DNA of 64,000 nucleotides from a virus. Its lineage: Duplodnaviria; Caudoviricetes. Made by a program: the position numbers and the translations under genes. Under the pieces are notes generated by a model. That model saw nothing but the letters and a program-made list of their open reading frames with translations, searched no databases and was not told where the DNA came from. Of the stretch, positions 1 to 64,000 are shown in pieces (positions within the stretch are counted from its first letter, which is position 1; each line of letters begins with the position of its first letter). The DNA lies in the IMG/VR virus record IMGVR_UViG_3300032219_000848, positions 38,178-102,177 of that record; one strand, 5' to 3'.

Positions 1-284
1 GATAAATCTGCAGACCACTGATTAATTACAGCATTTTTTAAAACTAGTGATAGATCTTTATATATTACCACTAGTTTTTGTAAATCTTCATAACGTTTCT
101 TGAACGCATCCAATCCCAATCCTGAGATTGTATTTTGACCATCAACTTTTTGTTTAATTAATTTAATCTGCGCCTCATTGAGAGCTAAGATTTTATCTTC
201 TAATGGTATTTGTTGATGTTCATTAGTAGATAGTTTATTTAGTTTCTGATCAATCTTATATAATAAACTATCTACTGGGATCAT
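1..284 (-). CDS. Partial conserved crAss-like structural (ring/neck-type) protein, runs off the window start
   Basis: Hand translation MIPVDSLLYKIDQKLNKLSTNEHQQIPLEDKILALNEAQ...KKRYEDLQKLV; ATGA overlap with the preceding gene; position two genes downstream of the capsid gene as in crAss-like phages. Confidence 0.65.
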   Translation of the reverse strand, partial: MIPVDSLLYKIDQKLNKLSTNEHQQIPLEDKILALNEAQIKLIKQKVDGQNTISGLGLDAFKKRYEDLQKLVVIYKDLSLVLKNAVINQWSADL

Positions 285-1249
285 ATCGAAGCTAATTTTT
301 TACCTTTTAATTTTTGTTCTAATACAATAAGCTCATCTTGATTATCATCGTTAGCTAAAAACTTAACTAATTCTTCTTCATCAATTGCAACTTCTAACTC
401 ACCCATATAAATTTTTCCATTTGCTTTCATTCGATAAATGGAGTGAGATAATGCTTGTTTTACCAAGTCTTTAATATGAAGTAAATTTTCCTTCATATCT
501 GCAAAACGATTAAATACCTCTACTGGATTTAATCCTTGGTATTTACCATCTTTTAATTCAGTTTGTTTCAACAAGTTATCAACAAGGTTGTAAACAACTT
601 CTTCTTTAGTATCATCAACTACAGGTAATCCTAACAAACGAGCAACTTTTTTCTTCTTATCAGGAGACATTGCATCAAACTTGATAATAGCTTTGTTGAT
701 TAATTGTTTCTTTTTGTAAACAACCGCATTCTCGATTTCATCATCTACAACATAGAATTGTGTATCTGCAGGAAATTCACCACGTTCCCAAGCCTGATAT
801 GAACTTGCAATCGTTGGATGAACTCGTAACCAAGAAAAAGCAACTTCTTGTAACGTATTAGTGAAATCAAAATAATTATCACCATCTAGTAACTTAACTG
901 GTTGCACATGCATTTCATCAGTTATAGAAGTTGATAAGCCGTAATTCCAAAACTTAGAACGAGGACCAAGATCTACATCGCCTAATTGTAATTCTAATTT
1001 AGCACGTAAATTTGTTACACGTTCAATTTCTAATTCACGTTCTGTCGGATCTTGAATTCTACGAATGTAAGCAGCATTAGGATCTAATCCTGTGCGATAA
1101 TGTCCATCCATTTCCTTGTAAGGATATTTGAAAACTCCTGTTCCAGGAATACGTGTCAAACCTTTTTGTGCAAGTCCAGCTTGCATTGTTTGCAATTGCG
1201 AATTGTTGTAATCTTTCTTAATAGTAGAAATTTTTCCCATTTTACCCAT
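281..1249 (-). CDS. Conserved crAss-like protein downstream of the major capsid gene (gene-75-like)
   Basis: Long ORF; likely start ATG 1249 (MGKMGKI) behind an A/C-rich leader rather than the track start 1294; synteny with the capsid gene. Confidence 0.65.
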   Translation of the reverse strand: MGKMGKISTIKKDYNNSQLQTMQAGLAQKGLTRIPGTGVFKYPYKEMDGHYRTGLDPNAAYIRRIQDPTERELEIERVTNLRAKLELQLGDVDLGPRSKFWNYGLSTSITDEMHVQPVKLLDGDNYFDFTNTLQEVAFSWLRVHPTIASSYQAWERGEFPADTQFYVVDDEIENAVVYKKKQLINKAIIKFDAMSPDKKKKVARLLGLPVVDDTKEEVVYNLVDNLLKQTELKDGKYQGLNPVEVFNRFADMKENLLHIKDLVKQALSHSIYRMKANGKIYMGELEVAIDEEELVKFLANDDNQDELIVLEQKLKGKKLASI

Positions 1250-1416
1250 AGTATGTAGTTGTTTTAATTGGTTTTTTAGCAGAGTGCTATCCATCGAAGG
1301 AATAGCGACAATAGTCCAAGCACTCTATATTCAAGAACACTCTCCCTCATAGGAGGGAGGAGAGAGGGAGAGGTTCTTGTGCTTTCGATTGAAAGCTAGG
1401 GCTGTTGCCCCATGTA

Positions 1417-2970
1417 TTAGAACTGAGGTATTTCTTCAATCAAGACTGTGCGAGACAAGTCTTCAATAAACACATCACAACGATCTTTCATCCAGATTTC
1501 GTATCCTGGGAATTTGTTAGCACTTGACATACCTTGAGATTTTGCAAATCCTAAGTGGTGACGAGTACCATCGATATAACCCCAAGTCATAGAAGGAGCA
1601 CCCTTCATACGTACTTCACGGATGTTGTTAATCATAGAACCATCAGACATTGGAGAAACGTCAAACACCATAAATACTGGAGTAGACTTCTTGTTTTGTC
1701 CAAATTCTAAGTTAGATTGAGGAAGGTCTAATTCTTTTAAGTGAATTAACTCAACACGACCAGTCTCACGAGTAACCATTGCATCGAATGCAAAGTTGTA
1801 AGTGATGTGTTGTCCTTCTCCTTGCATATAACGATTACCTGAATCAGCCATGAAAGTAAGACCTGAATTCAATGCATCATTTTTCAAAGCTTGTTGGAAC
1901 ACGTCAAAACCAGCTTCGTTAGTGTACATTTTAACACGGCGATCTTTAACATCCACACGTCTGTAGAATAAATCACCAAATACCGAACGAATCAAGTTAG
2001 CAGTGAATTCTCCACGGTTGTATTGTACTAAGTTACCGTTGTTACGCATTCTGTGATAAACACCAGCAGATGTACGCTTTAAGTTTTGTTGAGAACCACT
2101 AGTCTTAACTGTACCTGGCTTAGACCAGATCATACGCTTAACTTTTAATTCTAACATAGACTTACGCATCCAGAATTCAATAAACGGTTCCCATTTAACA
2201 TCATTACGAGTTAAAGGTAATTGGTTACGTCTTTGTGGAGCATATACTAAAATATCTAATGCTTTACCAGAAGCATCAACCATCATCTTATCATCAGCCC
2301 ATTCAGTAATCTTGTGCTCATAACCATATGCAGAACCTAATGATTCAAACATTGTGATTTGCTCACCTAAACGAGGCAATCCTAATAAGTCTTGATCAAA
2401 CTCACCAATAACTGCATCAATTAATTCTAATTCAATACCAAGTTGTAAGAATGTAGAAGAAACGAAATCAACTGTTGGATTATCAGAAATCAAAGTGAAA
2501 GTGTACAAGTAACCTGCGTTGTAAGGAACTGGATCTTTGATAACAAAGAAACGAGGACCATACTGACGAGTACCTACTGATACTACAGCATTCTTAGAGA
2601 ATTCATTAGTATCAATAACTAAAGAAAATTCCTGACCATCAATACCTGGTTTCTCAAAAGCTAGAGTAGTAGCAGGAATGTCAATGACTTTAGGAAATTT
2701 GTAAGGAACTGCGATTTGCCACTTCCAAGCATCACTGTTGTTGTCAATGTAATACGGAGTTGACTTGTTGATCATGTCCAAGAAGTCATTACTATACAAT
2801 GAACTCTGAGTGTACAAGCTGATAATTTTCTTATCGTAGTCTGCAGGCTCAGTTGAGTGAAAGCTTTCCAAGTGGTTAGAATCTGTCAACTTACCAACTG
2901 CACGTTTGTCCATAGACGCAACGCGAGCGTAAGTAAAGCCAGTTAAACCTGGAATTGTTTGAATTGCCAT
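1417..2970 (-). CDS. Major capsid protein (HK97 fold, crAss-like)
   Basis: 517 aa; crAss MCP-like N-terminus (LTDSNHL) and C-terminus (IEDLSRTVLIEE); codon usage suggesting high expression; order TerL-portal-X-MCP. Confidence 0.85.
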   Translation of the reverse strand: MAIQTIPGLTGFTYARVASMDKRAVGKLTDSNHLESFHSTEPADYDKKIISLYTQSSLYSNDFLDMINKSTPYYIDNNSDAWKWQIAVPYKFPKVIDIPATTLAFEKPGIDGQEFSLVIDTNEFSKNAVVSVGTRQYGPRFFVIKDPVPYNAGYLYTFTLISDNPTVDFVSSTFLQLGIELELIDAVIGEFDQDLLGLPRLGEQITMFESLGSAYGYEHKITEWADDKMMVDASGKALDILVYAPQRRNQLPLTRNDVKWEPFIEFWMRKSMLELKVKRMIWSKPGTVKTSGSQQNLKRTSAGVYHRMRNNGNLVQYNRGEFTANLIRSVFGDLFYRRVDVKDRRVKMYTNEAGFDVFQQALKNDALNSGLTFMADSGNRYMQGEGQHITYNFAFDAMVTRETGRVELIHLKELDLPQSNLEFGQNKKSTPVFMVFDVSPMSDGSMINNIREVRMKGAPSMTWGYIDGTRHHLGFAKSQGMSSANKFPGYEIWMKDRCDVFIEDLSRTVLIEEIPQF

Positions 2971-3006
2971 TTGTTTGTTTTGTTTAAATTAAAAAAATAT
3001 TACGTG

Positions 3007-4254
3007 TTATGAAAACCAAGATGTTGGCGTTGATGATTTAGATTTCCCTATACCTTTAGAAGCTTGACGAGCAACCTCTCCAAACAACTCATTTGACTTC
3101 TTAGAGATTCCTGATTTTTGAATTGTTGATAATGTAGGATCCTTTTCTAGGATTTTCAAAAGTAGTGCCACTTTTACCTTCATCTCATGATTCTCAGGAC
3201 GCTTTAAGTCGAGAATGGTTCTATCAAAATCTGTTAATGTTTCTCCAGATCCTGTTTTCCATTTCTCAGCCAAAAGGAAATCTTGTAGTTCACCAGCTAA
3301 TTTTGGGTTAAGAGGAATGCCATCAAACTCTTTAGTTTTTAGCTTCTCTTGTAAAACTGTTGTTACATTTTGTTGATACTGTTGTTTATAAGCAGCTTGA
3401 CGTTGTAACTCTACAGTTCTGTCTTGTTCTAATTTTTGTAGCTTCGCAGCTTCTTTTTTAATTAGAACCTTATGATGTTTTCCAGCAACGCTTTCAAGAT
3501 CACCATAATTTTGAAGTCTTTCAACTTCTGTTGTTATATCTTCAGGATCAAAACCTTGATCAGCTAAAGCTTGTTTAAGTATTGCTATTTGATTTGATTC
3601 TTGAGATAAGTCCATCTCAGAGAAATTTTGAATAGCATCATATGTACCGAAATATTCTTTAGGATTTACACCCTTAACAAAGATAGCATCAAATGCACTT
3701 TGATAGTCTTCTCCAAATTGTCCAATGAAGTTTTGTACCACTTCAATTGCACCTTTTTTTTTCTCAACTTCAAAACGTTCTAAGAACTCTTCTGCAGAAT
3801 TAACAGAAGTATCTTCTTCTCCATCTTCTTTTGTAAAAACACCAAGTTTAAAAAGATCTCGTGATAGAGCAGTGAACTGATTACTTGCTGCATCATCATC
3901 TTCTTCTTCTTCTTCTTCTGGAGCATCTTCAGCTTTTTTAGCCTTAGGAGTTACAGCAGGAACATCATCTTCTTCCTCGTCATCATCATTTCCTAATAAG
4001 AAATCTTGAATTGATTTAGAAGCATCTTCTTCTTTTTTATCATCAGCATCATCTTCTGTTTTAGTAGAAGGTGCTTTTTTAGTGGGAGCAACTGCTGCAG
4101 GTTGTGCATCAATCTTTTGTACATCATCAGGATCAGCGGTAGAAGTATCAGGACTCATTAAGTCATTTAATAACTCTGCGTTTCCCATTCCCATTTCCAT
4201 GGTGTTCTCAATGCTAAAATTCCCAAATCCTGGGTTTTCTAAATTATCGGCCAT
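3007..4254 (-). CDS. Acidic scaffold-like protein between portal and capsid
   Basis: Very D/E-rich N-half, coiled-coil C-half; conserved position in crAss-like head modules. Confidence 0.6.
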   Translation of the reverse strand: MADNLENPGFGNFSIENTMEMGMGNAELLNDLMSPDTSTADPDDVQKIDAQPAAVAPTKKAPSTKTEDDADDKKEEDASKSIQDFLLGNDDDEEEDDVPAVTPKAKKAEDAPEEEEEEDDDAASNQFTALSRDLFKLGVFTKEDGEEDTSVNSAEEFLERFEVEKKKGAIEVVQNFIGQFGEDYQSAFDAIFVKGVNPKEYFGTYDAIQNFSEMDLSQESNQIAILKQALADQGFDPEDITTEVERLQNYGDLESVAGKHHKVLIKKEAAKLQKLEQDRTVELQRQAAYKQQYQQNVTTVLQEKLKTKEFDGIPLNPKLAGELQDFLLAEKWKTGSGETLTDFDRTILDLKRPENHEMKVKVALLLKILEKDPTLSTIQKSGISKKSNELFGEVARQASKGIGKSKSSTPTSWFS

Positions 4255-4394
4255 ACGTAGTTTAATTTTTAATTGGTTTTTCGATATAAAAGTATATTAC
4301 ATTAATTTAATAACAAAGAGTAAATCTGCTATGGAGCTGAATATTCTGCATAATATAGCATTAATGAAATTTACTCTAATCTAATTGATTAGAA

Positions 4395-6977
4395 TTACTT
4401 GGATTTAGAACCTCTATTACGTGCATTAATTTTTGCAATTTCTAAATCGTTTGCTTGATTTTTTAAATCTGTAGCAATCTTTTCACGCTCTATTTGCATT
4501 TTTTGAGCATCTGCTCTTGTTTTATTAGCAATGTCTGCCATCTTAGTTTGATAATCTTTAGAAGCTTTAGATTGTTCACTTGCTAATTTATCTATTTCTA
4601 ATACATCAGCAGTACCAGAAGTGTCTACATCTGTTAAAGGACCTGCTTTAGATTCAGCAGCAATCATTGCAATTTCAATCTTATTAATTCTATCTAACTC
4701 ATTTTGATAATCATCATGAGCAATTTTTTCAGCTTGCATCTGTTGAGCTTGTTGTATTTGAGCTTGAGCAATTTGTTGTTGTTGCTCTAGTTGCTGCTGT
4801 TGTTGTTGCATCTTCTGATCTTCAAGTTGTTCTTGACGCTCTTTAAGAGTCTTAAACACCTTCTTCATATCACGAATAGAGTTTGTGCTATATAATTCAA
4901 TAATGTCATGTAATGAACCACCATTTTGTAAAACAGCTTGAGATAATCCTCTAATCTCATTAAACATTTGTTTATCTTCTGGACGATTAGTTAAGAACAC
5001 TTTAAGATCTCTAAACTTAAGATCTGTTCCATTCACTTGTACAAATGCTGATTCTCCTTCAGATGTAATGTATGAAATAGTAGATTGTGGTTTAGCACTT
5101 TCTACATATAATGAAGCATCAATGATTGCTTGGTACAACTGACCTAGTACATACTCGTGTGCTACGAATAATGGTTCTGTTTGCGAGTAAGATTGTGTGA
5201 TGGCAGTGTTAGTACCTGTAGCAGTTTCAGAAGCTGAAACAGATCCCATACGCTGTCTAGACATACCAATAAGTTCCCAACATTCATTCTTTAACTGGAT
5301 AGCTAAATTATAACGAGATTGGATTTCTTGTGTACGTGTTAAATCAATATCACGGAATTGATTGAATGAACTTGGAGACTTTAAGTTCTCTGGACTATCA
5401 TCAATAAACATAACACCTCTATTACGTGCTTCCATCTCCCATATGTCAAGAGCATCTTGTGCATCTCCATCTTTAGGAATAGGAATGTGTCTGATAGATG
5501 TTAAATAAACCTTACCAACTTCTTTCTCTAATAATTTGTACAATTGATTCATACAAACATTATAAAGAACCTGGAATGGTTTCATTAAGTCTACTAAAGA
5601 TTTAGCTTCCGTATTCTTAACCTCGTGCACTACACCAATGATTGGGCAGTAGTTTAATAACTTAAATGGTTTAATGTGATAAATATCTGGTCCAATCTTT
5701 ATACCCTGATACCATTGATTGATCCATCCCCACTCTAATGATTGTTCTGTAGGAATTGTACCTTTCTTATAATTCTCATCAACTAGCATTGACTGCTCAT
5801 TACCCATTTCATCTGTGTAGATGAGTTTACCAATTTTCTTTTTAGAAATCCAATAACATCTTACAACAACATATTTATATCCGAATGAAGAAACATTATT
5901 TGTTAGTCCTAAAAAGTCTTTCAAACCATCATTGTTTTCTTTCATTTCTGATTCAATAATCATACGTGTTTGTAACACAGCAGGATCGTATGTATCATAT
6001 TGTACAGAGTCTGTACCTGGAATTGCATCTGGATTACCTAAGTTAGATTCACGAACATTAATCAAACCATAGTCTTGTAATGATGATCTTAAATGATCAA
6101 TTTCTTCTTTTGTAATATCTGGAATAGCTTCAATAATCTCAGACAATTCCATAACTTGTACAGTGCCTGCAGCATACGCGCCTTGTGCACGTCCTGTTGG
6201 ATCTGAAATGTATTTACGATCTGGTGTAGATAGGAACCATGTATTCTTAGGATTGGCCACTTCTATATTATATCCCACCTTAGAGTTATCCTCATATATG
6301 TGATAATATTCACGTGCAGAAATTAACATATCACGAAATGCATCTTCTGATTTTTCTTTAAGAACAAAATCTGCTTTCTGACATGTAAGTACATGGTTAG
6401 CCCATTTCTCTGCTATAGATGTATAAGAGTCAAGTTCATCTTGAACTTCTTGCATTGTCATTTGTTGTAATTGCTCTTCCTCAATTTCTTCTCCTGCAAT
6501 TGCTGCTTTTTCTAAAATCTTTTGTTTAGCTTGGTTCATTACAAACTCTTGTAAAATACCAGTTTTAAACTCTAGTTCTTCTGCTTTAGAATCATCATCA
6601 AATGCTTTAACACGGAAAGCATCAGGACGCTTAGAGATCTCGCCTACAAGCTCGTTTATTGGAGTTGTAATGATAGAATAATGTTTTACATATGCTGGTA
6701 AAGCTAGATCAGCTGTAAGCATATCTGTAAAACTTCTCACTTCAGGTTCTTGATAAAAATCTTCTGGACGTAAAATGCCTTTTATTAAATCGTAATTCTT
6801 AACAAACGTATCACGATTTTTAATATACTCCGAATAGGCTTTATTCGCAAAATAGTCCATTGTGTTTTTAATCCAACTTTCATCTTGCTTTTCCTTTTCA
6901 GTTTTGAATTGATCAGGGAAGATGTTTAGATATGCATACCTAATTGTTGCATCTTTTGTATATCTAATAATTGCCAT
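4395..6977 (-). CDS. Portal protein
   Basis: 860 aa directly after TerL; Q-rich coiled-coil C-terminus; SLVDLMKPFQ..YN and ETATG motifs typical of P22/crAss-like portals. Confidence 0.85.
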   Translation of the reverse strand: MAIIRYTKDATIRYAYLNIFPDQFKTEKEKQDESWIKNTMDYFANKAYSEYIKNRDTFVKNYDLIKGILRPEDFYQEPEVRSFTDMLTADLALPAYVKHYSIITTPINELVGEISKRPDAFRVKAFDDDSKAEELEFKTGILQEFVMNQAKQKILEKAAIAGEEIEEEQLQQMTMQEVQDELDSYTSIAEKWANHVLTCQKADFVLKEKSEDAFRDMLISAREYYHIYEDNSKVGYNIEVANPKNTWFLSTPDRKYISDPTGRAQGAYAAGTVQVMELSEIIEAIPDITKEEIDHLRSSLQDYGLINVRESNLGNPDAIPGTDSVQYDTYDPAVLQTRMIIESEMKENNDGLKDFLGLTNNVSSFGYKYVVVRCYWISKKKIGKLIYTDEMGNEQSMLVDENYKKGTIPTEQSLEWGWINQWYQGIKIGPDIYHIKPFKLLNYCPIIGVVHEVKNTEAKSLVDLMKPFQVLYNVCMNQLYKLLEKEVGKVYLTSIRHIPIPKDGDAQDALDIWEMEARNRGVMFIDDSPENLKSPSSFNQFRDIDLTRTQEIQSRYNLAIQLKNECWELIGMSRQRMGSVSASETATGTNTAITQSYSQTEPLFVAHEYVLGQLYQAIIDASLYVESAKPQSTISYITSEGESAFVQVNGTDLKFRDLKVFLTNRPEDKQMFNEIRGLSQAVLQNGGSLHDIIELYSTNSIRDMKKVFKTLKERQEQLEDQKMQQQQQQLEQQQQIAQAQIQQAQQMQAEKIAHDDYQNELDRINKIEIAMIAAESKAGPLTDVDTSGTADVLEIDKLASEQSKASKDYQTKMADIANKTRADAQKMQIEREKIATDLKNQANDLEIAKINARNRGSKSK

Positions 6978-9001
6978 TATGTAAACAGTTTATGTTTTTT
7001 TGTTTCTGAAAATAGACCATTACTACTTCCAAATAATTTATTATTTTTCTTCTTAGCGTACATAGCTTGTACTCTAACATCACCACCTGCACCAATTCTA
7101 CCCATTATAGGATCAAGTTTCATAGCCATAGCCACTGCAAGTTCTGCTGCAATAATACGGTCAAAGTTACCTTCTTCATTATACTGAATCATTTCTTCTA
7201 ATAATACAGGATCAAAAATTTTAACCATACCCTTCACTTCAGATTTAATCTCTCCCTCTTCATTTTTTTCTGAGATGATAACTTCTTCTGTATATTTTTT
7301 AAGACATCCATGTAAGAAATCTCTAATCTTTTCAGAAGATCTATGTATTCCATATTCACGTCTCACTGTTGTATTAGGTACAACTTCTTTCAACCACTCT
7401 GGTTGCTTTTCTAAATAATGAGCATCGTTCTTAGAAATCATATAATCAATGAAAGACATCTCATCATTCTCGACAAGAGCTCTTGCATTATAGTATTTAA
7501 TGAGGAGACGAGCTTGCTCATCCCATGTTTCCTTTTTGTCTGGACGTGCACAATAGGATGCAACGAACATATCTTGATACTTTTCATTTGTAATTGAGTG
7601 CATACGTTTATATATGTATACAGATCCTAACGATGTTGAATATGCAGCTTTACCTTGACGGTACGGATCGACTCCTGCTACATATAGTCCGTAAGGTGGG
7701 GATTCTATAGGAAACTCATACACTATTACAGGAGCATCCTTCATGTCTGAGTTTTTAAGAGGGAAGTTGGAGATGGGTAGCTTGTCTGTGAATTCATGCT
7801 TAACACCTTCTCCATCATCATATAGCACAACTGGTGTACCTGTTCGCTCTTGAGATAAGAGTCTGGCCTTTTGTCGTTTTGCTCCCTCTATATCAAAGAT
7901 GTTACTGTCCTCATTTAAGAATATATCATCCACCTCTTGTGGATAGTACATCTTCTCTTTTAAATAAGCAATTCTATCTCCTGCTTTCTTGAGTCTTTCT
8001 AAATTTTCGTTGGTTATTTTTGTAGCTACTTCTTCATCAGAAACTAACATTTTCACATTATGTAAATCATCACCTTTAGGTAGGTCTAAATACGCTCCTA
8101 ATGTAGAGTCGTATTTAGCTTCCATTCTAAACTTATGTGAAATGAATAACCCGTGTATACGAGATTCATCTTTGGCATTATTGTATTCTAAGAAATTGTA
8201 GTTACCTACATCAAACATCAAGGACTTAGCGTCCATGAATTTCTTCATATCCCCACCTGTTCCCGTAAGAATTGGTGCACAACCCCAGCCAAAGGGTGTT
8301 GTGAAACCTGGAACAGCCGCTTGAAAACCTCGTAGGAAACTTCCTTTACCAATTTCATCTATAATTAATCTTCTAGGCTTTGTACCTGCAATAGCCTCTT
8401 CGTTATTACCTTCGTCAAGGTTACGTATTAATATTTGTGAAAAGGGGATACGTTGTCCTCCTCTTGTTTTTACACCTAGCGTTACTTGATTCTTCCAATT
8501 ATCCTCAACTCTTTGCCACTGCCATGCAGCAGGAAGATGATTAAGTCCTTTGTCAATCTTGTCTGTAATTAGCTTTATATCAGCTGCATTTAGTCCAGCT
8601 ATAATGTTCTGTGAGTTCTCATCAAAGGTTGCTCCATGTGACACATATGATGCCTCAATCACACTCTTAGCAAAACGTCTGATTCCTAAAATAACTAAAC
8701 CTTTACGTTCTTTTTGAGCTCTATCAATTTCTGTTGATACCACCCACTCATTATCTCTTAAAGAAGGGTTAGCATATTTCTGTGCTATTCTACCATATTC
8801 ATCTATAACATCCACCTCTGTATGCCATGCATTTAGATGCCAATATAGAAAAGGATTAATATATACATCTCCCATCATTGCACCATTCTTACACAGCTCC
8901 TCATGAAATGCAAAAAAAGAATCATACTCCTCAGATTCTTTATCTGGAAGACGCTTCTGGTTCATTAACCAATCCTTATAATCTATTTTAAGAAGTTCCA
9001 C
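6977..9001 (-). CDS. terL: Terminase large subunit
   Basis: Walker A-like RRFAKS, Walker B LIIDEIGK, motif III TGTGG, nuclease GVDPY and FDRIIA. Confidence 0.9.
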   Translation of the reverse strand: MELLKIDYKDWLMNQKRLPDKESEEYDSFFAFHEELCKNGAMMGDVYINPFLYWHLNAWHTEVDVIDEYGRIAQKYANPSLRDNEWVVSTEIDRAQKERKGLVILGIRRFAKSVIEASYVSHGATFDENSQNIIAGLNAADIKLITDKIDKGLNHLPAAWQWQRVEDNWKNQVTLGVKTRGGQRIPFSQILIRNLDEGNNEEAIAGTKPRRLIIDEIGKGSFLRGFQAAVPGFTTPFGWGCAPILTGTGGDMKKFMDAKSLMFDVGNYNFLEYNNAKDESRIHGLFISHKFRMEAKYDSTLGAYLDLPKGDDLHNVKMLVSDEEVATKITNENLERLKKAGDRIAYLKEKMYYPQEVDDIFLNEDSNIFDIEGAKRQKARLLSQERTGTPVVLYDDGEGVKHEFTDKLPISNFPLKNSDMKDAPVIVYEFPIESPPYGLYVAGVDPYRQGKAAYSTSLGSVYIYKRMHSITNEKYQDMFVASYCARPDKKETWDEQARLLIKYYNARALVENDEMSFIDYMISKNDAHYLEKQPEWLKEVVPNTTVRREYGIHRSSEKIRDFLHGCLKKYTEEVIISEKNEEGEIKSEVKGMVKIFDPVLLEEMIQYNEEGNFDRIIAAELAVAMAMKLDPIMGRIGAGGDVRVQAMYAKKKNNKLFGSSNGLFSETKKHKLFT

Positions 9002-9326
9002 TACGTTCTTTTAAAAACTTATCAGCTTTAGATCCTAATGCTGATCCCCCTCTTACTTCAACCTTAGCTTCTTCTTTCTCTCTAAGTTTATCTACCACTT
9101 CGAGGAGAGCTAAATAGTTCTTCATGGTCTCTTGTATAAACTTACCTTGAGCTTCTATAGATGCAATCACCATAGGTAACATACCTCCTTTAGAAGTTGG
9201 TTTCCACTCAATCCTATCTACAAGTGTGTGCATAGGATGAGCATCAACATATTGTCTCCAAGATTTGAGTTGTTCCTCAGCCCATTCAAGCTCAGTGTTA
9301 ATATATGTAGTTTTCTTTAGTGCCAT
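8988..9326 (-). CDS. Hypothetical protein, candidate small terminase
   Basis: Overlaps the terL start; helical; function inferred from position only. Confidence 0.4.
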   Translation of the reverse strand: MALKKTTYINTELEWAEEQLKSWRQYVDAHPMHTLVDRIEWKPTSKGGMLPMVIASIEAQGKFIQETMKNYLALLEVVDKLREKEEAKVEVRGGSALGSKADKFLKERSGTS

Positions 9327-9331
9327 ATAGT

Positions 9332-9607
9332 TTAGTCGTTATCCTCGTCATCATCTAGAATTGTATCTAGATTCATTCCTTCTCTTATAATCTTATCTAT
9401 TTCTGAACCATCTAAATGAGGAATATCTTGCATCAATTCTGCTTTGTATTTTGACAGAGCGTAAACCATTTCCCTATCTGTCATTCCCCATATGTCTTTG
9501 TATTCATATAGAGCTGTTGATAAATGTCTTCCTAAATTATATGTAGGAAATGCTTTTTGTAAATCTTCTAAAATCTTTAAAGCTTGTTGATAGGGGGTTA
9601 AGTTCAT
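9332..9607 (-). CDS. Hypothetical protein
   Basis: Tightly packed in the minus-strand operon. Confidence 0.6.
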   Translation of the reverse strand: MNLTPYQQALKILEDLQKAFPTYNLGRHLSTALYEYKDIWGMTDREMVYALSKYKAELMQDIPHLDGSEIDKIIREGMNLDTILDDDEDND

Positions 9608-9616
9608 AGGGGGGAT

Positions 9617-9886
9617 TTAAATTAAATCATTGATGTCATCCTCAGAGAATTTTGAATCCTCCTCGTTAAAATCAATATCTTCAATGCTGTCCTGAATTAA
9701 TTCAAAATCATCAGACTCTTGCATTTCTTTACACATATATTCTTTTGTAAAAATGACAGAAAGTTTTCCTTCTTCTTCATCTGTGTTAACTAAGTCAACA
9801 TAGTCTATTCCTTTATTATATAAGTCTACAAAAACATCTATAATTTCATCTAAAGAAATCTTTTTTATTAACACTTTCTTAGCCAT
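9617..9886 (-). CDS. Hypothetical acidic protein
   Basis: Operon packing; D/E-rich C-terminus. Confidence 0.6.
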   Translation of the reverse strand: MAKKVLIKKISLDEIIDVFVDLYNKGIDYVDLVNTDEEEGKLSVIFTKEYMCKEMQESDDFELIQDSIEDIDFNEEDSKFSEDDINDLI

Positions 9887-10178
9887 TGTTTACGTCTTTT
9901 TTTAATTGATCTTCTTCTTCTGGGTTTGACATTACAGCTTCCCATTTATCTTTTGGACATGAGCACGATAAACATGCTGTCTTTGCTTCTAAATTACAAC
10001 CACAATCTGTACAGTGATTATCTGGTCTTAATGGTGTCTTATGAAACTTAGAATGAAAAGGGCATACACTACATATTGCTAAACGTTCTTGTGATACATC
10101 ATGTATCAATGTTTTCATTTTTGTAGGAGGAACTAACTTATTGCGCCATCCCTCGTACACTTGGCTAAAGTTAATCAT
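9879..10178 (-). CDS. Cys-rich (Zn-binding) hypothetical protein
   Basis: CxxC, CxxCGC and CxxxxCP..KW motifs. Confidence 0.6.
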   Translation of the reverse strand: MINFSQVYEGWRNKLVPPTKMKTLIHDVSQERLAICSVCPFHSKFHKTPLRPDNHCTDCGCNLEAKTACLSCSCPKDKWEAVMSNPEEEDQLKKDVNNG

Positions 10179-10527
10179 TGGTTGGTTTTATTTTTGGTTT
10201 TAATATTCTTATTTGTATTGTCAATATATCTATAGCATCCTGTATCTTTTTTACATCTACAGTTGTATTTAGTTCTAATTGTTTTTGGGCTTTTTCTAAT
10301 TTAGCTTCTAATGCTGCTAATTTCTTTATTGCCTTCTTATTATTAAATATAATACGTCCAAATCCAGAAAATTCTAAAGAATGATTTGTGTCCATTGCCT
10401 CATTAGCTGATTGAAACTGATGATTAACTACAGTTTCTATAATCTTCTCTGAGACAGCAAGCTTTATAGACAATGCCCTAACAAGGTATTCCTTATGGGA
10501 CATACTCTTTGGCTTATTATACTCCAT
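10171..10527 (-). CDS. HU/IHF-like DNA-binding protein
   Basis: Helix-helix followed by SLEFSGFGRI, resembling the HU/IHF GFG motif. Confidence 0.55.
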   Translation of the reverse strand: MEYNKPKSMSHKEYLVRALSIKLAVSEKIIETVVNHQFQSANEAMDTNHSLEFSGFGRIIFNNKKAIKKLAALEAKLEKAQKQLELNTTVDVKKIQDAIDILTIQIRILKPKIKPTND

Positions 10528-10879
10528 GCTCTAACTTTATCTCTAATGTAATGTTCTCTGAGAATGGTAGAATAATAACAGGATTAACTTTAATCTTTGT
10601 CCCATCCTTAACTAATACACCAACCTTCTTAAGCTTTGATATAATGTTGTTGATTGTAGGAGATGTAGAATTATACTTATCACAAAACTCTTCCCTTATA
10701 CTACTATAAGAAATATTACCATGTATAGCTGTAAATGCTACTAATTGTATTTCTCTTGTTGTAAGGTTTAGACTATTAACTGTAGATAATAAACTATAAT
10801 ACTTTTCAGCTATAGCATAATTATCATCTACACTCCTTTTTAACTTTTGTACAATTACCTTTTTCTTAATCTCTTCCAT
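10517..10879 (-). CDS. Winged-helix DNA-binding protein
   Basis: LTTREIQLV...TINNIISKLKKVGVLVK...VNP wHTH pattern. Confidence 0.55.
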   Translation of the reverse strand: MEEIKKKVIVQKLKRSVDDNYAIAEKYYSLLSTVNSLNLTTREIQLVAFTAIHGNISYSSIREEFCDKYNSTSPTINNIISKLKKVGVLVKDGTKIKVNPVIILPFSENITLEIKLEHGV

Positions 10880-11298
10880 ATGTAGTTGGCATTCTATAGA
10901 ATTATAGACGCTATATTAAGAATTATATTTGGTAAATACAAATGAAAGAGAAAATATTATTAGAGAAATCTCTATAGTGTACATATCATACCATCTAATT
11001 TCTTTCACTCTAAACGATGCACCTATTCCAAAGTCTGTCAATGTATTCACTTTAAAATATATCATATATAAAAAGTTTTTATTTACTAGCCCCCCTTTAT
11101 CCCCCCAAAGGTAATAGAACTTTTTGAATATGCAAAATTTTTGTTCGGGGTGAAAATTTAAAATTTTTTTACATCCCCCCTAGGCATTATGTTCATGAGA
11201 GAGGAGTCCACTTCAGATGATATCCCCTTAGGGTAATTAGGAGGGTGACGTTATCCCCCTGATATCGTTGGCAGACGTATAACTGTCATATTACCCAT
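10880..11298. promoter_or_regulatory. Divergent non-coding switch region between late (minus) and early (plus) transcription
   Basis: Strand switch; ~420 bp without a credible ORF; C/G runs and AT-rich inverted segments. Confidence 0.55.
11266..11288 (+). promoter_or_regulatory. Compact pseudoknot-like leader element (TTGGCAGA family), copy 1
   Basis: CG-TT-GGCAG-A-CG-TATAA-CTGTC, 10 nt before ATG 11299. Confidence 0.5.
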
Positions 11299-11499
11299 AT
11301 GAAAAATTATCAAAAAGTACAAAGAGTGTTCCAAGTATTTCTACTAGTCATCTCACTCTTAGCATTAGCACAGATTTGTTATTTAGTCACAACTAGAGAC
11401 TATAGTAACAATGATCTGATTCTCATTGGCATCTTCTGCATGCCAATGATTATGTCAGTGTTCCTTGCAATTGATTTACTAAAACAAAAACTAAACTAA
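11299..11499 (+). CDS. Small two-TM membrane protein (first early gene)
   Basis: Two hydrophobic segments. Confidence 0.6.
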   Translation: MKNYQKVQRVFQVFLLVISLLALAQICYLVTTRDYSNNDLILIGIFCMPMIMSVFLAIDLLKQKLN

Positions 11500-11543
11500 C
11501 AACTAAACCCTTGGCTGGGGGGCAATACTCAGCCACAATTATT

Positions 11544-11885
11544 ATGTTATTCCCAATCTTAGTAACAAAAGTGGTAGCAAGACATACTTACTATCTTGGC
11601 CATTCACACACAGACTTAGGATACTACAGAGTGGTCATTGATAATGATGTGATGCTTAATGACTTTGGACATTCAAGAGATTATCCATTGTTCGATCGTG
11701 ATTGTGCTGACATCAAGCCATTCGTAGCACTATGTAAGCTTGATAAGTATGAGCGATGGTCAGTGAAGAGAGTAGATCATGACTATCGTAAGTTCACAGA
11801 ACATCACCAAGTATGGAAAGATTCGTTCAGCAGATCCAACACCTTTAGTATTACAGTTAAATCAATCAATTCACAATTAAATTAA
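11544..11885 (+). CDS. Hypothetical early protein
   Basis: Likely start ATG 11544 just after the leader hairpin at 11513-11534. Confidence 0.6.
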   Translation: MLFPILVTKVVARHTYYLGHSHTDLGYYRVVIDNDVMLNDFGHSRDYPLFDRDCADIKPFVALCKLDKYERWSVKRVDHDYRKFTEHHQVWKDSFSRSNTFSITVKSINSQLN

Positions 11886-11891
11886 ATTAAA

Positions 11892-12155
11892 ATGAAAAAT
11901 CAATTCGAGTACCAATCAATCTATTTTACAGATGAATACATGATGGAAGCAGATTATGACATGGCATTAATGATGAAAGATGACTGCATCAAACAGTTAA
12001 TGGCATTGCGAACATTGCTACCATTAATGTTACCTGATGAAACATTGCACTTCAGAGAGCGAGTTAGAAATAATCTAAAAGCTGCACAAGCTGACATTGA
12101 TCATTATGAATCAGTTCATGGCAAGCCAAAAGGTTCATTAGAATCAACCATTTAA
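11892..12155 (+). CDS. Hypothetical early protein
   Basis: A-rich leader, operon packing. Confidence 0.6.
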   Translation: MKNQFEYQSIYFTDEYMMEADYDMALMMKDDCIKQLMALRTLLPLMLPDETLHFRERVRNNLKAAQADIDHYESVHGKPKGSLESTI

Positions 12156-12206
12156 TCAATTCACAACTATTCCTAGCGTGAGGGCTAAATCACGCATATT
12201 AAACAC

Positions 12207-12545
12207 ATGTACTTAATAACAATCTATTACGGATCCTTTGAAAATTACGGATCATCTGAACATCCTGAAGTATTGTTCACTGCTTATGATAAAGATCATA
12301 AAAAGGTAATCATTAACACAGAGTTATTACCTAAAGAATTACTGACTGAGGATCAAAGCGTTCGCATGCCATTCCATTGTTACACATCATGTAGAAAGAG
12401 GAATGATAAATGGGAAAGAATTGCAGACAGATGCTTTAGTAATTACGAAGATGCATTTGAATACGCAAACATGATTATTGAAGGTCTTGAATACGAACTT
12501 CATGAACTTACAGGAATAGTTCAGCAGAATAAATCTTTAAATTAA
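12207..12545 (+). CDS. Hypothetical early protein, probable diverged member of the local paralog family
   Basis: YxI..GSF, PFHCY and ER...F motifs echo 13702/14263. Confidence 0.55.
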   Translation: MYLITIYYGSFENYGSSEHPEVLFTAYDKDHKKVIINTELLPKELLTEDQSVRMPFHCYTSCRKRNDKWERIADRCFSNYEDAFEYANMIIEGLEYELHELTGIVQQNKSLN

Positions 12546-12597
12546 TTAATCAATTCACAACCAACCCTTGGCAGAGGTCAACTGCCGTAATACAAAT

Positions 12598-13299
12598 ATG
12601 AATGCATACATAATTCAATCAGGACATTTCTCTAAAGCAGGGAATTTCATGGGAATCTCAGTAAAAGGTGAAAGGATTCACATCTACAAGAAGGACATTA
12701 TTAGACTATTTCCACAAGTTGGAATAGTCTATCGATGCTTGGGACAATACGAGAAGGAACTAGTCAAGTTACCATTCTACTGTCTAGCAGAAGAGAAGAC
12801 ATTTGATCAAATTGATTTCGATGGAAATAAGACAGGAGAGAAATTTACTAGACTTACAGCCATTGAGATACGTGAGCATGAGTACGAGATTAAGACTGTT
12901 CTAGTTAATTCTAGAATCGTGAGTCTAGAGATGGACTTACATTGCTGTAAACAAGACTATGATAAGTTACAGGAAGAGTATGATGCACTTGTAGCAAAAG
13001 TAGAAGACTATAATGCTAATGCTGAACTAAATGAATGCAGGATGGTGATTGATCATCTCACAAATCAGATTGAGGATCTAGAAGAAGAGAATGATAAACT
13101 TACTCGTGAGCTACAAACAGCAAACTGGAACTATGAGTATGCTCAGTCAGAACGTGAAAGACTAGAGCTATTATGCAAAGAGCATGAGTATACAATAATA
13201 GAACTGTTAAAAGATAATGATGAACTAGAGAAGTACAAGAAAACATTTGAGACAGTTCTGACATCATATCATATTAATCAATTAATTAATAACGTTTAA
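12598..13299 (+). CDS. Paralog-family protein with a long C-terminal coiled coil
   Basis: Start ATG 12598; GxFS..GNF.G...GERIHIY, PFYC, TGEK.TRLTA shared with 13702/14263. Confidence 0.7.
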   Translation: MNAYIIQSGHFSKAGNFMGISVKGERIHIYKKDIIRLFPQVGIVYRCLGQYEKELVKLPFYCLAEEKTFDQIDFDGNKTGEKFTRLTAIEIREHEYEIKTVLVNSRIVSLEMDLHCCKQDYDKLQEEYDALVAKVEDYNANAELNECRMVIDHLTNQIEDLEEENDKLTRELQTANWNYEYAQSERERLELLCKEHEYTIIELLKDNDELEKYKKTFETVLTSYHINQLINNV

Positions 13300-13312
13300 A
13301 CAATAAATAACA

Positions 13313-13615
13313 ATGGCAAATTACCTAACATTATTTGACAAGACCTCTAAGGAGGCAGCATCTCTCATTAGCATTGATGAGAGAATCTGTAAAGAAGTGT
13401 ATCACGTAGAACCTCATGATAAAGATTGGGGATCTGATGTGTTTGATTGGTACAATACAATTGGCTTCCAATTATCAACTGGTAAAAGCATAGAAGAAGT
13501 TAGACAACACTATGTCACTTCTGACTTGTGGACAGAAGAACTTCCTACAATACTTCCTGTAATAGAGTTCTTAGAGAATAATTACACACCAAAAGCATCA
13601 TGGCGTTGGTCATAA
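13313..13615 (+). CDS. Hypothetical protein
   Basis: ORF with A-rich leader. Confidence 0.6.
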   Translation: MANYLTLFDKTSKEAASLISIDERICKEVYHVEPHDKDWGSDVFDWYNTIGFQLSTGKSIEEVRQHYVTSDLWTEELPTILPVIEFLENNYTPKASWRWS

Positions 13616-13701
13616 TGTTCATTAGAAAATCCTTTTAATAAAATAAATTAATTAATAAACAACTAAAATGGGAACAGGAGAAATAGCTGAACAAAAAAAC
13701 A

Positions 13702-14085
13702 ATGAAGAATTACGTAATTAACAACGGATCATTTACTGCACAAGGTAACTTCTCAGGATACACTGCCATGGGAGAACGCATTCACATGTATGCTAGACAG
13801 ATGTCATCACTAGACTGGGAAGCAAATGAGGATGTGAAGTATCCATTCTATGCAATTGCAAAGGAGAAAGAGATTGAGCCACTAGGAACTGATGGCAAGC
13901 CAACTGGAGAGAAGACAATGCGATTAACAGCATTGTCAGTATTCAAGAGTAAAGCTGACATCACGAGTGCTAGATCCGAAGCAGCATTGCTTGACATTGA
14001 GATTACTAAATCCATTCAAGAGCAGGCAGAGAAGGTTGGCATTAGTCAAGATGTCCTTGACGTGCTACTAGCAGCATCAGTGTAA
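13702..14085 (+). CDS. Paralog-family protein A (127 aa)
   Basis: About 80% identical (26 differences in 127 aa by hand count) to 14263-14646. Confidence 0.8.
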   Translation: MKNYVINNGSFTAQGNFSGYTAMGERIHMYARQMSSLDWEANEDVKYPFYAIAKEKEIEPLGTDGKPTGEKTMRLTALSVFKSKADITSARSEAALLDIEITKSIQEQAEKVGISQDVLDVLLAASV

Positions 14086-14093
14086 TGCTAAAC

Positions 14094-14154
14094 GGGAGAG
14101 GAAATGTTCTCTCCCATTACTAACCAAGAGAGGGGCACATGCCTCTCTCTTTTT
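14094..14154 (+). terminator. Tandem hairpins, second with U-tract
   Basis: GGGAGAG..CTCTCCC then AGAGAGGGGC..GCCTCTCTCT-TTTT. Confidence 0.6.
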
Positions 14155-14262
14155 CCCTCGTCTTGTTCATCAGACTACATCCCTATAGATATGGGAGTAT
14201 AACTAATATGTAGTTATATATCTAAAACTTATATTTATAAACAATTTAAAATTAAAATTATC

Positions 14263-14646
14263 ATGAAAAATTACGTGATTAACAATGGTACGTTTACAGG
14301 TCAAGGAAATTTCTCAGGCTATACAGCTATGGGAGAGCGTGTGCACATCTATGCTCGTCAGATGGCTTCATTAGGATGGGAGATGAGCGAAGATGTAACT
14401 TTTCCTTTCTATTGCATTGGTGCAGAAAAGGAAATTGAGCCATTAGGTTTAGATGGTAAGCCTACAGGTGAGAAAGCAATTCGTCTAACTGCTCTATCTG
14501 TATTTAAAAACAAGGCAGATATCACTCAAGCTCGTAGTGAATCTATTATGTTAGACATAGAGATTAACAAATCTATTGCTGAACAAGCTGAGAAAGTAGG
14601 TATTAGCCAAGAAGTGTTAGATACCTTATTAGCTGCTTCTATTTAA
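14263..14646 (+). CDS. Paralog-family protein B (127 aa)
   Basis: Near-duplicate of 13702-14085. Confidence 0.8.
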   Translation: MKNYVINNGTFTGQGNFSGYTAMGERVHIYARQMASLGWEMSEDVTFPFYCIGAEKEIEPLGLDGKPTGEKAIRLTALSVFKNKADITQARSESIMLDIEINKSIAEQAEKVGISQEVLDTLLAASI

Positions 14647-14659
14647 TAGTGTGTGTAAT

Positions 14660-14692
14660 ACAAGAGGGGGAATAAATCCCTCTCTTGTTTTT
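14660..14692 (+). terminator. Intrinsic terminator
   Basis: ACAAGAGGGGGA..TCCCTCTCTTGT-TTTT. Confidence 0.65.
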
Positions 14693-14929
14693 ATATATAT
14701 AGTTAAACAGAAGATTATATAGGTAAAATAATAAATACATATATAATATTTGGTTTTAAAAAGTTTTTACGCGGAGCTTACCAAATATTCTTTGGTTTTT
14801 ATATGTTTGGGAAAGCATTAAATGGTGGTAGTGTAACCCTTCAACAGATAAATAGGTAAATTGAATAAACCTAAAAAAGACATAAGTTTAAATTATATAG
14901 CATTAATAACCCTTTTAAATAACAAAGAT

Positions 14930-15157
14930 ATGTATGCAAGCAGAATGGGAGTTCATAATATGTTCTCTAATCAAAATGAGTCTGAATATGTCATTATTAA
15001 TAATGAACATAATAGTCATCGTGCAGCTCAGTTTAATATAGCTTACGAAGGTGGGTTTTTAACTCATGTAGGTGATGGCTTTTTTAAAGTAAAGCGTATT
15101 GTTGCCAATAATCTAGGTCTTGTCATTATGTGTGATGCAGATCAAAGAATGTATTGA
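14930..15157 (+). CDS. Hypothetical protein
   Basis: Likely start ATG 14930 after CCTTTTAAATAA leader. Confidence 0.5.
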   Translation: MYASRMGVHNMFSNQNESEYVIINNEHNSHRAAQFNIAYEGGFLTHVGDGFFKVKRIVANNLGLVIMCDADQRMY

Positions 15158-15161
15158 GTAT

Positions 15162-15193
15162 AAGGGAGAATAATTCTCCCTTTTTTTTTTTTT
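15162..15193 (+). terminator. Intrinsic terminator
   Basis: AAGGGAGAA-TAA-TTCTCCCTT followed by a long T run. Confidence 0.75.
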
Positions 15194-15216
15194 CAACCTT
15201 TTAAATAAATAAAGAA

Positions 15217-15405
15217 ATGAATAGAGAACATATACATAAACGTATTAATAAGATTAGTAATAGATTACAGAAGTATAAAGCTAACTATGATACAATGTAT
15301 TCTTCACAATATAAACTAGAGAAGAACAGAATAGCTCGTGTTGATCTTGTTATTAGTAGAAATGAGAAAATGTTAGCTTATTATCAATCTTTACTTATTG
15401 AGTAA
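15217..15405 (+). CDS. Small basic hypothetical protein
   Basis: CCTTTTAAATAA leader. Confidence 0.55.
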   Translation: MNREHIHKRINKISNRLQKYKANYDTMYSSQYKLEKNRIARVDLVISRNEKMLAYYQSLLIE

Positions 15406-15502
15406 TGCATCAGTCTATCTTCCCAAAGGATAGCAAACATACGTACCTCCAAGAATAGCCTATTGTGGTGATAGGCAACGTGCGTTTGAATGCAGAGGGA
15501 GA
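15406..15502 (+). ncRNA. Structured ncRNA candidate (multi-stem, possible pseudoknot)
   Basis: Nested stems TGCAT/ATGCA, CTATC/GATAG, CAAACATACGT/ACGTGCGTTTG, GCCTAT/ATAGGC; loop TCCC complementary to 3' GGGA. Confidence 0.45.
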
Positions 15503-15640
15503 TTTTATACAAGCTACCTTAGTAGCATACTTTTATTAGTTGGCAGATCTAGTTATCAAGAACTGTCTATCTTTTATGGTGGAAGGATAAAACCATTATT
15601 TATAACATTGTATTTTCAAACCTTTTAAATAATAACAAAA

Positions 15641-15949
15641 ATGAAAACATTTAATGATTTAGAATTTACTGAAATAGTAAATGACTATACTGTTAATGGT
15701 AAAAGAGCACGTATGATGTTTGATAATGGATATGGTGTATCTGTTGTACAATCAGACATGACATATGGTGGTAAAGAAGGACTATATGAATTAGCTGTAT
15801 TAGATGATGAAGAAGGTGGTCAGATCTATTATACATCAATAACAATGGATGTGTTAGGTTGGCTTACAGAAGACGATGTAACAACACATATGTCTGAAAT
15901 ACAAGGCTTACCATTATTAACAGCTGAAACTGATAAATCAACCTTTTAA
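15641..15949 (+). CDS. Conserved phage hypothetical protein
   Basis: FDNGYGVSVV...YGG.EGLYELAVL motif common in phage early genes. Confidence 0.7.
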   Translation: MKTFNDLEFTEIVNDYTVNGKRARMMFDNGYGVSVVQSDMTYGGKEGLYELAVLDDEEGGQIYYTSITMDVLGWLTEDDVTTHMSEIQGLPLLTAETDKSTF

Positions 15950-15960
15950 ATAATACATAT

Positions 15961-16167
15961 ATGTTAATTACAATGACTAGTATGATATCAAAAACTACAT
16001 CCACTAAGGATGTTGATATTACAATAGAACAACTATTTAGAATAAAGCATGAAAAAGAGCTTATACAAAATGTTGTTCCACATCTGTCTATAGAAGATAG
16101 AGAGTTTTTAATATCTGGTATAACATCAGAAGAATGGAAAGAATTGTTTCACACTATAGAAGACTAA
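15961..16167 (+). CDS. Conserved phage hypothetical protein
   Basis: LIQNVVPHLS..DREFLISGIT..EW motif. Confidence 0.65.
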   Translation: MLITMTSMISKTTSTKDVDITIEQLFRIKHEKELIQNVVPHLSIEDREFLISGITSEEWKELFHTIED

Positions 16168-16257
16168 ATGAAAAACGAACTTATGGAATTGTTATGTACC
16201 ATCATCTTCATATTGATTGTTGTGATGTTTAGTATTCTTATTGTTTCAACTCTTTAA
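16168..16257 (+). CDS. 29-aa single-TM peptide (not in ORF track)
   Basis: Starts immediately after the previous stop; MKNELMELLCTIIFILIVVMFSILIVSTL. Confidence 0.45.
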   Translation: MKNELMELLCTIIFILIVVMFSILIVSTL

Positions 16258-16272
16258 ACTTTTTAAATCATT

Positions 16273-16476
16273 ATGAAAGCAATTATTATCATTCGTTGGT
16301 TCATCATTATATATATAGTGACATTTTTGTGTCTTGATTTGTACATCATCACTAATTCAGATGTTGTTACAAAGTATGGCTGGGATAATATACAATTAAC
16401 ATTATTGTGGCTATTTGCTTTTATGGCTGCATCTGTGTTATATGTTACAATTAGTACAAACCCAAGGAGACAATAA
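16273..16476 (+). CDS. Small two-TM membrane protein
   Basis: Two hydrophobic helices. Confidence 0.6.
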   Translation: MKAIIIIRWFIIIYIVTFLCLDLYIITNSDVVTKYGWDNIQLTLLWLFAFMAASVLYVTISTNPRRQ

Positions 16477-16536
16477 TGTCTCTTTGGTTTAAATTAGTAA
16501 ACAGATTTTTTATTCACATATTTTAAATAAACAAAA

Positions 16537-16752
16537 ATGAGAGCACTTTTAAAAAAACAAGAAGACAAAAAAGAAATAGTTAGATATTGTACAATTGTAT
16601 CGCCTGTACAAGTAGAAGAAGCACGAAAATCAGGTGATTCTAGAGCAAAGATTCTTGTAGAAACCCACATAAATACACGTGGTAAAAAACAAGAACCGTT
16701 CTACAAAAAATTAGATACAATTGAAGTGGAGTATTCACAACTGAAATTTTAA
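16537..16752 (+). CDS. Hypothetical protein
   Basis: TTTTAAATAA leader. Confidence 0.55.
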   Translation: MRALLKKQEDKKEIVRYCTIVSPVQVEEARKSGDSRAKILVETHINTRGKKQEPFYKKLDTIEVEYSQLKF

Positions 16753-16851
16753 TTGTATAAGAAATTCACCATTACCTAAAGCACAAAGTCTCGGTGTGAG
16801 TAGGGAGAGAGCAAATCATAGTTATACAAGTTGGTGTGAGTATAACTATAT

Positions 16852-16956
16852 AGTCAGGTGGCGGAATAATGGTAGACGCAGGAGTTCTGAAAGCTCCACG
16901 TAAGATGTAGCGAGAGCTTTGATCATCTCATGCAGGTTCGAATCCTGTCCTGATTA
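16852..16956 (+). tRNA. Atypical class II tRNA or tRNA-like gene (Leu-type body, apparent TGA anticodon, oversized variable arm)
   Basis: Acceptor AGTCAGG/CCTGATT, D-arm GCGGAATAATGGTAGACGC, anticodon stem GGAGT/GCTCC, T-arm GCAGG-TTCGAAT-CCTGT; no encoded CCA. Confidence 0.7.
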
Positions 16957-16989
16957 CTAAAATTATTTTTTAACTTAAATTACACACAC

Positions 16990-17217
16990 ATGTCAAATCA
17001 CGTATCATTGTATTCTTCTCTATTACATAGAAAAGGATATGCAAAGAAGTCAGCTTGGTTAGAATTTATATTCAATGACCAATGTACACACATTGAACTT
17101 ATTGTTCAAGGAGTTACTTACAGTTTTTCAGATGTTAGTCATCTACATACAGACGAAAGTCTTATGCATGATGAGATATTTGATGATAACTGTCTGTTAG
17201 TTCCTACAAACATATAA
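16990..17217 (+). CDS. Hypothetical protein
   Basis: ORF with A/C-rich leader. Confidence 0.5.
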   Translation: MSNHVSLYSSLLHRKGYAKKSAWLEFIFNDQCTHIELIVQGVTYSFSDVSHLHTDESLMHDEIFDDNCLLVPTNI

Positions 17218-17299
17218 GATTTATGTGTGTAGTCCTGAGCATGACACAAAACTGCTCAATTATTAATTCTTTTACATTTAATATAGCATTCTTATAAAT

Positions 17300-17470
17300 A
17301 TGAAATATTTAGATAAGTTTATGGAAGTATACATTTGGTTAGCTATGGCTATTCTTATGTTGTTAGCATGCGTACAGCACATTGATGCTGGTAATACATA
17401 CACAGGATTTTGTATGTTGTTTATAGGAATAGTATTCTTATATATGTTTAAAAAGAATAGGTTTAATTGA
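17300..17470 (+). CDS. 56-aa two-TM protein (not in ORF track)
   Basis: MKYLDKFMEVYIWLAMAILMLL...FCMLFIGIVFLYMFKKNRFN. Confidence 0.5.
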   Translation: MKYLDKFMEVYIWLAMAILMLLACVQHIDAGNTYTGFCMLFIGIVFLYMFKKNRFN

Positions 17471-17498
17471 TTTTCATAGAAGGGTTTAAGCGTAAAAT

Positions 17499-17530
17499 AA
17501 AGGGCTGATGTTATACGTCAGTCCTTTTTT
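17499..17530 (+). terminator. Intrinsic terminator
   Basis: AAAGGGCTGATG..CGTCAGTCCTTTTTT. Confidence 0.7.
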
Positions 17531-17557
17531 GTTTTCCCTTCTAATAACAAACATTTT

Positions 17558-17848
17558 ATGGAACAATTAAAATCTGGTGTTAAGATTAAATTTATAGTGG
17601 GTGATGATTTCTATGTATATGAAGTTAATCCTAGTTATTTAGAATTAAAAAAAACTTCAGGAGAATATAGTAATGCTGCTATATTCAACGCTCTTGGTAT
17701 TAGTGAAGATGAAAAATACGAATTAGCTACAAAATATTATGGCTATCCTGTATCACAAGGTGTTTGGCCTTCATATAGAGATTATGATACAGCTACAGAG
17801 TTAGTTAAGCATTTATATGATTTATGTAATATTCACAATACTAAATAA
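17558..17848 (+). CDS. Hypothetical protein
   Basis: ORF. Confidence 0.55.
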   Translation: MEQLKSGVKIKFIVGDDFYVYEVNPSYLELKKTSGEYSNAAIFNALGISEDEKYELATKYYGYPVSQGVWPSYRDYDTATELVKHLYDLCNIHNTK

Positions 17849-17935
17849 ATAAAAAATGGAAGATTTAATTTGTCAAATTTCATACTTTCTATTAGGAATA
17901 TTAATAGGTATGAAAATTCACAGTTTATTACGAAA

Positions 17936-18298
17936 ATGAGAGCAATAGTTATTGACGCATGGTCCAACGATGTAAGGGAGGTTACAATTGTTGATGAAGC
18001 TAGTATGTTAGAACAAATGTACGAGCTTATTGGATGTTCAACTGTAGAATGTGTGAGTTTACCTGGAGGTAATGACCTTTGGGTAGATGAAGAAGGACTT
18101 TTGTTCTTAACAGAAAACAGTAGATTCTTTACATATGGGCAAGTTATGCCTATACATGGAAGAGGAATTATTTTAGGATTAGATCGTAAGACAGGAGAAT
18201 CTAAGAGCACAAAACTGAAACTGGAAGATGTTACAGATGGTGTTGACTTTTATTCTATAGATGAAGTACGACAACTAGTTAGAAAAGAAGAGTATTAA
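17936..18298 (+). CDS. DUF3846-like protein
   Basis: LIGC..VE...DLWVDEEGL...I.G.GII motif; start at ATG 17936. Confidence 0.65.
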   Translation: MRAIVIDAWSNDVREVTIVDEASMLEQMYELIGCSTVECVSLPGGNDLWVDEEGLLFLTENSRFFTYGQVMPIHGRGIILGLDRKTGESKSTKLKLEDVTDGVDFYSIDEVRQLVRKEEY

Positions 18299-18315
18299 TT
18301 TTTAAAAACACACAA

Positions 18316-18951
18316 ATGGAAAAGATTACATTTAATCATGACTCAATCGAAATCTACGAGTCATTTAGTTTAACAAAAGAACAGGCTGATAAATTAGAGT
18401 CTGTTATTGTATTTGAATCAATCGTTGCAAATTCTATTATTAATAGAGATTACAAAGATGATGAAAGTTCAGCACCTCGTGTATTACGTACAAAAACAGG
18501 TGTGTTGTCACGTTCTCTAAAGTATGCAGCTACAGAAATGGAAAGATTATTCTTAACATTTGTATTTGCTACAAGAGCTCAAAATGCTAACACAATATTA
18601 TCTGCTGTAGATGCATTTAATGATGCATCTACCAACTATGAGTTAAAAGCTAAGTTAATTAAACATGCAGAAAAACATTTTGGTGATAGAATGTCTAAAA
18701 GCATGATTGAGAAACATCTTGAAGAAATGATAGCTAAACAAGGTAGACCATTGAAGCAATTTAAGAAACTTGTTCGTCAAGTGGAGAATTCTAACTATGA
18801 TTTTAGTTTATTTAAAGCTATGATTGATGAAGAAGAATCATCATCATATATCATGGAAATCATAGAAGATACAATGCAAAGCATTGAAAGGCTTAAAGAT
18901 GAAGGGATGTTTAAAATGGGTTCTCGTGATGATGAGAATGATGAAGATTAA
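18316..18951 (+). CDS. Hypothetical protein
   Basis: 211-aa ORF. Confidence 0.65.
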   Translation: MEKITFNHDSIEIYESFSLTKEQADKLESVIVFESIVANSIINRDYKDDESSAPRVLRTKTGVLSRSLKYAATEMERLFLTFVFATRAQNANTILSAVDAFNDASTNYELKAKLIKHAEKHFGDRMSKSMIEKHLEEMIAKQGRPLKQFKKLVRQVENSNYDFSLFKAMIDEEESSSYIMEIIEDTMQSIERLKDEGMFKMGSRDDENDED

Positions 18952-19053
18952 CAGTTGTGTGTGAATCAGAGGATAAGAGGGTAGCATATAAAATTGCTAT
19001 CCTCATTCTCAATTAAACACATTATAATTTAAAACTTAATTAATAACAAAGAA

Positions 19054-21000
19054 ATGAAAAAAGTAAAATATTATTTCCCTGATATACAAGTAAGATGTAT
19101 TACTGAATATTGTAGAAAAGGTGAACTTGCTAAAATTACAGAATCAGCAGATAGTTACAAAACTGTTATTATTCAGTATTTAGACGGTGGTGAAGAGATA
19201 GCACGTATTGGTCATGATGATGAATATGATCTTGAGTTTGTACATGAAGAAGATGAGCTATTACAAGAAGCTATGGAGCGTTATAATGGAAAATCATTTA
19301 AATCATTAGCAGGTACAGATTTTGAGAACTTTAAACCAGTCAAGGCAAGATGGATTAATGTTAGTAAACATGATATACTTCTTGATAGTGAGAATGGAAG
19401 TACTGCACATGTCTATGAATTAGGTAAATGGGCTAACTCAGAACCATCATCATCTAAAGATGTATCTGATATTGAAATAGGCCAATTAGTTAGAATTAAG
19501 CCTATAGAAGATCGTCCATTAAATTCATATTGTAATGTAAAACCTACAAATGATAAAATCACTTTTCACAATGGTTGGCGACAAGATAGTGATAAAGATA
19601 TTGTAGTGATGGATGCATATTATGTAGAACATTTACAACAATGGTTTTATCAAGTATATCCTAATTCATGGTATTCATCAGATGCTATTGATATTGTTAC
19701 AAGTCCTCCGCCAAAAGCAGAAGATGATGCTACATTTCCTATAGAAGGGCAATGTAAAACTATTACGCCTGGATTATCAGAATATTTACGTAAGACTAGA
19801 ACACCAGAAGGAGACCAATCTTTAAAAGACCGTGCTAAGGCAGTGTGTTGGAATAATAAAGGATATTGGTTTGTATCTCGTAATTCATCTAAACAAGAGT
19901 ATTCTATTAATTATTTAGAAAGATTTTTCACACAAATTCCAAAACAAGAGAAGCCTATGCCTCCACAACAAGAGTTCGATTACACACCAAAAGGTGGATT
20001 TCAATTAACGCTTCCTCCTGAACTTGTATCAGCAGCATTGCAACAAGCTACAGAAAGTCATTTCAGAGAGTCTGAAAAGAAGTTTGAGAAGCATCGTGAA
20101 GATGTCACTGCATTAGTAGAGAAGAAAAAGCAGATGATTGAGACAGAATTATATGAAAAGGTTGAAAAGACTATTTCATGTGATTTTGTAGAGTTCAAGA
20201 CAAAAGTTATAGAAGACTACTTGACTTCTAAACAAATTATTATTGAGCTGGGACAAGAGAAGAAATATGAATTCTCTTTGGAAGACAAGCATGAGCAATT
20301 ACCAAAGATGGTAACATTTCTACAGTTGTTTAAGCAAGCTATGATTGTAGGTCCTTCAGGATCAGGTAAATCAACTATGGCTAAGCAAGCAGCTGAAGTG
20401 ATGGGATTACGCTATGGTGCATTCTCTTGTAATCTAGAAGCTTCTAAGTCAGAGTTGGTAGGTTTTGCTAACATTGACGGTTATGTAGAATCTTCATTCT
20501 TAGATTTCTATGAGAACGGTGGTGTATTTCTTGTAGACGAGTATGACTCTATGTCTCCATCTATTGCAGTTGTGTTAAATGCTGCATTCGACAGAACTGG
20601 TATGATTGCTGTACCAAACAGAAAAGGTAAAACTATAGCTAAGAAGCACAAAGATTTCTATTGTATTCTAGCAGGTAATACCTGGGGTTCTGGTTCTGTA
20701 GAATATCAAGGTCGCGAGATGCAAGATGCTGCGTTCTTAGATCGTTTCAAGATGTGTCGTATCTTCATTGATTATGATGAGAAGCTTGAGAAGAACATTG
20801 CTGGTAAACACCATAGTTTCTTCAAGAAAGTTCGTAACTATGTTACTAAGAAAGTGGATGGTGAGAACTTCTCAACTCGTTCTATGTATGATGCTGCAAT
20901 GCTATTGAATAATGGCTTTACACATGAAGATATTCTAAATATGATGTCTGAACATTGGGATGAAGCATTACGTAAGGATTTAGTTAACTCTGTAGTCTAA
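19054..21000 (+). CDS. MoxR/CbbQ/CobS-like AAA+ ATPase with long N-terminal extension
   Basis: GPSGSGKS Walker A, FLVDEYD Walker B, AGNT, DAAFLDRF, STRS. Confidence 0.8.
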   Translation: MKKVKYYFPDIQVRCITEYCRKGELAKITESADSYKTVIIQYLDGGEEIARIGHDDEYDLEFVHEEDELLQEAMERYNGKSFKSLAGTDFENFKPVKARWINVSKHDILLDSENGSTAHVYELGKWANSEPSSSKDVSDIEIGQLVRIKPIEDRPLNSYCNVKPTNDKITFHNGWRQDSDKDIVVMDAYYVEHLQQWFYQVYPNSWYSSDAIDIVTSPPPKAEDDATFPIEGQCKTITPGLSEYLRKTRTPEGDQSLKDRAKAVCWNNKGYWFVSRNSSKQEYSINYLERFFTQIPKQEKPMPPQQEFDYTPKGGFQLTLPPELVSAALQQATESHFRESEKKFEKHREDVTALVEKKKQMIETELYEKVEKTISCDFVEFKTKVIEDYLTSKQIIIELGQEKKYEFSLEDKHEQLPKMVTFLQLFKQAMIVGPSGSGKSTMAKQAAEVMGLRYGAFSCNLEASKSELVGFANIDGYVESSFLDFYENGGVFLVDEYDSMSPSIAVVLNAAFDRTGMIAVPNRKGKTIAKKHKDFYCILAGNTWGSGSVEYQGREMQDAAFLDRFKMCRIFIDYDEKLEKNIAGKHHSFFKKVRNYVTKKVDGENFSTRSMYDAAMLLNNGFTHEDILNMMSEHWDEALRKDLVNSVV

Positions 21001-21863
21001 TGCGTATAGTCAAAGAAGAGAAGAATATACTTCACATGTATTTTGATTCTGTAGATGATTTCTTTCAAAACAGTGATGCATCAGCTATTAAAGCAAAAGG
21101 TATAGACCATTTGCATCACTCTAATCAAGAACAAATTAAAGATATTTCAGAAGCAAAACAAAATAATTGGAGATATGCAGATGAGAGAAACAAAGATAAG
21201 TTTGAGAAGACTAGATTTGATCCTAGCAAAGGTAAAACAATGTGTGCAGAAGCTGTTAAATCAACTATGGCTGATAAAAGCTATAAGAAGTTAATGGCTA
21301 ACGCTATGACATATCGTAGAAAACCTAAGTTTCAGGATGTAGGATCTAGACTATCTATCCCACGAGCTATAGCTGGTGAAGATAAATACTTTGTTAGTCT
21401 TAAATCTGCAAGAAAACCAACAGTGAAGATTGCTATTAACATTTGTGGGAGTGCAAGTGTTAATGCTGAAGCGTTTGCTAAAGTGGCAAGAACTGCTATT
21501 CCAACTATTTATGCATTGGAACAAGCAGGTATTACCACTGAGGTGTACTATTGTGCATTTTCAAATGGTACACATCAAGGTTACAAATACAGTGAACTAG
21601 CTGTAAAAGTTAAATCAGCCCAACAAAGATTCTCTTGGACATTATTTGCTCCAATATTCTGTGTTGGTAGCTATAGAGATAACATCTTTACAGCCTGGAG
21701 TAACTGTGATGTAGAAACAGATTATGGTTTAGGTAGACCAATGGTTGAATCAGATATTAAAAAGCATAATAACTTTGGATATGATTCTGTAATTGGTTTA
21801 AATGCTGTAGGTCCTGTAGAAAATGTAGGCTCTATTTTCAATAAAATAAAGCTTAAAAAATAG
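21000..21863 (+). CDS. vWA/CobT-like partner of the AAA+ ATPase
   Basis: Coupled to the ATPase stop; LSIPRAIAG...VKIAINICGS...LEQAG pattern. Confidence 0.55.
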   Translation: MRIVKEEKNILHMYFDSVDDFFQNSDASAIKAKGIDHLHHSNQEQIKDISEAKQNNWRYADERNKDKFEKTRFDPSKGKTMCAEAVKSTMADKSYKKLMANAMTYRRKPKFQDVGSRLSIPRAIAGEDKYFVSLKSARKPTVKIAINICGSASVNAEAFAKVARTAIPTIYALEQAGITTEVYYCAFSNGTHQGYKYSELAVKVKSAQQRFSWTLFAPIFCVGSYRDNIFTAWSNCDVETDYGLGRPMVESDIKKHNNFGYDSVIGLNAVGPVENVGSIFNKIKLKK

Positions 21864-21883
21864 GTTAAAAGGTTGAATTGGTT

Positions 21884-21920
21884 AGAGCTCTTGGATTTTA
21901 TCCTTGAGCTCTTTTATTTT
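21884..21920 (+). terminator. Intrinsic terminator
   Basis: AGAGCTC..GAGCTCT-TTTATTTTT. Confidence 0.55.
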
Positions 21921-21941
21921 TCACAGTTTAAATAATAAAAA

Positions 21942-22289
21942 ATGAAAATTATTATTGAGAAATCAGGAAGATCATTCTTCATTCATGCTATTCATTGGGT
22001 AGTCTTTTGTTTGTATATATGTCAACTATTTATTTACGATAGTACAGTGAGTAATATAGAAGATTATGTACTTGCTATAAGTTGTGCACTTTGGGTGGGT
22101 ATTGCTTATGTGCGTTTTATACAATTAACAAGTGCTGAGTATAAATTAGATTTGTTAGAAAATAAAATGGCAAAAGAAATTGTTAATGGATTTGAAAAAT
22201 TCATAGAAGACAATAAGGATAAACTTATTCAAGATATTAAAAACAAAAAAGACATTAAAATCAAAAACAAAGATGAAAGAGCAAATTGA
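21942..22289 (+). CDS. Membrane protein
   Basis: Two TM segments then coiled coil. Confidence 0.6.
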   Translation: MKIIIEKSGRSFFIHAIHWVVFCLYICQLFIYDSTVSNIEDYVLAISCALWVGIAYVRFIQLTSAEYKLDLLENKMAKEIVNGFEKFIEDNKDKLIQDIKNKKDIKIKNKDERAN

Positions 22290-22656
22290 TTCATTGACTA
22301 GTCTAGCTATACATGCTAGAGATTATGTAAAACGTACAGGTATTGAGCCTATTGACAAGTATATTGTCTTTGCTAATGATCTTGTAGCGTATTGTACAGA
22401 GGATTATGGTTTCTTTACTTTGACTTACACTCCTGATGTAAAATTGACCACTCACACAATGTATCATGATAAGAAAGAGCGTAGTTCAATTACTTTTAAT
22501 TCTGATGCTACAGCTGAAGACTTAGAAGCTATTTATGCTAGAGCATTTGAAAGTATATTTCAGTTTGAACAAAATAGTACTGAAATGCTAGAAAAGAGAA
22601 GGCTTAAAGAGATTACAGAGTTAGAATCTAAATTGGCAAAATTAAAAGAATTATAA
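22273..22656 (+). CDS. Hypothetical protein
   Basis: Overlapping operon packing. Confidence 0.65.
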   Translation: MKEQIDSLTSLAIHARDYVKRTGIEPIDKYIVFANDLVAYCTEDYGFFTLTYTPDVKLTTHTMYHDKKERSSITFNSDATAEDLEAIYARAFESIFQFEQNSTEMLEKRRLKEITELESKLAKLKEL

Positions 22657-22657
22657 T

Positions 22658-23173
22658 ATGGGATATCAACCTGTAAAATTAATCTACAACTCATACATCC
22701 CAGATCAGTTAGAACCTGGGATGTTATTTGCTGTAAGTGTTACAATTAATGAGAATTCTTATTTGCATGTACATAAGCTTGAAAAGCTTCCACGAAATAT
22801 TGAGAAATATATTCAAGAGAACGGATACCCAGTCAAACCATATTTAATCAGAGCTATAGATTCTAATCCTGATAAAGCACCAGAACAAGTAGCATATCCA
22901 GATCAAATTGCATATTGTGAACAAGATGGTTTATTGTATGATTTTACAATAGATGACATGAACTATGTTAGTATGGAAGATGAAGGATATGTTGGATTGT
23001 ACTTTGATGATGAAACAGATAAACCTACATTAGAAGATGGTCGTGTTATTGTAACATCAATGGACAATCTATGGAATGCAGAAGATGATGAATTTGAAAA
23101 TCATGATTTGTTTCAAGATTATAATGATGATGAATGGGATGTTACATTAATGGATGGTTTAGAAAATTTATAA
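22658..23173 (+). CDS. Hypothetical protein with acidic C-terminus
   Basis: Operon packing. Confidence 0.65.
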   Translation: MGYQPVKLIYNSYIPDQLEPGMLFAVSVTINENSYLHVHKLEKLPRNIEKYIQENGYPVKPYLIRAIDSNPDKAPEQVAYPDQIAYCEQDGLLYDFTIDDMNYVSMEDEGYVGLYFDDETDKPTLEDGRVIVTSMDNLWNAEDDEFENHDLFQDYNDDEWDVTLMDGLENL

Positions 23174-23712
23174 TGTTAAAACGTACATACACAAACGCTG
23201 CTCAAAAGAAAGCAGTGAGAGAGTTCCTTATAGGACACTTTAAGTTTAAGAATATAGTCGGATTAGCTGGACCAGATATCAATGAATACATTGATTGGTG
23301 TAAAGCTAAAGGTTATGATGAATTTGAGATATTTGAAGCAGATCCCTCTACAATGGTGTCACAACTCGCAAAACTAAATCAGAAAGTGAGAATGACATTT
23401 ACGTATGGAGATATTTTAAAAGCAGATTCATCAAAAAGTGAAACATTGTATGATCTTGATTTCTGTGCTAGTGTTCGTTATTTAAAAAAACACATAGCCA
23501 AATTCAAAGAGCATTTTATTATGACGTTTAGCACAAGAGTAGGTATTCAGGAAACTATAGATACTTTCTTTGCTGCAAGAAATGAGAAAATAATAAAATC
23601 AGAGGAAGTGGTCAGTCCTCTACAACATACAGTGTTTACAACTGAACAAGGTAATTATTTATTCATCAAGTATTGTGATACATCAGCGATGTGTTGCTTT
23701 GCTAAAATTTAA
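23173..23712 (+). CDS. Rossmann/SAM-methyltransferase-like hypothetical protein
   Basis: Start at TAATG overlap 23173; IVGLAGPD, IFEAD, YGDI, YDLDFC pattern. Confidence 0.4.
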   Translation: MLKRTYTNAAQKKAVREFLIGHFKFKNIVGLAGPDINEYIDWCKAKGYDEFEIFEADPSTMVSQLAKLNQKVRMTFTYGDILKADSSKSETLYDLDFCASVRYLKKHIAKFKEHFIMTFSTRVGIQETIDTFFAARNEKIIKSEEVVSPLQHTVFTTEQGNYLFIKYCDTSAMCCFAKI

Positions 23713-23718
23713 AAAATT

Positions 23719-24099
23719 ATGGAAAAGAAAGTAAGATTAAAAACATCAAAGTTCTTTTATACAGAAGAACAAGTTCAACAGTTACAAGATGCTATTAATA
23801 GCACGGAATTTAAAACTGATTATGAAATTGCACGTACTTATTCAGAGAAGTTTGGCAAAACTCCAAATGCAGTTTTTAATAAACTATGCTCAATACGTGG
23901 TAAAAATGTTAGAGGCAAGATTAAAGTAATTGCTAAAACTACTAAACTTAAAGCTATTACTAAAGTAAAAAAGGCTAAATTAGCTAAAATTGAAATCATT
24001 AAAGAAGTTAAACCTCTTACATTACCAGAAGGTATGACATACCAAGGTGTAGCTAAGACAGTAGAACTTCATTCTGATCATTTCCGAGTATATTTTTAA
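23719..24099 (+). CDS. Basic HTH-like protein
   Basis: YTEEQ...IARTYSEKFGKTPNAVFNKL; Lys-rich linker. Confidence 0.5.
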   Translation: MEKKVRLKTSKFFYTEEQVQQLQDAINSTEFKTDYEIARTYSEKFGKTPNAVFNKLCSIRGKNVRGKIKVIAKTTKLKAITKVKKAKLAKIEIIKEVKPLTLPEGMTYQGVAKTVELHSDHFRVYF

Positions 24100-24119
24100 T
24101 ATTTAAACAAAAAAAAGTT

Positions 24120-24338
24120 ATGTCTATTAAAACACGCGTAGGTAGTCTTGTTAAAGTAATTAATCAAGCTAAAAAGAAAAATGCTGCTGATACATATCAT
24201 TCAGTGTTATTGAAAGAAGATGGTCGTATTCTTTCATATTTATTTACAAGTATAGAGCTAGAAGTAGCTAAATCTCGTGCTCGTAAGAATGTTGAAGATT
24301 CAGTTGAGCAGAGTTTCATTTCTAAAATTATAGATTAA
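24120..24338 (+). CDS. Hypothetical protein
   Basis: ORF. Confidence 0.6.
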   Translation: MSIKTRVGSLVKVINQAKKKNAADTYHSVLLKEDGRILSYLFTSIELEVAKSRARKNVEDSVEQSFISKIID

Positions 24339-24345
24339 AATCATG

Positions 24346-24376
24346 AGCACTACAGGAGAACAACTCCTGTAGTGCT
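24346..24376 (+). promoter_or_regulatory. Perfect 13-bp hairpin (terminator or processing site)
   Basis: AGCACTACAGGAG-AACAA-CTCCTGTAGTGCT. Confidence 0.55.
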
Positions 24377-24394
24377 TATTAAATCAAATAGAAT

Positions 24395-24667
24395 ATGTCT
24401 ACAGCTAAAGGAACAAGTTATGTAACATACTATCATCCAGAGAATGATGAGTTATGGTGTGAGTTAGAAGTTGTGTGGCAACACACTAGTGAACCAGCAG
24501 TTATGTATTATCGTGATGGATCAGGTTATCCTGGTGATGAATCATCTGAAATTATAGAGTTAAAAATGATATCATATTGTGATGAACCTATTCAAAACAT
24601 GTCTATACCTCATTGGATAAACTGGGATGATGTAATGGAACAATTAAATCCCGAAAACTTATATTAA
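24395..24667 (+). CDS. Hypothetical protein
   Basis: YRDGSGYPG motif seen in phage small proteins. Confidence 0.6.
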   Translation: MSTAKGTSYVTYYHPENDELWCELEVVWQHTSEPAVMYYRDGSGYPGDESSEIIELKMISYCDEPIQNMSIPHWINWDDVMEQLNPENLY

Positions 24668-24668
24668 T

Positions 24669-24827
24669 ATGTCAGAAATAGAAAAAGCTAAAGAGCTAAT
24701 GAATAGATTTGGAGATCTTGCTTATGACGCAGCACAACTTGCAGAAGATCAGTATGATGAACAGGAAAATCCTGCTCAGTTTATGTTTTGGTTTAGAGTT
24801 AAAATCTACATTGGTGCACGAACATGA
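24669..24827 (+). CDS. 52-aa hypothetical protein (not in ORF track)
   Basis: 1-nt gap after the previous stop; ATGA overlap with next ORF 24824-24985. Confidence 0.5.
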   Translation: MSEIEKAKELMNRFGDLAYDAAQLAEDQYDEQENPAQFMFWFRVKIYIGART

Positions 24828-25485
24828 AAGAAAGTAAAATCAATATACAATCAGCCTTTGAGCATATAGACAAAGAGTTGAAAAAAGAATATCTTCGTGA
24901 TAAACAAAGATATTTAGACAAATGGAAGTTGCAGTCTATTAAGACTGGTACAACTAGAACATCATTACAATCATGGGAATGTTAATTATTATCCTTCCTC
25001 ATCTCTAGGTTTATGGCCTAGAGATGGGTTGTAAATGCATGAACAAAATATTTGGAAAAAATGAGAAATAAATTAGAAATGTACATAGAAGATAAGTTAT
25101 TTAGAATCATTCTAATGATTGCAAAAATTGCTATCTGGTTTGTAGAAGAAAAAACAAAAAATATGAGAAGAAAAATAATTTATATAATTGTATTAATATT
25201 ACTTTGCTATGTTTATTTTTGTACAATTAAAACCAAAGTGACAGAGAAAAAACATATAGTTGTTAAAGAGTTTGGTATTGTTACACAAGAGGACATTTAT
25301 GTGGATAACATGGAAAAGGGTAGATACACAAGTCATGGTAGGTTAATTCTAAATGAACAAGACAATGACTGAAGATGAATTATATAGTGCTATTGAAACA
25401 GCTATTATACGTTGGCGTATTGATGGTACTAAAACAGCAGGTGAATTAACAAGAGAGATTATGTTAATAATTAAACAACAAGAAA

Positions 25486-25647
25486 ATGGAATTATATAAC
25501 TACGTATTTCACTACAATCATCATGAAGAATTGTGGTGGGCTATTCCAAGAGAATCTTATCTTGATTATTGGAATGGGGATAAATATGAATGCTTATTTG
25601 CATTATCAATGAAAGATTTGATAGAAATAATAAAAGATGGAGAATAA
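25486..25647 (+). CDS. 53-aa hypothetical protein (not in ORF track)
   Basis: MELYNYVFHYNHHEELWWAIPRESYLDYWNG; overlaps polB start. Confidence 0.5.
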   Translation: MELYNYVFHYNHHEELWWAIPRESYLDYWNGDKYECLFALSMKDLIEIIKDGE

Positions 25648-27598
25648 CTTACAGGTTTTATGCTTTGACATCGAGACAATGCAAGAGTTGTTTCTCATTA
25701 ACATACTCGATCCAGAATTACATGAACAACATGAATTCATGGTGAGTAGATGGCACAACAATCTTGATGCAATGGTTAAGTTTATTGATGACCATAAAGA
25801 TTATTACTTTGTAGGCTATAACAATTTACGATTTGATGCTCAAGTTGTAGAATGGATCTTACGTAACTATCAGAATTGGCACGAGAAAGACAATCTAGAG
25901 ATTGCTGCTATGATTGCCCAGAAAGCTGCTGATGTCATCCATGATGCAAACTTTGAGGTATTTCCTGAATACAGAGAACAAGATTTATCATTCAAACAGA
26001 TAGACTTATTCAAGGTTGCACACTACGATAATAAAAATCGTATGGTTAGTCTAAAAAGACTAGAGTTTGAGATGGATCTTGAGAACATCGAAGAGATGCC
26101 TATTCACCATACAAAAGTGGATATGACACAAGAAGAAATTAAAATAACTCGTGACTATTGCAAGAATGACGTGTATGCCACTTATGAATTTTACAAAGTA
26201 CTAAGAGGTAACACTACGCATCCATTATACGAAGATCAAGATCAAATACAATTAAGATTTGATATTCAAGAAGAATTTAATATTCCTTGTCTTAATTATT
26301 CTGATTCTAAAATTGGTGATGAGATGATTAAGAAGTATTATTGCAAAGAAAAGAAAATACAATACGCAAACTTACCTAAGAAAGGTTTCTTTAGAAAAGA
26401 AATTAAGGTGAAGAATTGTATTGCAACATATGTTACATTTAAAACTACACAGCTACAAACATTTCTAAAGAAAATGAAGGGAACAACCCTTGGGCTGCAA
26501 GATGATTTTAAAGAACATATAGATTTCTATGGTAATATATATTCGTTTATGAAAGGTGGTTTACACACTGAGAATAAACCAGAAATATTTGAAGCAAATG
26601 AAGAATACGAAATCATTGATTGGGATGTGTCTAGTTATTATCCTGCTATTATTATCAATAATGGCAGGTATCCTCAACATCTTGGGAAAGAGTTTCTTGA
26701 GGGTTATAAACAAATGTTTAATAAGCGTTTGGAACTTAAGCCACAATCAAAGAAGGATAAAAAGATAGCAGGAATTGTAGGAGCGTTAAAATTAGCTGTA
26801 AACTCTGTATATGGTAAATCTTCTGATATGCAGAACTGGATCTATGATAGACAACTTACTATGTTTACTACTATCACTGGTGAGTTATCTTTAATGATGC
26901 TTATAGAAGCGTATGAACTAGCAGATATACATGTTATATCAGCTAATACAGATGGTGTAACAATTAGAATTAAGAAAACTCATCTTGATAAGATGAATGA
27001 AATCAATCAATGGTGGCAAAACTTAACACAATATGAACTGGAAAGAACAGACTACACAAAGATTATCTTCTCAACGGTTAATGACTATATTGCAATTAAA
27101 CCGAACGGAGAAGTCAAGAAAAAGGGTGATTTTCTCACTGATTTTGAGTTGCATAAGAATAAGTCTGCTAGGGTTGTCCCTTTGGCTCTTGAACAATACT
27201 TCATCAATGGCACTCCTGTCAATGATTTTATTATGGAGCATAGAAACATTTATGACTTTGCAATGCGTCAGAGAGCTAATAAGGATTTTCACTTTGAGGG
27301 CAAATCTGAATCAGGAACTACGATCTACAATAAGCTTATTAGATTTTATGTCTCAAACACAGGAGAAAAACTCTTAAAAGTTAAGAATCTAGACTCTACG
27401 TCTGGAGCTGCACCAATATCACAAGTGGAAGCAGGTGAATGGGTGATGACTGTATGTAATCACCTAACAAAAGATCATCCTCTAGATAATATTAATCATT
27501 CTTATTATATAGAGAGAGCAGAAAGAATTATTAACAAGATTGATTATAATGGTAAGAAAAGACCTGTAATCATCGCAAACCAACTAACGTTATGGTAG
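25637..27598 (+). CDS. polB: DNA polymerase family B
   Basis: Exo I DIET, Exo II GYNNLRFD, Exo III YCKND, motif A DWDVSSYYP, motif B KLAVNSVYGK, motif C NTDG. Confidence 0.92.
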   Translation: MENNLQVLCFDIETMQELFLINILDPELHEQHEFMVSRWHNNLDAMVKFIDDHKDYYFVGYNNLRFDAQVVEWILRNYQNWHEKDNLEIAAMIAQKAADVIHDANFEVFPEYREQDLSFKQIDLFKVAHYDNKNRMVSLKRLEFEMDLENIEEMPIHHTKVDMTQEEIKITRDYCKNDVYATYEFYKVLRGNTTHPLYEDQDQIQLRFDIQEEFNIPCLNYSDSKIGDEMIKKYYCKEKKIQYANLPKKGFFRKEIKVKNCIATYVTFKTTQLQTFLKKMKGTTLGLQDDFKEHIDFYGNIYSFMKGGLHTENKPEIFEANEEYEIIDWDVSSYYPAIIINNGRYPQHLGKEFLEGYKQMFNKRLELKPQSKKDKKIAGIVGALKLAVNSVYGKSSDMQNWIYDRQLTMFTTITGELSLMMLIEAYELADIHVISANTDGVTIRIKKTHLDKMNEINQWWQNLTQYELERTDYTKIIFSTVNDYIAIKPNGEVKKKGDFLTDFELHKNKSARVVPLALEQYFINGTPVNDFIMEHRNIYDFAMRQRANKDFHFEGKSESGTTIYNKLIRFYVSNTGEKLLKVKNLDSTSGAAPISQVEAGEWVMTVCNHLTKDHPLDNINHSYYIERAERIINKIDYNGKKRPVIIANQLTLW

Positions 27599-27939
27599 AA
27601 AAAACAATCACAATGTCAATGTATGAGTATAAAATGCTATCATTAGATGCTGAAATAGCTAGAGAAGCATATAATCAGCTCAAAGAAGAAAAGATGGTTT
27701 TTCTTACTGTAGGAACACGTGCTATGGACATTAGTCAAATGAGTGGTCAAATAGTTGATAAAGACGAATTGCTTAGTAAGATGCAAAAACATTTATCTTT
27801 AATGAAAAAACGAGGTGAAGAACGTGAAACTAGTTATATACAACGTATTTTAGACTTAGAGAAACAATTATCTATAATACAAGCACCTGTAGAAGCTACA
27901 AAAGCTGTCACTAAATGGTGGCATAAACTAATAAAATAA
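27592..27939 (+). CDS. Hypothetical protein
   Basis: Overlaps polB end. Confidence 0.6.
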   Translation: MVEKTITMSMYEYKMLSLDAEIAREAYNQLKEEKMVFLTVGTRAMDISQMSGQIVDKDELLSKMQKHLSLMKKRGEERETSYIQRILDLEKQLSIIQAPVEATKAVTKWWHKLIK

Positions 27940-27940
27940 T

Positions 27941-28357
27941 ATGGCAGGAACAGAGAAACAAAGAGAAGAGATCAACAGGAAGTTGGTCTCTATGCAAATG
28001 GAAATCATAGGGCTATCTTATGAGGACGCAATGAATACACCAGAGTTCTGGAGAGTGTATACATTGACTACAGAACAAATAGAAGCATGGCGTAAAGATG
28101 CTCTTAAACTTATACAGAAAACATTCAAGTGTAATAAGAAAAGAGCTGAAATGACATTAGGTATGTTTGAGCTTAATTTAGGACTGCGTGAATACAATCC
28201 TCCTATAGTTGAAGAAGAATATTTTTGGGATGTTAATAAAAGATTTGATACAACACACATCCGTACAACTATTCCTCCTGAAGCACAATTACTTAAAGAT
28301 CAACAGCCTACATTTTGGCAAAAGATTAAAAAGTTTTTTGTAGGATATTACGAATAA
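27941..28357 (+). CDS. Hypothetical protein
   Basis: Operon packing. Confidence 0.6.
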   Translation: MAGTEKQREEINRKLVSMQMEIIGLSYEDAMNTPEFWRVYTLTTEQIEAWRKDALKLIQKTFKCNKKRAEMTLGMFELNLGLREYNPPIVEEEYFWDVNKRFDTTHIRTTIPPEAQLLKDQQPTFWQKIKKFFVGYYE

Positions 28358-28415
28358 TATATTTAATTTTACATTAAACTAACGCGGGAACAGGTAAATC
28401 TGAACAGATGTATTT

Positions 28416-28613
28416 ATGGGTAACTTTGTAAAATTAACAACACAAAATGAAGATGGATCTTACACAAGAACGTGGATAGATCAAGATTCAATTTTAGAAT
28501 TATCTCAGAATGGAGCAACACAAGCTGGGAATAATGCAGGTACTTGTGTATTTGTAGATGAAACAACTATTGAGTTATGTCAATTTAATGAAACTATTGA
28601 TATGTTATCTTAA
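28416..28613 (+). CDS. Small beta-rich hypothetical protein
   Basis: Own leader motif and downstream hairpin 28637-28663. Confidence 0.55.
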   Translation: MGNFVKLTTQNEDGSYTRTWIDQDSILELSQNGATQAGNNAGTCVFVDETTIELCQFNETIDMLS

Positions 28614-28683
28614 TTAGAAGTTAAAAATTTTATTATAAAGCCTCAAAGAAATTTGGGGCTTTTTACATTTTAAACAACACACA

Positions 28684-29412
28684 ATGAAAACATTAGTGCT
28701 AGGAGATACACATGGTCGTCCGTATTGGAAAGAGATTGTAGCAAAAGAAAACGCTGATAGGGTGATATTTATTGGAGACTATTTTGATTCTTACAATGAT
28801 TATACAGCTGTTGAGCAGATGGATAACTTTAAACAGATTGTAGAATACAAACAATCAGGTAAAGCTGAAGTGATAATGTTAATTGGTAATCATGACTATC
28901 ATTATATGCAAGGTGTATCTGAACGTTATTCAGGATATCAAGCTGGTGCTGCATTTGCTATACAACACTTACTAGAAGATACTAAAGAACATCTACAGAT
29001 GTGTTATAGATTAGGTGATTATTTATTTACTCATGCTGGTGTTAGCCATGATTGGTTACTATTACATTCACGTGAATATAGAAAAGATGAGAACGTTGAT
29101 GTTTCAGAAATTGTAAATGATTTATTTAAATATAAACCTTATTCATTTTGTTTTGCAGGACTTGAACCACATGGTAATAGTAGTTTAGCATCACCAATTT
29201 GGATTCGTCCACAAGCATTACAAGCTACAAACCGTGATACATTGCGTGATAAATATATTCAAGTGGTGGGACATACACAAGTTAACAAAATAGATGTAGA
29301 AGGTAAAGCTACAGGTGGTAGATATCATTATATTGATACATTAGGTACATCAGGAGAATATATGATTATAGAAGATGATAAACTAATATTTCCAACACAT
29401 AAACAAGAATAA
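28684..29412 (+). CDS. Calcineurin-like metallophosphoesterase
   Basis: GDTHG, GDYFD, GNHD, HAG, GHT motifs. Confidence 0.9.
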   Translation: MKTLVLGDTHGRPYWKEIVAKENADRVIFIGDYFDSYNDYTAVEQMDNFKQIVEYKQSGKAEVIMLIGNHDYHYMQGVSERYSGYQAGAAFAIQHLLEDTKEHLQMCYRLGDYLFTHAGVSHDWLLLHSREYRKDENVDVSEIVNDLFKYKPYSFCFAGLEPHGNSSLASPIWIRPQALQATNRDTLRDKYIQVVGHTQVNKIDVEGKATGGRYHYIDTLGTSGEYMIIEDDKLIFPTHKQE

Positions 29413-29528
29413 TATGGAAGATTATGAACACAGTTTAGCTAAGGATTTCGTATATTTATTAGCTGATGAAATGCTAGATGAGCATCTACCAAGAATAGAA
29501 GTTATAGACAAAGATAAAGTATTTAAAG

Positions 29529-30152
29529 ATGAAGATAGAGATAAGTATAGAACAGTTCGAAGACACAATAGCGAAAGGATACACGATGGATATGGTGTTT
29601 CTGTTGATGATGATACACGAACAGTATGATGTAAAACTTATATCTGAAAATAGTCCTAAATTACAAATTTTGTCACAATCAATTCATAGAAAAGGATTGA
29701 TTACAGCAGAATACAAGATAACAGAAACAGGAACCAAGTTGTTAGAATATCTGAAGGCTAAAACCCGACAGAAGTTCGTGAAGCCCAAGATTTCAGCACA
29801 AGAGTTTGATGACTGGTGGGATGCTTATCCTGGAACTGATTCCTTTGAATATCTAGGAATTAAGTTTCAGGGAAGCCGCTCCCTACGTTCTGGTAAAGAA
29901 GACTGTAGAATTAAATTTAATGTAATTCTATCAGAGAAAGAGTATACAGCACAAGAATTAATAGAAGCAATGAAACATGATGTACATTTGAAGAAAGAAG
30001 CATCATACAAAGAGAAAAAGAATAAACTATCGTTTATGCAAAACTCTTTGACATATCTTAATCAAAGAAGTTATGAACCATTCATTGAATTGATTAGAGC
30101 TGGAGCAGTAGTTAAACAATCAGTTAAACCAATAACAGGAACAGATATATGA
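29529..30152 (+). CDS. Replication-initiator/helicase-loader-like protein
   Basis: FDDWWDAYP and TYLNQRSYE motifs; directly upstream of dnaB. Confidence 0.5.
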   Translation: MKIEISIEQFEDTIAKGYTMDMVFLLMMIHEQYDVKLISENSPKLQILSQSIHRKGLITAEYKITETGTKLLEYLKAKTRQKFVKPKISAQEFDDWWDAYPGTDSFEYLGIKFQGSRSLRSGKEDCRIKFNVILSEKEYTAQELIEAMKHDVHLKKEASYKEKKNKLSFMQNSLTYLNQRSYEPFIELIRAGAVVKQSVKPITGTDI

Positions 30153-31219
30153 GTTTTCAAGATTTAAAATTAGCAGTTGAAGAAGGACTTGCAGGTAAGA
30201 ATGGTGGTATTCCTATGGGGTTTGATAGATTGAATAGATACATTGGTATTCGTAAGTCTATGTACACTCTTGTAGGTGGTCTAACAGGTTCTGGTAAAAC
30301 ATCTTTTATAGATGATGCGTATGTACTAAATCCATTTGATTGGTCTATTAGCCCAGAAGGTAAAGCATCTGGGATTAATGTAAAGATCATCTATAGATCA
30401 ATGGAGCGTAGTAGAACCTACAAGTATGCCAAATGGATTGGTAGAAAAATCTTTCTAGATCATGGAATTATTATTCCTGTAGGAAAGATGTTAGGTTGGA
30501 CTGATAAGATGAGTCATGATGAACATGATCTTTTCTTACAGTATGAAGAGTATGGTGAATTGATGAAAGAGAAAATTACTATCATTGATGGACCAGAGAA
30601 TCCCGTAGGTATAGCAAAAGATCTCAGGGAGTATGCTATGGAAAATGGAGAAGTTATTCAAGTGGATAAATGGAATAGGAAATATATTCCTAATGATTCT
30701 AATGAAATAACTCTTGTAATTGTTGATCATATTGGTTTGTTAAAACTTACTAAAGATCACCCTACAAAGAAGAATTCTATAGACAAGATGTCTGATGAGC
30801 TGCGTTACGCCAGGGACTTTTATGGTTATAGTCCTGTAGTTGTATCTCAGTTCAATCGTGACATTGCTAATCCTATGAGAATTAAGAATGGTGATGTAGA
30901 ACCTCAACTAGAGGATTTTGCAGACAGTTCAGCTACACAAAATGATGCTGATGTTGTATTAGCACTATTTGATCCTATGCGTTATAAAGTGGAGGACCCT
31001 AGTGGTTATGCACTTGATAAACTAAAGGATGAATATGGTGCAAAGTATTATCGTTCTGTAAGACTAATTAAGAATAGTTTTGGATCAGATGACGTTCGTA
31101 TAGGTCTTGCGTTTTTAGGCGATGTAGGAATGTTTAAAGAACTAAAACGTAGAAAGGATATGACAGACTCAGATTATGAGGCAGTCGTAAACAAAACTTA
31201 CTTTCTTGAAAAGTATTAA
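30149..31219 (+). CDS. dnaB: Replicative DnaB-like helicase
   Basis: GLTGSGKT, IVDHIGL, VSQFNR, NDADVVLAL, KNSFG. Confidence 0.88.
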   Translation: MSFQDLKLAVEEGLAGKNGGIPMGFDRLNRYIGIRKSMYTLVGGLTGSGKTSFIDDAYVLNPFDWSISPEGKASGINVKIIYRSMERSRTYKYAKWIGRKIFLDHGIIIPVGKMLGWTDKMSHDEHDLFLQYEEYGELMKEKITIIDGPENPVGIAKDLREYAMENGEVIQVDKWNRKYIPNDSNEITLVIVDHIGLLKLTKDHPTKKNSIDKMSDELRYARDFYGYSPVVVSQFNRDIANPMRIKNGDVEPQLEDFADSSATQNDADVVLALFDPMRYKVEDPSGYALDKLKDEYGAKYYRSVRLIKNSFGSDDVRIGLAFLGDVGMFKELKRRKDMTDSDYEAVVNKTYFLEKY

Positions 31220-31275
31220 GTAATATATTTGGTAATGTCGTATCTTTTCTTTATTATTGTAAAAATAAAAATAAT

Positions 31276-31965
31276 ATGAAAAAGATTGACATTACTGAAT
31301 ATTTTGGAAAGAAGTTTGGAAGATTAACAATTCTTGAAGAAGGGACATCTGTAAAGTATGAAAGAACTACTATGAGAAAAGTAGTATGTTTATGTGATTG
31401 TGGAAATCGTAAAGAGATTGACTTCAACTCTATAAAGAGAGGTAAATCAACATCTTGTGGGTGTTTTAATAAAGAGCATTCAAAAAAACTACACACTACA
31501 CATGGTATGAGTACTTTACCTAATGGGATTAAACATCCTGATTATTGTATTTGGGTAAAAATAAAATCTAGATGTTTGAATATTAATGATACATCATATA
31601 AAAACTATGGTGGAAGAGGTATTAAAATATGTGACAAATGGAGAGATTCTTTTGAGGATTTTATTTCTGACATGGGATGGAGACCAAATCAAAACTATTC
31701 AATTGAACGAATAGATTACAATAAGGATTATTGTCCTGAAAATTGTAAATGGATACATAAGTCTGAACAAAGTAAAAATAGTCGAAGAGTTAATTTAATA
31801 ATATATAATGGATCTAAATATTGTTTAACCGATTTATGTAAAATGTTAAAACTTTCATATAATACTATGCGACATAGAGTACATGATTTAAAAATACCAT
31901 TTGAAGAAGCTATTAAATATCCAAAACATTATAAATTTACAAAAGAAAAACGTGAAAGATATTAG
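31276..31965 (+). CDS. Free-standing HNH-type homing endonuclease
   Basis: CLCDCG..STSCGC..THG, YKNYGGRGIKIC, SIERIDYNKDYCPENCKW; AT-richer than flanks; overlaps next gene. Confidence 0.8.
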   Translation: MKKIDITEYFGKKFGRLTILEEGTSVKYERTTMRKVVCLCDCGNRKEIDFNSIKRGKSTSCGCFNKEHSKKLHTTHGMSTLPNGIKHPDYCIWVKIKSRCLNINDTSYKNYGGRGIKICDKWRDSFEDFISDMGWRPNQNYSIERIDYNKDYCPENCKWIHKSEQSKNSRRVNLIIYNGSKYCLTDLCKMLKLSYNTMRHRVHDLKIPFEEAIKYPKHYKFTKEKRERY

Positions 31966-33046
31966 AGATCAATTACAGAAAGAAGCTGTAGAACAATATA
32001 TAGGTGGTAATGCAAAAACTTGTTTTAATATTAGTGTAAGGTTTGGTAAAACTAGACTGGGCATTATGATTATGCAAGCTTTGAAAGCTAAGCGTGTTCT
32101 CATTCTCTATCCTGAAGTAAATATTAAAAAAGCTTGGGAAGATGAGTTTGAGAAAATGGGATGGAAACCTGAAGAGGTGGTTTATTCTACATACATTTCA
32201 TTAATTAAACAAAATAATGAGAAGTATGATTTTATAGTTGGTGATGAGATTCATAAAGCATCTGATAATGCACTATGGAATTTAGATTCCATACTAGATA
32301 TCAATAATAGATTCTTGGGATTATCTGGTACATATTCAGATAAAACAAAAGATCAATTATTAGAACATTGTAATCTAAGAATTAGTCATGAATACAATAC
32401 AGAAGCAGCTATTGAAGATAATATTGTAGCTAACTATGAAGTGAATGTAGTTACATTTAATGTAGATGATGTTAATCAATATCTTAAGAAGACTAAGTAT
32501 AAACAGTGGATGACTACAGAAGCTAAAGAACTTGCTTATTTAACTAAAGTGTTAGATGCTGCTAAAGCTAGTGGTAGAGATATGAAATTTCCTGCATTAA
32601 ACAGAATGCGATTTATTAATAAGCTTTCTTCATTAAAAAGAAATACACAAATCTTAATGCATCATTTAAAAGATAAACGTTATCTATTATATGGAGCTGA
32701 TACAGATTTTGTAGATGGACTAGGAATTCCTACACATCATTCTAAGAATATCAAAGAAGATAATCTTAAAAAGTTTCAAGATGGTGAAATTAATCAACTT
32801 GGTTTAGTACAACTAGCATCACAAGGAGTAACTTTCAAAAATTTAGATACAGTTATTATTACTAACATAAACTCTAATTCAGAAAATTTATTTCAGAAGT
32901 TAGGTCGTACTTTACTTTTAGATTCATCTAAAGTCTCTCAAATATACATTCTTTGCACAAGTGAATCTTTTCAAAAAAAGTGGCTTGACGCATCATTAAA
33001 GGATGTTCCAAGAGAAAAAATTACTTATAAGAATTTTCATTATTGA
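31952..33046 (+). CDS. SF2 (DExH) helicase
   Basis: RFGKT, GDEIH, GLSGT, QKLGR; likely GTG start at 31952. Confidence 0.8.
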   Translation: MKDIRDQLQKEAVEQYIGGNAKTCFNISVRFGKTRLGIMIMQALKAKRVLILYPEVNIKKAWEDEFEKMGWKPEEVVYSTYISLIKQNNEKYDFIVGDEIHKASDNALWNLDSILDINNRFLGLSGTYSDKTKDQLLEHCNLRISHEYNTEAAIEDNIVANYEVNVVTFNVDDVNQYLKKTKYKQWMTTEAKELAYLTKVLDAAKASGRDMKFPALNRMRFINKLSSLKRNTQILMHHLKDKRYLLYGADTDFVDGLGIPTHHSKNIKEDNLKKFQDGEINQLGLVQLASQGVTFKNLDTVIITNINSNSENLFQKLGRTLLLDSSKVSQIYILCTSESFQKKWLDASLKDVPREKITYKNFHY

Positions 33047-33092
33047 AATTAATTTCGTAATTTAGATGTATAAACTAAAACAAAAACTAAAT

Positions 33093-33764
33093 ATGAGCTC
33101 AAAGTTAATCGGGGTTGTAGGGCCTACAGGAACGGGAAAATCCACATCCATCAAGCACCTAAATCCAAAGGAAACGTACATCATTAACGTTGCAAAGAAA
33201 GAATTACCTTTCAAAGGTTCTGAAAAACTGTATAATACAGAAAATAAGAACTATGCAGAGTTAGATGACGCAATTGATATCTCACGTAGATTACGTGCTA
33301 TATCAGACAAAGCACCACATATTAAAAACATTGTGATTGAGGATTCAAACTACATCATGGGTTTTAATATGGTTGCACGTGCTACAGAGAAAGGTTACGA
33401 GAAGTTTACAATTATGGCAAGAGACATGGTAGATTTATTCCGTGAAGCCCGTAACTTACGTGATGATTTGAAAGTGTTCTACTTTACACATCCAGAAACT
33501 ATAGAAGATAGTGGTGAGATTGTAGGATATAAGATTAAAACTGCTGGAAAATTAATTGATAATCAAATTGTATTAGAAGGATTGTTAACAATCTGTCTAT
33601 ATACAAATGTTGAAGAATCAAAAGATGGTACTATTACATATAGTTTTGTAACCAATCGTTACAGAAAATATCCAGCTAAGAGTCCTGATGGAATGTTCAG
33701 TGAAATCATGATTCCTAATAACTTGCAAGATGTTGCAAACACAATTGATGAGTATTACAAATAA
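33093..33764 (+). CDS. AAA_24/Sak4-like ATPase
   Basis: GPTGTGKS, VIED, AKSP motif; conserved crAss replication ATPase. Confidence 0.75.
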   Translation: MSSKLIGVVGPTGTGKSTSIKHLNPKETYIINVAKKELPFKGSEKLYNTENKNYAELDDAIDISRRLRAISDKAPHIKNIVIEDSNYIMGFNMVARATEKGYEKFTIMARDMVDLFREARNLRDDLKVFYFTHPETIEDSGEIVGYKIKTAGKLIDNQIVLEGLLTICLYTNVEESKDGTITYSFVTNRYRKYPAKSPDGMFSEIMIPNNLQDVANTIDEYYK

Positions 33765-33790
33765 AGTTAAACTATAAACAAAGTAAAATT

Positions 33791-34651
33791 ATGGCAATCG
33801 CTGGAATTAAAAGAGAGTCTTTAGAGACAAAAGAGTACCCAAAGAAAGTGGGATTATTTGATGCACACATTATTGCAATCAATCCTAATGCTGAATGGTA
33901 CAACGATGAGTTGGGCATTCAACTAAAAGAAGACAGTAAGGCTACTGTTTATCTAGGAGTGACAGATGAAGGAGTTAAAACTCTACGTGTTGATGTATGG
34001 TTACAAGATATCAAGACTAGTGACAAATTCAAAATTACATTCTATTTGAAAGATAAAGCTATTATTAGTAAATCTGGAAAAACACAATTTATAACAGATC
34101 AATGTATTACATCTTATGCAGAAAGTGAAGATTATCTACAAACATGGTTCATCAAAAGAGACTATCATGTCGCTAGAGAAGGTGAGCCTGAGTTATGTAC
34201 ATTCTTGGCAGCATGGACTAACATCAACTTCTACGAAGATCAAGACGCTAAAATTGTGTTGGAGTGGAAAGATTTGATGAAAGGTAATGTTTCTGAATTA
34301 CGTGATCAAATTGAAATAAATGAGAAGAATACAATTGTAGCAATGGCTACAGTTAAAACTGTTGAAACATCAGAAGGTGTTAAAGAATATCAATCTGTAT
34401 TTAACAAGGCATTTATGCCATCTTATGCATTACGCCAAATAAGACAGATTAATGTAAATAAGGAATACATCACTCGTATTGGTAAGAAACTACCAAAAGA
34501 GTTGAAAATATATGATAAATTTATTCTTAAAGTTGCAGGTGAATATGGTTGCAAAGACTTCTATTCATTCACAGATTTGAAAGAATATAACGCAGCTGAT
34601 AATTTTGTCGCTTCTGATAAAGTTATTGCAGCTGATGATGATGTATTTTAA
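33791..34651 (+). CDS. Putative ssDNA-binding protein
   Basis: IIAINP motif, acidic C-terminal tail DDDVF, position after the Sak4-like ATPase. Confidence 0.5.
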   Translation: MAIAGIKRESLETKEYPKKVGLFDAHIIAINPNAEWYNDELGIQLKEDSKATVYLGVTDEGVKTLRVDVWLQDIKTSDKFKITFYLKDKAIISKSGKTQFITDQCITSYAESEDYLQTWFIKRDYHVAREGEPELCTFLAAWTNINFYEDQDAKIVLEWKDLMKGNVSELRDQIEINEKNTIVAMATVKTVETSEGVKEYQSVFNKAFMPSYALRQIRQINVNKEYITRIGKKLPKELKIYDKFILKVAGEYGCKDFYSFTDLKEYNAADNFVASDKVIAADDDVF

Positions 34652-34701
34652 GATTTTGTTCAGTCCACTGGATAATTGTTGATTTTGAAACATTGTATAG
34701 C

Positions 34702-34738
34702 AGAGCCCATTCTATTTTAGTTTGGGCTCTCTTTTTTC
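34702..34738 (+). terminator. Intrinsic terminator
   Basis: AGAGCCCA..TGGGCTCT-CTTTTTT. Confidence 0.6.
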
Positions 34739-34754
34739 TAAACTAAACAAAGAA

Positions 34755-35759
34755 ATGATAAAAGGAGAAAAAAGAGTCAGTTTATCAAAAGAAGCTATAC
34801 TTAGTAAAATAGGTCCATATGACATATTTAGGTATTATATGCCTAATACAAAATGGAGCTTAAATGTTACAACACATTCACCATTCAGAGAAGATAAGAG
34901 ACCATCATTTGTTATAGGTAACAGAGATAGTACAATTCTTTTTATAGATTTTGCAGATTCTGCAAAGAAAGGTGATTGTTTTAAGTTTGTACAGCTATTG
35001 TATAATATTCCTTTGTCAGAAGCACTAAGACTCATCGACAGAGATTTTGGTCTTGGAATTATATCTAAGAATAATGTAGGAGAATATCAGAGAATTATTT
35101 CTGAATACAAAGCTCCTGAGATTGTTGTAGAGAAAAAGTATTCTAAGATACAAGTAGTAACCAGAGCTTTTACAAATGCAGAATTACAATATTGGAATGA
35201 TTATCATCAAAGTGAAGATGATCTAAAAGCTAATAATGTTTATGCTGTTAAGAAAGTATATCTTAATAGAGAACAAGTAATTATACAGGAGAAAGAAATG
35301 GTGTTTGGCTATTTATACGGAGATAGATGGAAAATCTATAGACCACATGTAGATAAACAGTTTAAATGGATGCCTAACAATGTGCCCATAACTGCTATGG
35401 ATGGAATAGAAGACATTAAAGACTGTAAGGTGGCATTCATTAACAAGTCAAAGAAAGACTATATGGTGATGAAAAAGATATTTTCATGTAGTTGTGCAGT
35501 TCAGAATGAGAGTGTAGGATGTTTCTCTGATGAGAACATTGAATACTTGAAAGCAAACTCTAGATTCCAAGTGTTATCATTTGATGCAGATGGACCAGGA
35601 GTTAAGAATTCTAAACTAATTACAAAGAAATTTGGATTTGACTATTGTAATGTACCCAGAAAGTATTTAACTGAAGGGATTAAGGATTGGTCTGACCTTG
35701 TTAAAACACATGGATATGAACCTGTAGAAGAGTATTTAAAAAAGAGAAAATTAATATAA
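34755..35759 (+). CDS. dnaG: DnaG-type primase
   Basis: SPFREDKRPSF, GDCFKFV, TOPRIM FDAD and KDWSD; start ATG 34755. Confidence 0.82.
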   Translation: MIKGEKRVSLSKEAILSKIGPYDIFRYYMPNTKWSLNVTTHSPFREDKRPSFVIGNRDSTILFIDFADSAKKGDCFKFVQLLYNIPLSEALRLIDRDFGLGIISKNNVGEYQRIISEYKAPEIVVEKKYSKIQVVTRAFTNAELQYWNDYHQSEDDLKANNVYAVKKVYLNREQVIIQEKEMVFGYLYGDRWKIYRPHVDKQFKWMPNNVPITAMDGIEDIKDCKVAFINKSKKDYMVMKKIFSCSCAVQNESVGCFSDENIEYLKANSRFQVLSFDADGPGVKNSKLITKKFGFDYCNVPRKYLTEGIKDWSDLVKTHGYEPVEEYLKKRKLI

Positions 35760-35772
35760 ACAATTAAAAATT

Positions 35773-36132
35773 ATGGGACGTTGGTACCACGGAGATATAG
35801 AAGGTAAGTTCTGGTTTGCTGTACAAAGCTCTACAGTAGGAGAACGTTTTGGATGTGTTATACAAGAACAACCTTGTATTGATTATTACATTGGTGAAGA
35901 TCAAAAAGATGAAATCATTAATGAACTTAAAGCAATTGAAGAAAAGCTTGGAGATGAATTAAAGAAGTTTCATGATTTCTTCAACAAAAACAATGGTTGG
36001 AATGATCAGATGTTAAAAGATGCAGGATTAGATCCTAAGTTAATAGGAGAGTATGCAGACTATGGTTTTGGTCAGAAGTTGTTAAAATGTGTAGAAGAAA
36101 ATGGAGAATGTAATTTTTCAGCAGAATTATAA
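35773..36132 (+). CDS. Conserved phage hypothetical protein
   Basis: MGRWYHGDIEGKFWFAVQSS motif. Confidence 0.65.
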   Translation: MGRWYHGDIEGKFWFAVQSSTVGERFGCVIQEQPCIDYYIGEDQKDEIINELKAIEEKLGDELKKFHDFFNKNNGWNDQMLKDAGLDPKLIGEYADYGFGQKLLKCVEENGECNFSAEL

Positions 36133-36134
36133 TT

Positions 36135-36854
36135 ATGAATTGGGAAAGTTTTAAAAACAAAATTGATGAGAGTTGGCACAATAAACTTCGACCATTTATA
36201 GAAAGTGAGGAATGTGATAAGATTTATGCATTTCTAAAATCAGAAAGTAAGAGGGGCAAGATAATTGTCCCTCAATCTGATGATGTATGGAGATGTTTTA
36301 AAGAAACACCACTCACTGATGTAAAGGTAGTTATTGTAGGTATGTGTCCATATCATACAATGACTAGAAAAGGAGACATTGTTGCAGATGGTTTATTGAT
36401 GGGTTGTAGTCATACAGGTTACTTACAACCTACACTTGATCAATTCTATGGAGGTATAGAAAGAGAACTATATCAAGGATTAGCTTTAGATAGAAAAAAG
36501 AATCCTGATGTTAGCTTTTTAGCTCATCAAGGCGTGTTAATGTTTAACATAGCCTTAACTACAGAATTGAACAAGGCTGGTGCTCACCAAGACTTGTGGG
36601 AACCATTTATTAAATACTTATTTGAGAATGTATTTCAGTTTTCTGGAATACCATTTGTATTTTTAGGTAAAGAAGCAGGAAAGGTTAGTAAATATCTTAC
36701 AGGATTTGATTGGCAGTTTCCTGTCAGTCATCCAGCTTCTGCATCATACAAGAATACAGAATGGGATACAGAAGGTACATTCGGTAAGGTGAATACATTA
36801 ATTAAACAAAACAACGGTTTTGAAATAGACTGGTTAGAAAAAGTAGAGATATGA
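36135..36854 (+). CDS. ung: Uracil-DNA glycosylase family 1-like protein
   Basis: VKVVIVGMCPYH, QGVLMFNIALT, H..LWEPF, SHPAS. Confidence 0.8.
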   Translation: MNWESFKNKIDESWHNKLRPFIESEECDKIYAFLKSESKRGKIIVPQSDDVWRCFKETPLTDVKVVIVGMCPYHTMTRKGDIVADGLLMGCSHTGYLQPTLDQFYGGIERELYQGLALDRKKNPDVSFLAHQGVLMFNIALTTELNKAGAHQDLWEPFIKYLFENVFQFSGIPFVFLGKEAGKVSKYLTGFDWQFPVSHPASASYKNTEWDTEGTFGKVNTLIKQNNGFEIDWLEKVEI

Positions 36855-37198
36855 GCAAATTTATTGAAAAGTATGAAAATTTAAGAAAAGAAAGTGTAGA
36901 ATACATTAGTAATTTCTTGAAAAATAATGGTGGTAGTTTTGAATTTATTTCTCAAGAAGAAGTAGAATCTGAAGAGTTTTATGAAATTGCTTATGAATTA
37001 CCTCAAGCAACTTATGTTGGTAAGATGGAATACACAGATTACTATGCAATTACAAGTATTAGATTTGAAAAAGATAATATATGGTTAAATGGTGTAAATC
37101 TTGGAAATGATAACGATGATTATACTTTTGGTGTATATGAAGTGGATGTAGCTTGTTTATGCGATTGTGCAGATTTATTAATTATTAAAGAAAAATAA
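36851..37198 (+). CDS. Hypothetical protein
   Basis: ATGA overlap. Confidence 0.6.
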   Translation: MSKFIEKYENLRKESVEYISNFLKNNGGSFEFISQEEVESEEFYEIAYELPQATYVGKMEYTDYYAITSIRFEKDNIWLNGVNLGNDNDDYTFGVYEVDVACLCDCADLLIIKEK

Positions 37199-37458
37199 TG
37201 GAGACTTTTAATTTTTATATCGATGAGAAGAAGACCATTTGGTATCGTGGTCACTTCAGCATAGAAGCAAAAACTGTAGAAGAAGCTACAGAAAAAGCTA
37301 AGATGTACATTGAAGAAGATACAGACGGTGATGATTGGGATTGGGAACAATTAACTGATACAGCAGAAACCTTAAGTCTTATAGATAATGACGGATGGCC
37401 AACTAGAGAGTTGTATGATGAAAATGGTGAAGCAATTATAGACAATTTAAACAAATAG
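37198..37458 (+). CDS. Small acidic hypothetical protein
   Basis: IEAKTVEEA.EKA motif. Confidence 0.6.
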   Translation: METFNFYIDEKKTIWYRGHFSIEAKTVEEATEKAKMYIEEDTDGDDWDWEQLTDTAETLSLIDNDGWPTRELYDENGEAIIDNLNK

Positions 37459-37460
37459 TA

Positions 37461-37790
37461 ATGAAAAGATACGAAGTACATGTGCAAAATGTTAAAGGAG
37501 GACCTTTAGAACACGATTATGATTTATTAAAAAGTGAAAATACGATAATGTTAACTTATTCTAATGGTTCACAATGGAGTAAATCTGTTAGAGATGAACT
37601 TGTAGGATCTTTATATGATGATGGTGATGAAATAAGTATTACATTATCTGATAAAGAAGAACCTATAGTTTTAGATTATAAACAATCAGCTGAGTTACAG
37701 ATGTTGTTACTTGCTAATTTGCAAAGTGATTACATCACTGAAATTAGAGAAGCTAAAACTGTAATGTCTTATACAGGTTTGTCTGACTAA
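37461..37790 (+). CDS. Hypothetical protein
   Basis: Operon packing. Confidence 0.6.
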   Translation: MKRYEVHVQNVKGGPLEHDYDLLKSENTIMLTYSNGSQWSKSVRDELVGSLYDDGDEISITLSDKEEPIVLDYKQSAELQMLLLANLQSDYITEIREAKTVMSYTGLSD

Positions 37791-37824
37791 TAAACTATAC
37801 GTATATTTACACAAAATTATACGT

Positions 37825-38229
37825 ATGGCTAAAAGAACAACAACTCCTAAAACTAGAAACTCTGGTACGCTAACAGAATCAGCGTTCTGGAGTTTCATTA
37901 GGAGTGGATTAAGACAGAAGTCTAGATGGTGGAAGCCTATATCAGAATGCAAAGCTAAAGCTAAGCGTCCTTATAATGGTCCACTAAAAAGACAAAAGTT
38001 TGAATATCAATGTAATCAATGTAAAGGTTGGTTTCCAGATAAAAAAATAAATATAGATCACATTGTGCCAGCAGGTACACTAACTTGTGCTCAAGATCTT
38101 CCAGGATTTGTAGAACGTTTGTTCTGCGAAGTGGATAATCTACAATGTTTATGTACTGACTGCCACGATATTAAAACACAAAAAGAAAATGGACGAAGAA
38201 AAAGAAATCGCAAGACTGTCGATAAATAA
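37825..38229 (+). CDS. HNH endonuclease
   Basis: CNQC, IDHIVP, NLQCLCTDCH. Confidence 0.8.
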   Translation: MAKRTTTPKTRNSGTLTESAFWSFIRSGLRQKSRWWKPISECKAKAKRPYNGPLKRQKFEYQCNQCKGWFPDKKINIDHIVPAGTLTCAQDLPGFVERLFCEVDNLQCLCTDCHDIKTQKENGRRKRNRKTVDK

Positions 38230-38449
38230 GACACACTCTTTTACAGAGATTTTTTATGAAGGAAGTGTAATCTTTGAAGACAAAGAATACAGCTTTTGGC
38301 TTGTAGATCCACGAGGAAAAGATCCAGATGGAAGAGAATACGCTGTAGAAGTGAGGTGGTGGTTTAAACAAGTACCACGAGAAGTACGTGCAATGCACGA
38401 ACAAATAGTAGAGGCATATAAAGAAATGAAAGATGATAACAAGAAGTGA
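38189..38449 (+). CDS. Hypothetical protein
   Basis: Overlapping operon packing. Confidence 0.55.
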   Translation: MDEEKEIARLSINKTHSFTEIFYEGSVIFEDKEYSFWLVDPRGKDPDGREYAVEVRWWFKQVPREVRAMHEQIVEAYKEMKDDNKK

Positions 38450-39470
38450 AAAAGAGTATAGAGCTGTCCAAATGGATAGCTCTTCTAGTCTAAAAGAATT
38501 TTCTGTAGACAGAAAGAAATATTACAAGAAATATATTCTTGGTGAGAAAGTAGAAGATGATGAGAACAAAGCTGCCACAATGGGAAGAGTTGTAGAAACA
38601 TTATTACTAGAACCAGAAATGTTTGAAAGTAGATTTCATATGTCTACATGTGAAGGTGCACCAACAGGATTGATGAATGATTTTGTAGAGGCGTTATATA
38701 AAAGAACACTAGAGGCTACAGATGTATTTGGTAAAGTTGCTAGAACATTTGAAGAAATTTCTAAAGATGCTTATGTAGACTCAGGATTCAAAATCAAATA
38801 CGAGGCTGTAATGAACAAATTTATTGGTTCTGAGGCTGAGATATATTATGATGAAATAAGAGTCGTCAGAGCTAAAGGATTAACTGTAGTGACATCTAAT
38901 GACATGAACAATGCAGAGCGTATTGTTAATGAGCTTAGAAATAACTTTGTCACTAGAGATGTAGTTAATTTAGTTAAGAGTGCTCGTTATGATGTATACA
39001 ATCAATATCAAGTGGAAGGCTTTGATGTACTTGGATTACCATGTAAAGGAATGATGGATAAGATTATTGTAGATCATAAATTAGAAACTTTACAAATATA
39101 TGATTTAAAATGTACTTGGAGTGTTGAAAATTTCTACGAAGAATATTATCTTTACAGAAGAGCTTACATCCAGGCATATGTCTATTGGCAAGCAGGACCA
39201 ACTATTCTAAAAGATTTAGGAATAGAAGATTATACTCTTGAGTATCCTGGATTTATTGTCTGTGATAGTACAAACTATATGAATCCATTGATTTATACAT
39301 TAACACTAGAAGATATGCAAGAAGCTTATAGAGGTTTTACACATAAAGGTAGAAACTATCCAGGTGTAGCAAATATTGTAGAAGATTTGAAATGGGCTAA
39401 AGATACAGACACATGGAATATTTCTAAGAGTCGTTATGAATTAAAAGGAGTTGTAAACATTAAACAGTAA
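38433..39470 (+). CDS. PD-(D/E)xK exonuclease (RecE/exo VIII-like)
   Basis: SSSSLK, KGMMD, YDLK, Y.IQAYVY. Confidence 0.78.
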   Translation: MITRSEKEYRAVQMDSSSSLKEFSVDRKKYYKKYILGEKVEDDENKAATMGRVVETLLLEPEMFESRFHMSTCEGAPTGLMNDFVEALYKRTLEATDVFGKVARTFEEISKDAYVDSGFKIKYEAVMNKFIGSEAEIYYDEIRVVRAKGLTVVTSNDMNNAERIVNELRNNFVTRDVVNLVKSARYDVYNQYQVEGFDVLGLPCKGMMDKIIVDHKLETLQIYDLKCTWSVENFYEEYYLYRRAYIQAYVYWQAGPTILKDLGIEDYTLEYPGFIVCDSTNYMNPLIYTLTLEDMQEAYRGFTHKGRNYPGVANIVEDLKWAKDTDTWNISKSRYELKGVVNIKQ

Positions 39471-39476
39471 AAATAA

Positions 39477-40037
39477 ATGGCAACAAAAGTAACGATAACT
39501 ACAATGTTTATTTTACCAACATTAAATATTGACAAAGCTGAATTAAAAGCTAATGGATTTATTAATGGTTATATTTACGATGATAGGAAAGATGTACAGT
39601 ATGAGAATGCTGTATATATTCTTTTTAAACCTACCAATCTTGATAAGTTTAGAGTATTTGTAGAAAATCAAATGACTTTGAAAAAAGATATTATTGATGA
39701 CTATGATTACGAAGATGGGTATGTTGTATTAGTATATAATCTAAATAAGAAATGGAAAAAAGATTTTAATTTAGTAAGAAAAGGATTATACTCACAAACA
39801 TCTAAAGGTTTTCAAAATTTATTTCCTAAAACTATTAAAGTAGAAAAACAAAAAGGAAATTTTAGAGATGAAACAGCTTTACAACATAGAGTATTTGATA
39901 AATCTGCAGATTTAAGAAATTATTGGGAAGATAAGATTGATATGAAATTTACAGAAGAAATGGAAGTGTGGGATGGATTTGATCCAATAAGAGAAACATT
40001 AAATTTAGACAAAATTAAAACAGAAGAATTAGTATGA
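39477..40037 (+). CDS. Conserved crAss-like hypothetical protein
   Basis: FILP...FINGY...GLYSQTS pattern; follows the nuclease. Confidence 0.6.
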   Translation: MATKVTITTMFILPTLNIDKAELKANGFINGYIYDDRKDVQYENAVYILFKPTNLDKFRVFVENQMTLKKDIIDDYDYEDGYVVLVYNLNKKWKKDFNLVRKGLYSQTSKGFQNLFPKTIKVEKQKGNFRDETALQHRVFDKSADLRNYWEDKIDMKFTEEMEVWDGFDPIRETLNLDKIKTEELV

Positions 40038-40435
40038 AAGGAAAAGAACTACTAGATGCAAATCCAAAAGCTGCATCTTTAATACATGATTTTTATTTAA
40101 ACGCAATGTTAAATGCGTTAGATGATCAAAGTTTACCAGATAACTTTAAAGAATTTACTAGAGAAAAAGGGCTTCCTATGGAAAATATAGCAGCCATGAT
40201 AGATGCAAATCCTAGACAATTATTTGATGTATTTGATGAGCATAAAATAATAATTGTAATAGATTTTATGCCTGACTTAGGATTATACGGACAGTTTACT
40301 GCTATAGTTAATGGAGAGATGAGTGGCACTAGTCATTCAAATAGAAAAGATGCTGACAAAGATGCTGTAGAAATGGGTATTGAAATGTTAGAATCAAAAC
40401 TAACTGATTTAGTTAATGATAAGAAAAATAGTTAA
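40034..40435 (+). CDS. Hypothetical protein
   Basis: ATGA overlap. Confidence 0.6.
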   Translation: MKGKELLDANPKAASLIHDFYLNAMLNALDDQSLPDNFKEFTREKGLPMENIAAMIDANPRQLFDVFDEHKIIIVIDFMPDLGLYGQFTAIVNGEMSGTSHSNRKDADKDAVEMGIEMLESKLTDLVNDKKNS

Positions 40436-40463
40436 AGTTAATTTTCAAAAATAATTGTTTAAG

Positions 40464-40503
40464 AAAGGCCATGATATTATATTTGTGGCCTTTCTTTTTT
40501 TTT
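40464..40503 (+). terminator. Terminator hairpin containing a Bacteroidota -7-like element (TATATTTG)
   Basis: AAAGGCCA..TATATTTG-TGGCCTTT-CTTTTTTTT. Confidence 0.55.
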
Positions 40504-40526
40504 AAACAATTTAAACAATAATATAT

Positions 40527-43370
40527 ATGGATTTAGGATTACAAGCATTGAGTTCTATTACAGTGTTTTCAAAATATGCAAAATACATACCTGATAAAAA
40601 TAGACGTGAAACATGGGATGAAATTGTTGATCGTTATCAAGATATGATGATTAATAAATATCCAGCATTAACTGAAGCTATTGTAGAAACGGCAAAGATG
40701 ATTCGTGAGAAAAAGATTTTACCTTCTATGAGAGCTTTACAGTTTGCAGGTCCTGCAGCTGAAGTTAACAATGCTCGCATCTACAACTGTTTTGGAGCAG
40801 AAACAAAATTTGTTACATCAGAAGGATTAAAAAGTTTTTCTGATTTTAATCATGGAGATGAAACAGTTGTATTAACTCATCTTGGAAATTGGAAAAAAGC
40901 AATTGTAAATAATTATGGAAAACAAAAGCTTAACAACATTCTGATAAAAAGAGGAAAACATTCTCATACAATAAGAGCAACAGAGAATCATAGATGGATA
41001 TTAAAAAATGACGAAGAAACTACTAATTTAAAAATAGGAGATAAATTAAAAAGTTCATTGCCTATTTTTAATGATTTTGATTATTTTAATAGCGATCCCA
41101 CTGAAAGATTATATTGGGCATATGGTTATATTTTTGGAGATGGTACTTGTTTAAAAGACAAATCAGGACAACCAAAATATAGTATGGTAAGACTTTGTGG
41201 AAAAGATAAAGGTTTGTTTCTAGATAGATTTTTAGAAATAGGATTTAAAACTTCTTCAAGTTGTTCATTAAACGGAGATGTTATGGTATATAGCGGAACT
41301 TATTTAAAAGAAGCTCCAAATCCATCAATTGATTCTCCTTCATTAATACGTGCATTTGTAAGCGGTTATTTAGATGCTGATGGAGGAAAGAATAATTCTC
41401 AAACTTCTTTAAGTAAATTTAGAAGCATTGTAGCTACAGGTGATGTTCATAAATATGTAGTTGAGAAATTATTTCCAATTGCTGGAGTTTTTATATCTTC
41501 TTCTAGAGATTTAGAAGGAAAAGTAACTAATTTTGGAACTAGAGGAGAAAGTAAACAATACAATATTTCAACAGATCTTACATCTTCTACAAATATGAGT
41601 TTTGTTATTAGTGATATTAAAGAAAGTGTAGAAGAAGATGTTTGGTGTTTGGAAGTAGAAGATGATAAAAGTTTTGTATTAGAATATGGAGAAGTAACTG
41701 GAAACTGTTGTTATTTACCAATTGATAGTATACATTCATTCTCTGAGACAATGTTCTTATTGTTAGGAGGTACAGGTGTAGGTTATTCAGTACAAACACA
41801 TCATGTAGAACAACTACCAGAAATTAAACGTCCTACAAAGTCTCGTAATTACTTAATTGAAGATTCTATTATGGGATGGGCTGATGCTGTAAAGATATTG
41901 ATGAAAGCTTATTTAAGTGGAGGAACAATGCCTAAGTTTGATTTTCGTGCTATTCGTGAGAAAGGTGCAAGATTAGTAACTGCAGGTGGTAAAGCACCAG
42001 GACCAGAGCCTCTTAAGCTTTGTCTTACGCACGTTCAAGCTATTCTTGATAGAAAGCATGATGGAGAGAAATTAACAAGCTTAGAATGTCACGATATCAT
42101 GTGTCATATTGCTAATAGTGTATTAGCTGGTGGTATCCGTAGAAGTGCTATGATTTGTTTATTTGATCATACAGATGAATCTATGATTACATCTAAGTAT
42201 GGAAACTGGTGGGAAACTAATGAACAACGTGGACGTGCTAACAATTCTGCTGTATTAGTTCATGGTGAAGTGAGTAAAGAAGAGTTTTTTGCTCTATGGA
42301 AACGTGTAGAAGCATCAGGATCTGGAGAACCAGGATTGTATTGGAGTAATAATAAAGATTGGGGAACTAATCCTTGTGTAGAAATTGCTCTACGACCTTA
42401 TCAATTTTGTAATTTGTGTGATATAAATGTTTCTGAAATAATAGATCAAGAAGATTTGAATGCTCGTGTAGCAGCAGCTGCTTTCTTTGGTACTTTACAA
42501 GCAGGATTTACAAACTTTCATTACTTACGTCCTATCTGGGCTAAGACAACACAGAAAGATGCTCTATTAGGTATTGGTATGACAGGTATTGGTTCAGGAG
42601 AAATCTTAAAATATGATCTTACAATTGCTGCTGAAGTAGCTAAAGCTGTAAATCAAATGATTTCTGCAAAGATTGGTACAAATGAAGCAGCTCGTATCAC
42701 TTGTATCAAACCTTCAGGTACTACAAGTCTTGTATTAGGAACTGCATCAGGTATACATGCATGGCATAATGATTATTATTTACGTACAATGCGTTTTAAC
42801 AAGAATGAAGACATTGCTATATATCTAATGGCTAATCATCCAGAGTTAGTTGAGGATGATGTGTTACGCCCTCAAGATACTATATGTGTACGTATTCCTG
42901 TCAAAGCACCAGAAGGTTCCATCTTAAGAACTGAAACAGCTATAGATACATTAGAGAGAGTTAAACATTTCTCTACTAACTGGATTGGTACAGGACATGT
43001 TACTGGAGAAAACACTCATAATGTATCTGCTACCATATCTATTGATAGTAATAGAAAGTACATCGCAGTTAATATGAATGATGGTGAAGGTACTAAATAT
43101 AATCCAACAGAAGATGGATATATGGATGAGTGGGAAGTTGTAGGTGAGTGGATGTGGGACAATCGTAAATTTTACAATGGTTTGTCAGTGCTCCCTTATT
43201 GGGGAGGATCTTACGTCCAAGCACCTTTTGAAGACATTAGTGAAGAGAAATACAATTCACTTATTAGTAAACTTAAAGAAATTGATATCACTAAAATTAA
43301 AGAAGTATCTGATGAAGTCAACTTCAGTGAGTCCGTTGCATGCGGTGGTGGGGCTTGTGACATTGTCTAA
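40527..43370 (+). CDS. nrdJ: Class II (adenosylcobalamin) ribonucleotide reductase with intein
   Basis: LPSMR, GTGVGYS, GGIRRSA, GTNPCVEI, CIKPSGT, C-terminal ACGGGAC. Confidence 0.9.
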   Translation: MDLGLQALSSITVFSKYAKYIPDKNRRETWDEIVDRYQDMMINKYPALTEAIVETAKMIREKKILPSMRALQFAGPAAEVNNARIYNCFGAETKFVTSEGLKSFSDFNHGDETVVLTHLGNWKKAIVNNYGKQKLNNILIKRGKHSHTIRATENHRWILKNDEETTNLKIGDKLKSSLPIFNDFDYFNSDPTERLYWAYGYIFGDGTCLKDKSGQPKYSMVRLCGKDKGLFLDRFLEIGFKTSSSCSLNGDVMVYSGTYLKEAPNPSIDSPSLIRAFVSGYLDADGGKNNSQTSLSKFRSIVATGDVHKYVVEKLFPIAGVFISSSRDLEGKVTNFGTRGESKQYNISTDLTSSTNMSFVISDIKESVEEDVWCLEVEDDKSFVLEYGEVTGNCCYLPIDSIHSFSETMFLLLGGTGVGYSVQTHHVEQLPEIKRPTKSRNYLIEDSIMGWADAVKILMKAYLSGGTMPKFDFRAIREKGARLVTAGGKAPGPEPLKLCLTHVQAILDRKHDGEKLTSLECHDIMCHIANSVLAGGIRRSAMICLFDHTDESMITSKYGNWWETNEQRGRANNSAVLVHGEVSKEEFFALWKRVEASGSGEPGLYWSNNKDWGTNPCVEIALRPYQFCNLCDINVSEIIDQEDLNARVAAAAFFGTLQAGFTNFHYLRPIWAKTTQKDALLGIGMTGIGSGEILKYDLTIAAEVAKAVNQMISAKIGTNEAARITCIKPSGTTSLVLGTASGIHAWHNDYYLRTMRFNKNEDIAIYLMANHPELVEDDVLRPQDTICVRIPVKAPEGSILRTETAIDTLERVKHFSTNWIGTGHVTGENTHNVSATISIDSNRKYIAVNMNDGEGTKYNPTEDGYMDEWEVVGEWMWDNRKFYNGLSVLPYWGGSYVQAPFEDISEEKYNSLISKLKEIDITKIKEVSDEVNFSESVACGGGACDIV
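40788..41705 (+). mobile_element. LAGLIDADG intein in RNR (306 aa)
   Basis: IYN|CFGAET...VTGN|CCY; block B TENHRW; YGYIFGDG and SGYLDADG motifs. Confidence 0.88.
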
Positions 43371-43491
43371 GGAATTCTTAACAAGTCAAAAATCCTGTTG
43401 CGGCAGTAAATGTTTAAATTGCCCTTATTCTCCTAAATGGGTGAGAGGGTCAACAGAAATTATTACAAATTGTAATGATTTGAAAGATTAG
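43363..43491 (+). CDS. Small Cys-cluster protein (DUF5522-like)
   Basis: CCGSKCLNCPY motif; start uncertain (TTG overlapping the RNR stop). Confidence 0.45.
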   Translation: MSKEFLTSQKSCCGSKCLNCPYSPKWVRGSTEIITNCNDLKD

Positions 43492-43513
43492 GTTTAAGTG
43501 AAAGTTAGTTCAA

Positions 43514-43550
43514 ATAGCTCAGGTGTTTTACACTTGGGCTATTTTATTTT
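43514..43550 (+). terminator. Intrinsic terminator
   Basis: ATAGCTCAGGTG..CACTTGGGCTAT-TTTATTTT. Confidence 0.6.
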
Positions 43551-43595
43551 TAATGAATATTTTGTATCTTTATATAACAATAAAAAATCAATCAA

Positions 43596-44633
43596 ATGGC
43601 AAAAAAGCAAGAGGTTAACACTGGAAAATCCAAATTCCAGGAAGCGTTAGATGCGCTCAATAAAAAATATGGAGAGGGTACTATTCTATCTTTAGGAGAT
43701 AAAAACCACAATGAATATGATCTTATTTCTACAGGATCAATTGCATTTGATCACATCGCTCTAGGTGTAGGAGGTTTTGTTAAAGGGAAACTTTATGAAA
43801 TTGTAGGTTGGGAAGGTTCAGGTAAATCTACCATCTGTGGACACGCTGCAGCCAATTGTCAAAAGAATGGTGATAAGGTGTTATACATAGATGGCGAGCA
43901 TGCTGTTGATCCTAACTATTTCAGTGCTTTAGGTGTAGATATCTCTAAGATGTTAATTGCTCAGCCATCACACGGTGAGGAGGGTTTTCAGATTGCTCTT
44001 GATATGATAGAGACTGGAGAAGTTGGTCTTGTTATCATTGACTCAGACAGTTCATTGATTCCTAAGAAGGTGTTAGATGGTGATATTGGTGATAGTTCTA
44101 TTGGTAGAAAAGCTAAACTTAACAGTGATTCATATCCTAAGTTAAAAGGTGCTCTATCTAGAAACAACACATGTGTTGTTGTTGTAAGTCAGTATCGTGA
44201 GAAGATTGGTATGATGTTTGGTGATCCTAGAACAACTCAAGGTGGTCACGCCCTAAAGTTCTATGCAGACGTACGTATAGAAGTTAGTAAGACTCTTGCT
44301 AAAGAAGGTACAGAAGCTTACGGTAATGTCACTAAGATCAAGACTATCAAGAACAAGATGGCTCCTCCTTTTAAGGCAATTGATTTTGAAATTGTATTTG
44401 GTGAAGGTATTGATCGTATTGGTGAGCTCATAAGCCTTGGTAGTTCATGTGAGATACTACGTAAGTATGGTAAGACAGTAACTTATAATGATACTAAGTA
44501 TGATTATAATGATTTTGTAACATTGCTAAAAGATAATGATGAATTCTTTGATAAGATTCGACATGATATTTTAGATAACATTAATGAAGTTGTAAACGAA
44601 ATAAACGAAATAGAAAATGAAAATTCAATTTAA
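43596..44633 (+). CDS. recA: RecA recombinase
   Basis: ISTGS, GWEGSGKS, YIDGEHA, GGHALKFYADVR, KNKMAPPF. Confidence 0.95.
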   Translation: MAKKQEVNTGKSKFQEALDALNKKYGEGTILSLGDKNHNEYDLISTGSIAFDHIALGVGGFVKGKLYEIVGWEGSGKSTICGHAAANCQKNGDKVLYIDGEHAVDPNYFSALGVDISKMLIAQPSHGEEGFQIALDMIETGEVGLVIIDSDSSLIPKKVLDGDIGDSSIGRKAKLNSDSYPKLKGALSRNNTCVVVVSQYREKIGMMFGDPRTTQGGHALKFYADVRIEVSKTLAKEGTEAYGNVTKIKTIKNKMAPPFKAIDFEIVFGEGIDRIGELISLGSSCEILRKYGKTVTYNDTKYDYNDFVTLLKDNDEFFDKIRHDILDNINEVVNEINEIENENSI

Positions 44634-44822
44634 AAAATTAGTTAGTAATGCTATTACACCTAGGTTTGGTAAACCAGGTGATGCAGGTGCAGATCTTGTA
44701 GCTACAGAAGTTATATTAGATGAAGTACAAAATAAACTATACCACTAATTGAATACAAACAAGTAGATGAACTATCAGAAACAGAAAGAGGAGATGGTGG
44801 ATTCGGAAGTACAGGAAATTAA
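44617..44822 (+). pseudogene. dut: Internally deleted, frameshifted dUTPase
   Basis: N-part MKIQFKKL...GDAGADL (motif 1) stops at 44748; the C-part in another frame reads IEYKQVDELSETERGDGGFGSTGN (motif 5); motifs 2-4 absent. Confidence 0.85.
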
Positions 44823-45098
44823 GATATTAAAATGTGGATGTAGATGGAAAAAAACTACCTGGTCTTAAAACACATCAGGAGAGAAGTCTAACCAGGCTAT
44901 TAAGTATGTAAAGTCCAAACAGCCTATTATACAGGTGATGTTATTTGTTACAACTTAAACTATGCTTAAACGAAGGATCTACAGGAAAGTCATGACTTCT
45001 TATGGTTAGTCAAGTGTTTATTTTATAAGGGGGGAGGAAGTTACAGGAGTGCTACTGTAACTTCTATCTTCTTTTTTAATTAATATAAATAGAAACAA

Positions 45099-45398
45099 AT
45101 GGATCAACAGGAAATTGAGGAAAGATTACAAGGTAATACATTAAAAGATAGACTAGAAATGGATGAAATAGGTCAGATGGAAAGACCTGTACATCCAGAT
45201 CATTACAAAGGATACGCATTTGATGTAATTGATATAGCTAACGAGTATGGGTTAGATTTTTTAGAAGGTAATGTATTAAAGTATTTACTGAGATGGAAGC
45301 GTAAGAATGGACTAGAAGATTTAAAGAAGGCTCAAACTTATCTTAATCTATTAATAGAAAAACAAGATGGTAAAATTATGTTCTGTAGAAAAATGTAA
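45099..45398 (+). CDS. DUF3310 family protein
   Basis: VHPDHY, GNVLKYLLRW..KNGLEDLKKA..YL. Confidence 0.8.
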   Translation: MDQQEIEERLQGNTLKDRLEMDEIGQMERPVHPDHYKGYAFDVIDIANEYGLDFLEGNVLKYLLRWKRKNGLEDLKKAQTYLNLLIEKQDGKIMFCRKM

Positions 45399-45783
45399 TA
45401 AGCCTATATGGAGTAAAGGTTTATGTTTGAATCACATCAAGCGTAAACCCATCACTCCTAAACCTGGTGGACTTATAACAGCTAAGCGTGACATGTTTGT
45501 GCAGAAAATTAAGATAGAAACAATGAGAAACTTCTTCTTAGAAATTTGGAAAAAACGCAAACATTATTCTGAAGTGAGTGGATCTTACTTAGGAAGTGAA
45601 CCAATGACAACTTACTTTCATCACATATTACCAAAAGAAAAATATCCAGAAGCTTGTCTAGATGAAGAAAATATTATAATTTTGACACTTGATGAACATA
45701 CTTCTGTAGAGAATGATATATATAAATATGAAGAAGTTAATAAAAGACGAGAATCATTAAAACTAAAGTATGAAAGAACCTAA
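45367..45783 (+). CDS. HNH-like nuclease with N-terminal Zn ribbon
   Basis: CSVEKC..KGLCLNH; HHILPK..N..LT..EH. Confidence 0.6.
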   Translation: MVKLCSVEKCNKPIWSKGLCLNHIKRKPITPKPGGLITAKRDMFVQKIKIETMRNFFLEIWKKRKHYSEVSGSYLGSEPMTTYFHHILPKEKYPEACLDEENIIILTLDEHTSVENDIYKYEEVNKRRESLKLKYERT

Positions 45784-47494
45784 TCGTGAACGCAAGCAAG
45801 AGATTAAATATAATGTTATTCTCAACGAGGAGCAGAAAGATGCTAGAAAATTAATTATAGAAAATCAGATTGTTATTGTAACAGGTAGAGCAGGTTGTTT
45901 ATCAAAAGGCACTAAAGTGATGATGTATGATTCTGATTTTAAACAAGTAGAAGATATTCAAGTTGGTGACTTATTGATGGGTACTGACTCTAATCCAAGA
46001 ACTGTTTTAAGTCTTAAAAGAGGACAAGAACAAATGTATTGGATTAGGCAAAGTAAAGGCATGGATTACAGAGTTAATGAATCACATATACTATCCTTAA
46101 AAAAAGTTAAATCTGCTATTTATCCTAGAATAACAGGAGATGGAATTAGAAGATTTAATTACGATGCACCTCCTATACATAAAAAAGAAGAAATAATAGA
46201 AAACATAAGTGTAGCTGATTATATTAAACTTTGTAGTAGTGTAAAAGATGGGAAAAATAAAAAATTTAAAGGATATGTATCTGATAGATTGGAATACTTG
46301 GAACAACCTTTAATTATAGAACCTTATTATTTTGGTTTATGGTTAGGAGATGGCTCAAAAGCAAATATAAGACAAGTAACTACTTGTGACTTTGAGGTTA
46401 TAAATTATTTATTAGATAAAAATGCCAGAAAATGCCCCAATAAATATTTATGGAGCCTTCCAGTTAATCTTGAAATGAATAATGAAGTTAAATCTTTATT
46501 TGATGTTACTGATGTAAGTAAAATATCAGAAAAATTTATACCTAAAAAATATTTAATAAATTCAAAACAAAATAGGTTAGAATTATTGGCTGGTCTATTA
46601 GATTCAGATGGCTATTATGTAAAAGCAGGTAAATATTACGAAATAACATTAAAAGATAAAAAGTTATCAGAAGACGTTGTTTTTTTATCTAGGTCTTTAG
46701 GTTATAAAACAAATATTAGAACTAAAGAAGCTAAAATGAAAAGAAAGGATGGCTCAATTTATTCCTGTTTAGTATACAGGATTTCTATTATGCCAGAAGA
46801 TATTATACCTTGTAAAATAGAAAGAAAAAAAAATGAAGTTATTTCTGATTTTAAAAATAGAAAACATACAAGTATAACTGTTGAAAAAGATACAATTGAT
46901 GACTATTACGGATTTGAATTAGATGGAAATAATTTATTTTTATTAGAAGATTTTACGGTAACTCATAATTCAGGAAAGAGTTTAGTTTGTGCATTAGCTG
47001 CATTAGACTTCTTGAATAAGAAACAATGTAATCACATCTTCATCACTCGTGCTACTATCGAGGTCGGTAATTCATTAGGTTATTTACCTGGTTCCTTAGA
47101 TGATAAGTTTAATCCTTACTTAGAAGCATTCCAAGAGAACTTGGTTAAGTGTGCTGACAAGATTAAGATACAAACAATGGTGAAAGATGAACGCATTGTA
47201 GCGTATCCTGTACAATTCATTCGAGGAAAAACTATTGATGATATTCTTGTAGTGGAAGAAGCACAAAATCTTACAAAGGCTGAGATGCTTGCTATTTTAA
47301 CTAGACTTGGGAAAACAGGTAAGATTATTGTTAACGGAGACAATGAACAAAAGGACATAAAGGACAGCTATAATGGACTTAGTTTTGCTATTGATCTCTC
47401 TAAGAAGATTGATGGTATTAAATGGATTAAGTTAAAAGAGAACCATAGATCAGATCTTGTTGGACAAATATTAGACTACGAATATAATAACTAA
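45770..47494 (+). CDS. phoH: PhoH-like ATPase with intein
   Basis: Spliced Walker A GRAG|SGKS, LGYLPG, FIRGKT, EEAQN, LTRLG, GDNEQKD, NHRS. Confidence 0.9.
   Translation: MKEPNRERKQEIKYNVILNEEQKDARKLIIENQIVIVTGRAGCLSKGTKVMMYDSDFKQVEDIQVGDLLMGTDSNPRTVLSLKRGQEQMYWIRQSKGMDYRVNESHILSLKKVKSAIYPRITGDGIRRFNYDAPPIHKKEEIIENISVADYIKLCSSVKDGKNKKFKGYVSDRLEYLEQPLIIEPYYFGLWLGDGSKANIRQVTTCDFEVINYLLDKNARKCPNKYLWSLPVNLEMNNEVKSLFDVTDVSKISEKFIPKKYLINSKQNRLELLAGLLDSDGYYVKAGKYYEITLKDKKLSEDVVFLSRSLGYKTNIRTKEAKMKRKDGSIYSCLVYRISIMPEDIIPCKIERKKNEVISDFKNRKHTSITVEKDTIDDYYGFELDGNNLFLLEDFTVTHNSGKSLVCALAALDFLNKKQCNHIFITRATIEVGNSLGYLPGSLDDKFNPYLEAFQENLVKCADKIKIQTMVKDERIVAYPVQFIRGKTIDDILVVEEAQNLTKAEMLAILTRLGKTGKIIVNGDNEQKDIKDSYNGLSFAIDLSKKIDGIKWIKLKENHRSDLVGQILDYEYNN
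45896..46969 (+). mobile_element. LAGLIDADG intein in the PhoH Walker A (358 aa)
   Basis: GRAG|CLSKGT...VTHN|SGKS; GLWLGDG and LAGLLDSDG motifs. Confidence 0.92.
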
Positions 47495-47498
47495 TATC

Positions 47499-47864
47499 AT
47501 GAATAAAAGAAAACTAATTAGAATAACAATTATCTGTGCTTTGTTAACACAGATAAATCACGCTGCTCATGTATTTTATATCTTGTCAACTCCTGGAACT
47601 TATTCATTAATAATGAGTTTTGTGTTTGCGGTGAGTTTAGAAGCAAGTATATATTTGTTTACAATGTATGGTAGAAAAAATACAGCATTGTTTTTTGGTG
47701 TAATCTCTTGGAGTATTAATGTTTTAAATTATTGGTTTGAAATAGGCTTTACACAAAAGTTTGTAGCAATGAATATAATTAGTGCAATTATTCCTATAAC
47801 AATATATTTTTATTCTGAATTAATTCAAAAAGAAAGAAAAACAACTAAAACAATTAAACAATAA
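47499..47864 (+). CDS. Four-TM membrane protein
   Basis: Hydrophobic segments. Confidence 0.6.
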   Translation: MNKRKLIRITIICALLTQINHAAHVFYILSTPGTYSLIMSFVFAVSLEASIYLFTMYGRKNTALFFGVISWSINVLNYWFEIGFTQKFVAMNIISAIIPITIYFYSELIQKERKTTKTIKQ

Positions 47865-47868
47865 ACTA

Positions 47869-48198
47869 ATGACAACACAAGAAGTTTACACAGACTTGGA
47901 GAGTCGCAAAACCAAACAATCAATGACAAATCAGTTCTTTTACACTCGTAAAGAGGATGAGAAATTATTTTTTGATTCATTTAATATCAATAAAGTAATT
48001 CGTACAGTGATGATAGATCCAAATGATCTATTAGTATTATTAGATGATATTCATGAACGTGTTGTAGAAACACCTAATATCAATCCTAAGACAAATAAGA
48101 TGATTGGTGTAACCCGTAAACGTGATGTATATCAATCAGAAATTCACTTAACAGGTGATGATATTACGAGATTTAAACAGTTAACAGAAATTCAATAA
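47869..48198 (+). CDS. Hypothetical protein
   Basis: Operon packing. Confidence 0.6.
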   Translation: MTTQEVYTDLESRKTKQSMTNQFFYTRKEDEKLFFDSFNINKVIRTVMIDPNDLLVLLDDIHERVVETPNINPKTNKMIGVTRKRDVYQSEIHLTGDDITRFKQLTEIQ

Positions 48199-48488
48199 TG
48201 GCAGATTTTAAACAACTACGTGGTAACAGATTGTTACTAGACCTTCCTAAGAAAGATGAAGGTAAACTTATTGTTGATGACAACACTAAAGAAGCTCTTG
48301 AAAGAGAGATGATGCAGAAACTTAATAAGCTTACCGTGTATGCTGTTGGTGATCTTATTACAGATATTAAAGTGGGAGATGAAATCTTAGTAGATCCAGC
48401 ATCTCTACAGAAGTCACCAGTAGTTCCTATTAATGGAGAGAATAAGTTATTAGTGTCTCCATTTGATGTTATTTTAATATGGAATTAA
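48198..48488 (+). CDS. groES: GroES-like co-chaperonin
   Basis: LRGNRLLL, VYAVG, IKVGDEILV, DVILI; 96 aa. Confidence 0.65.
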   Translation: MADFKQLRGNRLLLDLPKKDEGKLIVDDNTKEALEREMMQKLNKLTVYAVGDLITDIKVGDEILVDPASLQKSPVVPINGENKLLVSPFDVILIWN

Positions 48489-49258
48489 ATAAATTACCAT
48501 TCATTAGTGCAAAATGTATTACTTACGGAAGAGTTCATTTATTAGAAGAGTCAATTGAATCTTTTATTAAACAAGACTATGCTGGACAAAAAGAATTAGT
48601 TATTGTAAATGACTATCCTTTACAAAAGTTAATTTATGATCATCCAGATGTAAGAATAATTAATCTTGATAGAACATTTGACACTATAGGAGAAAAAGAA
48701 AACTTTGCAGTTAGTCAGTGTAAATCTGATATAATTGCAGTGTGGGATGATGATGATGTAGCTATGCCTAATCATCTATCTAATATTGCAAAATATTTTA
48801 TAGAAGGTTCAGACTTATTACATTGGCACAGAGGGGTATTTTTTAATGAACCATCTATATCAGCTATTACAGGACTTGGTAATTCTGGTATTGTTTATTC
48901 TAAACAAGTTTGGGAAAGAGTAGGAGGACATCCTATTGAAAATGCAGGATATGATAATACATTTGTATATAGTATTAGACTTCTACCAGATCCTAAATTA
49001 GTATTTGCTGAACCAGAAGATGAAGATGTAAGTTGGTTCTATATGTGGGGAGGAAGAGGATACCACATGAGTGGTCAAGGAACTGATACTCCAGATAAAC
49101 CTAATGTTATACAAAGACATTCAGAACACGTAGAATTAGAAAGACAAGCAGGAAGAATTCCTACAGGGGATGTTTATTTAAATCCTAATTGGAAGTATGA
49201 TTATAAACAAATGTTAAAAGATCATGTTAGTAGAATTCATAATTCCAACATACAATAG
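48479..49258 (+). CDS. Glycosyltransferase family 2
   Basis: ITYGR...QDY..ELVIVND...WDDDD. Confidence 0.8.
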   Translation: MELNKLPFISAKCITYGRVHLLEESIESFIKQDYAGQKELVIVNDYPLQKLIYDHPDVRIINLDRTFDTIGEKENFAVSQCKSDIIAVWDDDDVAMPNHLSNIAKYFIEGSDLLHWHRGVFFNEPSISAITGLGNSGIVYSKQVWERVGGHPIENAGYDNTFVYSIRLLPDPKLVFAEPEDEDVSWFYMWGGRGYHMSGQGTDTPDKPNVIQRHSEHVELERQAGRIPTGDVYLNPNWKYDYKQMLKDHVSRIHNSNIQ

Positions 49259-49790
49259 AATTGATTTATTAAAGTGTACTCTTTCATCGTTAGTAGCTCA
49301 GTATAATACAGACTGGTCTGCTAATGTTGTTATAGATGATGTCAATAATGATGATATTATTAGTATGATTAATGAATTTAATGATGCTAGAATTAGATGT
49401 ACATTTCTTGATAAAAGATACAATGATTTAGGACACACTCCTAGAGAGGTTGGAAAACAAATGAGCGAAGCTGAGTACATCATCATGACAGGAGATGATA
49501 ACTATTATACTCCTAATTTTGTAGATGAGATATTTAAAACTTCTAAAGATAAACCAGGTCTTATTTATTGGAATATGGTGCATTCTCATTTTGATTATCA
49601 ATTTTTTGATTGTAAACTTGGTAATAATCAAATAGACATGGGAGCTTTTGCTACAAGAAATGATATTGCTAAGCAAATAGAATTAGGAAAAAGGTATGAT
49701 GCTGATGGATATTTTATAATGGACTATCTTCAAAGATTTCCTAAAGAAGAAAACATAAAAATTGAAAAAATATTATTTGTACATAACTGA
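49224..49790 (+). CDS. Glycosyltransferase family 2
   Basis: IIPTYNR...VIDD...GDDN. Confidence 0.8.
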   Translation: MLVEFIIPTYNRIDLLKCTLSSLVAQYNTDWSANVVIDDVNNDDIISMINEFNDARIRCTFLDKRYNDLGHTPREVGKQMSEAEYIIMTGDDNYYTPNFVDEIFKTSKDKPGLIYWNMVHSHFDYQFFDCKLGNNQIDMGAFATRNDIAKQIELGKRYDADGYFIMDYLQRFPKEENIKIEKILFVHN

Positions 49791-50335
49791 TGAGAAAACT
49801 TACACAAATTGCTAACATACATACAGTAGATAAAGGTACAGAACATTACGAAAAGCATGGATATACTGAATATTATGATTTATATATTCCTGAGACAGGT
49901 AAATTTACTTTATTAGAAATAGGTATATGGCATGGTGACTCATTACGTATGTGGAATGAGTATAATCCACAACTAAATATACATGCTATAGATATTAATT
50001 TTGATATATATAACTATGTTAGTGAGTCTGAAAATATTAAAATATATATAGGTGATCAATCAAATGAGATTTTTTTAAATAGTGTATTAGAGAAATCAGG
50101 AACTGTAGATTTTATTATAGATGATGGTAGTCATAATCGTTTAGACATCATTAACTCATTTAAAGTGTTATATGATAGTCTTGTAGAAGGAGGATATTAT
50201 TTTATTGAAGATCTTCATGCAGGACATGCTCAAGTAGACGATACATATAATGATATCATGAACATCCTATCTAATAAACCATATCAAGATATTGAATGGT
50301 TATGTGATAAGAAACTATTAGTTATACATAAATGA
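49790..50335 (+). CDS. Class I SAM-dependent (sugar O-)methyltransferase
   Basis: DKG..HGY, LLEIGIWHGDS, IIDDGSH, GGYYFIED. Confidence 0.8.
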   Translation: MRKLTQIANIHTVDKGTEHYEKHGYTEYYDLYIPETGKFTLLEIGIWHGDSLRMWNEYNPQLNIHAIDINFDIYNYVSESENIKIYIGDQSNEIFLNSVLEKSGTVDFIIDDGSHNRLDIINSFKVLYDSLVEGGYYFIEDLHAGHAQVDDTYNDIMNILSNKPYQDIEWLCDKKLLVIHK

Positions 50336-50979
50336 TACCAGTTATAATAAATAATAGAGACTTACTTACATGGCCAAAAGCTATGGTTGAGAAGATTCAA
50401 ACATATGAAGGCGTAGGTGATGTTATTATTATAGATAATGAATCAACTTATGAACCTTTGTTAGATTGGTATAATACAAATCCATGTAAAATACATAGAA
50501 CAACTAATCTTGGTCATGGAGGTCCTTGGGTTTCAGGAATTGTAGAGTCATTAAATTGTGAATATTACATTGTGACAGATTCAGATCTTGGGCTAGACAA
50601 TACACCCACTGATACTATAATATATCTATTAGACAAATTAAAAAGCTTAGATTTAGATAAGATAGGACTAGGTTTAGATTGGCAAAGAGTTAGTGAACAG
50701 TCTAGATATTATAATCATATGCAAGGATATGAAAAAACTAGATGGGAAAATTCTAGAATAGAACAAAATGTAGCACTTGATGTTCCTATAGATACAACAT
50801 TTGCATTATATAAATTTCATCATTATTATATAGGGGGAGCTAGTACAATAAGTCCATATGTAGCTAGACACTATCCTTGGGAATACACTCCAGAAGAATA
50901 TGATAAAGATGAGGAGTTTAAATATTATATAAAACACGCATCTCATTCATGTTCATATAAATCATTATTAGGATTATAA
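50332..50979 (+). CDS. GT2-like glycosyltransferase
   Basis: IIDNESTY, VTDSD, IDTTFALY, ARHYPW. Confidence 0.7.
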   Translation: MIPVIINNRDLLTWPKAMVEKIQTYEGVGDVIIIDNESTYEPLLDWYNTNPCKIHRTTNLGHGGPWVSGIVESLNCEYYIVTDSDLGLDNTPTDTIIYLLDKLKSLDLDKIGLGLDWQRVSEQSRYYNHMQGYEKTRWENSRIEQNVALDVPIDTTFALYKFHHYYIGGASTISPYVARHYPWEYTPEEYDKDEEFKYYIKHASHSCSYKSLLGL

Positions 50980-50982
50980 AAG

Positions 50983-51009
50983 AAAAAGGAGGCCAATGGT
51001 CTCCTTTTT
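50983..51009. terminator. Bidirectional terminator at the convergence of plus and minus operons
   Basis: AAAAAGGAGGCC-AAT-GGTCTCCTTTTT. Confidence 0.75.
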
Positions 51010-51050
51010 ACTTACATTAAAAAATCACAATTATGAAATGAACAAAATTA

Positions 51051-51206
51051 TTATTTACTGAGTCTTTTTTGTTTCATAGGAAGCATAGGACTCTTTAATC
51101 TTTTAGGCGTATCAGCTTCTCTCATAAAGTTTTCTTTAGGATTAGGATTATTTACCTTAGGTGCTTTACGTGGCTTACCTGATTTCTTTGCTTTGCCAGA
51201 AGTCAT
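51051..51206 (-). CDS. 51-aa Lys-rich protein (not in ORF track)
   Basis: MTSGKAKKSGKPRKAPKVNNPNPKENFMREADTPKRLKSPMLPMKQKRLSK; 1-nt gap to the upstream gene. Confidence 0.6.
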   Translation of the reverse strand: MTSGKAKKSGKPRKAPKVNNPNPKENFMREADTPKRLKSPMLPMKQKRLSK

Positions 51207-51207
51207 A

Positions 51208-51819
51208 TTACTTACAGCCATATTTACATTTCTTCATAGAGCCACCCTTCTTCATCATAGGAGCATTAGTCATAGCTGTACCCATCATTGCTTTCTTCAT
51301 ACCTTTAGGTTTCATAGAAGCAGCTTCACCACCGTATTGCATTTTCTTCTTAGGAGCTTTACCAGCTTTCTTCATAGCAATTGCTATAGCAGCTTGTTTA
51401 GCCATTTTACCACCCATCTTCATCATAGCACCATTTTTAGCTTTACCTGCATTCTTTTTAGCTAATACTATACGATCAGCAGCTGTAGCATCAGAGTTAT
51501 TATCGTAACCTGCGTTAACTGATGCCATACCAAACGATTTACCGTTTTGAGCTTTCTTCATTGCACCACCCATTTTCATTTTAGATTTAGCAGGGCCAAG
51601 TTTACCTTCTTTATTAAGCCTATCCATAAATTTACCAGCATCTTTACCTGTTTTAGGAACTGTACCAGCTTTACGCATACGCATAGTCTCATTTAATGCA
51701 TCAGCAAGATCTCCTGATTCAGAGATAATAGGATAAGTTTTAGCTGGTTTTTTTTTAGCTACAGTTCCATTCTGGGCTTTCTTCATGGGCTTACCCATGC
51801 CTTTTTTCATTGTTTTCAT
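51208..51819 (-). CDS. Lys/Met/Gly-rich basic protein with repeated K-x-x-x-G(G) motifs
   Basis: Start ATG 51819; KAQNG x2, MKMGG x2, KAKNG, MQYGG, KAMMG, MKKGG, KCKYG. Confidence 0.7.
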   Translation of the reverse strand: MKTMKKGMGKPMKKAQNGTVAKKKPAKTYPIISESGDLADALNETMRMRKAGTVPKTGKDAGKFMDRLNKEGKLGPAKSKMKMGGAMKKAQNGKSFGMASVNAGYDNNSDATAADRIVLAKKNAGKAKNGAMMKMGGKMAKQAAIAIAMKKAGKAPKKKMQYGGEAASMKPKGMKKAMMGTAMTNAPMMKKGGSMKKCKYGCK

Positions 51820-51823
51820 TATA

Positions 51824-52012
51824 TTATTTCTTTTTAGACATTTTAGTTGCACCTAATTGCTTATCTTTCTTTAAGACAGCTTTACCTTTAGCACCTGCTA
51901 AAGTTTTCTCTTGTACTTTAGTGAAAGCACCTTTAGGATCTATAGGTCCTACACGTTTTGTAGAAGCTTTTAGTCCTGAAAGACTTCCTGCTGATTGTTT
52001 TGCTTTTGCCAT
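51824..52012 (-). CDS. 62-aa Lys-rich protein
   Basis: Operon packing. Confidence 0.6.
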   Translation of the reverse strand: MAKAKQSAGSLSGLKASTKRVGPIDPKGAFTKVQEKTLAGAKGKAVLKKDKQLGATKMSKKK

Positions 52013-52016
52013 TATA

Positions 52017-52169
52017 TTATTTCTTTTTAGTTTGAGCTTTAATTTTCTTTTCTTGCTTTAACATAGCAGCTGTAGGTTTCTTACCTGAACCTTTAGCAGC
52101 TCTAATGTTATCCCATAAACCACGTTGTGATGTTGAACCATCAGCACGTTTAATCATTTGCTTTGCCAT
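52017..52169 (-). CDS. 50-aa Lys-rich protein (not in ORF track)
   Basis: MAKQMIKRADGSTSQRGLWDNIRAAKGSGKKPTAAMLKQEKKIKAQTKKK. Confidence 0.6.
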   Translation of the reverse strand: MAKQMIKRADGSTSQRGLWDNIRAAKGSGKKPTAAMLKQEKKIKAQTKKK

Positions 52170-52181
52170 AATATTATTAAT

Positions 52182-52454
52182 TTAACAGTTCCATTTTCTT
52201 AATGCTAATGTCTTACGTGTTGGTTCACCATTAGGTTTCTTTGCAGGTCCCTTAACTCCTGACATTCTTGCACAAAAAGACTTACGTCTATTAGCAGCTT
52301 TACTTCCTTTCTTCAATTTAGAAGGAGGAGTGGTAACTGCCATCTTTAACTTACTACCAGGGTTAGCACGTCTATAAGACGCTACACCTTTTCTATTAAG
52401 TCCACCTTTAGGATCTTTTCCTTCTGATCTCTGCCAAGCTTCAGTCTTTGCCAT
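52182..52454 (-). CDS. Basic phage protein (DUF6321-like)
   Basis: WQRSEGKDPKGGLN..G, RRKSFCARM, ALRKWNC. Confidence 0.7.
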   Translation of the reverse strand: MAKTEAWQRSEGKDPKGGLNRKGVASYRRANPGSKLKMAVTTPPSKLKKGSKAANRRKSFCARMSGVKGPAKKPNGEPTRKTLALRKWNC

Positions 52455-52879
52455 TACTTTATAAGTTTCATACCTTTAAGTTTTCTAATAATCTTATTGG
52501 CCTCATCTTCAGCCATTGTAACTATCTCTTCTGATTTCTTCTCAGCATCCCATTTATATAGAAGAAGAGCCATGTGCATAGTTTCATGCATAATAGCTGT
52601 CTTCTGTTCATCAGCACTGTATTTCTTAAACGTGCCCATGTTTAAGAACAAGAAGGGCTTGTAAGGATCTTTAGCTATAAGCTTCTTATCTGCAGGATCG
52701 TAGTTTGTCAATCCATAGATGTACACTCCATTACCTTTTGTCTTATCTACCTCCTCTGCTTGAGCATCTTTTAGATTAAGCCCATGCATTTCTTTAACCT
52801 TATAGTATTTGAATATGTCAGTAGCATTCTTACCTACTAGTAAGATGTACTTATCCATATCAAACTCTTTAATATCCAT
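52454..52879 (-). CDS. HExxH zincin-like protein
   Basis: IMHETMH followed by EE..T.AEDE. Confidence 0.55.
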   Translation of the reverse strand: MDIKEFDMDKYILLVGKNATDIFKYYKVKEMHGLNLKDAQAEEVDKTKGNGVYIYGLTNYDPADKKLIAKDPYKPFLFLNMGTFKKYSADEQKTAIMHETMHMALLLYKWDAEKKSEEIVTMAEDEANKIIRKLKGMKLIK

Positions 52880-53124
52880 TATTTCTTAACACAATTGTTA
52901 ACTGTTTTACCACCTTTCTTCTTAGTGCCCTTCTTGACATATCCTGTCCAACACTTTATCTTACCACCATTCTTTAATGTAGAACCTTTGAACTCTCCTT
53001 TCTTCTTGATTAGAGGACCATCAGGAACAGGGGTAATTTTTCCCCCTTGTTTTAATACACCTTTACCTACATAGTCTGTAGCCTTTTGTGGATTATAAGG
53101 ACCAGGTTTTCTAATAGAAGCCAT
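52879..53124 (-). CDS. 81-aa Lys-rich protein
   Basis: LKQGG and LKNGG motifs; C-terminal CWTGY..KGTKKKGGKTVNNCV module. Confidence 0.6.
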   Translation of the reverse strand: MASIRKPGPYNPQKATDYVGKGVLKQGGKITPVPDGPLIKKKGEFKGSTLKNGGKIKCWTGYVKKGTKKKGGKTVNNCVKK

Positions 53125-53126
53125 GA

Positions 53127-53285
53127 TTATTTACCAGCTTTACGAGCTCTCCCCATAGCTTTAAATGTCTTAGCTAATGCTTTTCTCTTAGGAGTGCATG
53201 TAGCTTTAGTCATAGGAGTACAAAATCCCTTATGTTTAGGATTTACTGCCTTTTGAATCCAGTTCTTTTTTGATGCTTTTGCCAT
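53127..53285 (-). CDS. 52-aa Lys-rich protein (not in ORF track)
   Basis: MAKASKKNWIQKAVNPKHKGFCTPMTKATCTPKRKALAKTFKAMGRARKAGK. Confidence 0.6.
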   Translation of the reverse strand: MAKASKKNWIQKAVNPKHKGFCTPMTKATCTPKRKALAKTFKAMGRARKAGK

Positions 53286-53472
53286 ACCTATGAAAGGTTA
53301 GATTGGGTTTTACTATAATATCTTTATGAGTAAATTGCCAGAGCTCCCCAGTGGCATTGATGATAATGGTGTAAATGGTATCAGTCTCATGACCATAATC
53401 TAGAACCAACCAAACAATTCCATCACCTTTTGGTGTAGTGACTTCTAATCGATTAGTTGGTTCGTAGATCAT
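53236..53472 (-). CDS. Hypothetical protein
   Basis: VTTPKGDG...DYG motif. Confidence 0.55.
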   Translation of the reverse strand: MIYEPTNRLEVTTPKGDGIVWLVLDYGHETDTIYTIIINATGELWQFTHKDIIVKPNLTFHRYGKSIKKELDSKGSKS

Positions 53473-53526
53473 AATCTAAAAAGACCTATAAACAGATCTT
53501 ACGGTATGCAATATAAGTACTATTAT

Positions 53527-53787
53527 TTATTTTTCTGGAGCTTCTACAACATCACCGTTTTCAACAGCTTTTGCTAATGTAGCTTCCATAACTTGACTAG
53601 CTTTATCAGCTAATAATACACGTTGTGCTTCTTCTGTAGACAAAATAGCACGTAATGAATTTAATAAAATTCCAAAATCATTTCCTGATAATGTGAATTC
53701 TGAATCAATTTCCCAAGTATATTTCTTATTTGGGTCAAACGTTGGTACTTCTGTAACTTCTGGTTGTTCGTCTTTAACAATCTCCAT
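53527..53787 (-). CDS. Hypothetical protein
   Basis: ORF with AAACCAA leader and upstream TATATTTAC element. Confidence 0.6.
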   Translation of the reverse strand: MEIVKDEQPEVTEVPTFDPNKKYTWEIDSEFTLSGNDFGILLNSLRAILSTEEAQRVLLADKASQVMEATLAKAVENGDVVEAPEK

Positions 53788-53848
53788 GTTTTTATTTTAT
53801 TTGGTTTATGTAAATATATAATGAAATTTTGAAAATTACAAATTTATT

Positions 53849-54130
53849 TTACAATGTTATTTTAAATGCAATAACTGCATTTGTCTTTATACTTTTACTC
53901 ATATTCAGTTTTATTTGAAACTGATTATGAAACTTGAATAACTCTTCAATAATTGCATTTGTATACTTTGGTAAAGAAGGTGCTATTCTGAATGAGTAGT
54001 GTGTAGGATGTTTAGTTATTTCCATACTAGATAATTCATCAACACTGTCTATAATACCTTCTAGATGCGAGAAATATATTGCATCATTATCAGTCATTAT
54101 TTTTGGGAAGAATCTCTTCTCTACTTGCAT
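53849..54130 (-). CDS. Hypothetical protein
   Basis: ORF. Confidence 0.55.
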   Translation of the reverse strand: MQVEKRFFPKIMTDNDAIYFSHLEGIIDSVDELSSMEITKHPTHYSFRIAPSLPKYTNAIIEELFKFHNQFQIKLNMSKSIKTNAVIAFKITL

Positions 54131-54150
54131 TAATTAATTGTTAATTTGAT

Positions 54151-55194
54151 TTATGCAGGCCCAATTGTAGTAACTGTTCCTGAAGATCCTCTATATTTCA
54201 AAGCCCCAGCTTCTACAAAAAGAATACCTCCTCCTGCAAGACTAGCAATAGGTGCTGTTCTATTTTGCATTAATAACCTATCTGCGTTGATAAATTGGAA
54301 GTAATCAATAGAATCAGTAGAACCGCCAGTTGCAGATAAAGCAACTAATGTTGAGTTTGGCTTATCATAAACACTATTAAATATTGAATAGAATCCACTT
54401 AAAGAAACTCTAGCAACGTTTTGAAATGATGGGATTAAAATTTGTGAACTTGCTATAGTAACAATTGTTCCTGCTGATGTGGTAAGTGCATTTGCTGTAG
54501 CAGTTGTAGCAATTATTATACTATCTGCAAAACTTATATTACCAGCTAACGCTACAGGGGAAATAGCTACTGCATTTCTTACAAGCACTCTTGCTCCAGC
54601 ATTGTTAACTGTAATAAAGCTTGGATTACCTCCAAAAATAGCTATCACTCCAGCAGTACTCGTAATGTTAATAGCGGATATATCACAAAAACGAATAAGT
54701 GTGTAATCACCAGAATTACTTTTTGTTAAAGTGCCAGAAATGTCACAATTAAGTATGTTTACATTTCCTGTACCAGCTGGTGCAGTAATACTTAGGTTTG
54801 TCATCTTTAATCCTGAAATAGTACATCCAATGCTTGTGCTTACAGTTCCAGAAATTACTGTATTTCCACCAAGAATTGCGGGTGTAGTCAATACTGTATA
54901 TTGATATGTTATTGATGGACTTTCAATATAGGTTCCAGGGTGAATAATTATTGTTCTTCTATCACCAGTGACTAGAGTTAGTGCCTTAGTAATAGATGCA
55001 AATGGTTTAAGTAACTCTCCATTACCAGTGGTATCACTTCCATCTATTTGACTAACATGAATCTCATAATCATAACCAGTAAAGTTAAGACCAGAAGTAG
55101 ATATAAGACCATTGATAAGATTGTCAAGGTTTAACCAATTGTTAAATCCTTTGACATTTTTTTCCCAAAAACCTGTTTTAATGAAATTAGCCAT
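54151..55194 (-). CDS. Pectin-lyase-like beta-helix protein (DUF1565-type start); possible spike or fiber
   Basis: IHVSQIDGSDTTGNG..KPFASITKAL..IIIHPGTY; I/T/S/G-rich repetitive beta strands. Confidence 0.65.
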   Translation of the reverse strand: MANFIKTGFWEKNVKGFNNWLNLDNLINGLISTSGLNFTGYDYEIHVSQIDGSDTTGNGELLKPFASITKALTLVTGDRRTIIIHPGTYIESPSITYQYTVLTTPAILGGNTVISGTVSTSIGCTISGLKMTNLSITAPAGTGNVNILNCDISGTLTKSNSGDYTLIRFCDISAINITSTAGVIAIFGGNPSFITVNNAGARVLVRNAVAISPVALAGNISFADSIIIATTATANALTTSAGTIVTIASSQILIPSFQNVARVSLSGFYSIFNSVYDKPNSTLVALSATGGSTDSIDYFQFINADRLLMQNRTAPIASLAGGGILFVEAGALKYRGSSGTVTTIGPA

Positions 55195-55204
55195 TTTATT
55201 TATT

Positions 55205-55618
55205 TTAACTTAGCGTTAATAAGAATTTGGTTTTTGCCGCTTCTCCAGATAATGCATCAGCTAAGTTACATACATCATGATATGAGTTTCTCTCTCCATA
55301 CATCTTTAACGATGATGCAAATGACATTATATCTGATGCACACTTTTCAGCTGTACAATCTGTAAGAGGTTCTATTTTATAAGCTCCAGGTCTTTTACCT
55401 GTATAGCCCATAAGCTTCTCAATCAATCCATCTTTAAAATCATGTACATAATCATACAATGCTCCTGTGGCTTGATGTTGTGCATAACTTTTTGTTTGCC
55501 AGTGAGTCAGATGTAATTGCTCATGAAAGTAAGTAAGCTTAGCAGCGATACTCTCTAATGAGAGCTCGCTACTAGTTGCATTACTTAACATTTCTTGTGG
55601 GAATAGTGACTTAGCCAT
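55205..55618 (-). CDS. Ferritin/Dps-like protein (DUF5856-like)
   Basis: HLTHWQTKSYAQHQA..Y...DGLIE..MG. Confidence 0.75.
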   Translation of the reverse strand: MAKSLFPQEMLSNATSSELSLESIAAKLTYFHEQLHLTHWQTKSYAQHQATGALYDYVHDFKDGLIEKLMGYTGKRPGAYKIEPLTDCTAEKCASDIMSFASSLKMYGERNSYHDVCNLADALSGEAAKTKFLLTLS

Positions 55619-56151
55619 TATACAACAGTTGTAGTAGTAGTGGTTGTAAGTCTTGTAGTACTAGTTGTTGTAGTTGTTGGACCAGCTGTAGTACTAGTTG
55701 TAGTGGTAGTAGGAGCAGCTGTAGTACTAGTTGTTGTAGTTGTTGGAGGAACTGCTGCAACTGTAAATGTTGGAGCTGAGTTAGGACAAATAGCCTGACT
55801 TTGAGCACCAGTCATTACAAGTGTAAGATTTGTTCCACCTGTTGTAGAGAACACTCCTAATAAAGGATAAGTTGCATTCAACTTAGTAACTAAATCTGCT
55901 ACTGATGAAGAGTTTTGTCCTGAAGTTAATATTTGAACTAATGATCCTCCACAGAACAACCTAACTTGGAAGTTAGTAATAGTAGTAGCCACTGTAGTAG
56001 TGAGTGTAGCATCATTGCAACACTGATACCCTTGAACTTGTTGCCAGCTACCCACTTTAGGTTTCTGCTTTCTCAGAATAAGGCTGCCTGCTACAACCCT
56101 TCCTGAACCATCGTATCTTACATACGCCTTTAAATTTCTTTGATTAGCCAT
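55618..56151 (-). CDS. Putative virion protein with mucin-like Thr-rich C-terminal tail
   Basis: Ends PPTTTTTSTTAAPTTTTTSTTAGPTTTTTSTTRLTTTTTTTVV. Confidence 0.75.
   Translation of the reverse strand: MANQRNLKAYVRYDGSGRVVAGSLILRKQKPKVGSWQQVQGYQCCNDATLTTTVATTITNFQVRLFCGGSLVQILTSGQNSSSVADLVTKLNATYPLLGVFSTTGGTNLTLVMTGAQSQAICPNSAPTFTVAAVPPTTTTTSTTAAPTTTTTSTTAGPTTTTTSTTRLTTTTTTTVV
55622..55750 (-). repeat. Imperfect 33-bp (11-aa PTTTTTSTTxx) tandem repeat, 3 copies plus a Thr tract
   Basis: Repeated TGTAGTACTAGTTGT units on the plus strand. Confidence 0.8.
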
Positions 56152-56169
56152 GTTATTTAATAATTAAGA

Positions 56170-57189
56170 TTAATATTGTAAATTATATTTTTGTTTTAAT
56201 TCTATAAGTTTAGATACGTAGAAGTGACTACCAAGTGTCTTACTGCGCTCATCATTATATACTATCATCATGTGAGGATCTGTAAAAGGATTTATTCCGT
56301 TGTGGTATTTACCTTTGTAGAATGTAGGAATATCACCCATTGTATCTCCTATGATTCCAGCATTGTGAAATATACCTAAACGTTCAACTTTTTCTATAGA
56401 ATCAGAAGCCCAACAGAATTCCATTTCAGGAATCACTTTTGTTACACCTTCAACTCTCCATAGATTCCATAGAACAGCCCACATATCTGCACACCAGCTT
56501 TGAAACCCTCTATCTTCACTTTCAAAAAACTCTTCATTCACTTGCATTAAATGTTTACGAATAGATATGCAATCTTCCATTACATGTTTCCAGAATTCTG
56601 CATCAATGTTTTTTAATAAATATTGAGCTCCTCCTGAATGTAAGTTATAATGTTCTGCAATTTCTCTATTGATATTACAAATAGCCGTAGTTTCTTGTAG
56701 AATATCACGTTGTTTGTATTCTTCTAGTTTGTGTAGAAGAACATCTTTTTCTTTACTATCAAAGTAACTAGCATTGATGTAACTATTAGTATCTGATAGA
56801 TAATGTACATCATCATTAATATAATCATCAATATTAAACTTCTCTGTAAACACAACATCACAATCACAATATAACAATGCTTTTTCTTTCATCTCAGGAT
56901 GATCCTGGAAATAACGCATTAATGTATATGGACGTAATACAGGAATATAAATACCTAATAATTCACTAACAGTGTTTTCATCGTCTCTATAGAAAGCAAA
57001 CTCTGCTTCTGGATATAGATCAATAATTTTTTGCCATTCATTATTAGGCTCTCTAAAGTTTGGAATGAACACTACTACAATTGCTTTATCTGAGTGTCCT
57101 AGTTTTTTTAAACTTTCTAGCCATAAATGCACTTGCCATGTAAAATATATATCATCAGGCTGGGCGCAAATAAATTTTAATTCCTTCAT
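56170..57189 (-). CDS. GT-A glycosyltransferase resembling SERGT1/HPAT protein O-glycosyltransferases
   Basis: YFTWQ, YIPVLRP, DxD (YCDCD), SGGAQY, SWCADMWA, HNAG. Confidence 0.65.
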   Translation of the reverse strand: MKELKFICAQPDDIYFTWQVHLWLESLKKLGHSDKAIVVVFIPNFREPNNEWQKIIDLYPEAEFAFYRDDENTVSELLGIYIPVLRPYTLMRYFQDHPEMKEKALLYCDCDVVFTEKFNIDDYINDDVHYLSDTNSYINASYFDSKEKDVLLHKLEEYKQRDILQETTAICNINREIAEHYNLHSGGAQYLLKNIDAEFWKHVMEDCISIRKHLMQVNEEFFESEDRGFQSWCADMWAVLWNLWRVEGVTKVIPEMEFCWASDSIEKVERLGIFHNAGIIGDTMGDIPTFYKGKYHNGINPFTDPHMMIVYNDERSKTLGSHFYVSKLIELKQKYNLQY

Positions 57190-57211
57190 GTAGTTGTTGG
57201 TTTAATTTATA

Positions 57212-57382
57212 TTATACTGTAGTCGTTGTAGTAGTAGTGGGTGCAACAGTTGTAGTAGTCGTAGTGGTAAGACCTCTGTTATACATAACACGTGTTAGAT
57301 TTTGTAATTGCTTAGAAATCTGCCAAAGTAATTGTGCTTTAGTACTAGAAGGTTGTCCTATTTGTCTTGCAGGTATTGCCAT
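57212..57382 (-). CDS. 56-aa anchor plus poly-Thr peptide (not in ORF track)
   Basis: MAIPARQIGQPSSTKAQLLWQISKQLQNLTRVMYNRGLTTTTTTTVAPTTTTTTTV; N-terminus homologous to 57876-58445. Confidence 0.75.
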   Translation of the reverse strand: MAIPARQIGQPSSTKAQLLWQISKQLQNLTRVMYNRGLTTTTTTTVAPTTTTTTTV

Positions 57383-57395
57383 AATACTAATGTAT

Positions 57396-57752
57396 TTATT
57401 CTACAATCGGTTCTTCAATAATTGGTTCTTCAATAACTACTGCTTCATCAATAGGTGCAGCAGCTTCTATAACAGGTGCAACATAATCACCTGTGATGAC
57501 AAGATTAAGTTGTTCAGCTATCCAATCCCATGCATAACTATCTAGAGCCCATTGTGCATAAGCTTCGCCTGTCATTGATAAGTTGCCTTGTGCTAATTGT
57601 CCACCCAGTGAACCATCTGCGTTTGTAGAAAATAATCCATACCAAAATGTGGCGGATGTATTTAATGTTACGTTAATGGCATAAGCATTCAATACAGTTG
57701 CTTGCTGATTTTGTCCATTGTCCCATATAGAGACTGCTTCAATTGTTTTCAT
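57396..57752 (-). CDS. Hypothetical protein (fiber-associated or chaperone-like) with acidic EEPI tail
   Basis: GNLSMTGEAYAQW...WIAEQLNL motif often seen next to fiber genes. Confidence 0.55.
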   Translation of the reverse strand: MKTIEAVSIWDNGQNQQATVLNAYAINVTLNTSATFWYGLFSTNADGSLGGQLAQGNLSMTGEAYAQWALDSYAWDWIAEQLNLVITGDYVAPVIEAAAPIDEAVVIEEPIIEEPIVE

Positions 57753-57771
57753 ATTATTTATTATTTATTGT

Positions 57772-57873
57772 TTAAACTGATGTGATGGTTTGCCAAGTTG
57801 TTGAGAATACGCATAATTTACCTAATGTTGTATCAAAGACCACTAGTCCTGTTGCTGGTGATGATATAGCCAT
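57772..57873 (-). pseudogene. 33-codon orphan fiber-type module (remnant)
   Basis: MAISSPATGLVVFDTTLGKLCVFSTTWQTITSV; starts 2 nt after the stop of 57876-58445. Confidence 0.45.
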
Positions 57874-57875
57874 TG

Positions 57876-58445
57876 TTACCCTATATTAAATATGTTAAAG
57901 TTAACAGATGGTGATAAAGGTCTAGTTGGATTAGTTCCTGCAGCAGTTGCCAAAAGTTTCATCCCAGTAGCAGCAGACCACCAATAAAACTTAATATACT
58001 GTCCAGCAGTTAATGTAATTGTATCTGCTATACGTGCAAGTGTTTGATCATTTTGTACTCCAGTAGTAGTGAATGTAAATGCTGAATTAGGTACAATTGC
58101 ATCATTAATTGTATACCAAACAGTTACATTATAACTTGATGCTCCTCCAGTAAATGCAAGTTGAAGACTAAGATCTATATAATAAGTTCCTGTGTTTACA
58201 ATAGTCACTGTATTACTAGTCAATGTAAAACCATTAGCAGCCTGTGTTGATGCAATTAATACTTGATTAGCTGTAGTTGCACCACCATTATTCTGAGTAG
58301 TTACATCAAAAAATGTTGCAGAGTAAAGAGATACAGGAGCTGGTATATTACTTGTTACACCAGTTAGCGATTCTAATTGCTTAGAGATTTGCCACAACAG
58401 ATTTTCTTCTGTTCCCCAACCTATTTGTCTAGATGGTATAGCCAT
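57876..58445 (-). CDS. Anchor plus beta-sandwich (BclA/C1q-like) domain protein, likely virion decoration
   Basis: MAIPSRQIGWG..LLWQISKQL N-terminus; TIVNTGTYYIDLSLQL...LTAGQYIKFYW. Confidence 0.6.
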   Translation of the reverse strand: MAIPSRQIGWGTEENLLWQISKQLESLTGVTSNIPAPVSLYSATFFDVTTQNNGGATTANQVLIASTQAANGFTLTSNTVTIVNTGTYYIDLSLQLAFTGGASSYNVTVWYTINDAIVPNSAFTFTTTGVQNDQTLARIADTITLTAGQYIKFYWWSAATGMKLLATAAGTNPTRPLSPSVNFNIFNIG

Positions 58446-58614
58446 TTTATTATTATTTTATAACAAATATATTATTGTTTTAACAAACTTTGTTAAAATT
58501 ATTGAAATAAAGGTTAATGAGTTTCATTAATAACTCTAACTAAGTTAGTTATAATCATCTCAATTGTATTTTAAATTTCCTTGCACAGTTATATTTATTT
58601 TTATATATTTATAT

Positions 58615-59052
58615 ATGCAAAAAGAAATTTATCCAAACTATATACTTACCTCAGATGGTAAAATATATTCTAAGAAATCTGAAAAATTCTTAAAGCCCTT
58701 CTATAATACTAAGAAATATCAATGTGTTGATTTACCTAATGTTAAATCTGCTAGAATACATAGATTAGTAGCTGAAGCTTTTATAGAAAATCCAAACAAT
58801 TTACCTCAAGTTAACCATATTGATGGTAATAAATCTAATAATGATGTTTCTAATTTAGAATGGTGCGATAATAGAACTAATGCTATACATTATCATAAAT
58901 CTAAATCTCCTGGAGTTAGTATTACTAAATACGGTAATTACCTTACCAAAATTTATTTAAATAAAAAACAAGTATATTTAGGTACATTTAAGACATTGGA
59001 AGAAGCTAACTTAGCTTATTCTACCGCCCTTGACCAACGTATTTTTTCTTAG
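58615..59052 (+). CDS. HNH homing endonuclease (HNH_3 plus AP2-like)
   Basis: IHRLVAEAFIENP..QVNHIDGNKSNN..NLEW; YLGTFKTLEEA..AY; antisense to its neighbours. Confidence 0.85.
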   Translation: MQKEIYPNYILTSDGKIYSKKSEKFLKPFYNTKKYQCVDLPNVKSARIHRLVAEAFIENPNNLPQVNHIDGNKSNNDVSNLEWCDNRTNAIHYHKSKSPGVSITKYGNYLTKIYLNKKQVYLGTFKTLEEANLAYSTALDQRIFS

Positions 59053-59152
59053 TGGGAGTAGCTTTAGGACCAGAAGATTTAGAATGTTTTCCTTTACGTC
59101 TTCTTCCAAATACAACTTTTATTGCTTCTGTAGAACCTTTTGCCTTTGCCAT
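59021..59152 (-). CDS. 43-aa basic protein ending KYVGQGR (not in ORF track)
   Basis: MAKAKGSTEAIKVVFGRRRKGKHSKSSGPKATPTKKKYVGQGR. Confidence 0.65.
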   Translation of the reverse strand: MAKAKGSTEAIKVVFGRRRKGKHSKSSGPKATPTKKKYVGQGR

Positions 59153-59154
59153 TT

Positions 59155-59583
59155 TTATATAGATGATAATTGGAAATGCATTGCATCTAACCTTTGCCAA
59201 TCTCCACCCCAGTCAAATCCTGCATCTTTAAAACATTTGACAAACCCTGAAGATAACTTAGGAATTTGATTTAATTGGTTCTCGAAAGCGTTTACATCCA
59301 CAGCAATACCCCAGGAGTGTAATGACATAGATGTTAAACCACGCTTCTTACGAATGTTGAAGCATCCATCCCATGTTTTTAATTCACTTACATGTCCTGT
59401 AGCTATAAGACTTTCAAATGCTTGTGTTAAAGGACCTACAATATCTTTATTACAATATAACTTTTTAGGAATAACACCAATCTCTAGATGTGCAGGAATA
59501 TCCCACATCACCATATGCTTACTTTGTGTAGCAACAAGATCTGGTTGTCCGTATTTCTTTAATGCTTGTGCACTAGTTATCAT
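59155..59583 (-). CDS. Endolysin, M15 (L-Ala-D-Glu) peptidase
   Basis: R..SLHSWGIAVD, WGGDW..DAMHFQ. Confidence 0.88.
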   Translation of the reverse strand: MITSAQALKKYGQPDLVATQSKHMVMWDIPAHLEIGVIPKKLYCNKDIVGPLTQAFESLIATGHVSELKTWDGCFNIRKKRGLTSMSLHSWGIAVDVNAFENQLNQIPKLSSGFVKCFKDAGFDWGGDWQRLDAMHFQLSSI

Positions 59584-59731
59584 TACTTTTTTTCTTTACT
59601 GTAGTAGGATTCTTTTTCTTATCAGTAGCTTCTTTTTTATTTTTAGAAGATTTAGCTACTATAGCTTTACCTTGTATATCACACTTCTTACAAAATAATT
59701 CTTTAATGAAATCTATAATTTTTTTTAACAT
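59573..59731 (-). CDS. 52-aa basic protein in the lysis cassette (not in ORF track)
   Basis: MLKKIIDFIKELFCKKC...; overlaps the endolysin start. Confidence 0.4.
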   Translation of the reverse strand: MLKKIIDFIKELFCKKCDIQGKAIVAKSSKNKKEATDKKKNPTTVKKKSNDN

Positions 59732-59751
59732 GACAGTTTTGGTTTATATTA

Positions 59752-60201
59752 TTAAATGAAAATATATTTAAAGTATAAATATACTAAAATAAGCAAAGTC
59801 TCAAAAATAAACGCACCAACTAACCAAGTTGGGTAGATTGTTTTTGTTACAATTTTTTGAGAATTTGTGACATCAGAAGTTTCCTTATAGCGATACTTTT
59901 TCTCATATACGCTCTTAATAGAGTCGATGTTTACCGTGGTTTGAATCTTACCTCTGTAAGACCTGATAATTATCTTGCCTTGTGGTAATATTATTTTACT
60001 GTAGAAAGTTGTTAAGATGCCAGCAGAATCGCAAGGATTGTCAATAGTTAATGTATCGTGAACAGCATTAAATTTTGTAATTATTATTTCGTTTATAACT
60101 GTATCAATACGTATCTTTTCTTTTGTAACTGTTACATTTTGTAACGGTTTGCAAGATGCAAATGAAATAATGGCAAGGATAATTAAAATTTTATTTTTCA
60201 T
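59752..60201 (-). CDS. Lipoprotein with C-terminal TM, unimolecular-spanin-like
   Basis: Signal peptide with lipobox FASC; C-terminal hydrophobic helix. Confidence 0.6.
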   Translation of the reverse strand: MKNKILIILAIISFASCKPLQNVTVTKEKIRIDTVINEIIITKFNAVHDTLTIDNPCDSAGILTTFYSKIILPQGKIIIRSYRGKIQTTVNIDSIKSVYEKKYRYKETSDVTNSQKIVTKTIYPTWLVGAFIFETLLILVYLYFKYIFI

Positions 60202-60470
60202 TTTGTAGCTAATGGTGGTTTAATTGTTCCTGAGTATGTAGTGAGTGTTAATAACGCAGCGACAAGTCCTGCTTCTATTCCTAATAACATAGCCACATCT
60301 GCATATGACTTACCAACTTCCCACTTATGTATTGCGTAATTAGTGTTGTTAATAAAATCAATAATCAATGCAATAGCAAACACTCTACGGATAGATGGTT
60401 TACCATCCTTACCTACCCACATGTTTTCTATATATTTAAATATCTTTGTTATCTGTTTCATCATCTTCAT
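60198..60470 (-). CDS. Holin-like membrane protein
   Basis: GKPSIRR followed by TM segments; upstream of spanin and endolysin. Confidence 0.55.
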   Translation of the reverse strand: MKMMKQITKIFKYIENMWVGKDGKPSIRRVFAIALIIDFINNTNYAIHKWEVGKSYADVAMLLGIEAGLVAALLTLTTYSGTIKPPLATK

Positions 60471-60729
60471 TTTTATTTATTATTGCAACTGGTCGAGCTA
60501 TTGAATCTTTAGGAGGAAAATCAATAGGAAAAGGAGTTTTATAAGTTGTAGTTTTATACACTTCACGTTCTAGATTATCTATACGTGTCTTATCAATATT
60601 AGATTGAGCCATTAATGCCTTTACATCTTTCTTTATTTCTGTTACATCCTGCCAGATCATCATACCTAATACAGATACAAGTCCTGGAAATATCCAGCTT
60701 TTAAATTGATTGAGTGTAGAATCAGCCAT
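60436..60729 (-). CDS. Membrane-anchored coiled-coil protein (lysis cassette)
   Basis: N-terminal TM then coiled coil. Confidence 0.5.
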   Translation of the reverse strand: MADSTLNQFKSWIFPGLVSVLGMMIWQDVTEIKKDVKALMAQSNIDKTRIDNLEREVYKTTTYKTPFPIDFPPKDSIARPVAIINKNEDDETDNKDI

Positions 60730-60932
60730 AATTATAAATAAAAAACAATAGTATCCCCACCCAGATATAGGATAGAGATACTATGTAGTTAACAAAAAAA
60801 ATTGATGAAATGTAAAACGTTTTAGAAAAAGCAAAAGACTTACCCTGGTACGCAGTGTAAACACTTAAGCGTGGTAAGTACTGTTGATACAAATATCTGT
60901 AATTCTTATCACTTATCCAAATAAATTTTATA

Positions 60933-61301
60933 TTAATATGGATTATGAGATTTTTCTTCTATAATATCTGAATTATACTTAATGTTTATTTTCATTTTGA
61001 AAGCTGCTCTCTGGTCATTAGTGATATAAACTTGTCTTGCTAGTTGGATAAATGCATCATCGAACTCACCCAAACGTTCTTTTTCTCTAATAGCATCTTC
61101 TATATTCCATAAATGTTGATTGGCTTTACATAACTCAAAATATAATGGATCAGTAAATGTAGATTGTGGTACTCTACCACTTATGGATGAGAATTCTTTC
61201 TGAATATTTTTAAGTTTGTCTTCGTCTTTAATCTGGTTTAATTTAATAGCTAGAATAGATATTTTATCTAGCACTTCTCCAAAGCTAACTTCTATTGTCA
61301 T
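60933..61301 (-). CDS. DUF6165-like protein
   Basis: VSFGEVLDKISILAIK, LWNIED, ARQVYITNDQRA..K..IN, EEKS. Confidence 0.75.
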   Translation of the reverse strand: MTIEVSFGEVLDKISILAIKLNQIKDEDKLKNIQKEFSSISGRVPQSTFTDPLYFELCKANQHLWNIEDAIREKERLGEFDDAFIQLARQVYITNDQRAAFKMKINIKYNSDIIEEKSHNPY

Positions 61302-61340
61302 TTTATTTGTATTTGGTGCAATATTAATTAATTTTACTTA

Positions 61341-63368
61341 ATGAAACAAGCAAAAGTATTATATCTAGTTCCTCATTTGTCTACAGGAGGTATGCCAGCA
61401 TTTGTTCTCAAGAGCATAGAAGTGCTACAAAAATATATCAATGTCTGTGTAGTTGAGTATAATTGTTACAGTTTAGACTATGTGGTGCAAAGAAATAAGA
61501 TTAAAGAATTAGTAGGAGATAACTTTCACACTTTGTTTGAAGACAAGACTAAGATATTTAATATCATTAAAGAGTTTGCTCCTGATATCATTCATATACA
61601 TGAACCATCAGAAAGATTTGATGCTCATATAATGAGTGAACTCTATAGACCTAATAGACTTTACAAGATTGTTGAAACTTGTCATGATGTGTCATTTGAT
61701 CCTAAGACTAAGTTATATCACCCTGATGGGTATGCTTTCTGCACACCTTACCACTTGCATACATTTAAAGACTTACCATCTTATAAGCAAGTCATTGAGT
61801 ACCCTATTGACCCAAAGGAATCAAAGAAACTTCCTGGCATAAATAATGTGGTCAATGTGGGACTATGGACACCAGGCAAGAACCAAGCAGAAGGAATAGA
61901 GATAGCACGTAAGAACCCTAACTTTAACTTTAACTTTATAGGCAACCAAGCAAGTAACTTTAAAGATTATTGGGAGCCTTTAATGACTGACCTACCAAAA
62001 AATGTCAAGGTGTGGGGAGAAAGAGATGATGTGGATGAGTTCTTAAAGCATGCTAACATATTTATGTTCAATAGCACATGGGAATGTAATCCATTAGTAC
62101 TTAGAGAAGCAATTAGCTATGGCTTACCAATTGTCGCTCACGATCTACCCCAATATGGGTCCATGTTTGAAAGGTATATTCAACCTATAGACACAGACTT
62201 AAATACTATAAAATGTAATTACATTGTACCTACAGATAACACCTCAGATATTTTTGCTGAGAAGTATAATGAGTTTTATAATAAAGTATTAATGATGCCA
62301 CATGAGGAACAAGATGTACATATATCTAGATACTTTGTTGAGCAACCATTCCTTGAGATTAACTGTTCTGTTAACTCTGAGTTTAAAGTGCAATACTTTG
62401 ATGATAATAATGTTTGTCATTATGAGAACACTATAGGTTCTAATTCGTGGGTTAGACTAAATAGAGAATACTATACTGAATGGAAAATTAAAATATTTGA
62501 GCTTGACAAATTAGTTTACGAGTATAAGTTATCACTAGAAGGTGAAAAAGTATTTATAAACATTGCTAGTAAGTCATTAGGGGACACAATTGCTTGGGCT
62601 CCATATGCTATAGCTTTTCAAAAGAAACATAACTGCAAGGTGATAATGTCAACTTTTTGGAATCATATACTTGACATGCCTGAAATAGAACTAGTTGAAC
62701 CAGGATCAGTGGTGAATGATATATTTGCTCAATATAATATTGGATGGTTCTACGATAGAAATAAAGAACCTGCATTACCTAATACCATAAAGCTCCAAGA
62801 GGCGGCAACTAATATCTTAGGTCTTGAGTTTCAAGAACTTAAGCCAAAGTTAAAGTATAAAGTTGGTAACAATAAATATAGTAAATATGTTACGATAGCT
62901 ACTAACTCAACAGCAGGATGTAAGTTTTGGACAAGAGAGGGATGGCAAGAAGTTATAAATTACTTGCATAACAAAGGATTTGTAGTGGTGAATATATCAA
63001 AGGAGGATAATCCTTTTGATAATTGCCAAAAGATAGATGATATTGATATAGAAAATACAATGAGCGTTATCTATCATAGTCAGTTTATGATAGGACTAAG
63101 TAGTGGCTTGAGCTGGTTAGCTTGGGCTGTAGGCAAACCTGTGGTGATGATTAGTAACTTTACTACACGTGAACATGAGTTCAAAAGTATACGTGTAGTT
63201 AATGAGAATGTATGCCACGGATGTTGGAACGACCCTATGTTCAAATTTGATAAGGGGGATTTCGATTGGTGTCCAAAACTAAAAGATACTCCTCGACAAT
63301 TTGAATGTCAAAGGAGTATCTTAGCTGAGGATGTAATTAAAGTTCTACCTCTTCCTCTTTTAGAATAG
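61341..63368 (+). CDS. GT4-like domain fused to an autotransporter O-heptosyltransferase-like (TibC/Aah, GT9-fold) domain
   Basis: PHLSTGGMP and E.NPLVLREA (GT4); SKSLGDTIAW, IGLSSGLSWLAW, CHGCWND..WCP..FEC. Confidence 0.78.
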   Translation: MKQAKVLYLVPHLSTGGMPAFVLKSIEVLQKYINVCVVEYNCYSLDYVVQRNKIKELVGDNFHTLFEDKTKIFNIIKEFAPDIIHIHEPSERFDAHIMSELYRPNRLYKIVETCHDVSFDPKTKLYHPDGYAFCTPYHLHTFKDLPSYKQVIEYPIDPKESKKLPGINNVVNVGLWTPGKNQAEGIEIARKNPNFNFNFIGNQASNFKDYWEPLMTDLPKNVKVWGERDDVDEFLKHANIFMFNSTWECNPLVLREAISYGLPIVAHDLPQYGSMFERYIQPIDTDLNTIKCNYIVPTDNTSDIFAEKYNEFYNKVLMMPHEEQDVHISRYFVEQPFLEINCSVNSEFKVQYFDDNNVCHYENTIGSNSWVRLNREYYTEWKIKIFELDKLVYEYKLSLEGEKVFINIASKSLGDTIAWAPYAIAFQKKHNCKVIMSTFWNHILDMPEIELVEPGSVVNDIFAQYNIGWFYDRNKEPALPNTIKLQEAATNILGLEFQELKPKLKYKVGNNKYSKYVTIATNSTAGCKFWTREGWQEVINYLHNKGFVVVNISKEDNPFDNCQKIDDIDIENTMSVIYHSQFMIGLSSGLSWLAWAVGKPVVMISNFTTREHEFKSIRVVNENVCHGCWNDPMFKFDKGDFDWCPKLKDTPRQFECQRSILAEDVIKVLPLPLLE

Positions 63369-63732
63369 TAAACTCTACACCATTAACCCAAGTGTACAAG
63401 AATGTATATTGATCAAGCTCAGATGGTGAGTTGATTTGTATTGGAGTGTAGTCAAATTCAGACATGAACAATTCCATTAGTTCTTTATCTCTCTTATGTG
63501 CTCCTTCAGGTGTATATTTATATCCACCTTTTTCATCAATAATTAGATTCTTGTCACCATCTACACTAGCGTTAGATAATAAGATCCAATCTCTTTTGTC
63601 ATTATAAGCATCAATATGCGGCTTAATAATATCACCAATTTTAACTAATTTTTTTTGACCTATGGTCTTACCTTGTTCAATCGATTGGTTAATGTAGTGC
63701 ACTAACTCTAACAGATCACGATACTTTTTCAT
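63337..63732 (-). CDS. Hypothetical protein (tail-fiber-adjacent)
   Basis: ORF overlapping the 3' end of the GT gene. Confidence 0.6.
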   Translation of the reverse strand: MKKYRDLLELVHYINQSIEQGKTIGQKKLVKIGDIIKPHIDAYNDKRDWILLSNASVDGDKNLIIDEKGGYKYTPEGAHKRDKELMELFMSEFDYTPIQINSPSELDQYTFLYTWVNGVEFTILKEEEVEL

Positions 63733-63810
63733 TCTTGTAGTTGATTTAAATGTTTAATAAATACAAAATTAATAAAAAACTTTTGAAACTCCTATTTAAA
63801 TAAAATTTTA

Positions 63811-64000
63811 TTAAAAAGTTGAAATTGCGGCACGTTTCCAAGTATTAGTAGCCGTACATACATAAATATAAGAAGCGTCTATTCTTATCTCACCAAGAGT
63901 ACCTGTAGCACTTGCAGAAGCTGGAGCAGTATTAAGTGCAGATAAATTATATTGAGAAGCCTTAACACTACTTGAAAAAGTAGCTGCACCAAAAGGGTCT
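63811..64000 (-). CDS. Partial tail-fiber-like protein (C-terminus only)
   Basis: Hand translation ...GAATFSSSV...APASASATGTLGEIRIDASYIYVCTATNTWKRAAISTF*. Confidence 0.6.
   Translation of the reverse strand, partial: DPFGAATFSSSVKASQYNLSALNTAPASASATGTLGEIRIDASYIYVCTATNTWKRAAISTF

Follow-up and report, generated by a model that had tools for sequence, protein, structure and literature searches.

In coliphage N4, small hairpins stand before the early genes and the phage injects an RNA polymerase; its early promoters P1-P3 have a 5-7 bp stem and a 3-nt loop, with the hairpin on the template strand. ToxI-like type III antitoxins are tandem arrays of ∼36-nt repeats beside the toxin gene. Minimal H-type pseudoknots are represented by the preQ1-I riboswitch aptamer and the luteovirid frameshift knots, and 5' stabilisers and exoribonuclease-resistant RNAs are a further established concept. 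In T4, gp32, gp43 and RegA are translational repressors; the gene 32 operator is at least ∼40 nt distant from the start, a lattice that gp32 needs for cooperative binding. We know of no early transcription or translation signals in crAss-like phages. In T4-type phages, promoter-early stem-loop (PeSL) cassettes are described as combining a sigma-70-type promoter with a terminator hairpin (PMC2839356), and the pseudoknot in the T4/T2 gene 32 leader is cited in PMC10690425 as a translational operator.

The window analysed here, a stretch of 64,000 nucleotides from the 102-kb genome of an uncultured crAss-like phage, contains six short elements that the initial annotation had grouped as one family of pseudoknot-like structures in early-gene leaders. 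The sequences and positions it quoted were all found to be correct.

E1, 11266..11288, plus strand: S1a CGU, U, S2 GGCAG/CUGUC (one G-U), loop ACGUAUAA; 10 nt to ATG 11299
E4, 11509..11535, plus strand: S1a CCU, U, S2 GGCUGGG/CUCAGCC, loop GGGCAAUA; 8 nt to ATG 11544
E5, 12172..12195, plus strand: S1a CCU, A, S2 GCGUGA/UCACGC, loop GGGCUAAA; 11 nt to ATG 12207
E2, 12566..12587, plus strand: S1a CCU, U, S2 GGCAG/CUGCC, loop AGGUCAA; 10 nt to ATG 12598
E3, 15537..15567, plus strand: GGCAG/CUGUC stem with a 16-nt loop, within a 235-nt non-coding stretch
E6, 17232..17258, plus strand: H-type pseudoknot GUC-C-UGAGCA-U-GAC-ACAAAAC-UGCUCA

A single family was not borne out: the elements do not form one homologous set and fall into at least three groups. 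They are single copies, 240-2900 nt apart, each ahead of a different gene, with loops of 7, 8, 8, 8, 11 and 16 nt; a ToxI-like antitoxin is a poor fit, tandem repeats being absent. The explanation that on balance we hold to be probable is that the six are sense-strand RNA structures at cistron boundaries, of three origins. S2 contains G-U pairs in E1, E3, E4 and the E2 ortholog, S1 does so in E4, E5 and the E4 ortholog, and the earlier argument that such wobbles point to RNA stands, since they would read A-C on the opposite strand.

The proposed complementarity between flank and loop is present in all six elements, but the best register differs from the one suggested (C-N-U, 1 nt, stem, R-N'-G), and a 3-bp match of this kind is common, being found in 43 of 161 strict control hairpins. 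Covariation of the short helix amounts to one orthologous double change each in E2 (C-G to U-A) and E6, and none in E3; compared with L009, L010 and L015, E6 has compensatory changes in both S1 and S2. Matches to a generic pseudoknot descriptor show no enrichment across the genome, at 15 and 17 versus a mean of 9.15 in 20 simulations. Folding z-scores are unremarkable for E1 (−0.62), E2 (−1.13), E3 (−1.30) and E6 (−1.16), and only E4 (−2.47) and E5 (−2.80) stand out. The whole window gave 0 Rfam matches at the gathering score, and a search of E1-E6 against Rfam 15 gave nothing at E ≤ 5 in 10900-17600. The suggestion of an undescribed RNA element is upheld strongly for E6, which is of sense-strand, pseudoknot type, widespread, covarying and unmatched in Rfam 15 over the window and 40 loci; for E1, E2, E4 and E5 what holds is a genuine positioned leader hairpin, the pseudoknot resting on very few compensatory changes.

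E6 is, judged by its sequence, a bona fide member of a widespread H-type pseudoknot motif. It lies 14 nt after the stop at 17217, not at the 5 nt typical of its type, and 41 nt before ATG 17300, and is the sole copy of its type in this genome. The type was defined by the core UCCUNAGCAUGA-N4-AAACUGCU, N4 being complementary to the 2-4 nt that precede UC. Its 35-nt consensus, [NN]UC-C-UGAGCA-U-GA[N'N']-AAAC-UGCUCA, combines a variable helix of 4 bp with a conserved one of 6 bp, has single C and U nucleotides as linkers, and has AAAC as a loop; because the collecting pattern fixes the core, conservation there is partly by construction, and the unbiased positions are the N positions and the flanks only. 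E6 fits the pattern with 0 mismatches, GUC pairing with GAC, while E1-E5 do not match it at up to 3 mismatches. IMG/VR yielded at least 131 stretches with a copy, and contigs of bacterial or archaeal genomes yielded at least 123; among the carriers are phages of cyanobacteria, actinobacteria, Firmicutes and alphaproteobacteria, crAss-like phages and many Saccharibacteria contigs.

The covariation of the E6 type is overwhelming. Among the matches listed, S1 pair 8-21 is paired in 129 of 130, with all four Watson-Crick types represented (GC 44, AU 42, UA 26, CG 17, other 1), and pair 7-22 in 108 of 130. The covariation score for these matches is 0.291, against 0.100 when shuffled and at most 0.096 when slid, and none of 500 shuffles reached it; in the same set the U preceding CC is invariant, although the pattern does not require it. 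Of 89 upstream ORFs among the matches listed, 70 have their stop 4-15 nt before the knot, with a mode of 5 nt (23 cases), and 5 nt is also the mode for the bacterial contigs (16 of 49 matches listed). In a frameshift or readthrough stimulator the knot would follow a slippery site or stop by 5-9 nt, with an extended frame; the E6 type has its 5-nt mode after stops, but its 4-15 nt spacers are spread over the three phases (34, 21 and 14; n = 69 matches listed). The knot is in the sense orientation relative to flanking genes in all five cultured phages inspected, and many copies precede tRNAs or terminators. No match to Rfam 15 was obtained for 20 IMG/VR and 20 genome loci, and we found no description of the motif in the literature. 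The element is short and very widespread, its covariation is unusually clean, and its fixed distance from the stop codon points to what may be a general way of setting cistron boundaries.

The E6 type resembles the preQ1-I aptamer and the luteovirid knots in its length of ∼30-35 nt, variable first helix, first loop of 1-2 nt, invariant linkers and A-rich last loop crossing the minor groove. It differs from both in having a second helix of 6 bp with conserved sequence; the Rfam PreQ1 family is unmatched, and the slippery site and overlapping frame of frameshift knots are absent. It is like 5' stabilisers and exoribonuclease-resistant RNAs in being a compact sense-strand knot that borders a cistron or tRNA on its 5' side, and the phages with it infect many hosts.

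The remaining elements lie in or beyond an early operon with the following features.

Control region, 11085..11265, plus strand: divergent, conserved, ahead of the first plus-strand gene
Operon, 11299..14085, plus strand: seven small genes of 66, 113, 87, 112, 233, 100 and 127 aa
Repeat ATCAATTCACAA, copy 1, 11865..11876, plus strand: intergenic
Repeat ATCAATTCACAA, copy 2, 12155..12166, plus strand: intergenic, left edge of the E5 cassette
Repeat ATCAATTCACAA, copy 3, 12549..12560, plus strand: intergenic, right edge of the E5 cassette
Terminator-like hairpin, 14127..14148, plus strand: closes the operon

Four ATGs of this one operon are each preceded, at a distance of 8-11 nt, by a GC-rich hairpin, namely E1, E4, E5 and E2. 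The earlier description of start-proximal leaders holds for these four and fails for E3 and E6, which are not near a start; four elements had been placed 9-11 nt before an ATG, and with maximal stems the distances are 10 (E1), 8 (E4), 11 (E5) and 10 nt (E2). Strict hairpins were defined as sense-strand structures with a stem of at least 5 bp, at least three G-C pairs, at most one G-U pair and a loop of 6-9 nt. Counting over the genome, with 125 greedy ORF calls and 124 such hairpins, only E1, E4, E5 and E2 lie 3-25 nt before a called ATG, all within 1.3 kb. Their start-proximity is far from chance. The absence of a U-tract was confirmed for five elements; E4 was listed as terminator-like in a simple scan, solely because its tail CAATTATTAT, which runs into the ATG, is T-rich.

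Only this phage and one relative lineage carry the E1, E2, E4 and E5 leaders, so few compensatory events are available. The E4 ortholog has the stem GGUAGU/ACUACC, with three pairs altered on both sides. In the E2 ortholog CUU...AAG replaces CCU...AGG, changing C-G to U-A in S1, and the stem arm is CUGUC. In the E1 counterpart of the L002 lineage, GGCAG pairs with an upstream CUGUC instead. E5 is the best non-training match of the covariance model R1 (20.1 bits, E 0.06), and the L002 ortholog of its gene has no such hairpin. The 3-bp pseudoknot helix of these four leaders is plausible, if weakly supported.

None of the seven operon products has a family match. Those of 233 and 127 aa share an OB-fold N-terminal domain, and the gene downstream of E2 (ATG 12598) encodes an OB-fold plus coiled-coil protein. 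The model of the 127-aa family (pLDDT 88) shows an OB fold together with helices. Its top VIA rows, at Z 7.0-6.5, are OB domains that bind nucleic acids, among them those of cold-shock, S1 and SSB proteins, and they cover residues 1-84 of the family, with unrelated rows further down the list. In the control region, an alignment including 11 relatives contains the C-runs GCCCCCC-TTTA-TCCCCCC-AAAGG, a AAAATTTTTTT block, CATGAGAGAGGAGTCC and repeated ATCCCC; RNAalifold gave no consensus fold for it, and the double C-run is kept in 15 of 81 TerL-linked regions.

The repeat said to lie upstream of two elements, ATCAATTCACAA, occurs exactly three times. Strain X4 has 434 extra bases at 11881-11891, contigs of X3 and X5 join 12153 to 12540, and X2 joins 12151 to 13274; these joints fall exactly on the intergenic repeats. 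The E4-type hairpin precedes unrelated genes elsewhere, of 72 aa in L002 and L087 and of 114 aa in L086. To judge from these arrangements, the E1, E4, E5 and E2 hairpins accompany gene cassettes, which strains acquire or shed at intergenic repeats. In this gain and loss by recombination at motifs, the repeats are like PeSL, as are the leaders in being repeated composite intergenic stem-loop motifs, which border small orphan genes within a region that is hyperplastic. They differ in that the hairpins lie 8-11 nt from the ATG and U-tracts are absent. A PeSL-like terminator role was rejected, only E4 among E1-E6 being listed, by its T-rich tail. Sigma-70-like promoters were no more frequent than in shuffled sequence (37 sites versus 37.5 ± 5.2), with 0 at the leaders; promoters of Bacteroidota type were judged by eye.

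E3 is a hairpin within a long non-coding stretch, conserved between the two sequences compared. Its one ortholog, in L010, is 90% identical over 68 nt with zero compensatory changes, and the ATG 8 nt past E3 opens merely a 4-codon frame in the window.

In the explanation we favour, E1, E4, E5 and E2 would be paralogous leader modules, each at the head of a gene with its own initiation, and the early operon they belong to would be hyperplastic. Each module would consist of an A/C-rich leader, CCU-U, a 5-7 bp G-C stem, a 7-8 nt loop beginning with purines and ending A-rich, 8-11 A/U-rich nt and the AUG. The modules would move with gene cassettes in the manner of PeSL, and they look similar to the outer arms (UUGGCAGG, UUGGCUGG) of a leader that related phages conserve before the first gene. 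E6-type elements occupy sites between cistrons in phages, mobile elements and bacteria, typically 5 nt past the stop codon. What the sequences show is position, strand, conservation and covariation. It is a reasonable, though not the likelier, proposition that the compact knots are RNA boundary elements, which stop exonucleases or engage the terminating or initiating ribosome; stability or translation would thereby be set separately for each cistron. It is doubtful that the E6 type senses a ligand or cleaves itself. More tentatively, the E6 type could be an RNA device that is undescribed and nearly universal in phages and mobile elements, set 5 nt behind stops, with the private leader knots as home-grown analogues. 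Such a device might work with the terminating ribosome or form a minimal exonuclease-proof cistron boundary, even a self-cleaving or ligand-sensing one, and the leader knots, 8-11 nt before the AUG, may dock where the Shine-Dalgarno helix normally sits, the host seemingly making no use of such pairing. The window supplies precisely placed, mutable candidate elements for the early signals of crAss-like phages.

An unlikely alternative, though one with several points in its favour, is that the hairpins are folded-DNA promoters, or terminator-promoter cassettes, for an injected virion RNA polymerase of crAss type, each cassette being transcribed separately with a very short leader. A DFDID motif is present in a 3906-aa protein of this phage. 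As described in 10.1101/2020.03.07.982082, the phi14:2 enzyme transcribes single-stranded or denatured DNA only, and a common motif upstream of early transcripts was not found; that template requirement, with no early promoter motif known from that account, would suit folded-DNA promoters. A G starts every S2 5' arm, and with a constant spacing of 8-11 nt to the ATG the mRNAs would be almost leaderless. Relatives carry hairpin-TTTTAAATA-N9-ATG cassettes, and 38 relatives have an invariant GGGG-N3-5-CCCC hairpin 25-45 nt before the first gene. However, the loops are 7-16 nt rather than 3, a 3-bp helix that interleaves with the stem and leaves a third loop rich in A is characteristic of RNA, and the E6 type is also found in phages and bacteria without such a polymerase. 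The specific proposal of an N4-type hairpin promoter fits poorly, given these loops and G-T pairs on the coding strand only. A template-strand hairpin was rejected: the G-T of E1, E4, E3 and the E2 ortholog becomes A-C there, which would leave mismatches in any hairpin that E1, E4 or the E2 ortholog formed on that strand.

Less probable still are translational operators, in which several cassettes would be repressed by a phage protein bound to the hairpin or knot by the start; the OB-fold early protein, of which there are three copies, is one candidate. The initiation region is directly bordered by hairpins with stems of 5-8 bp and loops of 7-8 nt, and E2 precedes an OB-fold gene, the 127-aa family being predicted to adopt that fold; but the stem sequences vary among copies, and the OB match is middling (Foldseek E at best 0.007). 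As putative compact H-type pseudoknots of a phage early or middle leader, with a 1-nt first loop and A/U-rich unstructured RNA after them, the elements would be like the gene 32 leader, and E2 stands ahead of a gene with an OB-fold domain, the others preceding unrelated genes. They have no sequence likeness to that leader, the unstructured leader is ∼10 nt compared with ∼40 nt for gene 32, only 8-11 nt separating hairpin from start, and E6-type knots come after stop codons, before many unrelated genes and tRNAs.

That the intergenic repeats are recombination linkers only, homology patches for cassette shuffling whose hairpins have no regulatory role, is very improbable: the strain joints (12153/12540 and 12151/13274), the 434-nt insertion at 11881-11891, the many relatives' contigs that end 2.3-2.9 kb from TerL just beyond the control region and the PeSL precedent as described in PMC2839356 would agree with it, but the joints lie at A/T-rich repeats rather than at hairpins, the E4 stem is preserved by matched-pair changes and the hairpin-to-ATG distance is tightly fixed.

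The leader-hairpin slot of one further operon gene is occupied by a different kind of sequence.

GGGAACAGG-N8-CUGAACA box, 13670..13693, plus strand: in the leader-hairpin slot, 8 nt before ATG 13702

This box has no stable fold (−1.1 kcal/mol); a second copy stands ahead of ATG 28416, and a third is present in L002.

The initial annotation had grouped six short elements of the window into one pseudoknot family. All six strings were found where it had placed them. The grouping itself proved wrong, since E6 belongs to a separate and widespread type, and the four early-operon leaders, E1, E4, E5 and E2, are private elements that share its architecture and not its sequence. The window covers positions 38178–102177 of a 102-kb IMG/VR virus record. 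The elements and their setting are as follows.

1417–9001, minus strand: TerL, portal and major head genes
11085–11265: conserved control block of ∼75 nt, also found in loci L005–L084 ∼2.0–2.7 kb upstream of TerL, 38 distinct relatives
11266, 11509, 12172 and 12566 (starts), plus strand: leader hairpins E1, E4, E5 and E2
12598–12900, 13702–14085 and 14263–14646, plus strand: three paralogous early genes, OB-fold domain and helical hairpin (AlphaFold pLDDT 88)
15406–15640, plus strand: gene-free stretch of 235 nt with conserved pieces (ATGCAGAGGGA; hairpin E3, 15537–15567)
16852–16956, plus strand: tRNA-like gene of 105 nt with a very long variable-arm insertion (Rfam tRNA, 40.6 bits)
17232–17258, plus strand: E6, predicted H-type pseudoknot
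from 19 kb on, plus strand: replication genes
G000:C1:6684–18404 of the full genome record, outside the window, minus strand: 3906-aa ORF with a DFDID motif

Compared with E6, the E6-like elements of five related loci (L007–L010 and L015) carry A-U for G-C in the long helix and U-A for G-C in the short helix. A pattern in which nothing but CCUNAGCAUGA-N4-AAACUGCU was fixed matched at least 131 stretches of IMG/VR, on very diverse contigs that often had several copies each. The window copy and 129 distinct 37-nt windows, out of 136 listed matches, gave an alignment of 130 rows. Among these listed matches, a U stands directly before CC in all 130, though the pattern left this base free, and in 129 the position before that U forms a pair with the first N (GC 44, AU 42, UA 26, CG 17). 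The following short-helix position is paired in 108 of the 130, with six pair types, and the long helix keeps its fifth pair in 125 (GC 89, AU 22, GU 10, CG 2, UA 2). The covariation score for the listed matches was 0.291, against 0.100 for shuffled alignments; none of 500 shuffles scored as high, and slid partners reached at most 0.096. Judged by this comparison, the E6 type is an H-type pseudoknot, composed of a helix of 4 bp, of which two are fixed and two free, a linker C, a helix of 5–6 bp, a linker U and a third loop of AAAC. A copy in a Staphylococcus phage has the otherwise fixed U-A pair flipped to A-U. The window's genome has one E6-type copy. No Rfam 15 family matched the knot in the window or at the 40 loci scanned, and no description of the motif was found in the literature, the 8495 candidate RNAs of PMC10690425 lying outside the comparison. 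The proposal of an undescribed pseudoknot RNA is thus strongly borne out for E6 by the covariation and the lack of an Rfam 15 match, and holds only tentatively for the four leaders.

The motif also occurs in at least 123 stretches of genome contigs, the listed matches including many Saccharibacteria, other Patescibacteria, Firmicutes, Actinobacteria, Thermodesulfobacteriota and Bacteroidota, as well as four archaeal loci from two MAGs. BLAST with three variants located further copies in cultured phages, within unannotated gaps. The hosts are Synechococcus, Nostoc, Microcystis, Mycobacterium, Arthrobacter, Paracoccus, Bacillus, Moorella, Lactobacillus, Streptococcus and Staphylococcus, and two human-gut crAss-like phages also have such copies. 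Carriers include Mycobacterium smegmatis phage Labelle, Paracoccus phage ParMal1, Synechococcus phage S-RIM4 and Lactobacillus phage phiEF-1.1. In the five phage records inspected, it lies between genes on the sense strand. Matches in Vibrio, Escherichia and Pseudomonas phages were weak and intragenic, and look like chance.

E6-type copies occupy a seam, with an upstream stop on one side and the next gene, a tRNA or a terminator on the other. Enough flank was available for 134 listed IMG/VR matches, and the upstream frame was open for at least 30 codons in 89 of these. Its stop lies 4–15 nt before the knot in 70 of the 89, most commonly at 5 nt (23) or 6 nt (12), and all three stop codons occur among the listed matches. 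The next open start is most commonly 20–29 nt past the knot (25 listed cases), and 61 listed cases had no downstream start inside the flank. On genome contigs, 49 of 127 listed copies follow a frame open for 40 codons or more, with the same modal spacing as in IMG/VR (16/49); in seven, the upstream frame terminates at the motif's own first UGA. Several E6-type copies are followed by intrinsic terminators, and in 3 of 20 Rfam-scanned loci a tRNA begins ∼15 nt or less downstream on the same strand. The few identifiable proteins encoded upstream belong to mobile-element types (DUF3768 in three cases, RadC, and DUF2958), with a DUF932 match below the Pfam cut-off and an HGTP_anticodon domain as the exception. 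Seven IMG/VR loci (L099, L104, L105, L125, L157, L160 and L165) have the knot followed within ∼15 nt by an apparently identical tRNA, whose anticodon by eye is GUC (Asp); Rfam confirms a tRNA in the three that were scanned.

The invariant linker nucleotides, the occurrence in hosts without a common phage protein, the seam position and the stop spacing point to the E6 type being a self-contained RNA device. The fold of the E6 type and the strand, placement and cassette behaviour of the elements are established here; their function is inferred. With a ribosome on the stop codon, the entry channel would hold the first helix at the observed spacing, and the knot could be read by the terminating ribosome. 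It could also act as an exonuclease barrier, giving the neighbouring cistrons different lifetimes. A small ribozyme or aptamer seems less likely.

The leader hairpins lie just beyond the divergent junction, within a run of small plus-strand genes without family match. Plain 5-bp hairpins are very common, with 930 on the window plus strand, so a strict class was adopted (stem of at least 5 bp, at least three G-C pairs, at most one G-U pair, loop of 6–9 nt). Read as sense, the whole genome has 61 and 63 strict hairpins on its two strands, and greedy calling gave 125 ORFs. Only four strict hairpins genome-wide end 3–25 nt before a called ATG, and these are E1 (gap 10 nt), E4 (8 nt), E5 (11 nt) and E2 (10 nt), whose loops measure 7–8 nt. 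The proximity to ATG that had been noted therefore applies to these four, and E3 and E6 are not start-proximal. All operon genes preceded by a gap of at least 44 nt have a leader hairpin, except the gene at 13702, which has a GGGAACAGG...CUGAACA box in that slot; two operon genes with preceding gaps of 6 and 13 nt have no leader element. This GGGAACAGG-N5-10-CTGAACA box, for which no stable fold was found (−1.1 kcal/mol), stands 8–10 nt before three ATGs:

13670–13693, plus strand: box in the operon
∼28375–28400: second window copy
7018–7042 of L002, the related contig: third copy

No Shine-Dalgarno-like purine runs were found in the operon leaders. Folding z-scores were −0.62 for E1, −1.13 for E2, −1.30 for E3, −1.16 for E6, −2.47 for E4 and −2.80 for E5; thermodynamics alone is insufficient to flag most of the six.

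The pairing between flank and loop described in the initial annotation fits all four leaders and two orthologs, in a single register that differs from the one proposed: C-N-U, a 1-nt linker, the stem and a loop starting R-N′-G, the remainder of the loop being A-rich. This is the geometry of a classical H-type knot, with weak statistical support. Of 161 strict hairpins in the genome, 43 have a 3-bp match between flank and loop if one G-U pair is tolerated, and 22 if all pairs must be Watson-Crick. A generic pseudoknot descriptor gave 15 matches on one strand and 17 on the other, and 20 single-strand simulations under a first-order Markov model gave 5–17 (mean 9.15). Support for the short helix must therefore come from comparison.

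Protein scans of IMG/VR for relatives of the operon found a single related contig (L002 = L003 = L004 = L012). A metagenome scan returned the same contig (L085) and two short contigs of its lineage (L086 and L087); a further hit, L088, was a weak, unrelated match. The E4 ortholog keeps the flanks and the loop-start GGG, and its stem is GGUAGU/ACUACC against GGCUGGG/CUCAGCC, altered on both sides in three pairs. The gene behind this E4-type hairpin is an unrelated one of 72 aa in L002 and L087, and a 114-aa ortholog (90% identical) of window gene 11544 in L086. The E2 ortholog keeps GGCAG, with CUGUC opposite (one G-U pair), and has CUU...AAG for CCU...AGG, one compensatory change in a short helix. 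In the E1 ortholog the downstream arm is lost and GGCAG has an upstream CUGUC as partner instead; no hairpin precedes the E5 gene's ortholog. A covariance model, R1, was trained on four of six leader elements, without E4 and E5, which MAFFT had misaligned. Outside the training set it scored E5 highest, at 20.1 bits (E 0.06), and E4 followed at 16 bits (E 0.6), with one hairpin-less leader in between; the hairpin-less leader 15928–15963 was aligned with the hairpin columns deleted. R1 found nothing at E<1 around TerL in 79 relatives' loci (1.06 Mb), and the E2-type pattern matched seven loci in all of IMG/VR, the L002 contig and six chance coding matches. By these searches, the leaders are private to two lineages.

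The control block upstream of the first gene, a putative early promoter or operator in this clade of phages, reads ...AGACCCCUUCCAAC...ACCCCAC...AAUUUGnnnGGUU-GGGG-N3-5-CCCC..., many copies having UAAAAAACAGAAAAAAUG at the start. Its GGGG-N3-5-CCCC hairpin is invariant in the 38 distinct relatives, 25–45 nt before the first plus-strand gene, and the 15 closest share a double C7 run, GCCCCCCC-TTAT-CCCCCCC-AAAG. RNAalifold gave no consensus fold for 12 control-region sequences, and with 38 the consensus structure was limited to the G4/C4 hairpin. An outer-helix test of cognate against non-cognate pairings gave a weak difference (mean 11.9 versus 11.2; 248 of 10 000 permutations as high). Some relatives have UUGGCUGG or UUGGCAGG before GGUU, pairing with downstream AGCCA or CUGC. 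E4 on the one hand, and E1 and E2 on the other, have these sequences as their 5′ arms, and the window leaders may be shortened copies of that arm.

Contigs from four related DNA runs were aligned to 11050–14200. Among the differences listed, a join of 12153–12540 in two runs drops exactly the unit between consecutive ATCAATTCACAA copies, which is E5 with its gene; further contigs have a join of 12151–13274 and 434 additional bases at 11881–11891. Many relatives' contigs end 2.3–2.9 kb from TerL, just beyond the control region, as expected where a stretch is strain-variable. This gain and loss resembles that of the promoter-early stem-loop (PeSL) cassettes of T4-type phages, as presented in PMC2839356. 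Unlike in PeSL, sigma-70-like sites are no more frequent than expected (37 versus 37.5), and among E1–E6 a loose terminator scan was passed by E4 alone, via a tail running into its ATG.

Given the fixed 8–11 nt to the AUG, we favour a role for the leaders in which they would protect or present the initiation region of cassettes that are each translated on their own. The chief alternative, that they are folded-DNA promoters for an injected polymerase, is consistent with the cassette design in relatives and with a preference of the crAss-type virion polymerase for single-stranded DNA, stated in 10.1101/2020.03.07.982082, where DFDID is given as a motif of these enzymes; the 3906-aa ORF is likely a virion RNA polymerase. 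This promoter reading is weakened, however, by G-U pairs confined to the coding strand and by long loops.

Among cultured phages, TerL is closest to that of Leptolyngbya phage Lbo-JY46 (39.8% identity) and of Cellulophaga phages (∼31%), all of them distant relatives; Lbo-JY46 has a tRNA array in place of the divergent region. Top structural matches of the OB-fold family were cold-shock, S1 and SSB-type domains (Z up to 7.0); no match was found in cultured phages, and its 222 homologs without Pfam domain include the first early gene of several relatives. The tRNA-like gene was matched under permissive filters (Rfam tRNA gathering score 29), and was not detected by ARAGORN or a default Rfam run. 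Six small genes and this tRNA-like gene separate E3 from E6 in the window, whereas in L009, L010 and L015 the E3-type gene-free stretch runs straight into the E6-like knot. The ATG 8 nt downstream of E3 was rejected as a gene start; in L010, its 117-aa frame spans the E6-like knot and is probably an artefact of ORF calling.

Four or five small neighbouring genes are headed by a AACCTTTTAAATAA box, the leader type to which the hairpin-less 15928–15963 belongs, with the ATG 19–20 nt after CC:

14911, 15197, 15621, 15942 and 16259, plus strand: AACCTTTTAAATAA box

In relatives, this box is confined to the plus strand, frequently immediately 3′ of a G-C hairpin. Another short sequence, TAATATAGCATT, is present at 14896–14907 and at 17283–17294, the latter 5–8 nt ahead of the ATG at 17300. 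It occurs in many relatives, where several small genes have it abutting their ATG, and may be a start signal or a promoter of near-leaderless mRNAs.

Follow-up and report, generated by a model that had tools for sequence, protein, structure and literature searches.

The window, the whole stretch of 64,000 nucleotides analysed here, belongs to an uncultured phage of Bacteroidota whose genome is about 88% complete. On its minus strand we observe three co-oriented ORFs encoding proteins of 56, 339 and 177 aa, separated by gaps of 22 nt and 18 nt, which agrees with the trio described in the initial annotation of this DNA. The trio and its relevant neighbours are:

54151..55194 (-), 347-aa tail-like protein, matching phrog_4577 'tail protein' (E 2.3e-6)
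55618..56151 (-), 177-aa protein (p177) with an N-module, an alpha/beta domain and a disordered Thr tail; proposed acceptor substrate
56170..57189 (-), 339-aa soluble protein, predicted GT-A glycosyltransferase; PHROG 4417, without a Pfam family
57212..57382 (-), 56-aa mini-protein (p56) with a 38-aa N-terminal module (MAIPxRQIG...LLWQISKQL) followed by T7-VAP-T7-V; proposed acceptor substrate
57876..58445 (-), 189-aa protein with the p56 N-terminal module and a folded C-terminal payload, without a Thr tail
61341..63368 (+), 675-aa two-domain GT-B glycosyltransferase (GT4-like and GT9-like); phrog_2170

By its sequence match, the 347-aa tail-like neighbour would place the trio among virion genes. 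The 675-aa protein matches the Pfam families Glycos_transf_1 (2.6e-12) and Glyco_transf_9 (1.3e-8). Of the 37 related loci with enough flank, 26 have a homologue of it on the opposite strand, 4-9 kb upstream. The 675-aa protein is possibly a glycan-extending companion of the trio, but an uncertain member of the system.

The two outer proteins of the trio end in threonine tails. Translation of 57212-57382 gives a peptide ending in T7-VAP-T7-V, as first reported, and p177 (55618-56151) has a tail of three PTTTTTSTT-type units and then RL-T7-VV. The Thr codons had been described as mixed, and counting them gives four different codons in the p56 tail (ACT 8, ACA 3, ACG 2, ACC 1) and three in the p177 tail (ACT 14, ACA 12, ACC 2), so the tracts are not simple nucleotide repeats. 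In the six frames of the 64-kb window, only these two ORFs contain S/T runs of ≥5 residues with ≥4 Thr. Thr-rich linkers are also found on a 1999-aa protein encoded outside the window, which matches virion-structural PHROGs, and on a 147-aa protein elsewhere in the phage genome; no Thr tail was found on the phage's own major head protein. The length of the Thr runs has a sharp peak at seven, with xAP spacers, and this peak is a new observation.

The middle protein had been read as a DxD enzyme, and its structural model agrees with this. The model shows one Rossmann-like alpha/beta/alpha domain built around a central mixed sheet, which is a GT-A fold, and D109-C-D111 follows the fourth strand, where strand 104-107 ends and ahead of strand 112-114. 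Both Asp residues of the DxD are invariant among 69 family sequences of 30-47% identity. H275 is likewise invariant in the 69-sequence consensus, where it precedes a conserved N-A-G, and is a candidate C-terminal metal ligand; together with K292, these residues form the candidate catalytic set. The protein begins MKELKFICAQPDD and is hydrophilic from residue 1. No membrane segment, signal peptide or hydrophobic helix was found in it, with the modelled chain globular from residue 4 onwards. The modelled fold thus supports a DxD GT-A glycosyltransferase.

The closest solved folds belong to the GT8 clan (glycogenin, LgtC, GlyE of the pneumococcal serine-rich-repeat protein pathway, UGGT and LARGE1), and because of this resemblance we infer a retaining mechanism. 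Compared with these enzymes, the window protein has an identity of 6-12% and about 80 extra residues present as helical insertions. Pfam Glyco_transf_8 (PF01501) matched neither the window protein nor its 68 relatives at E≤1, a sequence search of solved structures with the single protein and with the 69-sequence profile gave no meaningful match, and we do not assign the enzyme to GT8 by sequence. The fold also bears on what is transferred. That the group moved to the Thr tails is something else than a plain sugar (e.g. sugar-1-phosphate), or that the enzyme acts on Ser or another spacer residue, seems hardly likely, because the top structural matches, 3-4 Z units above the others, are all Leloir sugar transferases of the GT8 clan, of which a DxD and His metal site is typical.

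The initial annotation had also proposed kinship with the plant enzymes HPAT (GT95) and SERGT1 (GT96). The motifs YFTWQ, YIPVLRP, DCD, GG and WCADMW are all present, at positions conserved family-wide in the 69-sequence consensus, and presumably parallel motifs of the plant enzymes. The HPAT family PF23452 is the only Pfam family that matches more than one relative (2 of 69, sub-threshold, best E 0.012), and HPAT is found on 10-58% of the members in 22 of the 30 nearest named ESM-Atlas clusters. However, PF23452 at its 23.9-bit cut-off matches neither the window protein nor the six-frame translation of its genome, and the closest folds are those of the GT8 clan. A Pfam scan of ten cultured-phage homologues and ten short members of the family found neither HPAT nor another GT family. 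In 13 homologue-bearing Bacteroidota genomes, PF23452 gave no above-threshold match and two sub-threshold matches at unrelated places, and it gave no match in 401 further sampled Bacteroidota genomes. Longer fused relatives are phage or bacterial multi-GT fusions, with no plant proteins among them, and no solved GT95 or GT96 structure is among the matches of two fold searches. Altogether, the sequence comparisons faintly suggest a kinship with the plant enzymes. GT95 has been predicted to be GT-A-like, and for GT96, which was without a crystal structure in 2021, a possibly novel fold was predicted (PMC8476585). Like the proposed system, the plant enzymes glycosylate consecutive hydroxy-amino acids, in their case on extended, Pro-rich proteins of the cell wall; they differ in being membrane-anchored Golgi/ER enzymes that act on Hyp or Ser, whereas the window enzyme is soluble and paired with Thr.

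Homologues of the enzyme consistently neighbour Thr-tract ORFs, also in distant phages. Of the outcomes that would have spoken against the initial annotation, neither of the two open to computation, an enzyme without a GT-A fold and a lack of co-occurrence with Thr-rich ORFs, was observed. We found a co-oriented poly-Thr ORF ≤700 nt from the enzyme in 79 of 80 related IMG/VR loci, and a co-oriented T6+ ORF ≤700 nt upstream of it in 65 of 74 loci. In all 11 cultured-phage lineages examined, which are unrelated and have both Gram-positive and Gram-negative hosts, the capsid, tail-tube or decoration-like genes adjoining the enzyme carry Thr-rich C-tails. Cultured phages with a family enzyme include Lactococcus 1706 and bIL285, Enterococcus phiFL1A, nattely and VPE25, Lacticaseibacillus iLp84 and PLE3, and Chryseobacterium MA9V-3. 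The tails of the Gram-positive phages sit on capsid and tail-tube proteins without a common leader, and family members also occur in small temperate phages, inside head-tail modules directly after capsid or tail-tube genes. In two ortholog comparisons, the Thr tail was absent from phages without the enzyme. Numerous phages without relation to one another have the family beside Thr-tailed head and tail proteins, so the enzyme most likely sugar-coats phage proteins. A search of the full-text literature, covering few subscription journals, found no prior description of this enzyme family or of poly-Thr as a phage glycosylation tag.

The same adjacency could arise from a shared late or structural module if the Thr tracts were flexible spacers only and the enzyme glycosylated a host envelope polymer such as LPS, teichoic acid or capsule. 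The purpose would then be superinfection exclusion or receptor masking. Viral poly-Thr linkers are without a nearby family enzyme in 62 of 67 cases, the 675-aa GT-B with its GT9 (LPS heptosyltransferase-type) domain is 4 kb away, and phage glycosyltransferases acting on surface glycans of the host are well known and are mentioned in PMC12619734. We nevertheless consider this reading unlikely, since tail and enzyme were gained together in the two independent ortholog comparisons, immediate co-oriented adjacency recurs in at least 11 unrelated cultured lineages although Gram-positive and Gram-negative envelopes differ, and the enzyme has neither a membrane segment nor a signal peptide.

Many phage glycosyltransferases act on DNA. 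Glycosylation of hypermodified bases to evade restriction would be such an activity, and the family carriers VPE25 and VFW of Enterococcus do have glucosylated DNA, but the authors ascribed it to a separate T4 beta-glucosyltransferase-like enzyme (PMC4999554). No thymidylate-synthase or hydroxymethylase homologue was found in the window's genome, at its completeness of about 88%, and the place of the family in head-tail modules of small temperate phages also speaks against a DNA substrate. This role is very improbable and was set aside.

The Thr tails are carried by conserved N-terminal modules. The first 38 residues of p56 recur in conserved form in 61 of 83 related loci, where the ORFs that carry them measure 47-289 aa; the 56-aa ORF is therefore a real gene. 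p177 begins with a conserved module of 46 aa (…KAYVRYDGSGRVVAGSLILRK.KPKVG.W…CCN), which is followed by the alpha/beta domain (48-143) and the disordered Thr tail (144-177). In relatives, both modules also precede other, folded payloads, of 130-1292 aa, and trade places with the N-terminus of the tail-like protein. The N-terminal 33 residues of the 347-aa tail-like protein themselves head other payloads in relatives, and in one related locus (L063) the C-domain of the 189-aa protein is fused to that N-terminus. Since the 189-aa protein bears the p56 module with a folded payload and not a Thr tail, the module is a shared adaptor. The use of two conserved N-terminal modules as carriers of Thr tails and other payloads is a new observation.

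A conserved N-terminus, a hypervariable C-terminus and several tandem paralogues beside a modifying enzyme are also features of RiPP-like precursors. On that reading, a leader would guide the glycosyltransferase to its peptide, and the products would be free glycopeptides and not virion parts. Such products could be antifreeze- or mucin-like, signalling or inhibitory peptides. Cellular homologues do lie in clusters with C39-peptidase ABC exporters, HlyD, LanB, LanC and double-Gly-leader precursors. However, modules that head large folded payloads and exchange with a tail-like N-terminus behave as adaptors and not as leaders, the phage locus has no protease or exporter, and the capsid and tail-tube proteins of Gram-positive phages share no leader; free glycopeptides are therefore an improbable outcome.

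Our preferred reading, which is probably correct, is that the 339-aa protein works in the cytoplasm as a metal-dependent GT-A enzyme and glycosylates Thr hydroxyls in phage poly-Thr tracts. A sugar would be moved from a nucleotide-sugar donor to the Thr hydroxyls, with the tails of the flanking 56-aa and 177-aa proteins as acceptors here and the Thr-rich linkers of the 1999-aa and 147-aa proteins as further probable acceptors. In other phages the family adjoins capsid, tail-tube and decoration-like proteins that are unrelated and have nothing but a Thr tail in common. The enzyme would therefore recognise the tract as such, in units of about seven Thr between xAP spacers. The N-terminal modules of p56 and p177 would serve as adaptors, probably docking the tails onto the particle, where they would form a glycosylated mucin-like brush that might serve in shielding, adhesion or stability. 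We infer Thr O-glycosylation, its cytoplasmic timing and virion docking, and likewise the virion anchoring and mucin-like coat suggested in the initial annotation. A broader idea, which we offer tentatively, is that T7 with xAP is a portable leader-free tag read by one GT-A family. Phages of Bacteroidota and Firmicutes would graft this tag as a mucin-like brush onto capsid, tail-tube and fibre proteins and adaptor-headed mini-proteins, bacteria would use the family on poly-Thr cores of lanthipeptide-type RiPP clusters, and the number seven might reflect a molecular ruler, either in the acceptor groove or in a glycosylated polyproline-II-like rod.

To our knowledge, sugar-coating of phage particles has been shown for mycobacteriophages only, where antibody recognition was altered. 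Virion O-glycosylation in the mycobacteriophages Che8, Corndog and Myrna was reportedly described by Freeman et al. 2023 (Cell Host Microbe 31:1216; cited through PMC11256854, PMC12619734 and PMC10877033). The likeness lies in phage-encoded glycosyltransferases, proposed or shown acceptors at capsid and tail-tube C-termini, and a glycan shield as the likely outcome. Across the relatives of the window enzyme, too, phage-encoded glycosyltransferases are linked by their genes to virion proteins whose C-termini hold the proposed acceptor regions. In the genome of this phage, the partners are small adaptor-headed proteins and the 1999-aa protein. The proposed system differs in having a single GT-A family (PHROG 4417), a dedicated length-quantised poly-Thr tag as the predicted acceptor, hosts among Bacteroidota and Firmicutes, and, in this phage, tags on small adaptor-headed proteins and not on the major head protein.

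If true, this would extend virion glycosylation to phages of Bacteroidota, lactic acid bacteria, enterococci, staphylococci and clostridia, including dairy phages and phages of therapy research (VPE25-type), and would have it run on a simple transplantable seven-Thr tag. Such a coat bears on phage immunogenicity, clearance, mucus adherence and particle stability, and the pair of enzyme and tag could serve glycoengineering in the bacterial cytoplasm. Since several well-studied cultured phages carry the enzyme and Thr-tail pair, the idea is directly testable.

Cellular homologues of the phage enzyme adjoin double-Gly-leader precursors, as in RiPP bacteriocin and lanthipeptide clusters, from which the phage locus differs in having no exporter, protease, LanB or LanC. 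Known glycocin enzymes belong to the GT2 family. In a lanthipeptide-like cluster of Sphingobacterium detergens, a homologue of the enzyme is accompanied by a precursor with a T13 tract. This pairing is a new observation and may point to a class of RiPPs, glycosylated or rich in Thr, that has so far gone unnoticed.

The initial annotation had described a closely spaced, co-oriented gene trio, and we find its ORFs on the minus strand with intergenic gaps of 22 and 18 nt:

57212-57382, minus strand: 56-aa ORF, product ending in T7-VAP-T7-V
56170-57189, minus strand: 339-aa ORF, the enzyme
55618-56151, minus strand: 177-aa ORF, C-terminus of three PT5ST2-type units, then RL-T7-VV

The Thr codons were also said to be mixed, and ACT, ACA, ACC, and ACG are indeed all used in the tails, which are therefore not slippage repeats. 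Across all six frames of the window, comparable Thr runs occur in these two flanking ORFs only. Outside the window, on the remainder of the viral contig (G000:C1), two further proteins of the same genome carry Thr runs:

contig 25507-31506, minus strand: 1999-aa protein, Thr runs as linkers between repeated Cys-containing segments
contig 35065-35508: 147-aa protein with Thr runs

The 1999-aa protein matches PHROG families named "virion structural protein" (E 6e-92). At residues ~1480-1625 it has repeated C-x-LPSGSAV segments with Thr/Ser runs between them, followed by a Cys-rich C-terminal region. Two giant minus-strand ORFs also lie outside the window, of 3906 aa (G000:C1:6684-18404) and 1671 aa (G000:C1:1669-6684), neither of which matches a PHROG.

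The enzyme is assigned to PHROG 4417, a family of unknown function (E 9e-54), and matches no Pfam family even at E 1. The family comprises 1977 clusters at 90% identity among word-sharing candidates and 756 representatives at 50% identity in a full scan. Using an alignment of 69 members (30-47% identity), we found that Y81, D109, D111, Y137, F258, H275, K292, and Y324 are invariant and that the near-invariant positions include G186, G187, Q189, Q230, A277, and G278; every enzyme motif listed in the initial annotation falls inside a conserved block. The AlphaFold2 model built from this alignment is very confident (pLDDT 97.4, pTM 0.93). The Foldseek search that had been proposed for the enzyme returned only GT-A glycosyltransferases as top PDB matches (XXYLT1, UGGT, WbbM, alpha-1,3-GalT, and glycogenin; E ~1e-5), and the fold is accordingly GT-A with a DxD motif, the retaining GT8 clan being its nearest neighbour. 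Proteins are the acceptors of several of these GT-A enzymes. Sequence identity to all matched structures is 6-12% and no GT8 Pfam model matches the enzyme, so the GT8 clan describes what the enzyme works like and not a family of which it is a member. The enzyme is soluble, since its N-terminus is not hydrophobic and it is globular from residue 4. Other family members are fused to GT2, GT6, and GT32-like domains as well as to methyltransferase and radical-SAM domains, a pattern to be expected where an initial, acceptor-committing transferase precedes the steps that build the glycan.

The proposed kinship with HPAT (GT95) and SERGT1 (GT96) fared less evenly. Against membership, PF23452 (HPAT) matches neither the window protein, nor its genome, nor 20 other family members searched singly, nor 13 genomes with homologues and 401 further Bacteroidota genomes. 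In favour of a distant relation, no Pfam family except HPAT matches two or more of the 69 members (HPAT matches 2, best E 0.012), and HPAT marks 22 of the 30 nearest named ESM Atlas clusters (feature scores 0.96-0.97, 10-58% of cluster members). A 2021 deep-learning survey predicted a GT-A-like fold for GT95 and a possibly novel one for GT96, with no crystal structure of either as of that year (PMC8476585). We regard the link as a reasonable lead, not a result.

The enzyme gene is consistently found beside Thr-tract ORFs, as had been anticipated, both in related loci and in eleven cultured-phage lineages. A co-oriented ORF with at least 6 consecutive Thr lies within 700 nt of the enzyme in 79 of 80 IMG/VR loci (64-94% identity), which belong to one lineage and weigh as roughly one observation of a conserved arrangement. 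Such an ORF is present upstream in 65 of 74 related loci, downstream in 66 of 79, and on both sides in 55. The number of Thr-run ORFs per available flank falls from 1.23 within the first kb to 0.10 in the next and is at most 0.05 from 2 kb outward. The cultured phages carry more distant enzyme homologues (21-33% identity).

Thr-rich proteins in the eleven cultured-phage lineages.
Enterococcus phiFL1A: Thr-rich C-terminus on tail-tube gp50, immediately upstream, and on 332-aa gp45 beside the scaffold gene
Enterococcus nattely: small unannotated ORF just upstream and tail-tube protein
Staphylococcus F1: annotated assembly protease, plus two small proteins encoded upstream
Lactobacillus Semele: two proteins encoded upstream
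Lacticaseibacillus iLp84: capsid protein, 125-aa upstream protein, and tail-tube protein
Clostridium phiCTP1: gp18, encoded upstream, with the C-terminus ...T5-NAPI-T6-V
Lactococcus bIL285: tail-tube protein
Lactococcus 1706: tail-tube protein and protease-capsid fusion
Lactobacillus SAC12B: Ig-domain protein with (VKPTT/VAPTT)n end
Lactobacillus LP65: TTTETQTQTQ repeats on two upstream proteins
Chryseobacterium MA9V-3: internal Thr tracts in the 429-aa protein encoded upstream and in another whose gene lies two genes beyond it

In bIL285, the C-terminus of the tail-tube protein is ...SVYDKNSK-T9-RHD; four orthologues at 45-56% identity, from Ruminococcus, Streptococcus, Geobacillus, and Exiguobacterium phages, end just after a conserved W-x-x-V-Y, and these four genera are not represented in the 77 phage records that carry the enzyme. 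In iLp84 the capsid protein has the C-terminus ...KVLV-P-T7-SK, whereas the orthologue of Oenococcus phage phiS11 (54% identity) finishes with ...QVLA. The next head-tail genes come directly after the capsid gene in phiS11; iLp84 carries Thr-rich gp8 and the enzyme as an insertion at this point. An enzyme acting on the host envelope is hard to square with Thr tail and enzyme being gained together, and with hosts of both Gram types. The location of the gene inside head-tail modules of small temperate phages also makes DNA an unlikely target; moreover, the genome has no hydroxymethylase-type gene, and DNA glucosylation in phages VPE25 and VFW has been ascribed to an enzyme other than a member of this family (PMC4999554).

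As a reverse test, 67 viral loci with an in-frame T8+ ORF were drawn by a T9-coding DNA pattern. The enzyme family is present in 5 of the 67, each time as the next gene downstream of the Thr ORF, a frequency of ~7% compared with 0.15% of phage records overall (77/50,697); the majority of the viral poly-Thr tracts in these loci are not adjacent to the family. Altogether, genomic support for the putative enzyme/Thr-tail system is strong.

The Thr runs themselves have a sharply preferred length. Among 134 distinct Thr-run ORFs of related loci (L003-L082), counting runs of at least 4 Thr, 169 of 316 runs are exactly seven long, the runner-up being eight (47). Because this preference is so sharp, it suggests a ruler, whether this lies in the acceptor site of the enzyme or in the product after modification. 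The runs are separated by VAP (26), AAP (10), ASP (8), EAP, and AEP, and AAP is the commonest C-terminal cap. A unit of xKP/xAP followed by T7 recurs across phages of different bacterial phyla, including Gram-positive iLp84, nattely, and Semele.

The source contig is viral, 102,177 bp long with 32% G+C and a completeness of ~88% (CheckV); the window is its last 64 kb. The host is most likely a member of Bacteroidota, because the enzyme's nearest relatives among genome assemblies lie on contigs binned with Sediminibacterium, Saprospiraceae, and Cytophagales. The genes around the trio form a late or structural block:

1417-9001: major head protein, portal, and large terminase
54151-55194, minus strand: 347-aa tail-like protein
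59155-59583: endolysin-like protein

Both Thr-tailed proteins begin with modules that are found on other proteins. Residues 1-38 of the 56-aa peptide also begin the adjoining 189-aa protein (57876-58445, minus strand), and 61 of 83 related loci have this module at the start of ORFs 47-289 aa long. The 46-residue N-terminal module of the 177-aa protein has 13 invariant positions (M1, L7, A9, V11, R12, D14, G15, R18, S23, L24, P31, G34, and C44) and occurs in 82 of the 83 loci on three kinds of protein: mini-proteins of 60-80 aa consisting of module and Thr tail, often present as tandem copies; proteins of ~140 aa that contain a small alpha/beta domain and may or may not have a Thr tail; and proteins of up to 1292 aa. 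In one related locus (L063:6095-7027), residues 1-33 of the 347-aa tail-like protein are joined to the domain that forms the C-terminus of the 189-aa protein. Within this phage group, N-terminal adaptors recombine freely with payloads, and the modules behave like docking adaptors whose payloads can be exchanged, as is the case in phage fibre systems. It is mainly this likeness that indirectly points to the Thr tails ending up on the particle. An AF2 model of the 177-aa protein has a three-stranded N-terminal module, a confident domain at 48-143, for which a fold search gave no significant match, and a disordered tail. Just downstream of the 189-aa gene, a 33-codon ORF (57772-57873, minus strand) has 64% identity to the last 33 residues of a 169-aa ORF in related locus L003 and looks like a leftover payload fragment.

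Distant homologues of the enzyme (27-39% identity) are encoded on 0.34-4.8 Mb bacterial contigs of Chitinophaga, Sphingobacterium, Mucilaginibacter, and Longitalea isolates or MAGs, and on shorter Bacteroidota MAG contigs. In Chitinophaga niastensis (L214:2397-8821) and Mucilaginibacter oryzae (L220:3462-8690) the family domain is the N-terminal half of a 566-587-aa protein, fused to a second domain. In the former, this protein has a C39-peptidase ABC exporter with HlyD on one side and a LanC-like protein on the other; in the latter, it is followed by a LanC-like protein. The M. oryzae locus also has an 85-aa Cys-rich precursor candidate with an ...NVLGG leader and without a Thr run. In Sphingobacterium detergens (NZ_RAPY01000002.1, L215:247-12843), a class-I-lanthipeptide-like cluster encodes a split LanB, LanC, a C39-ABC exporter, HlyD, a GT2, a zinc dehydrogenase-like protein, a 534-aa protein whose N-terminal half belongs to the enzyme family, and an 81-aa precursor that has a double-Gly leader and, close to the C-terminus, a T13 tract. 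These clusters lend apparently independent support to the family acting on peptides or proteins. Pairing with poly-Thr is seen once, in S. detergens, where T13 could equally be a dehydratase substrate; 9 of 12 distant cellular loci have no Thr run within 6 kb. An enzyme making a RiPP-like free glycopeptide would agree with the cellular clusters and with the resemblance of the phage modules to leaders, but we consider it very improbable given the large folded payloads on the same modules and the Thr tails on capsid and tail-tube proteins of Gram-positive phages.

Glycosylation of Thr tails on phage proteins could involve a second transferase:

61341-63368, plus strand: 675-aa GT-B protein with two domains, GT4-like (Glycos_transf_1) and GT9-like (Glyco_transf_9)

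Of 37 related loci whose flanks are long enough, 26 have a homologue of this protein 4-9 kb upstream of the GT-A enzyme, in every case on the other strand. The GT-B protein may extend the glycan, or may be unrelated. No account of the PHROG 4417 family or of poly-Thr tags in phage glycosylation turned up in the literature searched; mycobacteriophage virion glycosylation is the known precedent.

Two further genes lie close to the trio. An HNH_3/NUMOD4/AP2 homing-endonuclease-like gene (58564-59052, plus strand) is a single plus-strand insertion amid minus-strand late genes. The start of a gene for a 137-aa DUF5856 protein (55205-55618, minus strand; PHROG 858, "starvation-inducible transcriptional regulator") shares one base with the stop of the 177-aa gene; the protein is present in 78 of 83 related loci, with ~94% identity in the closest, and its conservation is far above that of its neighbours.
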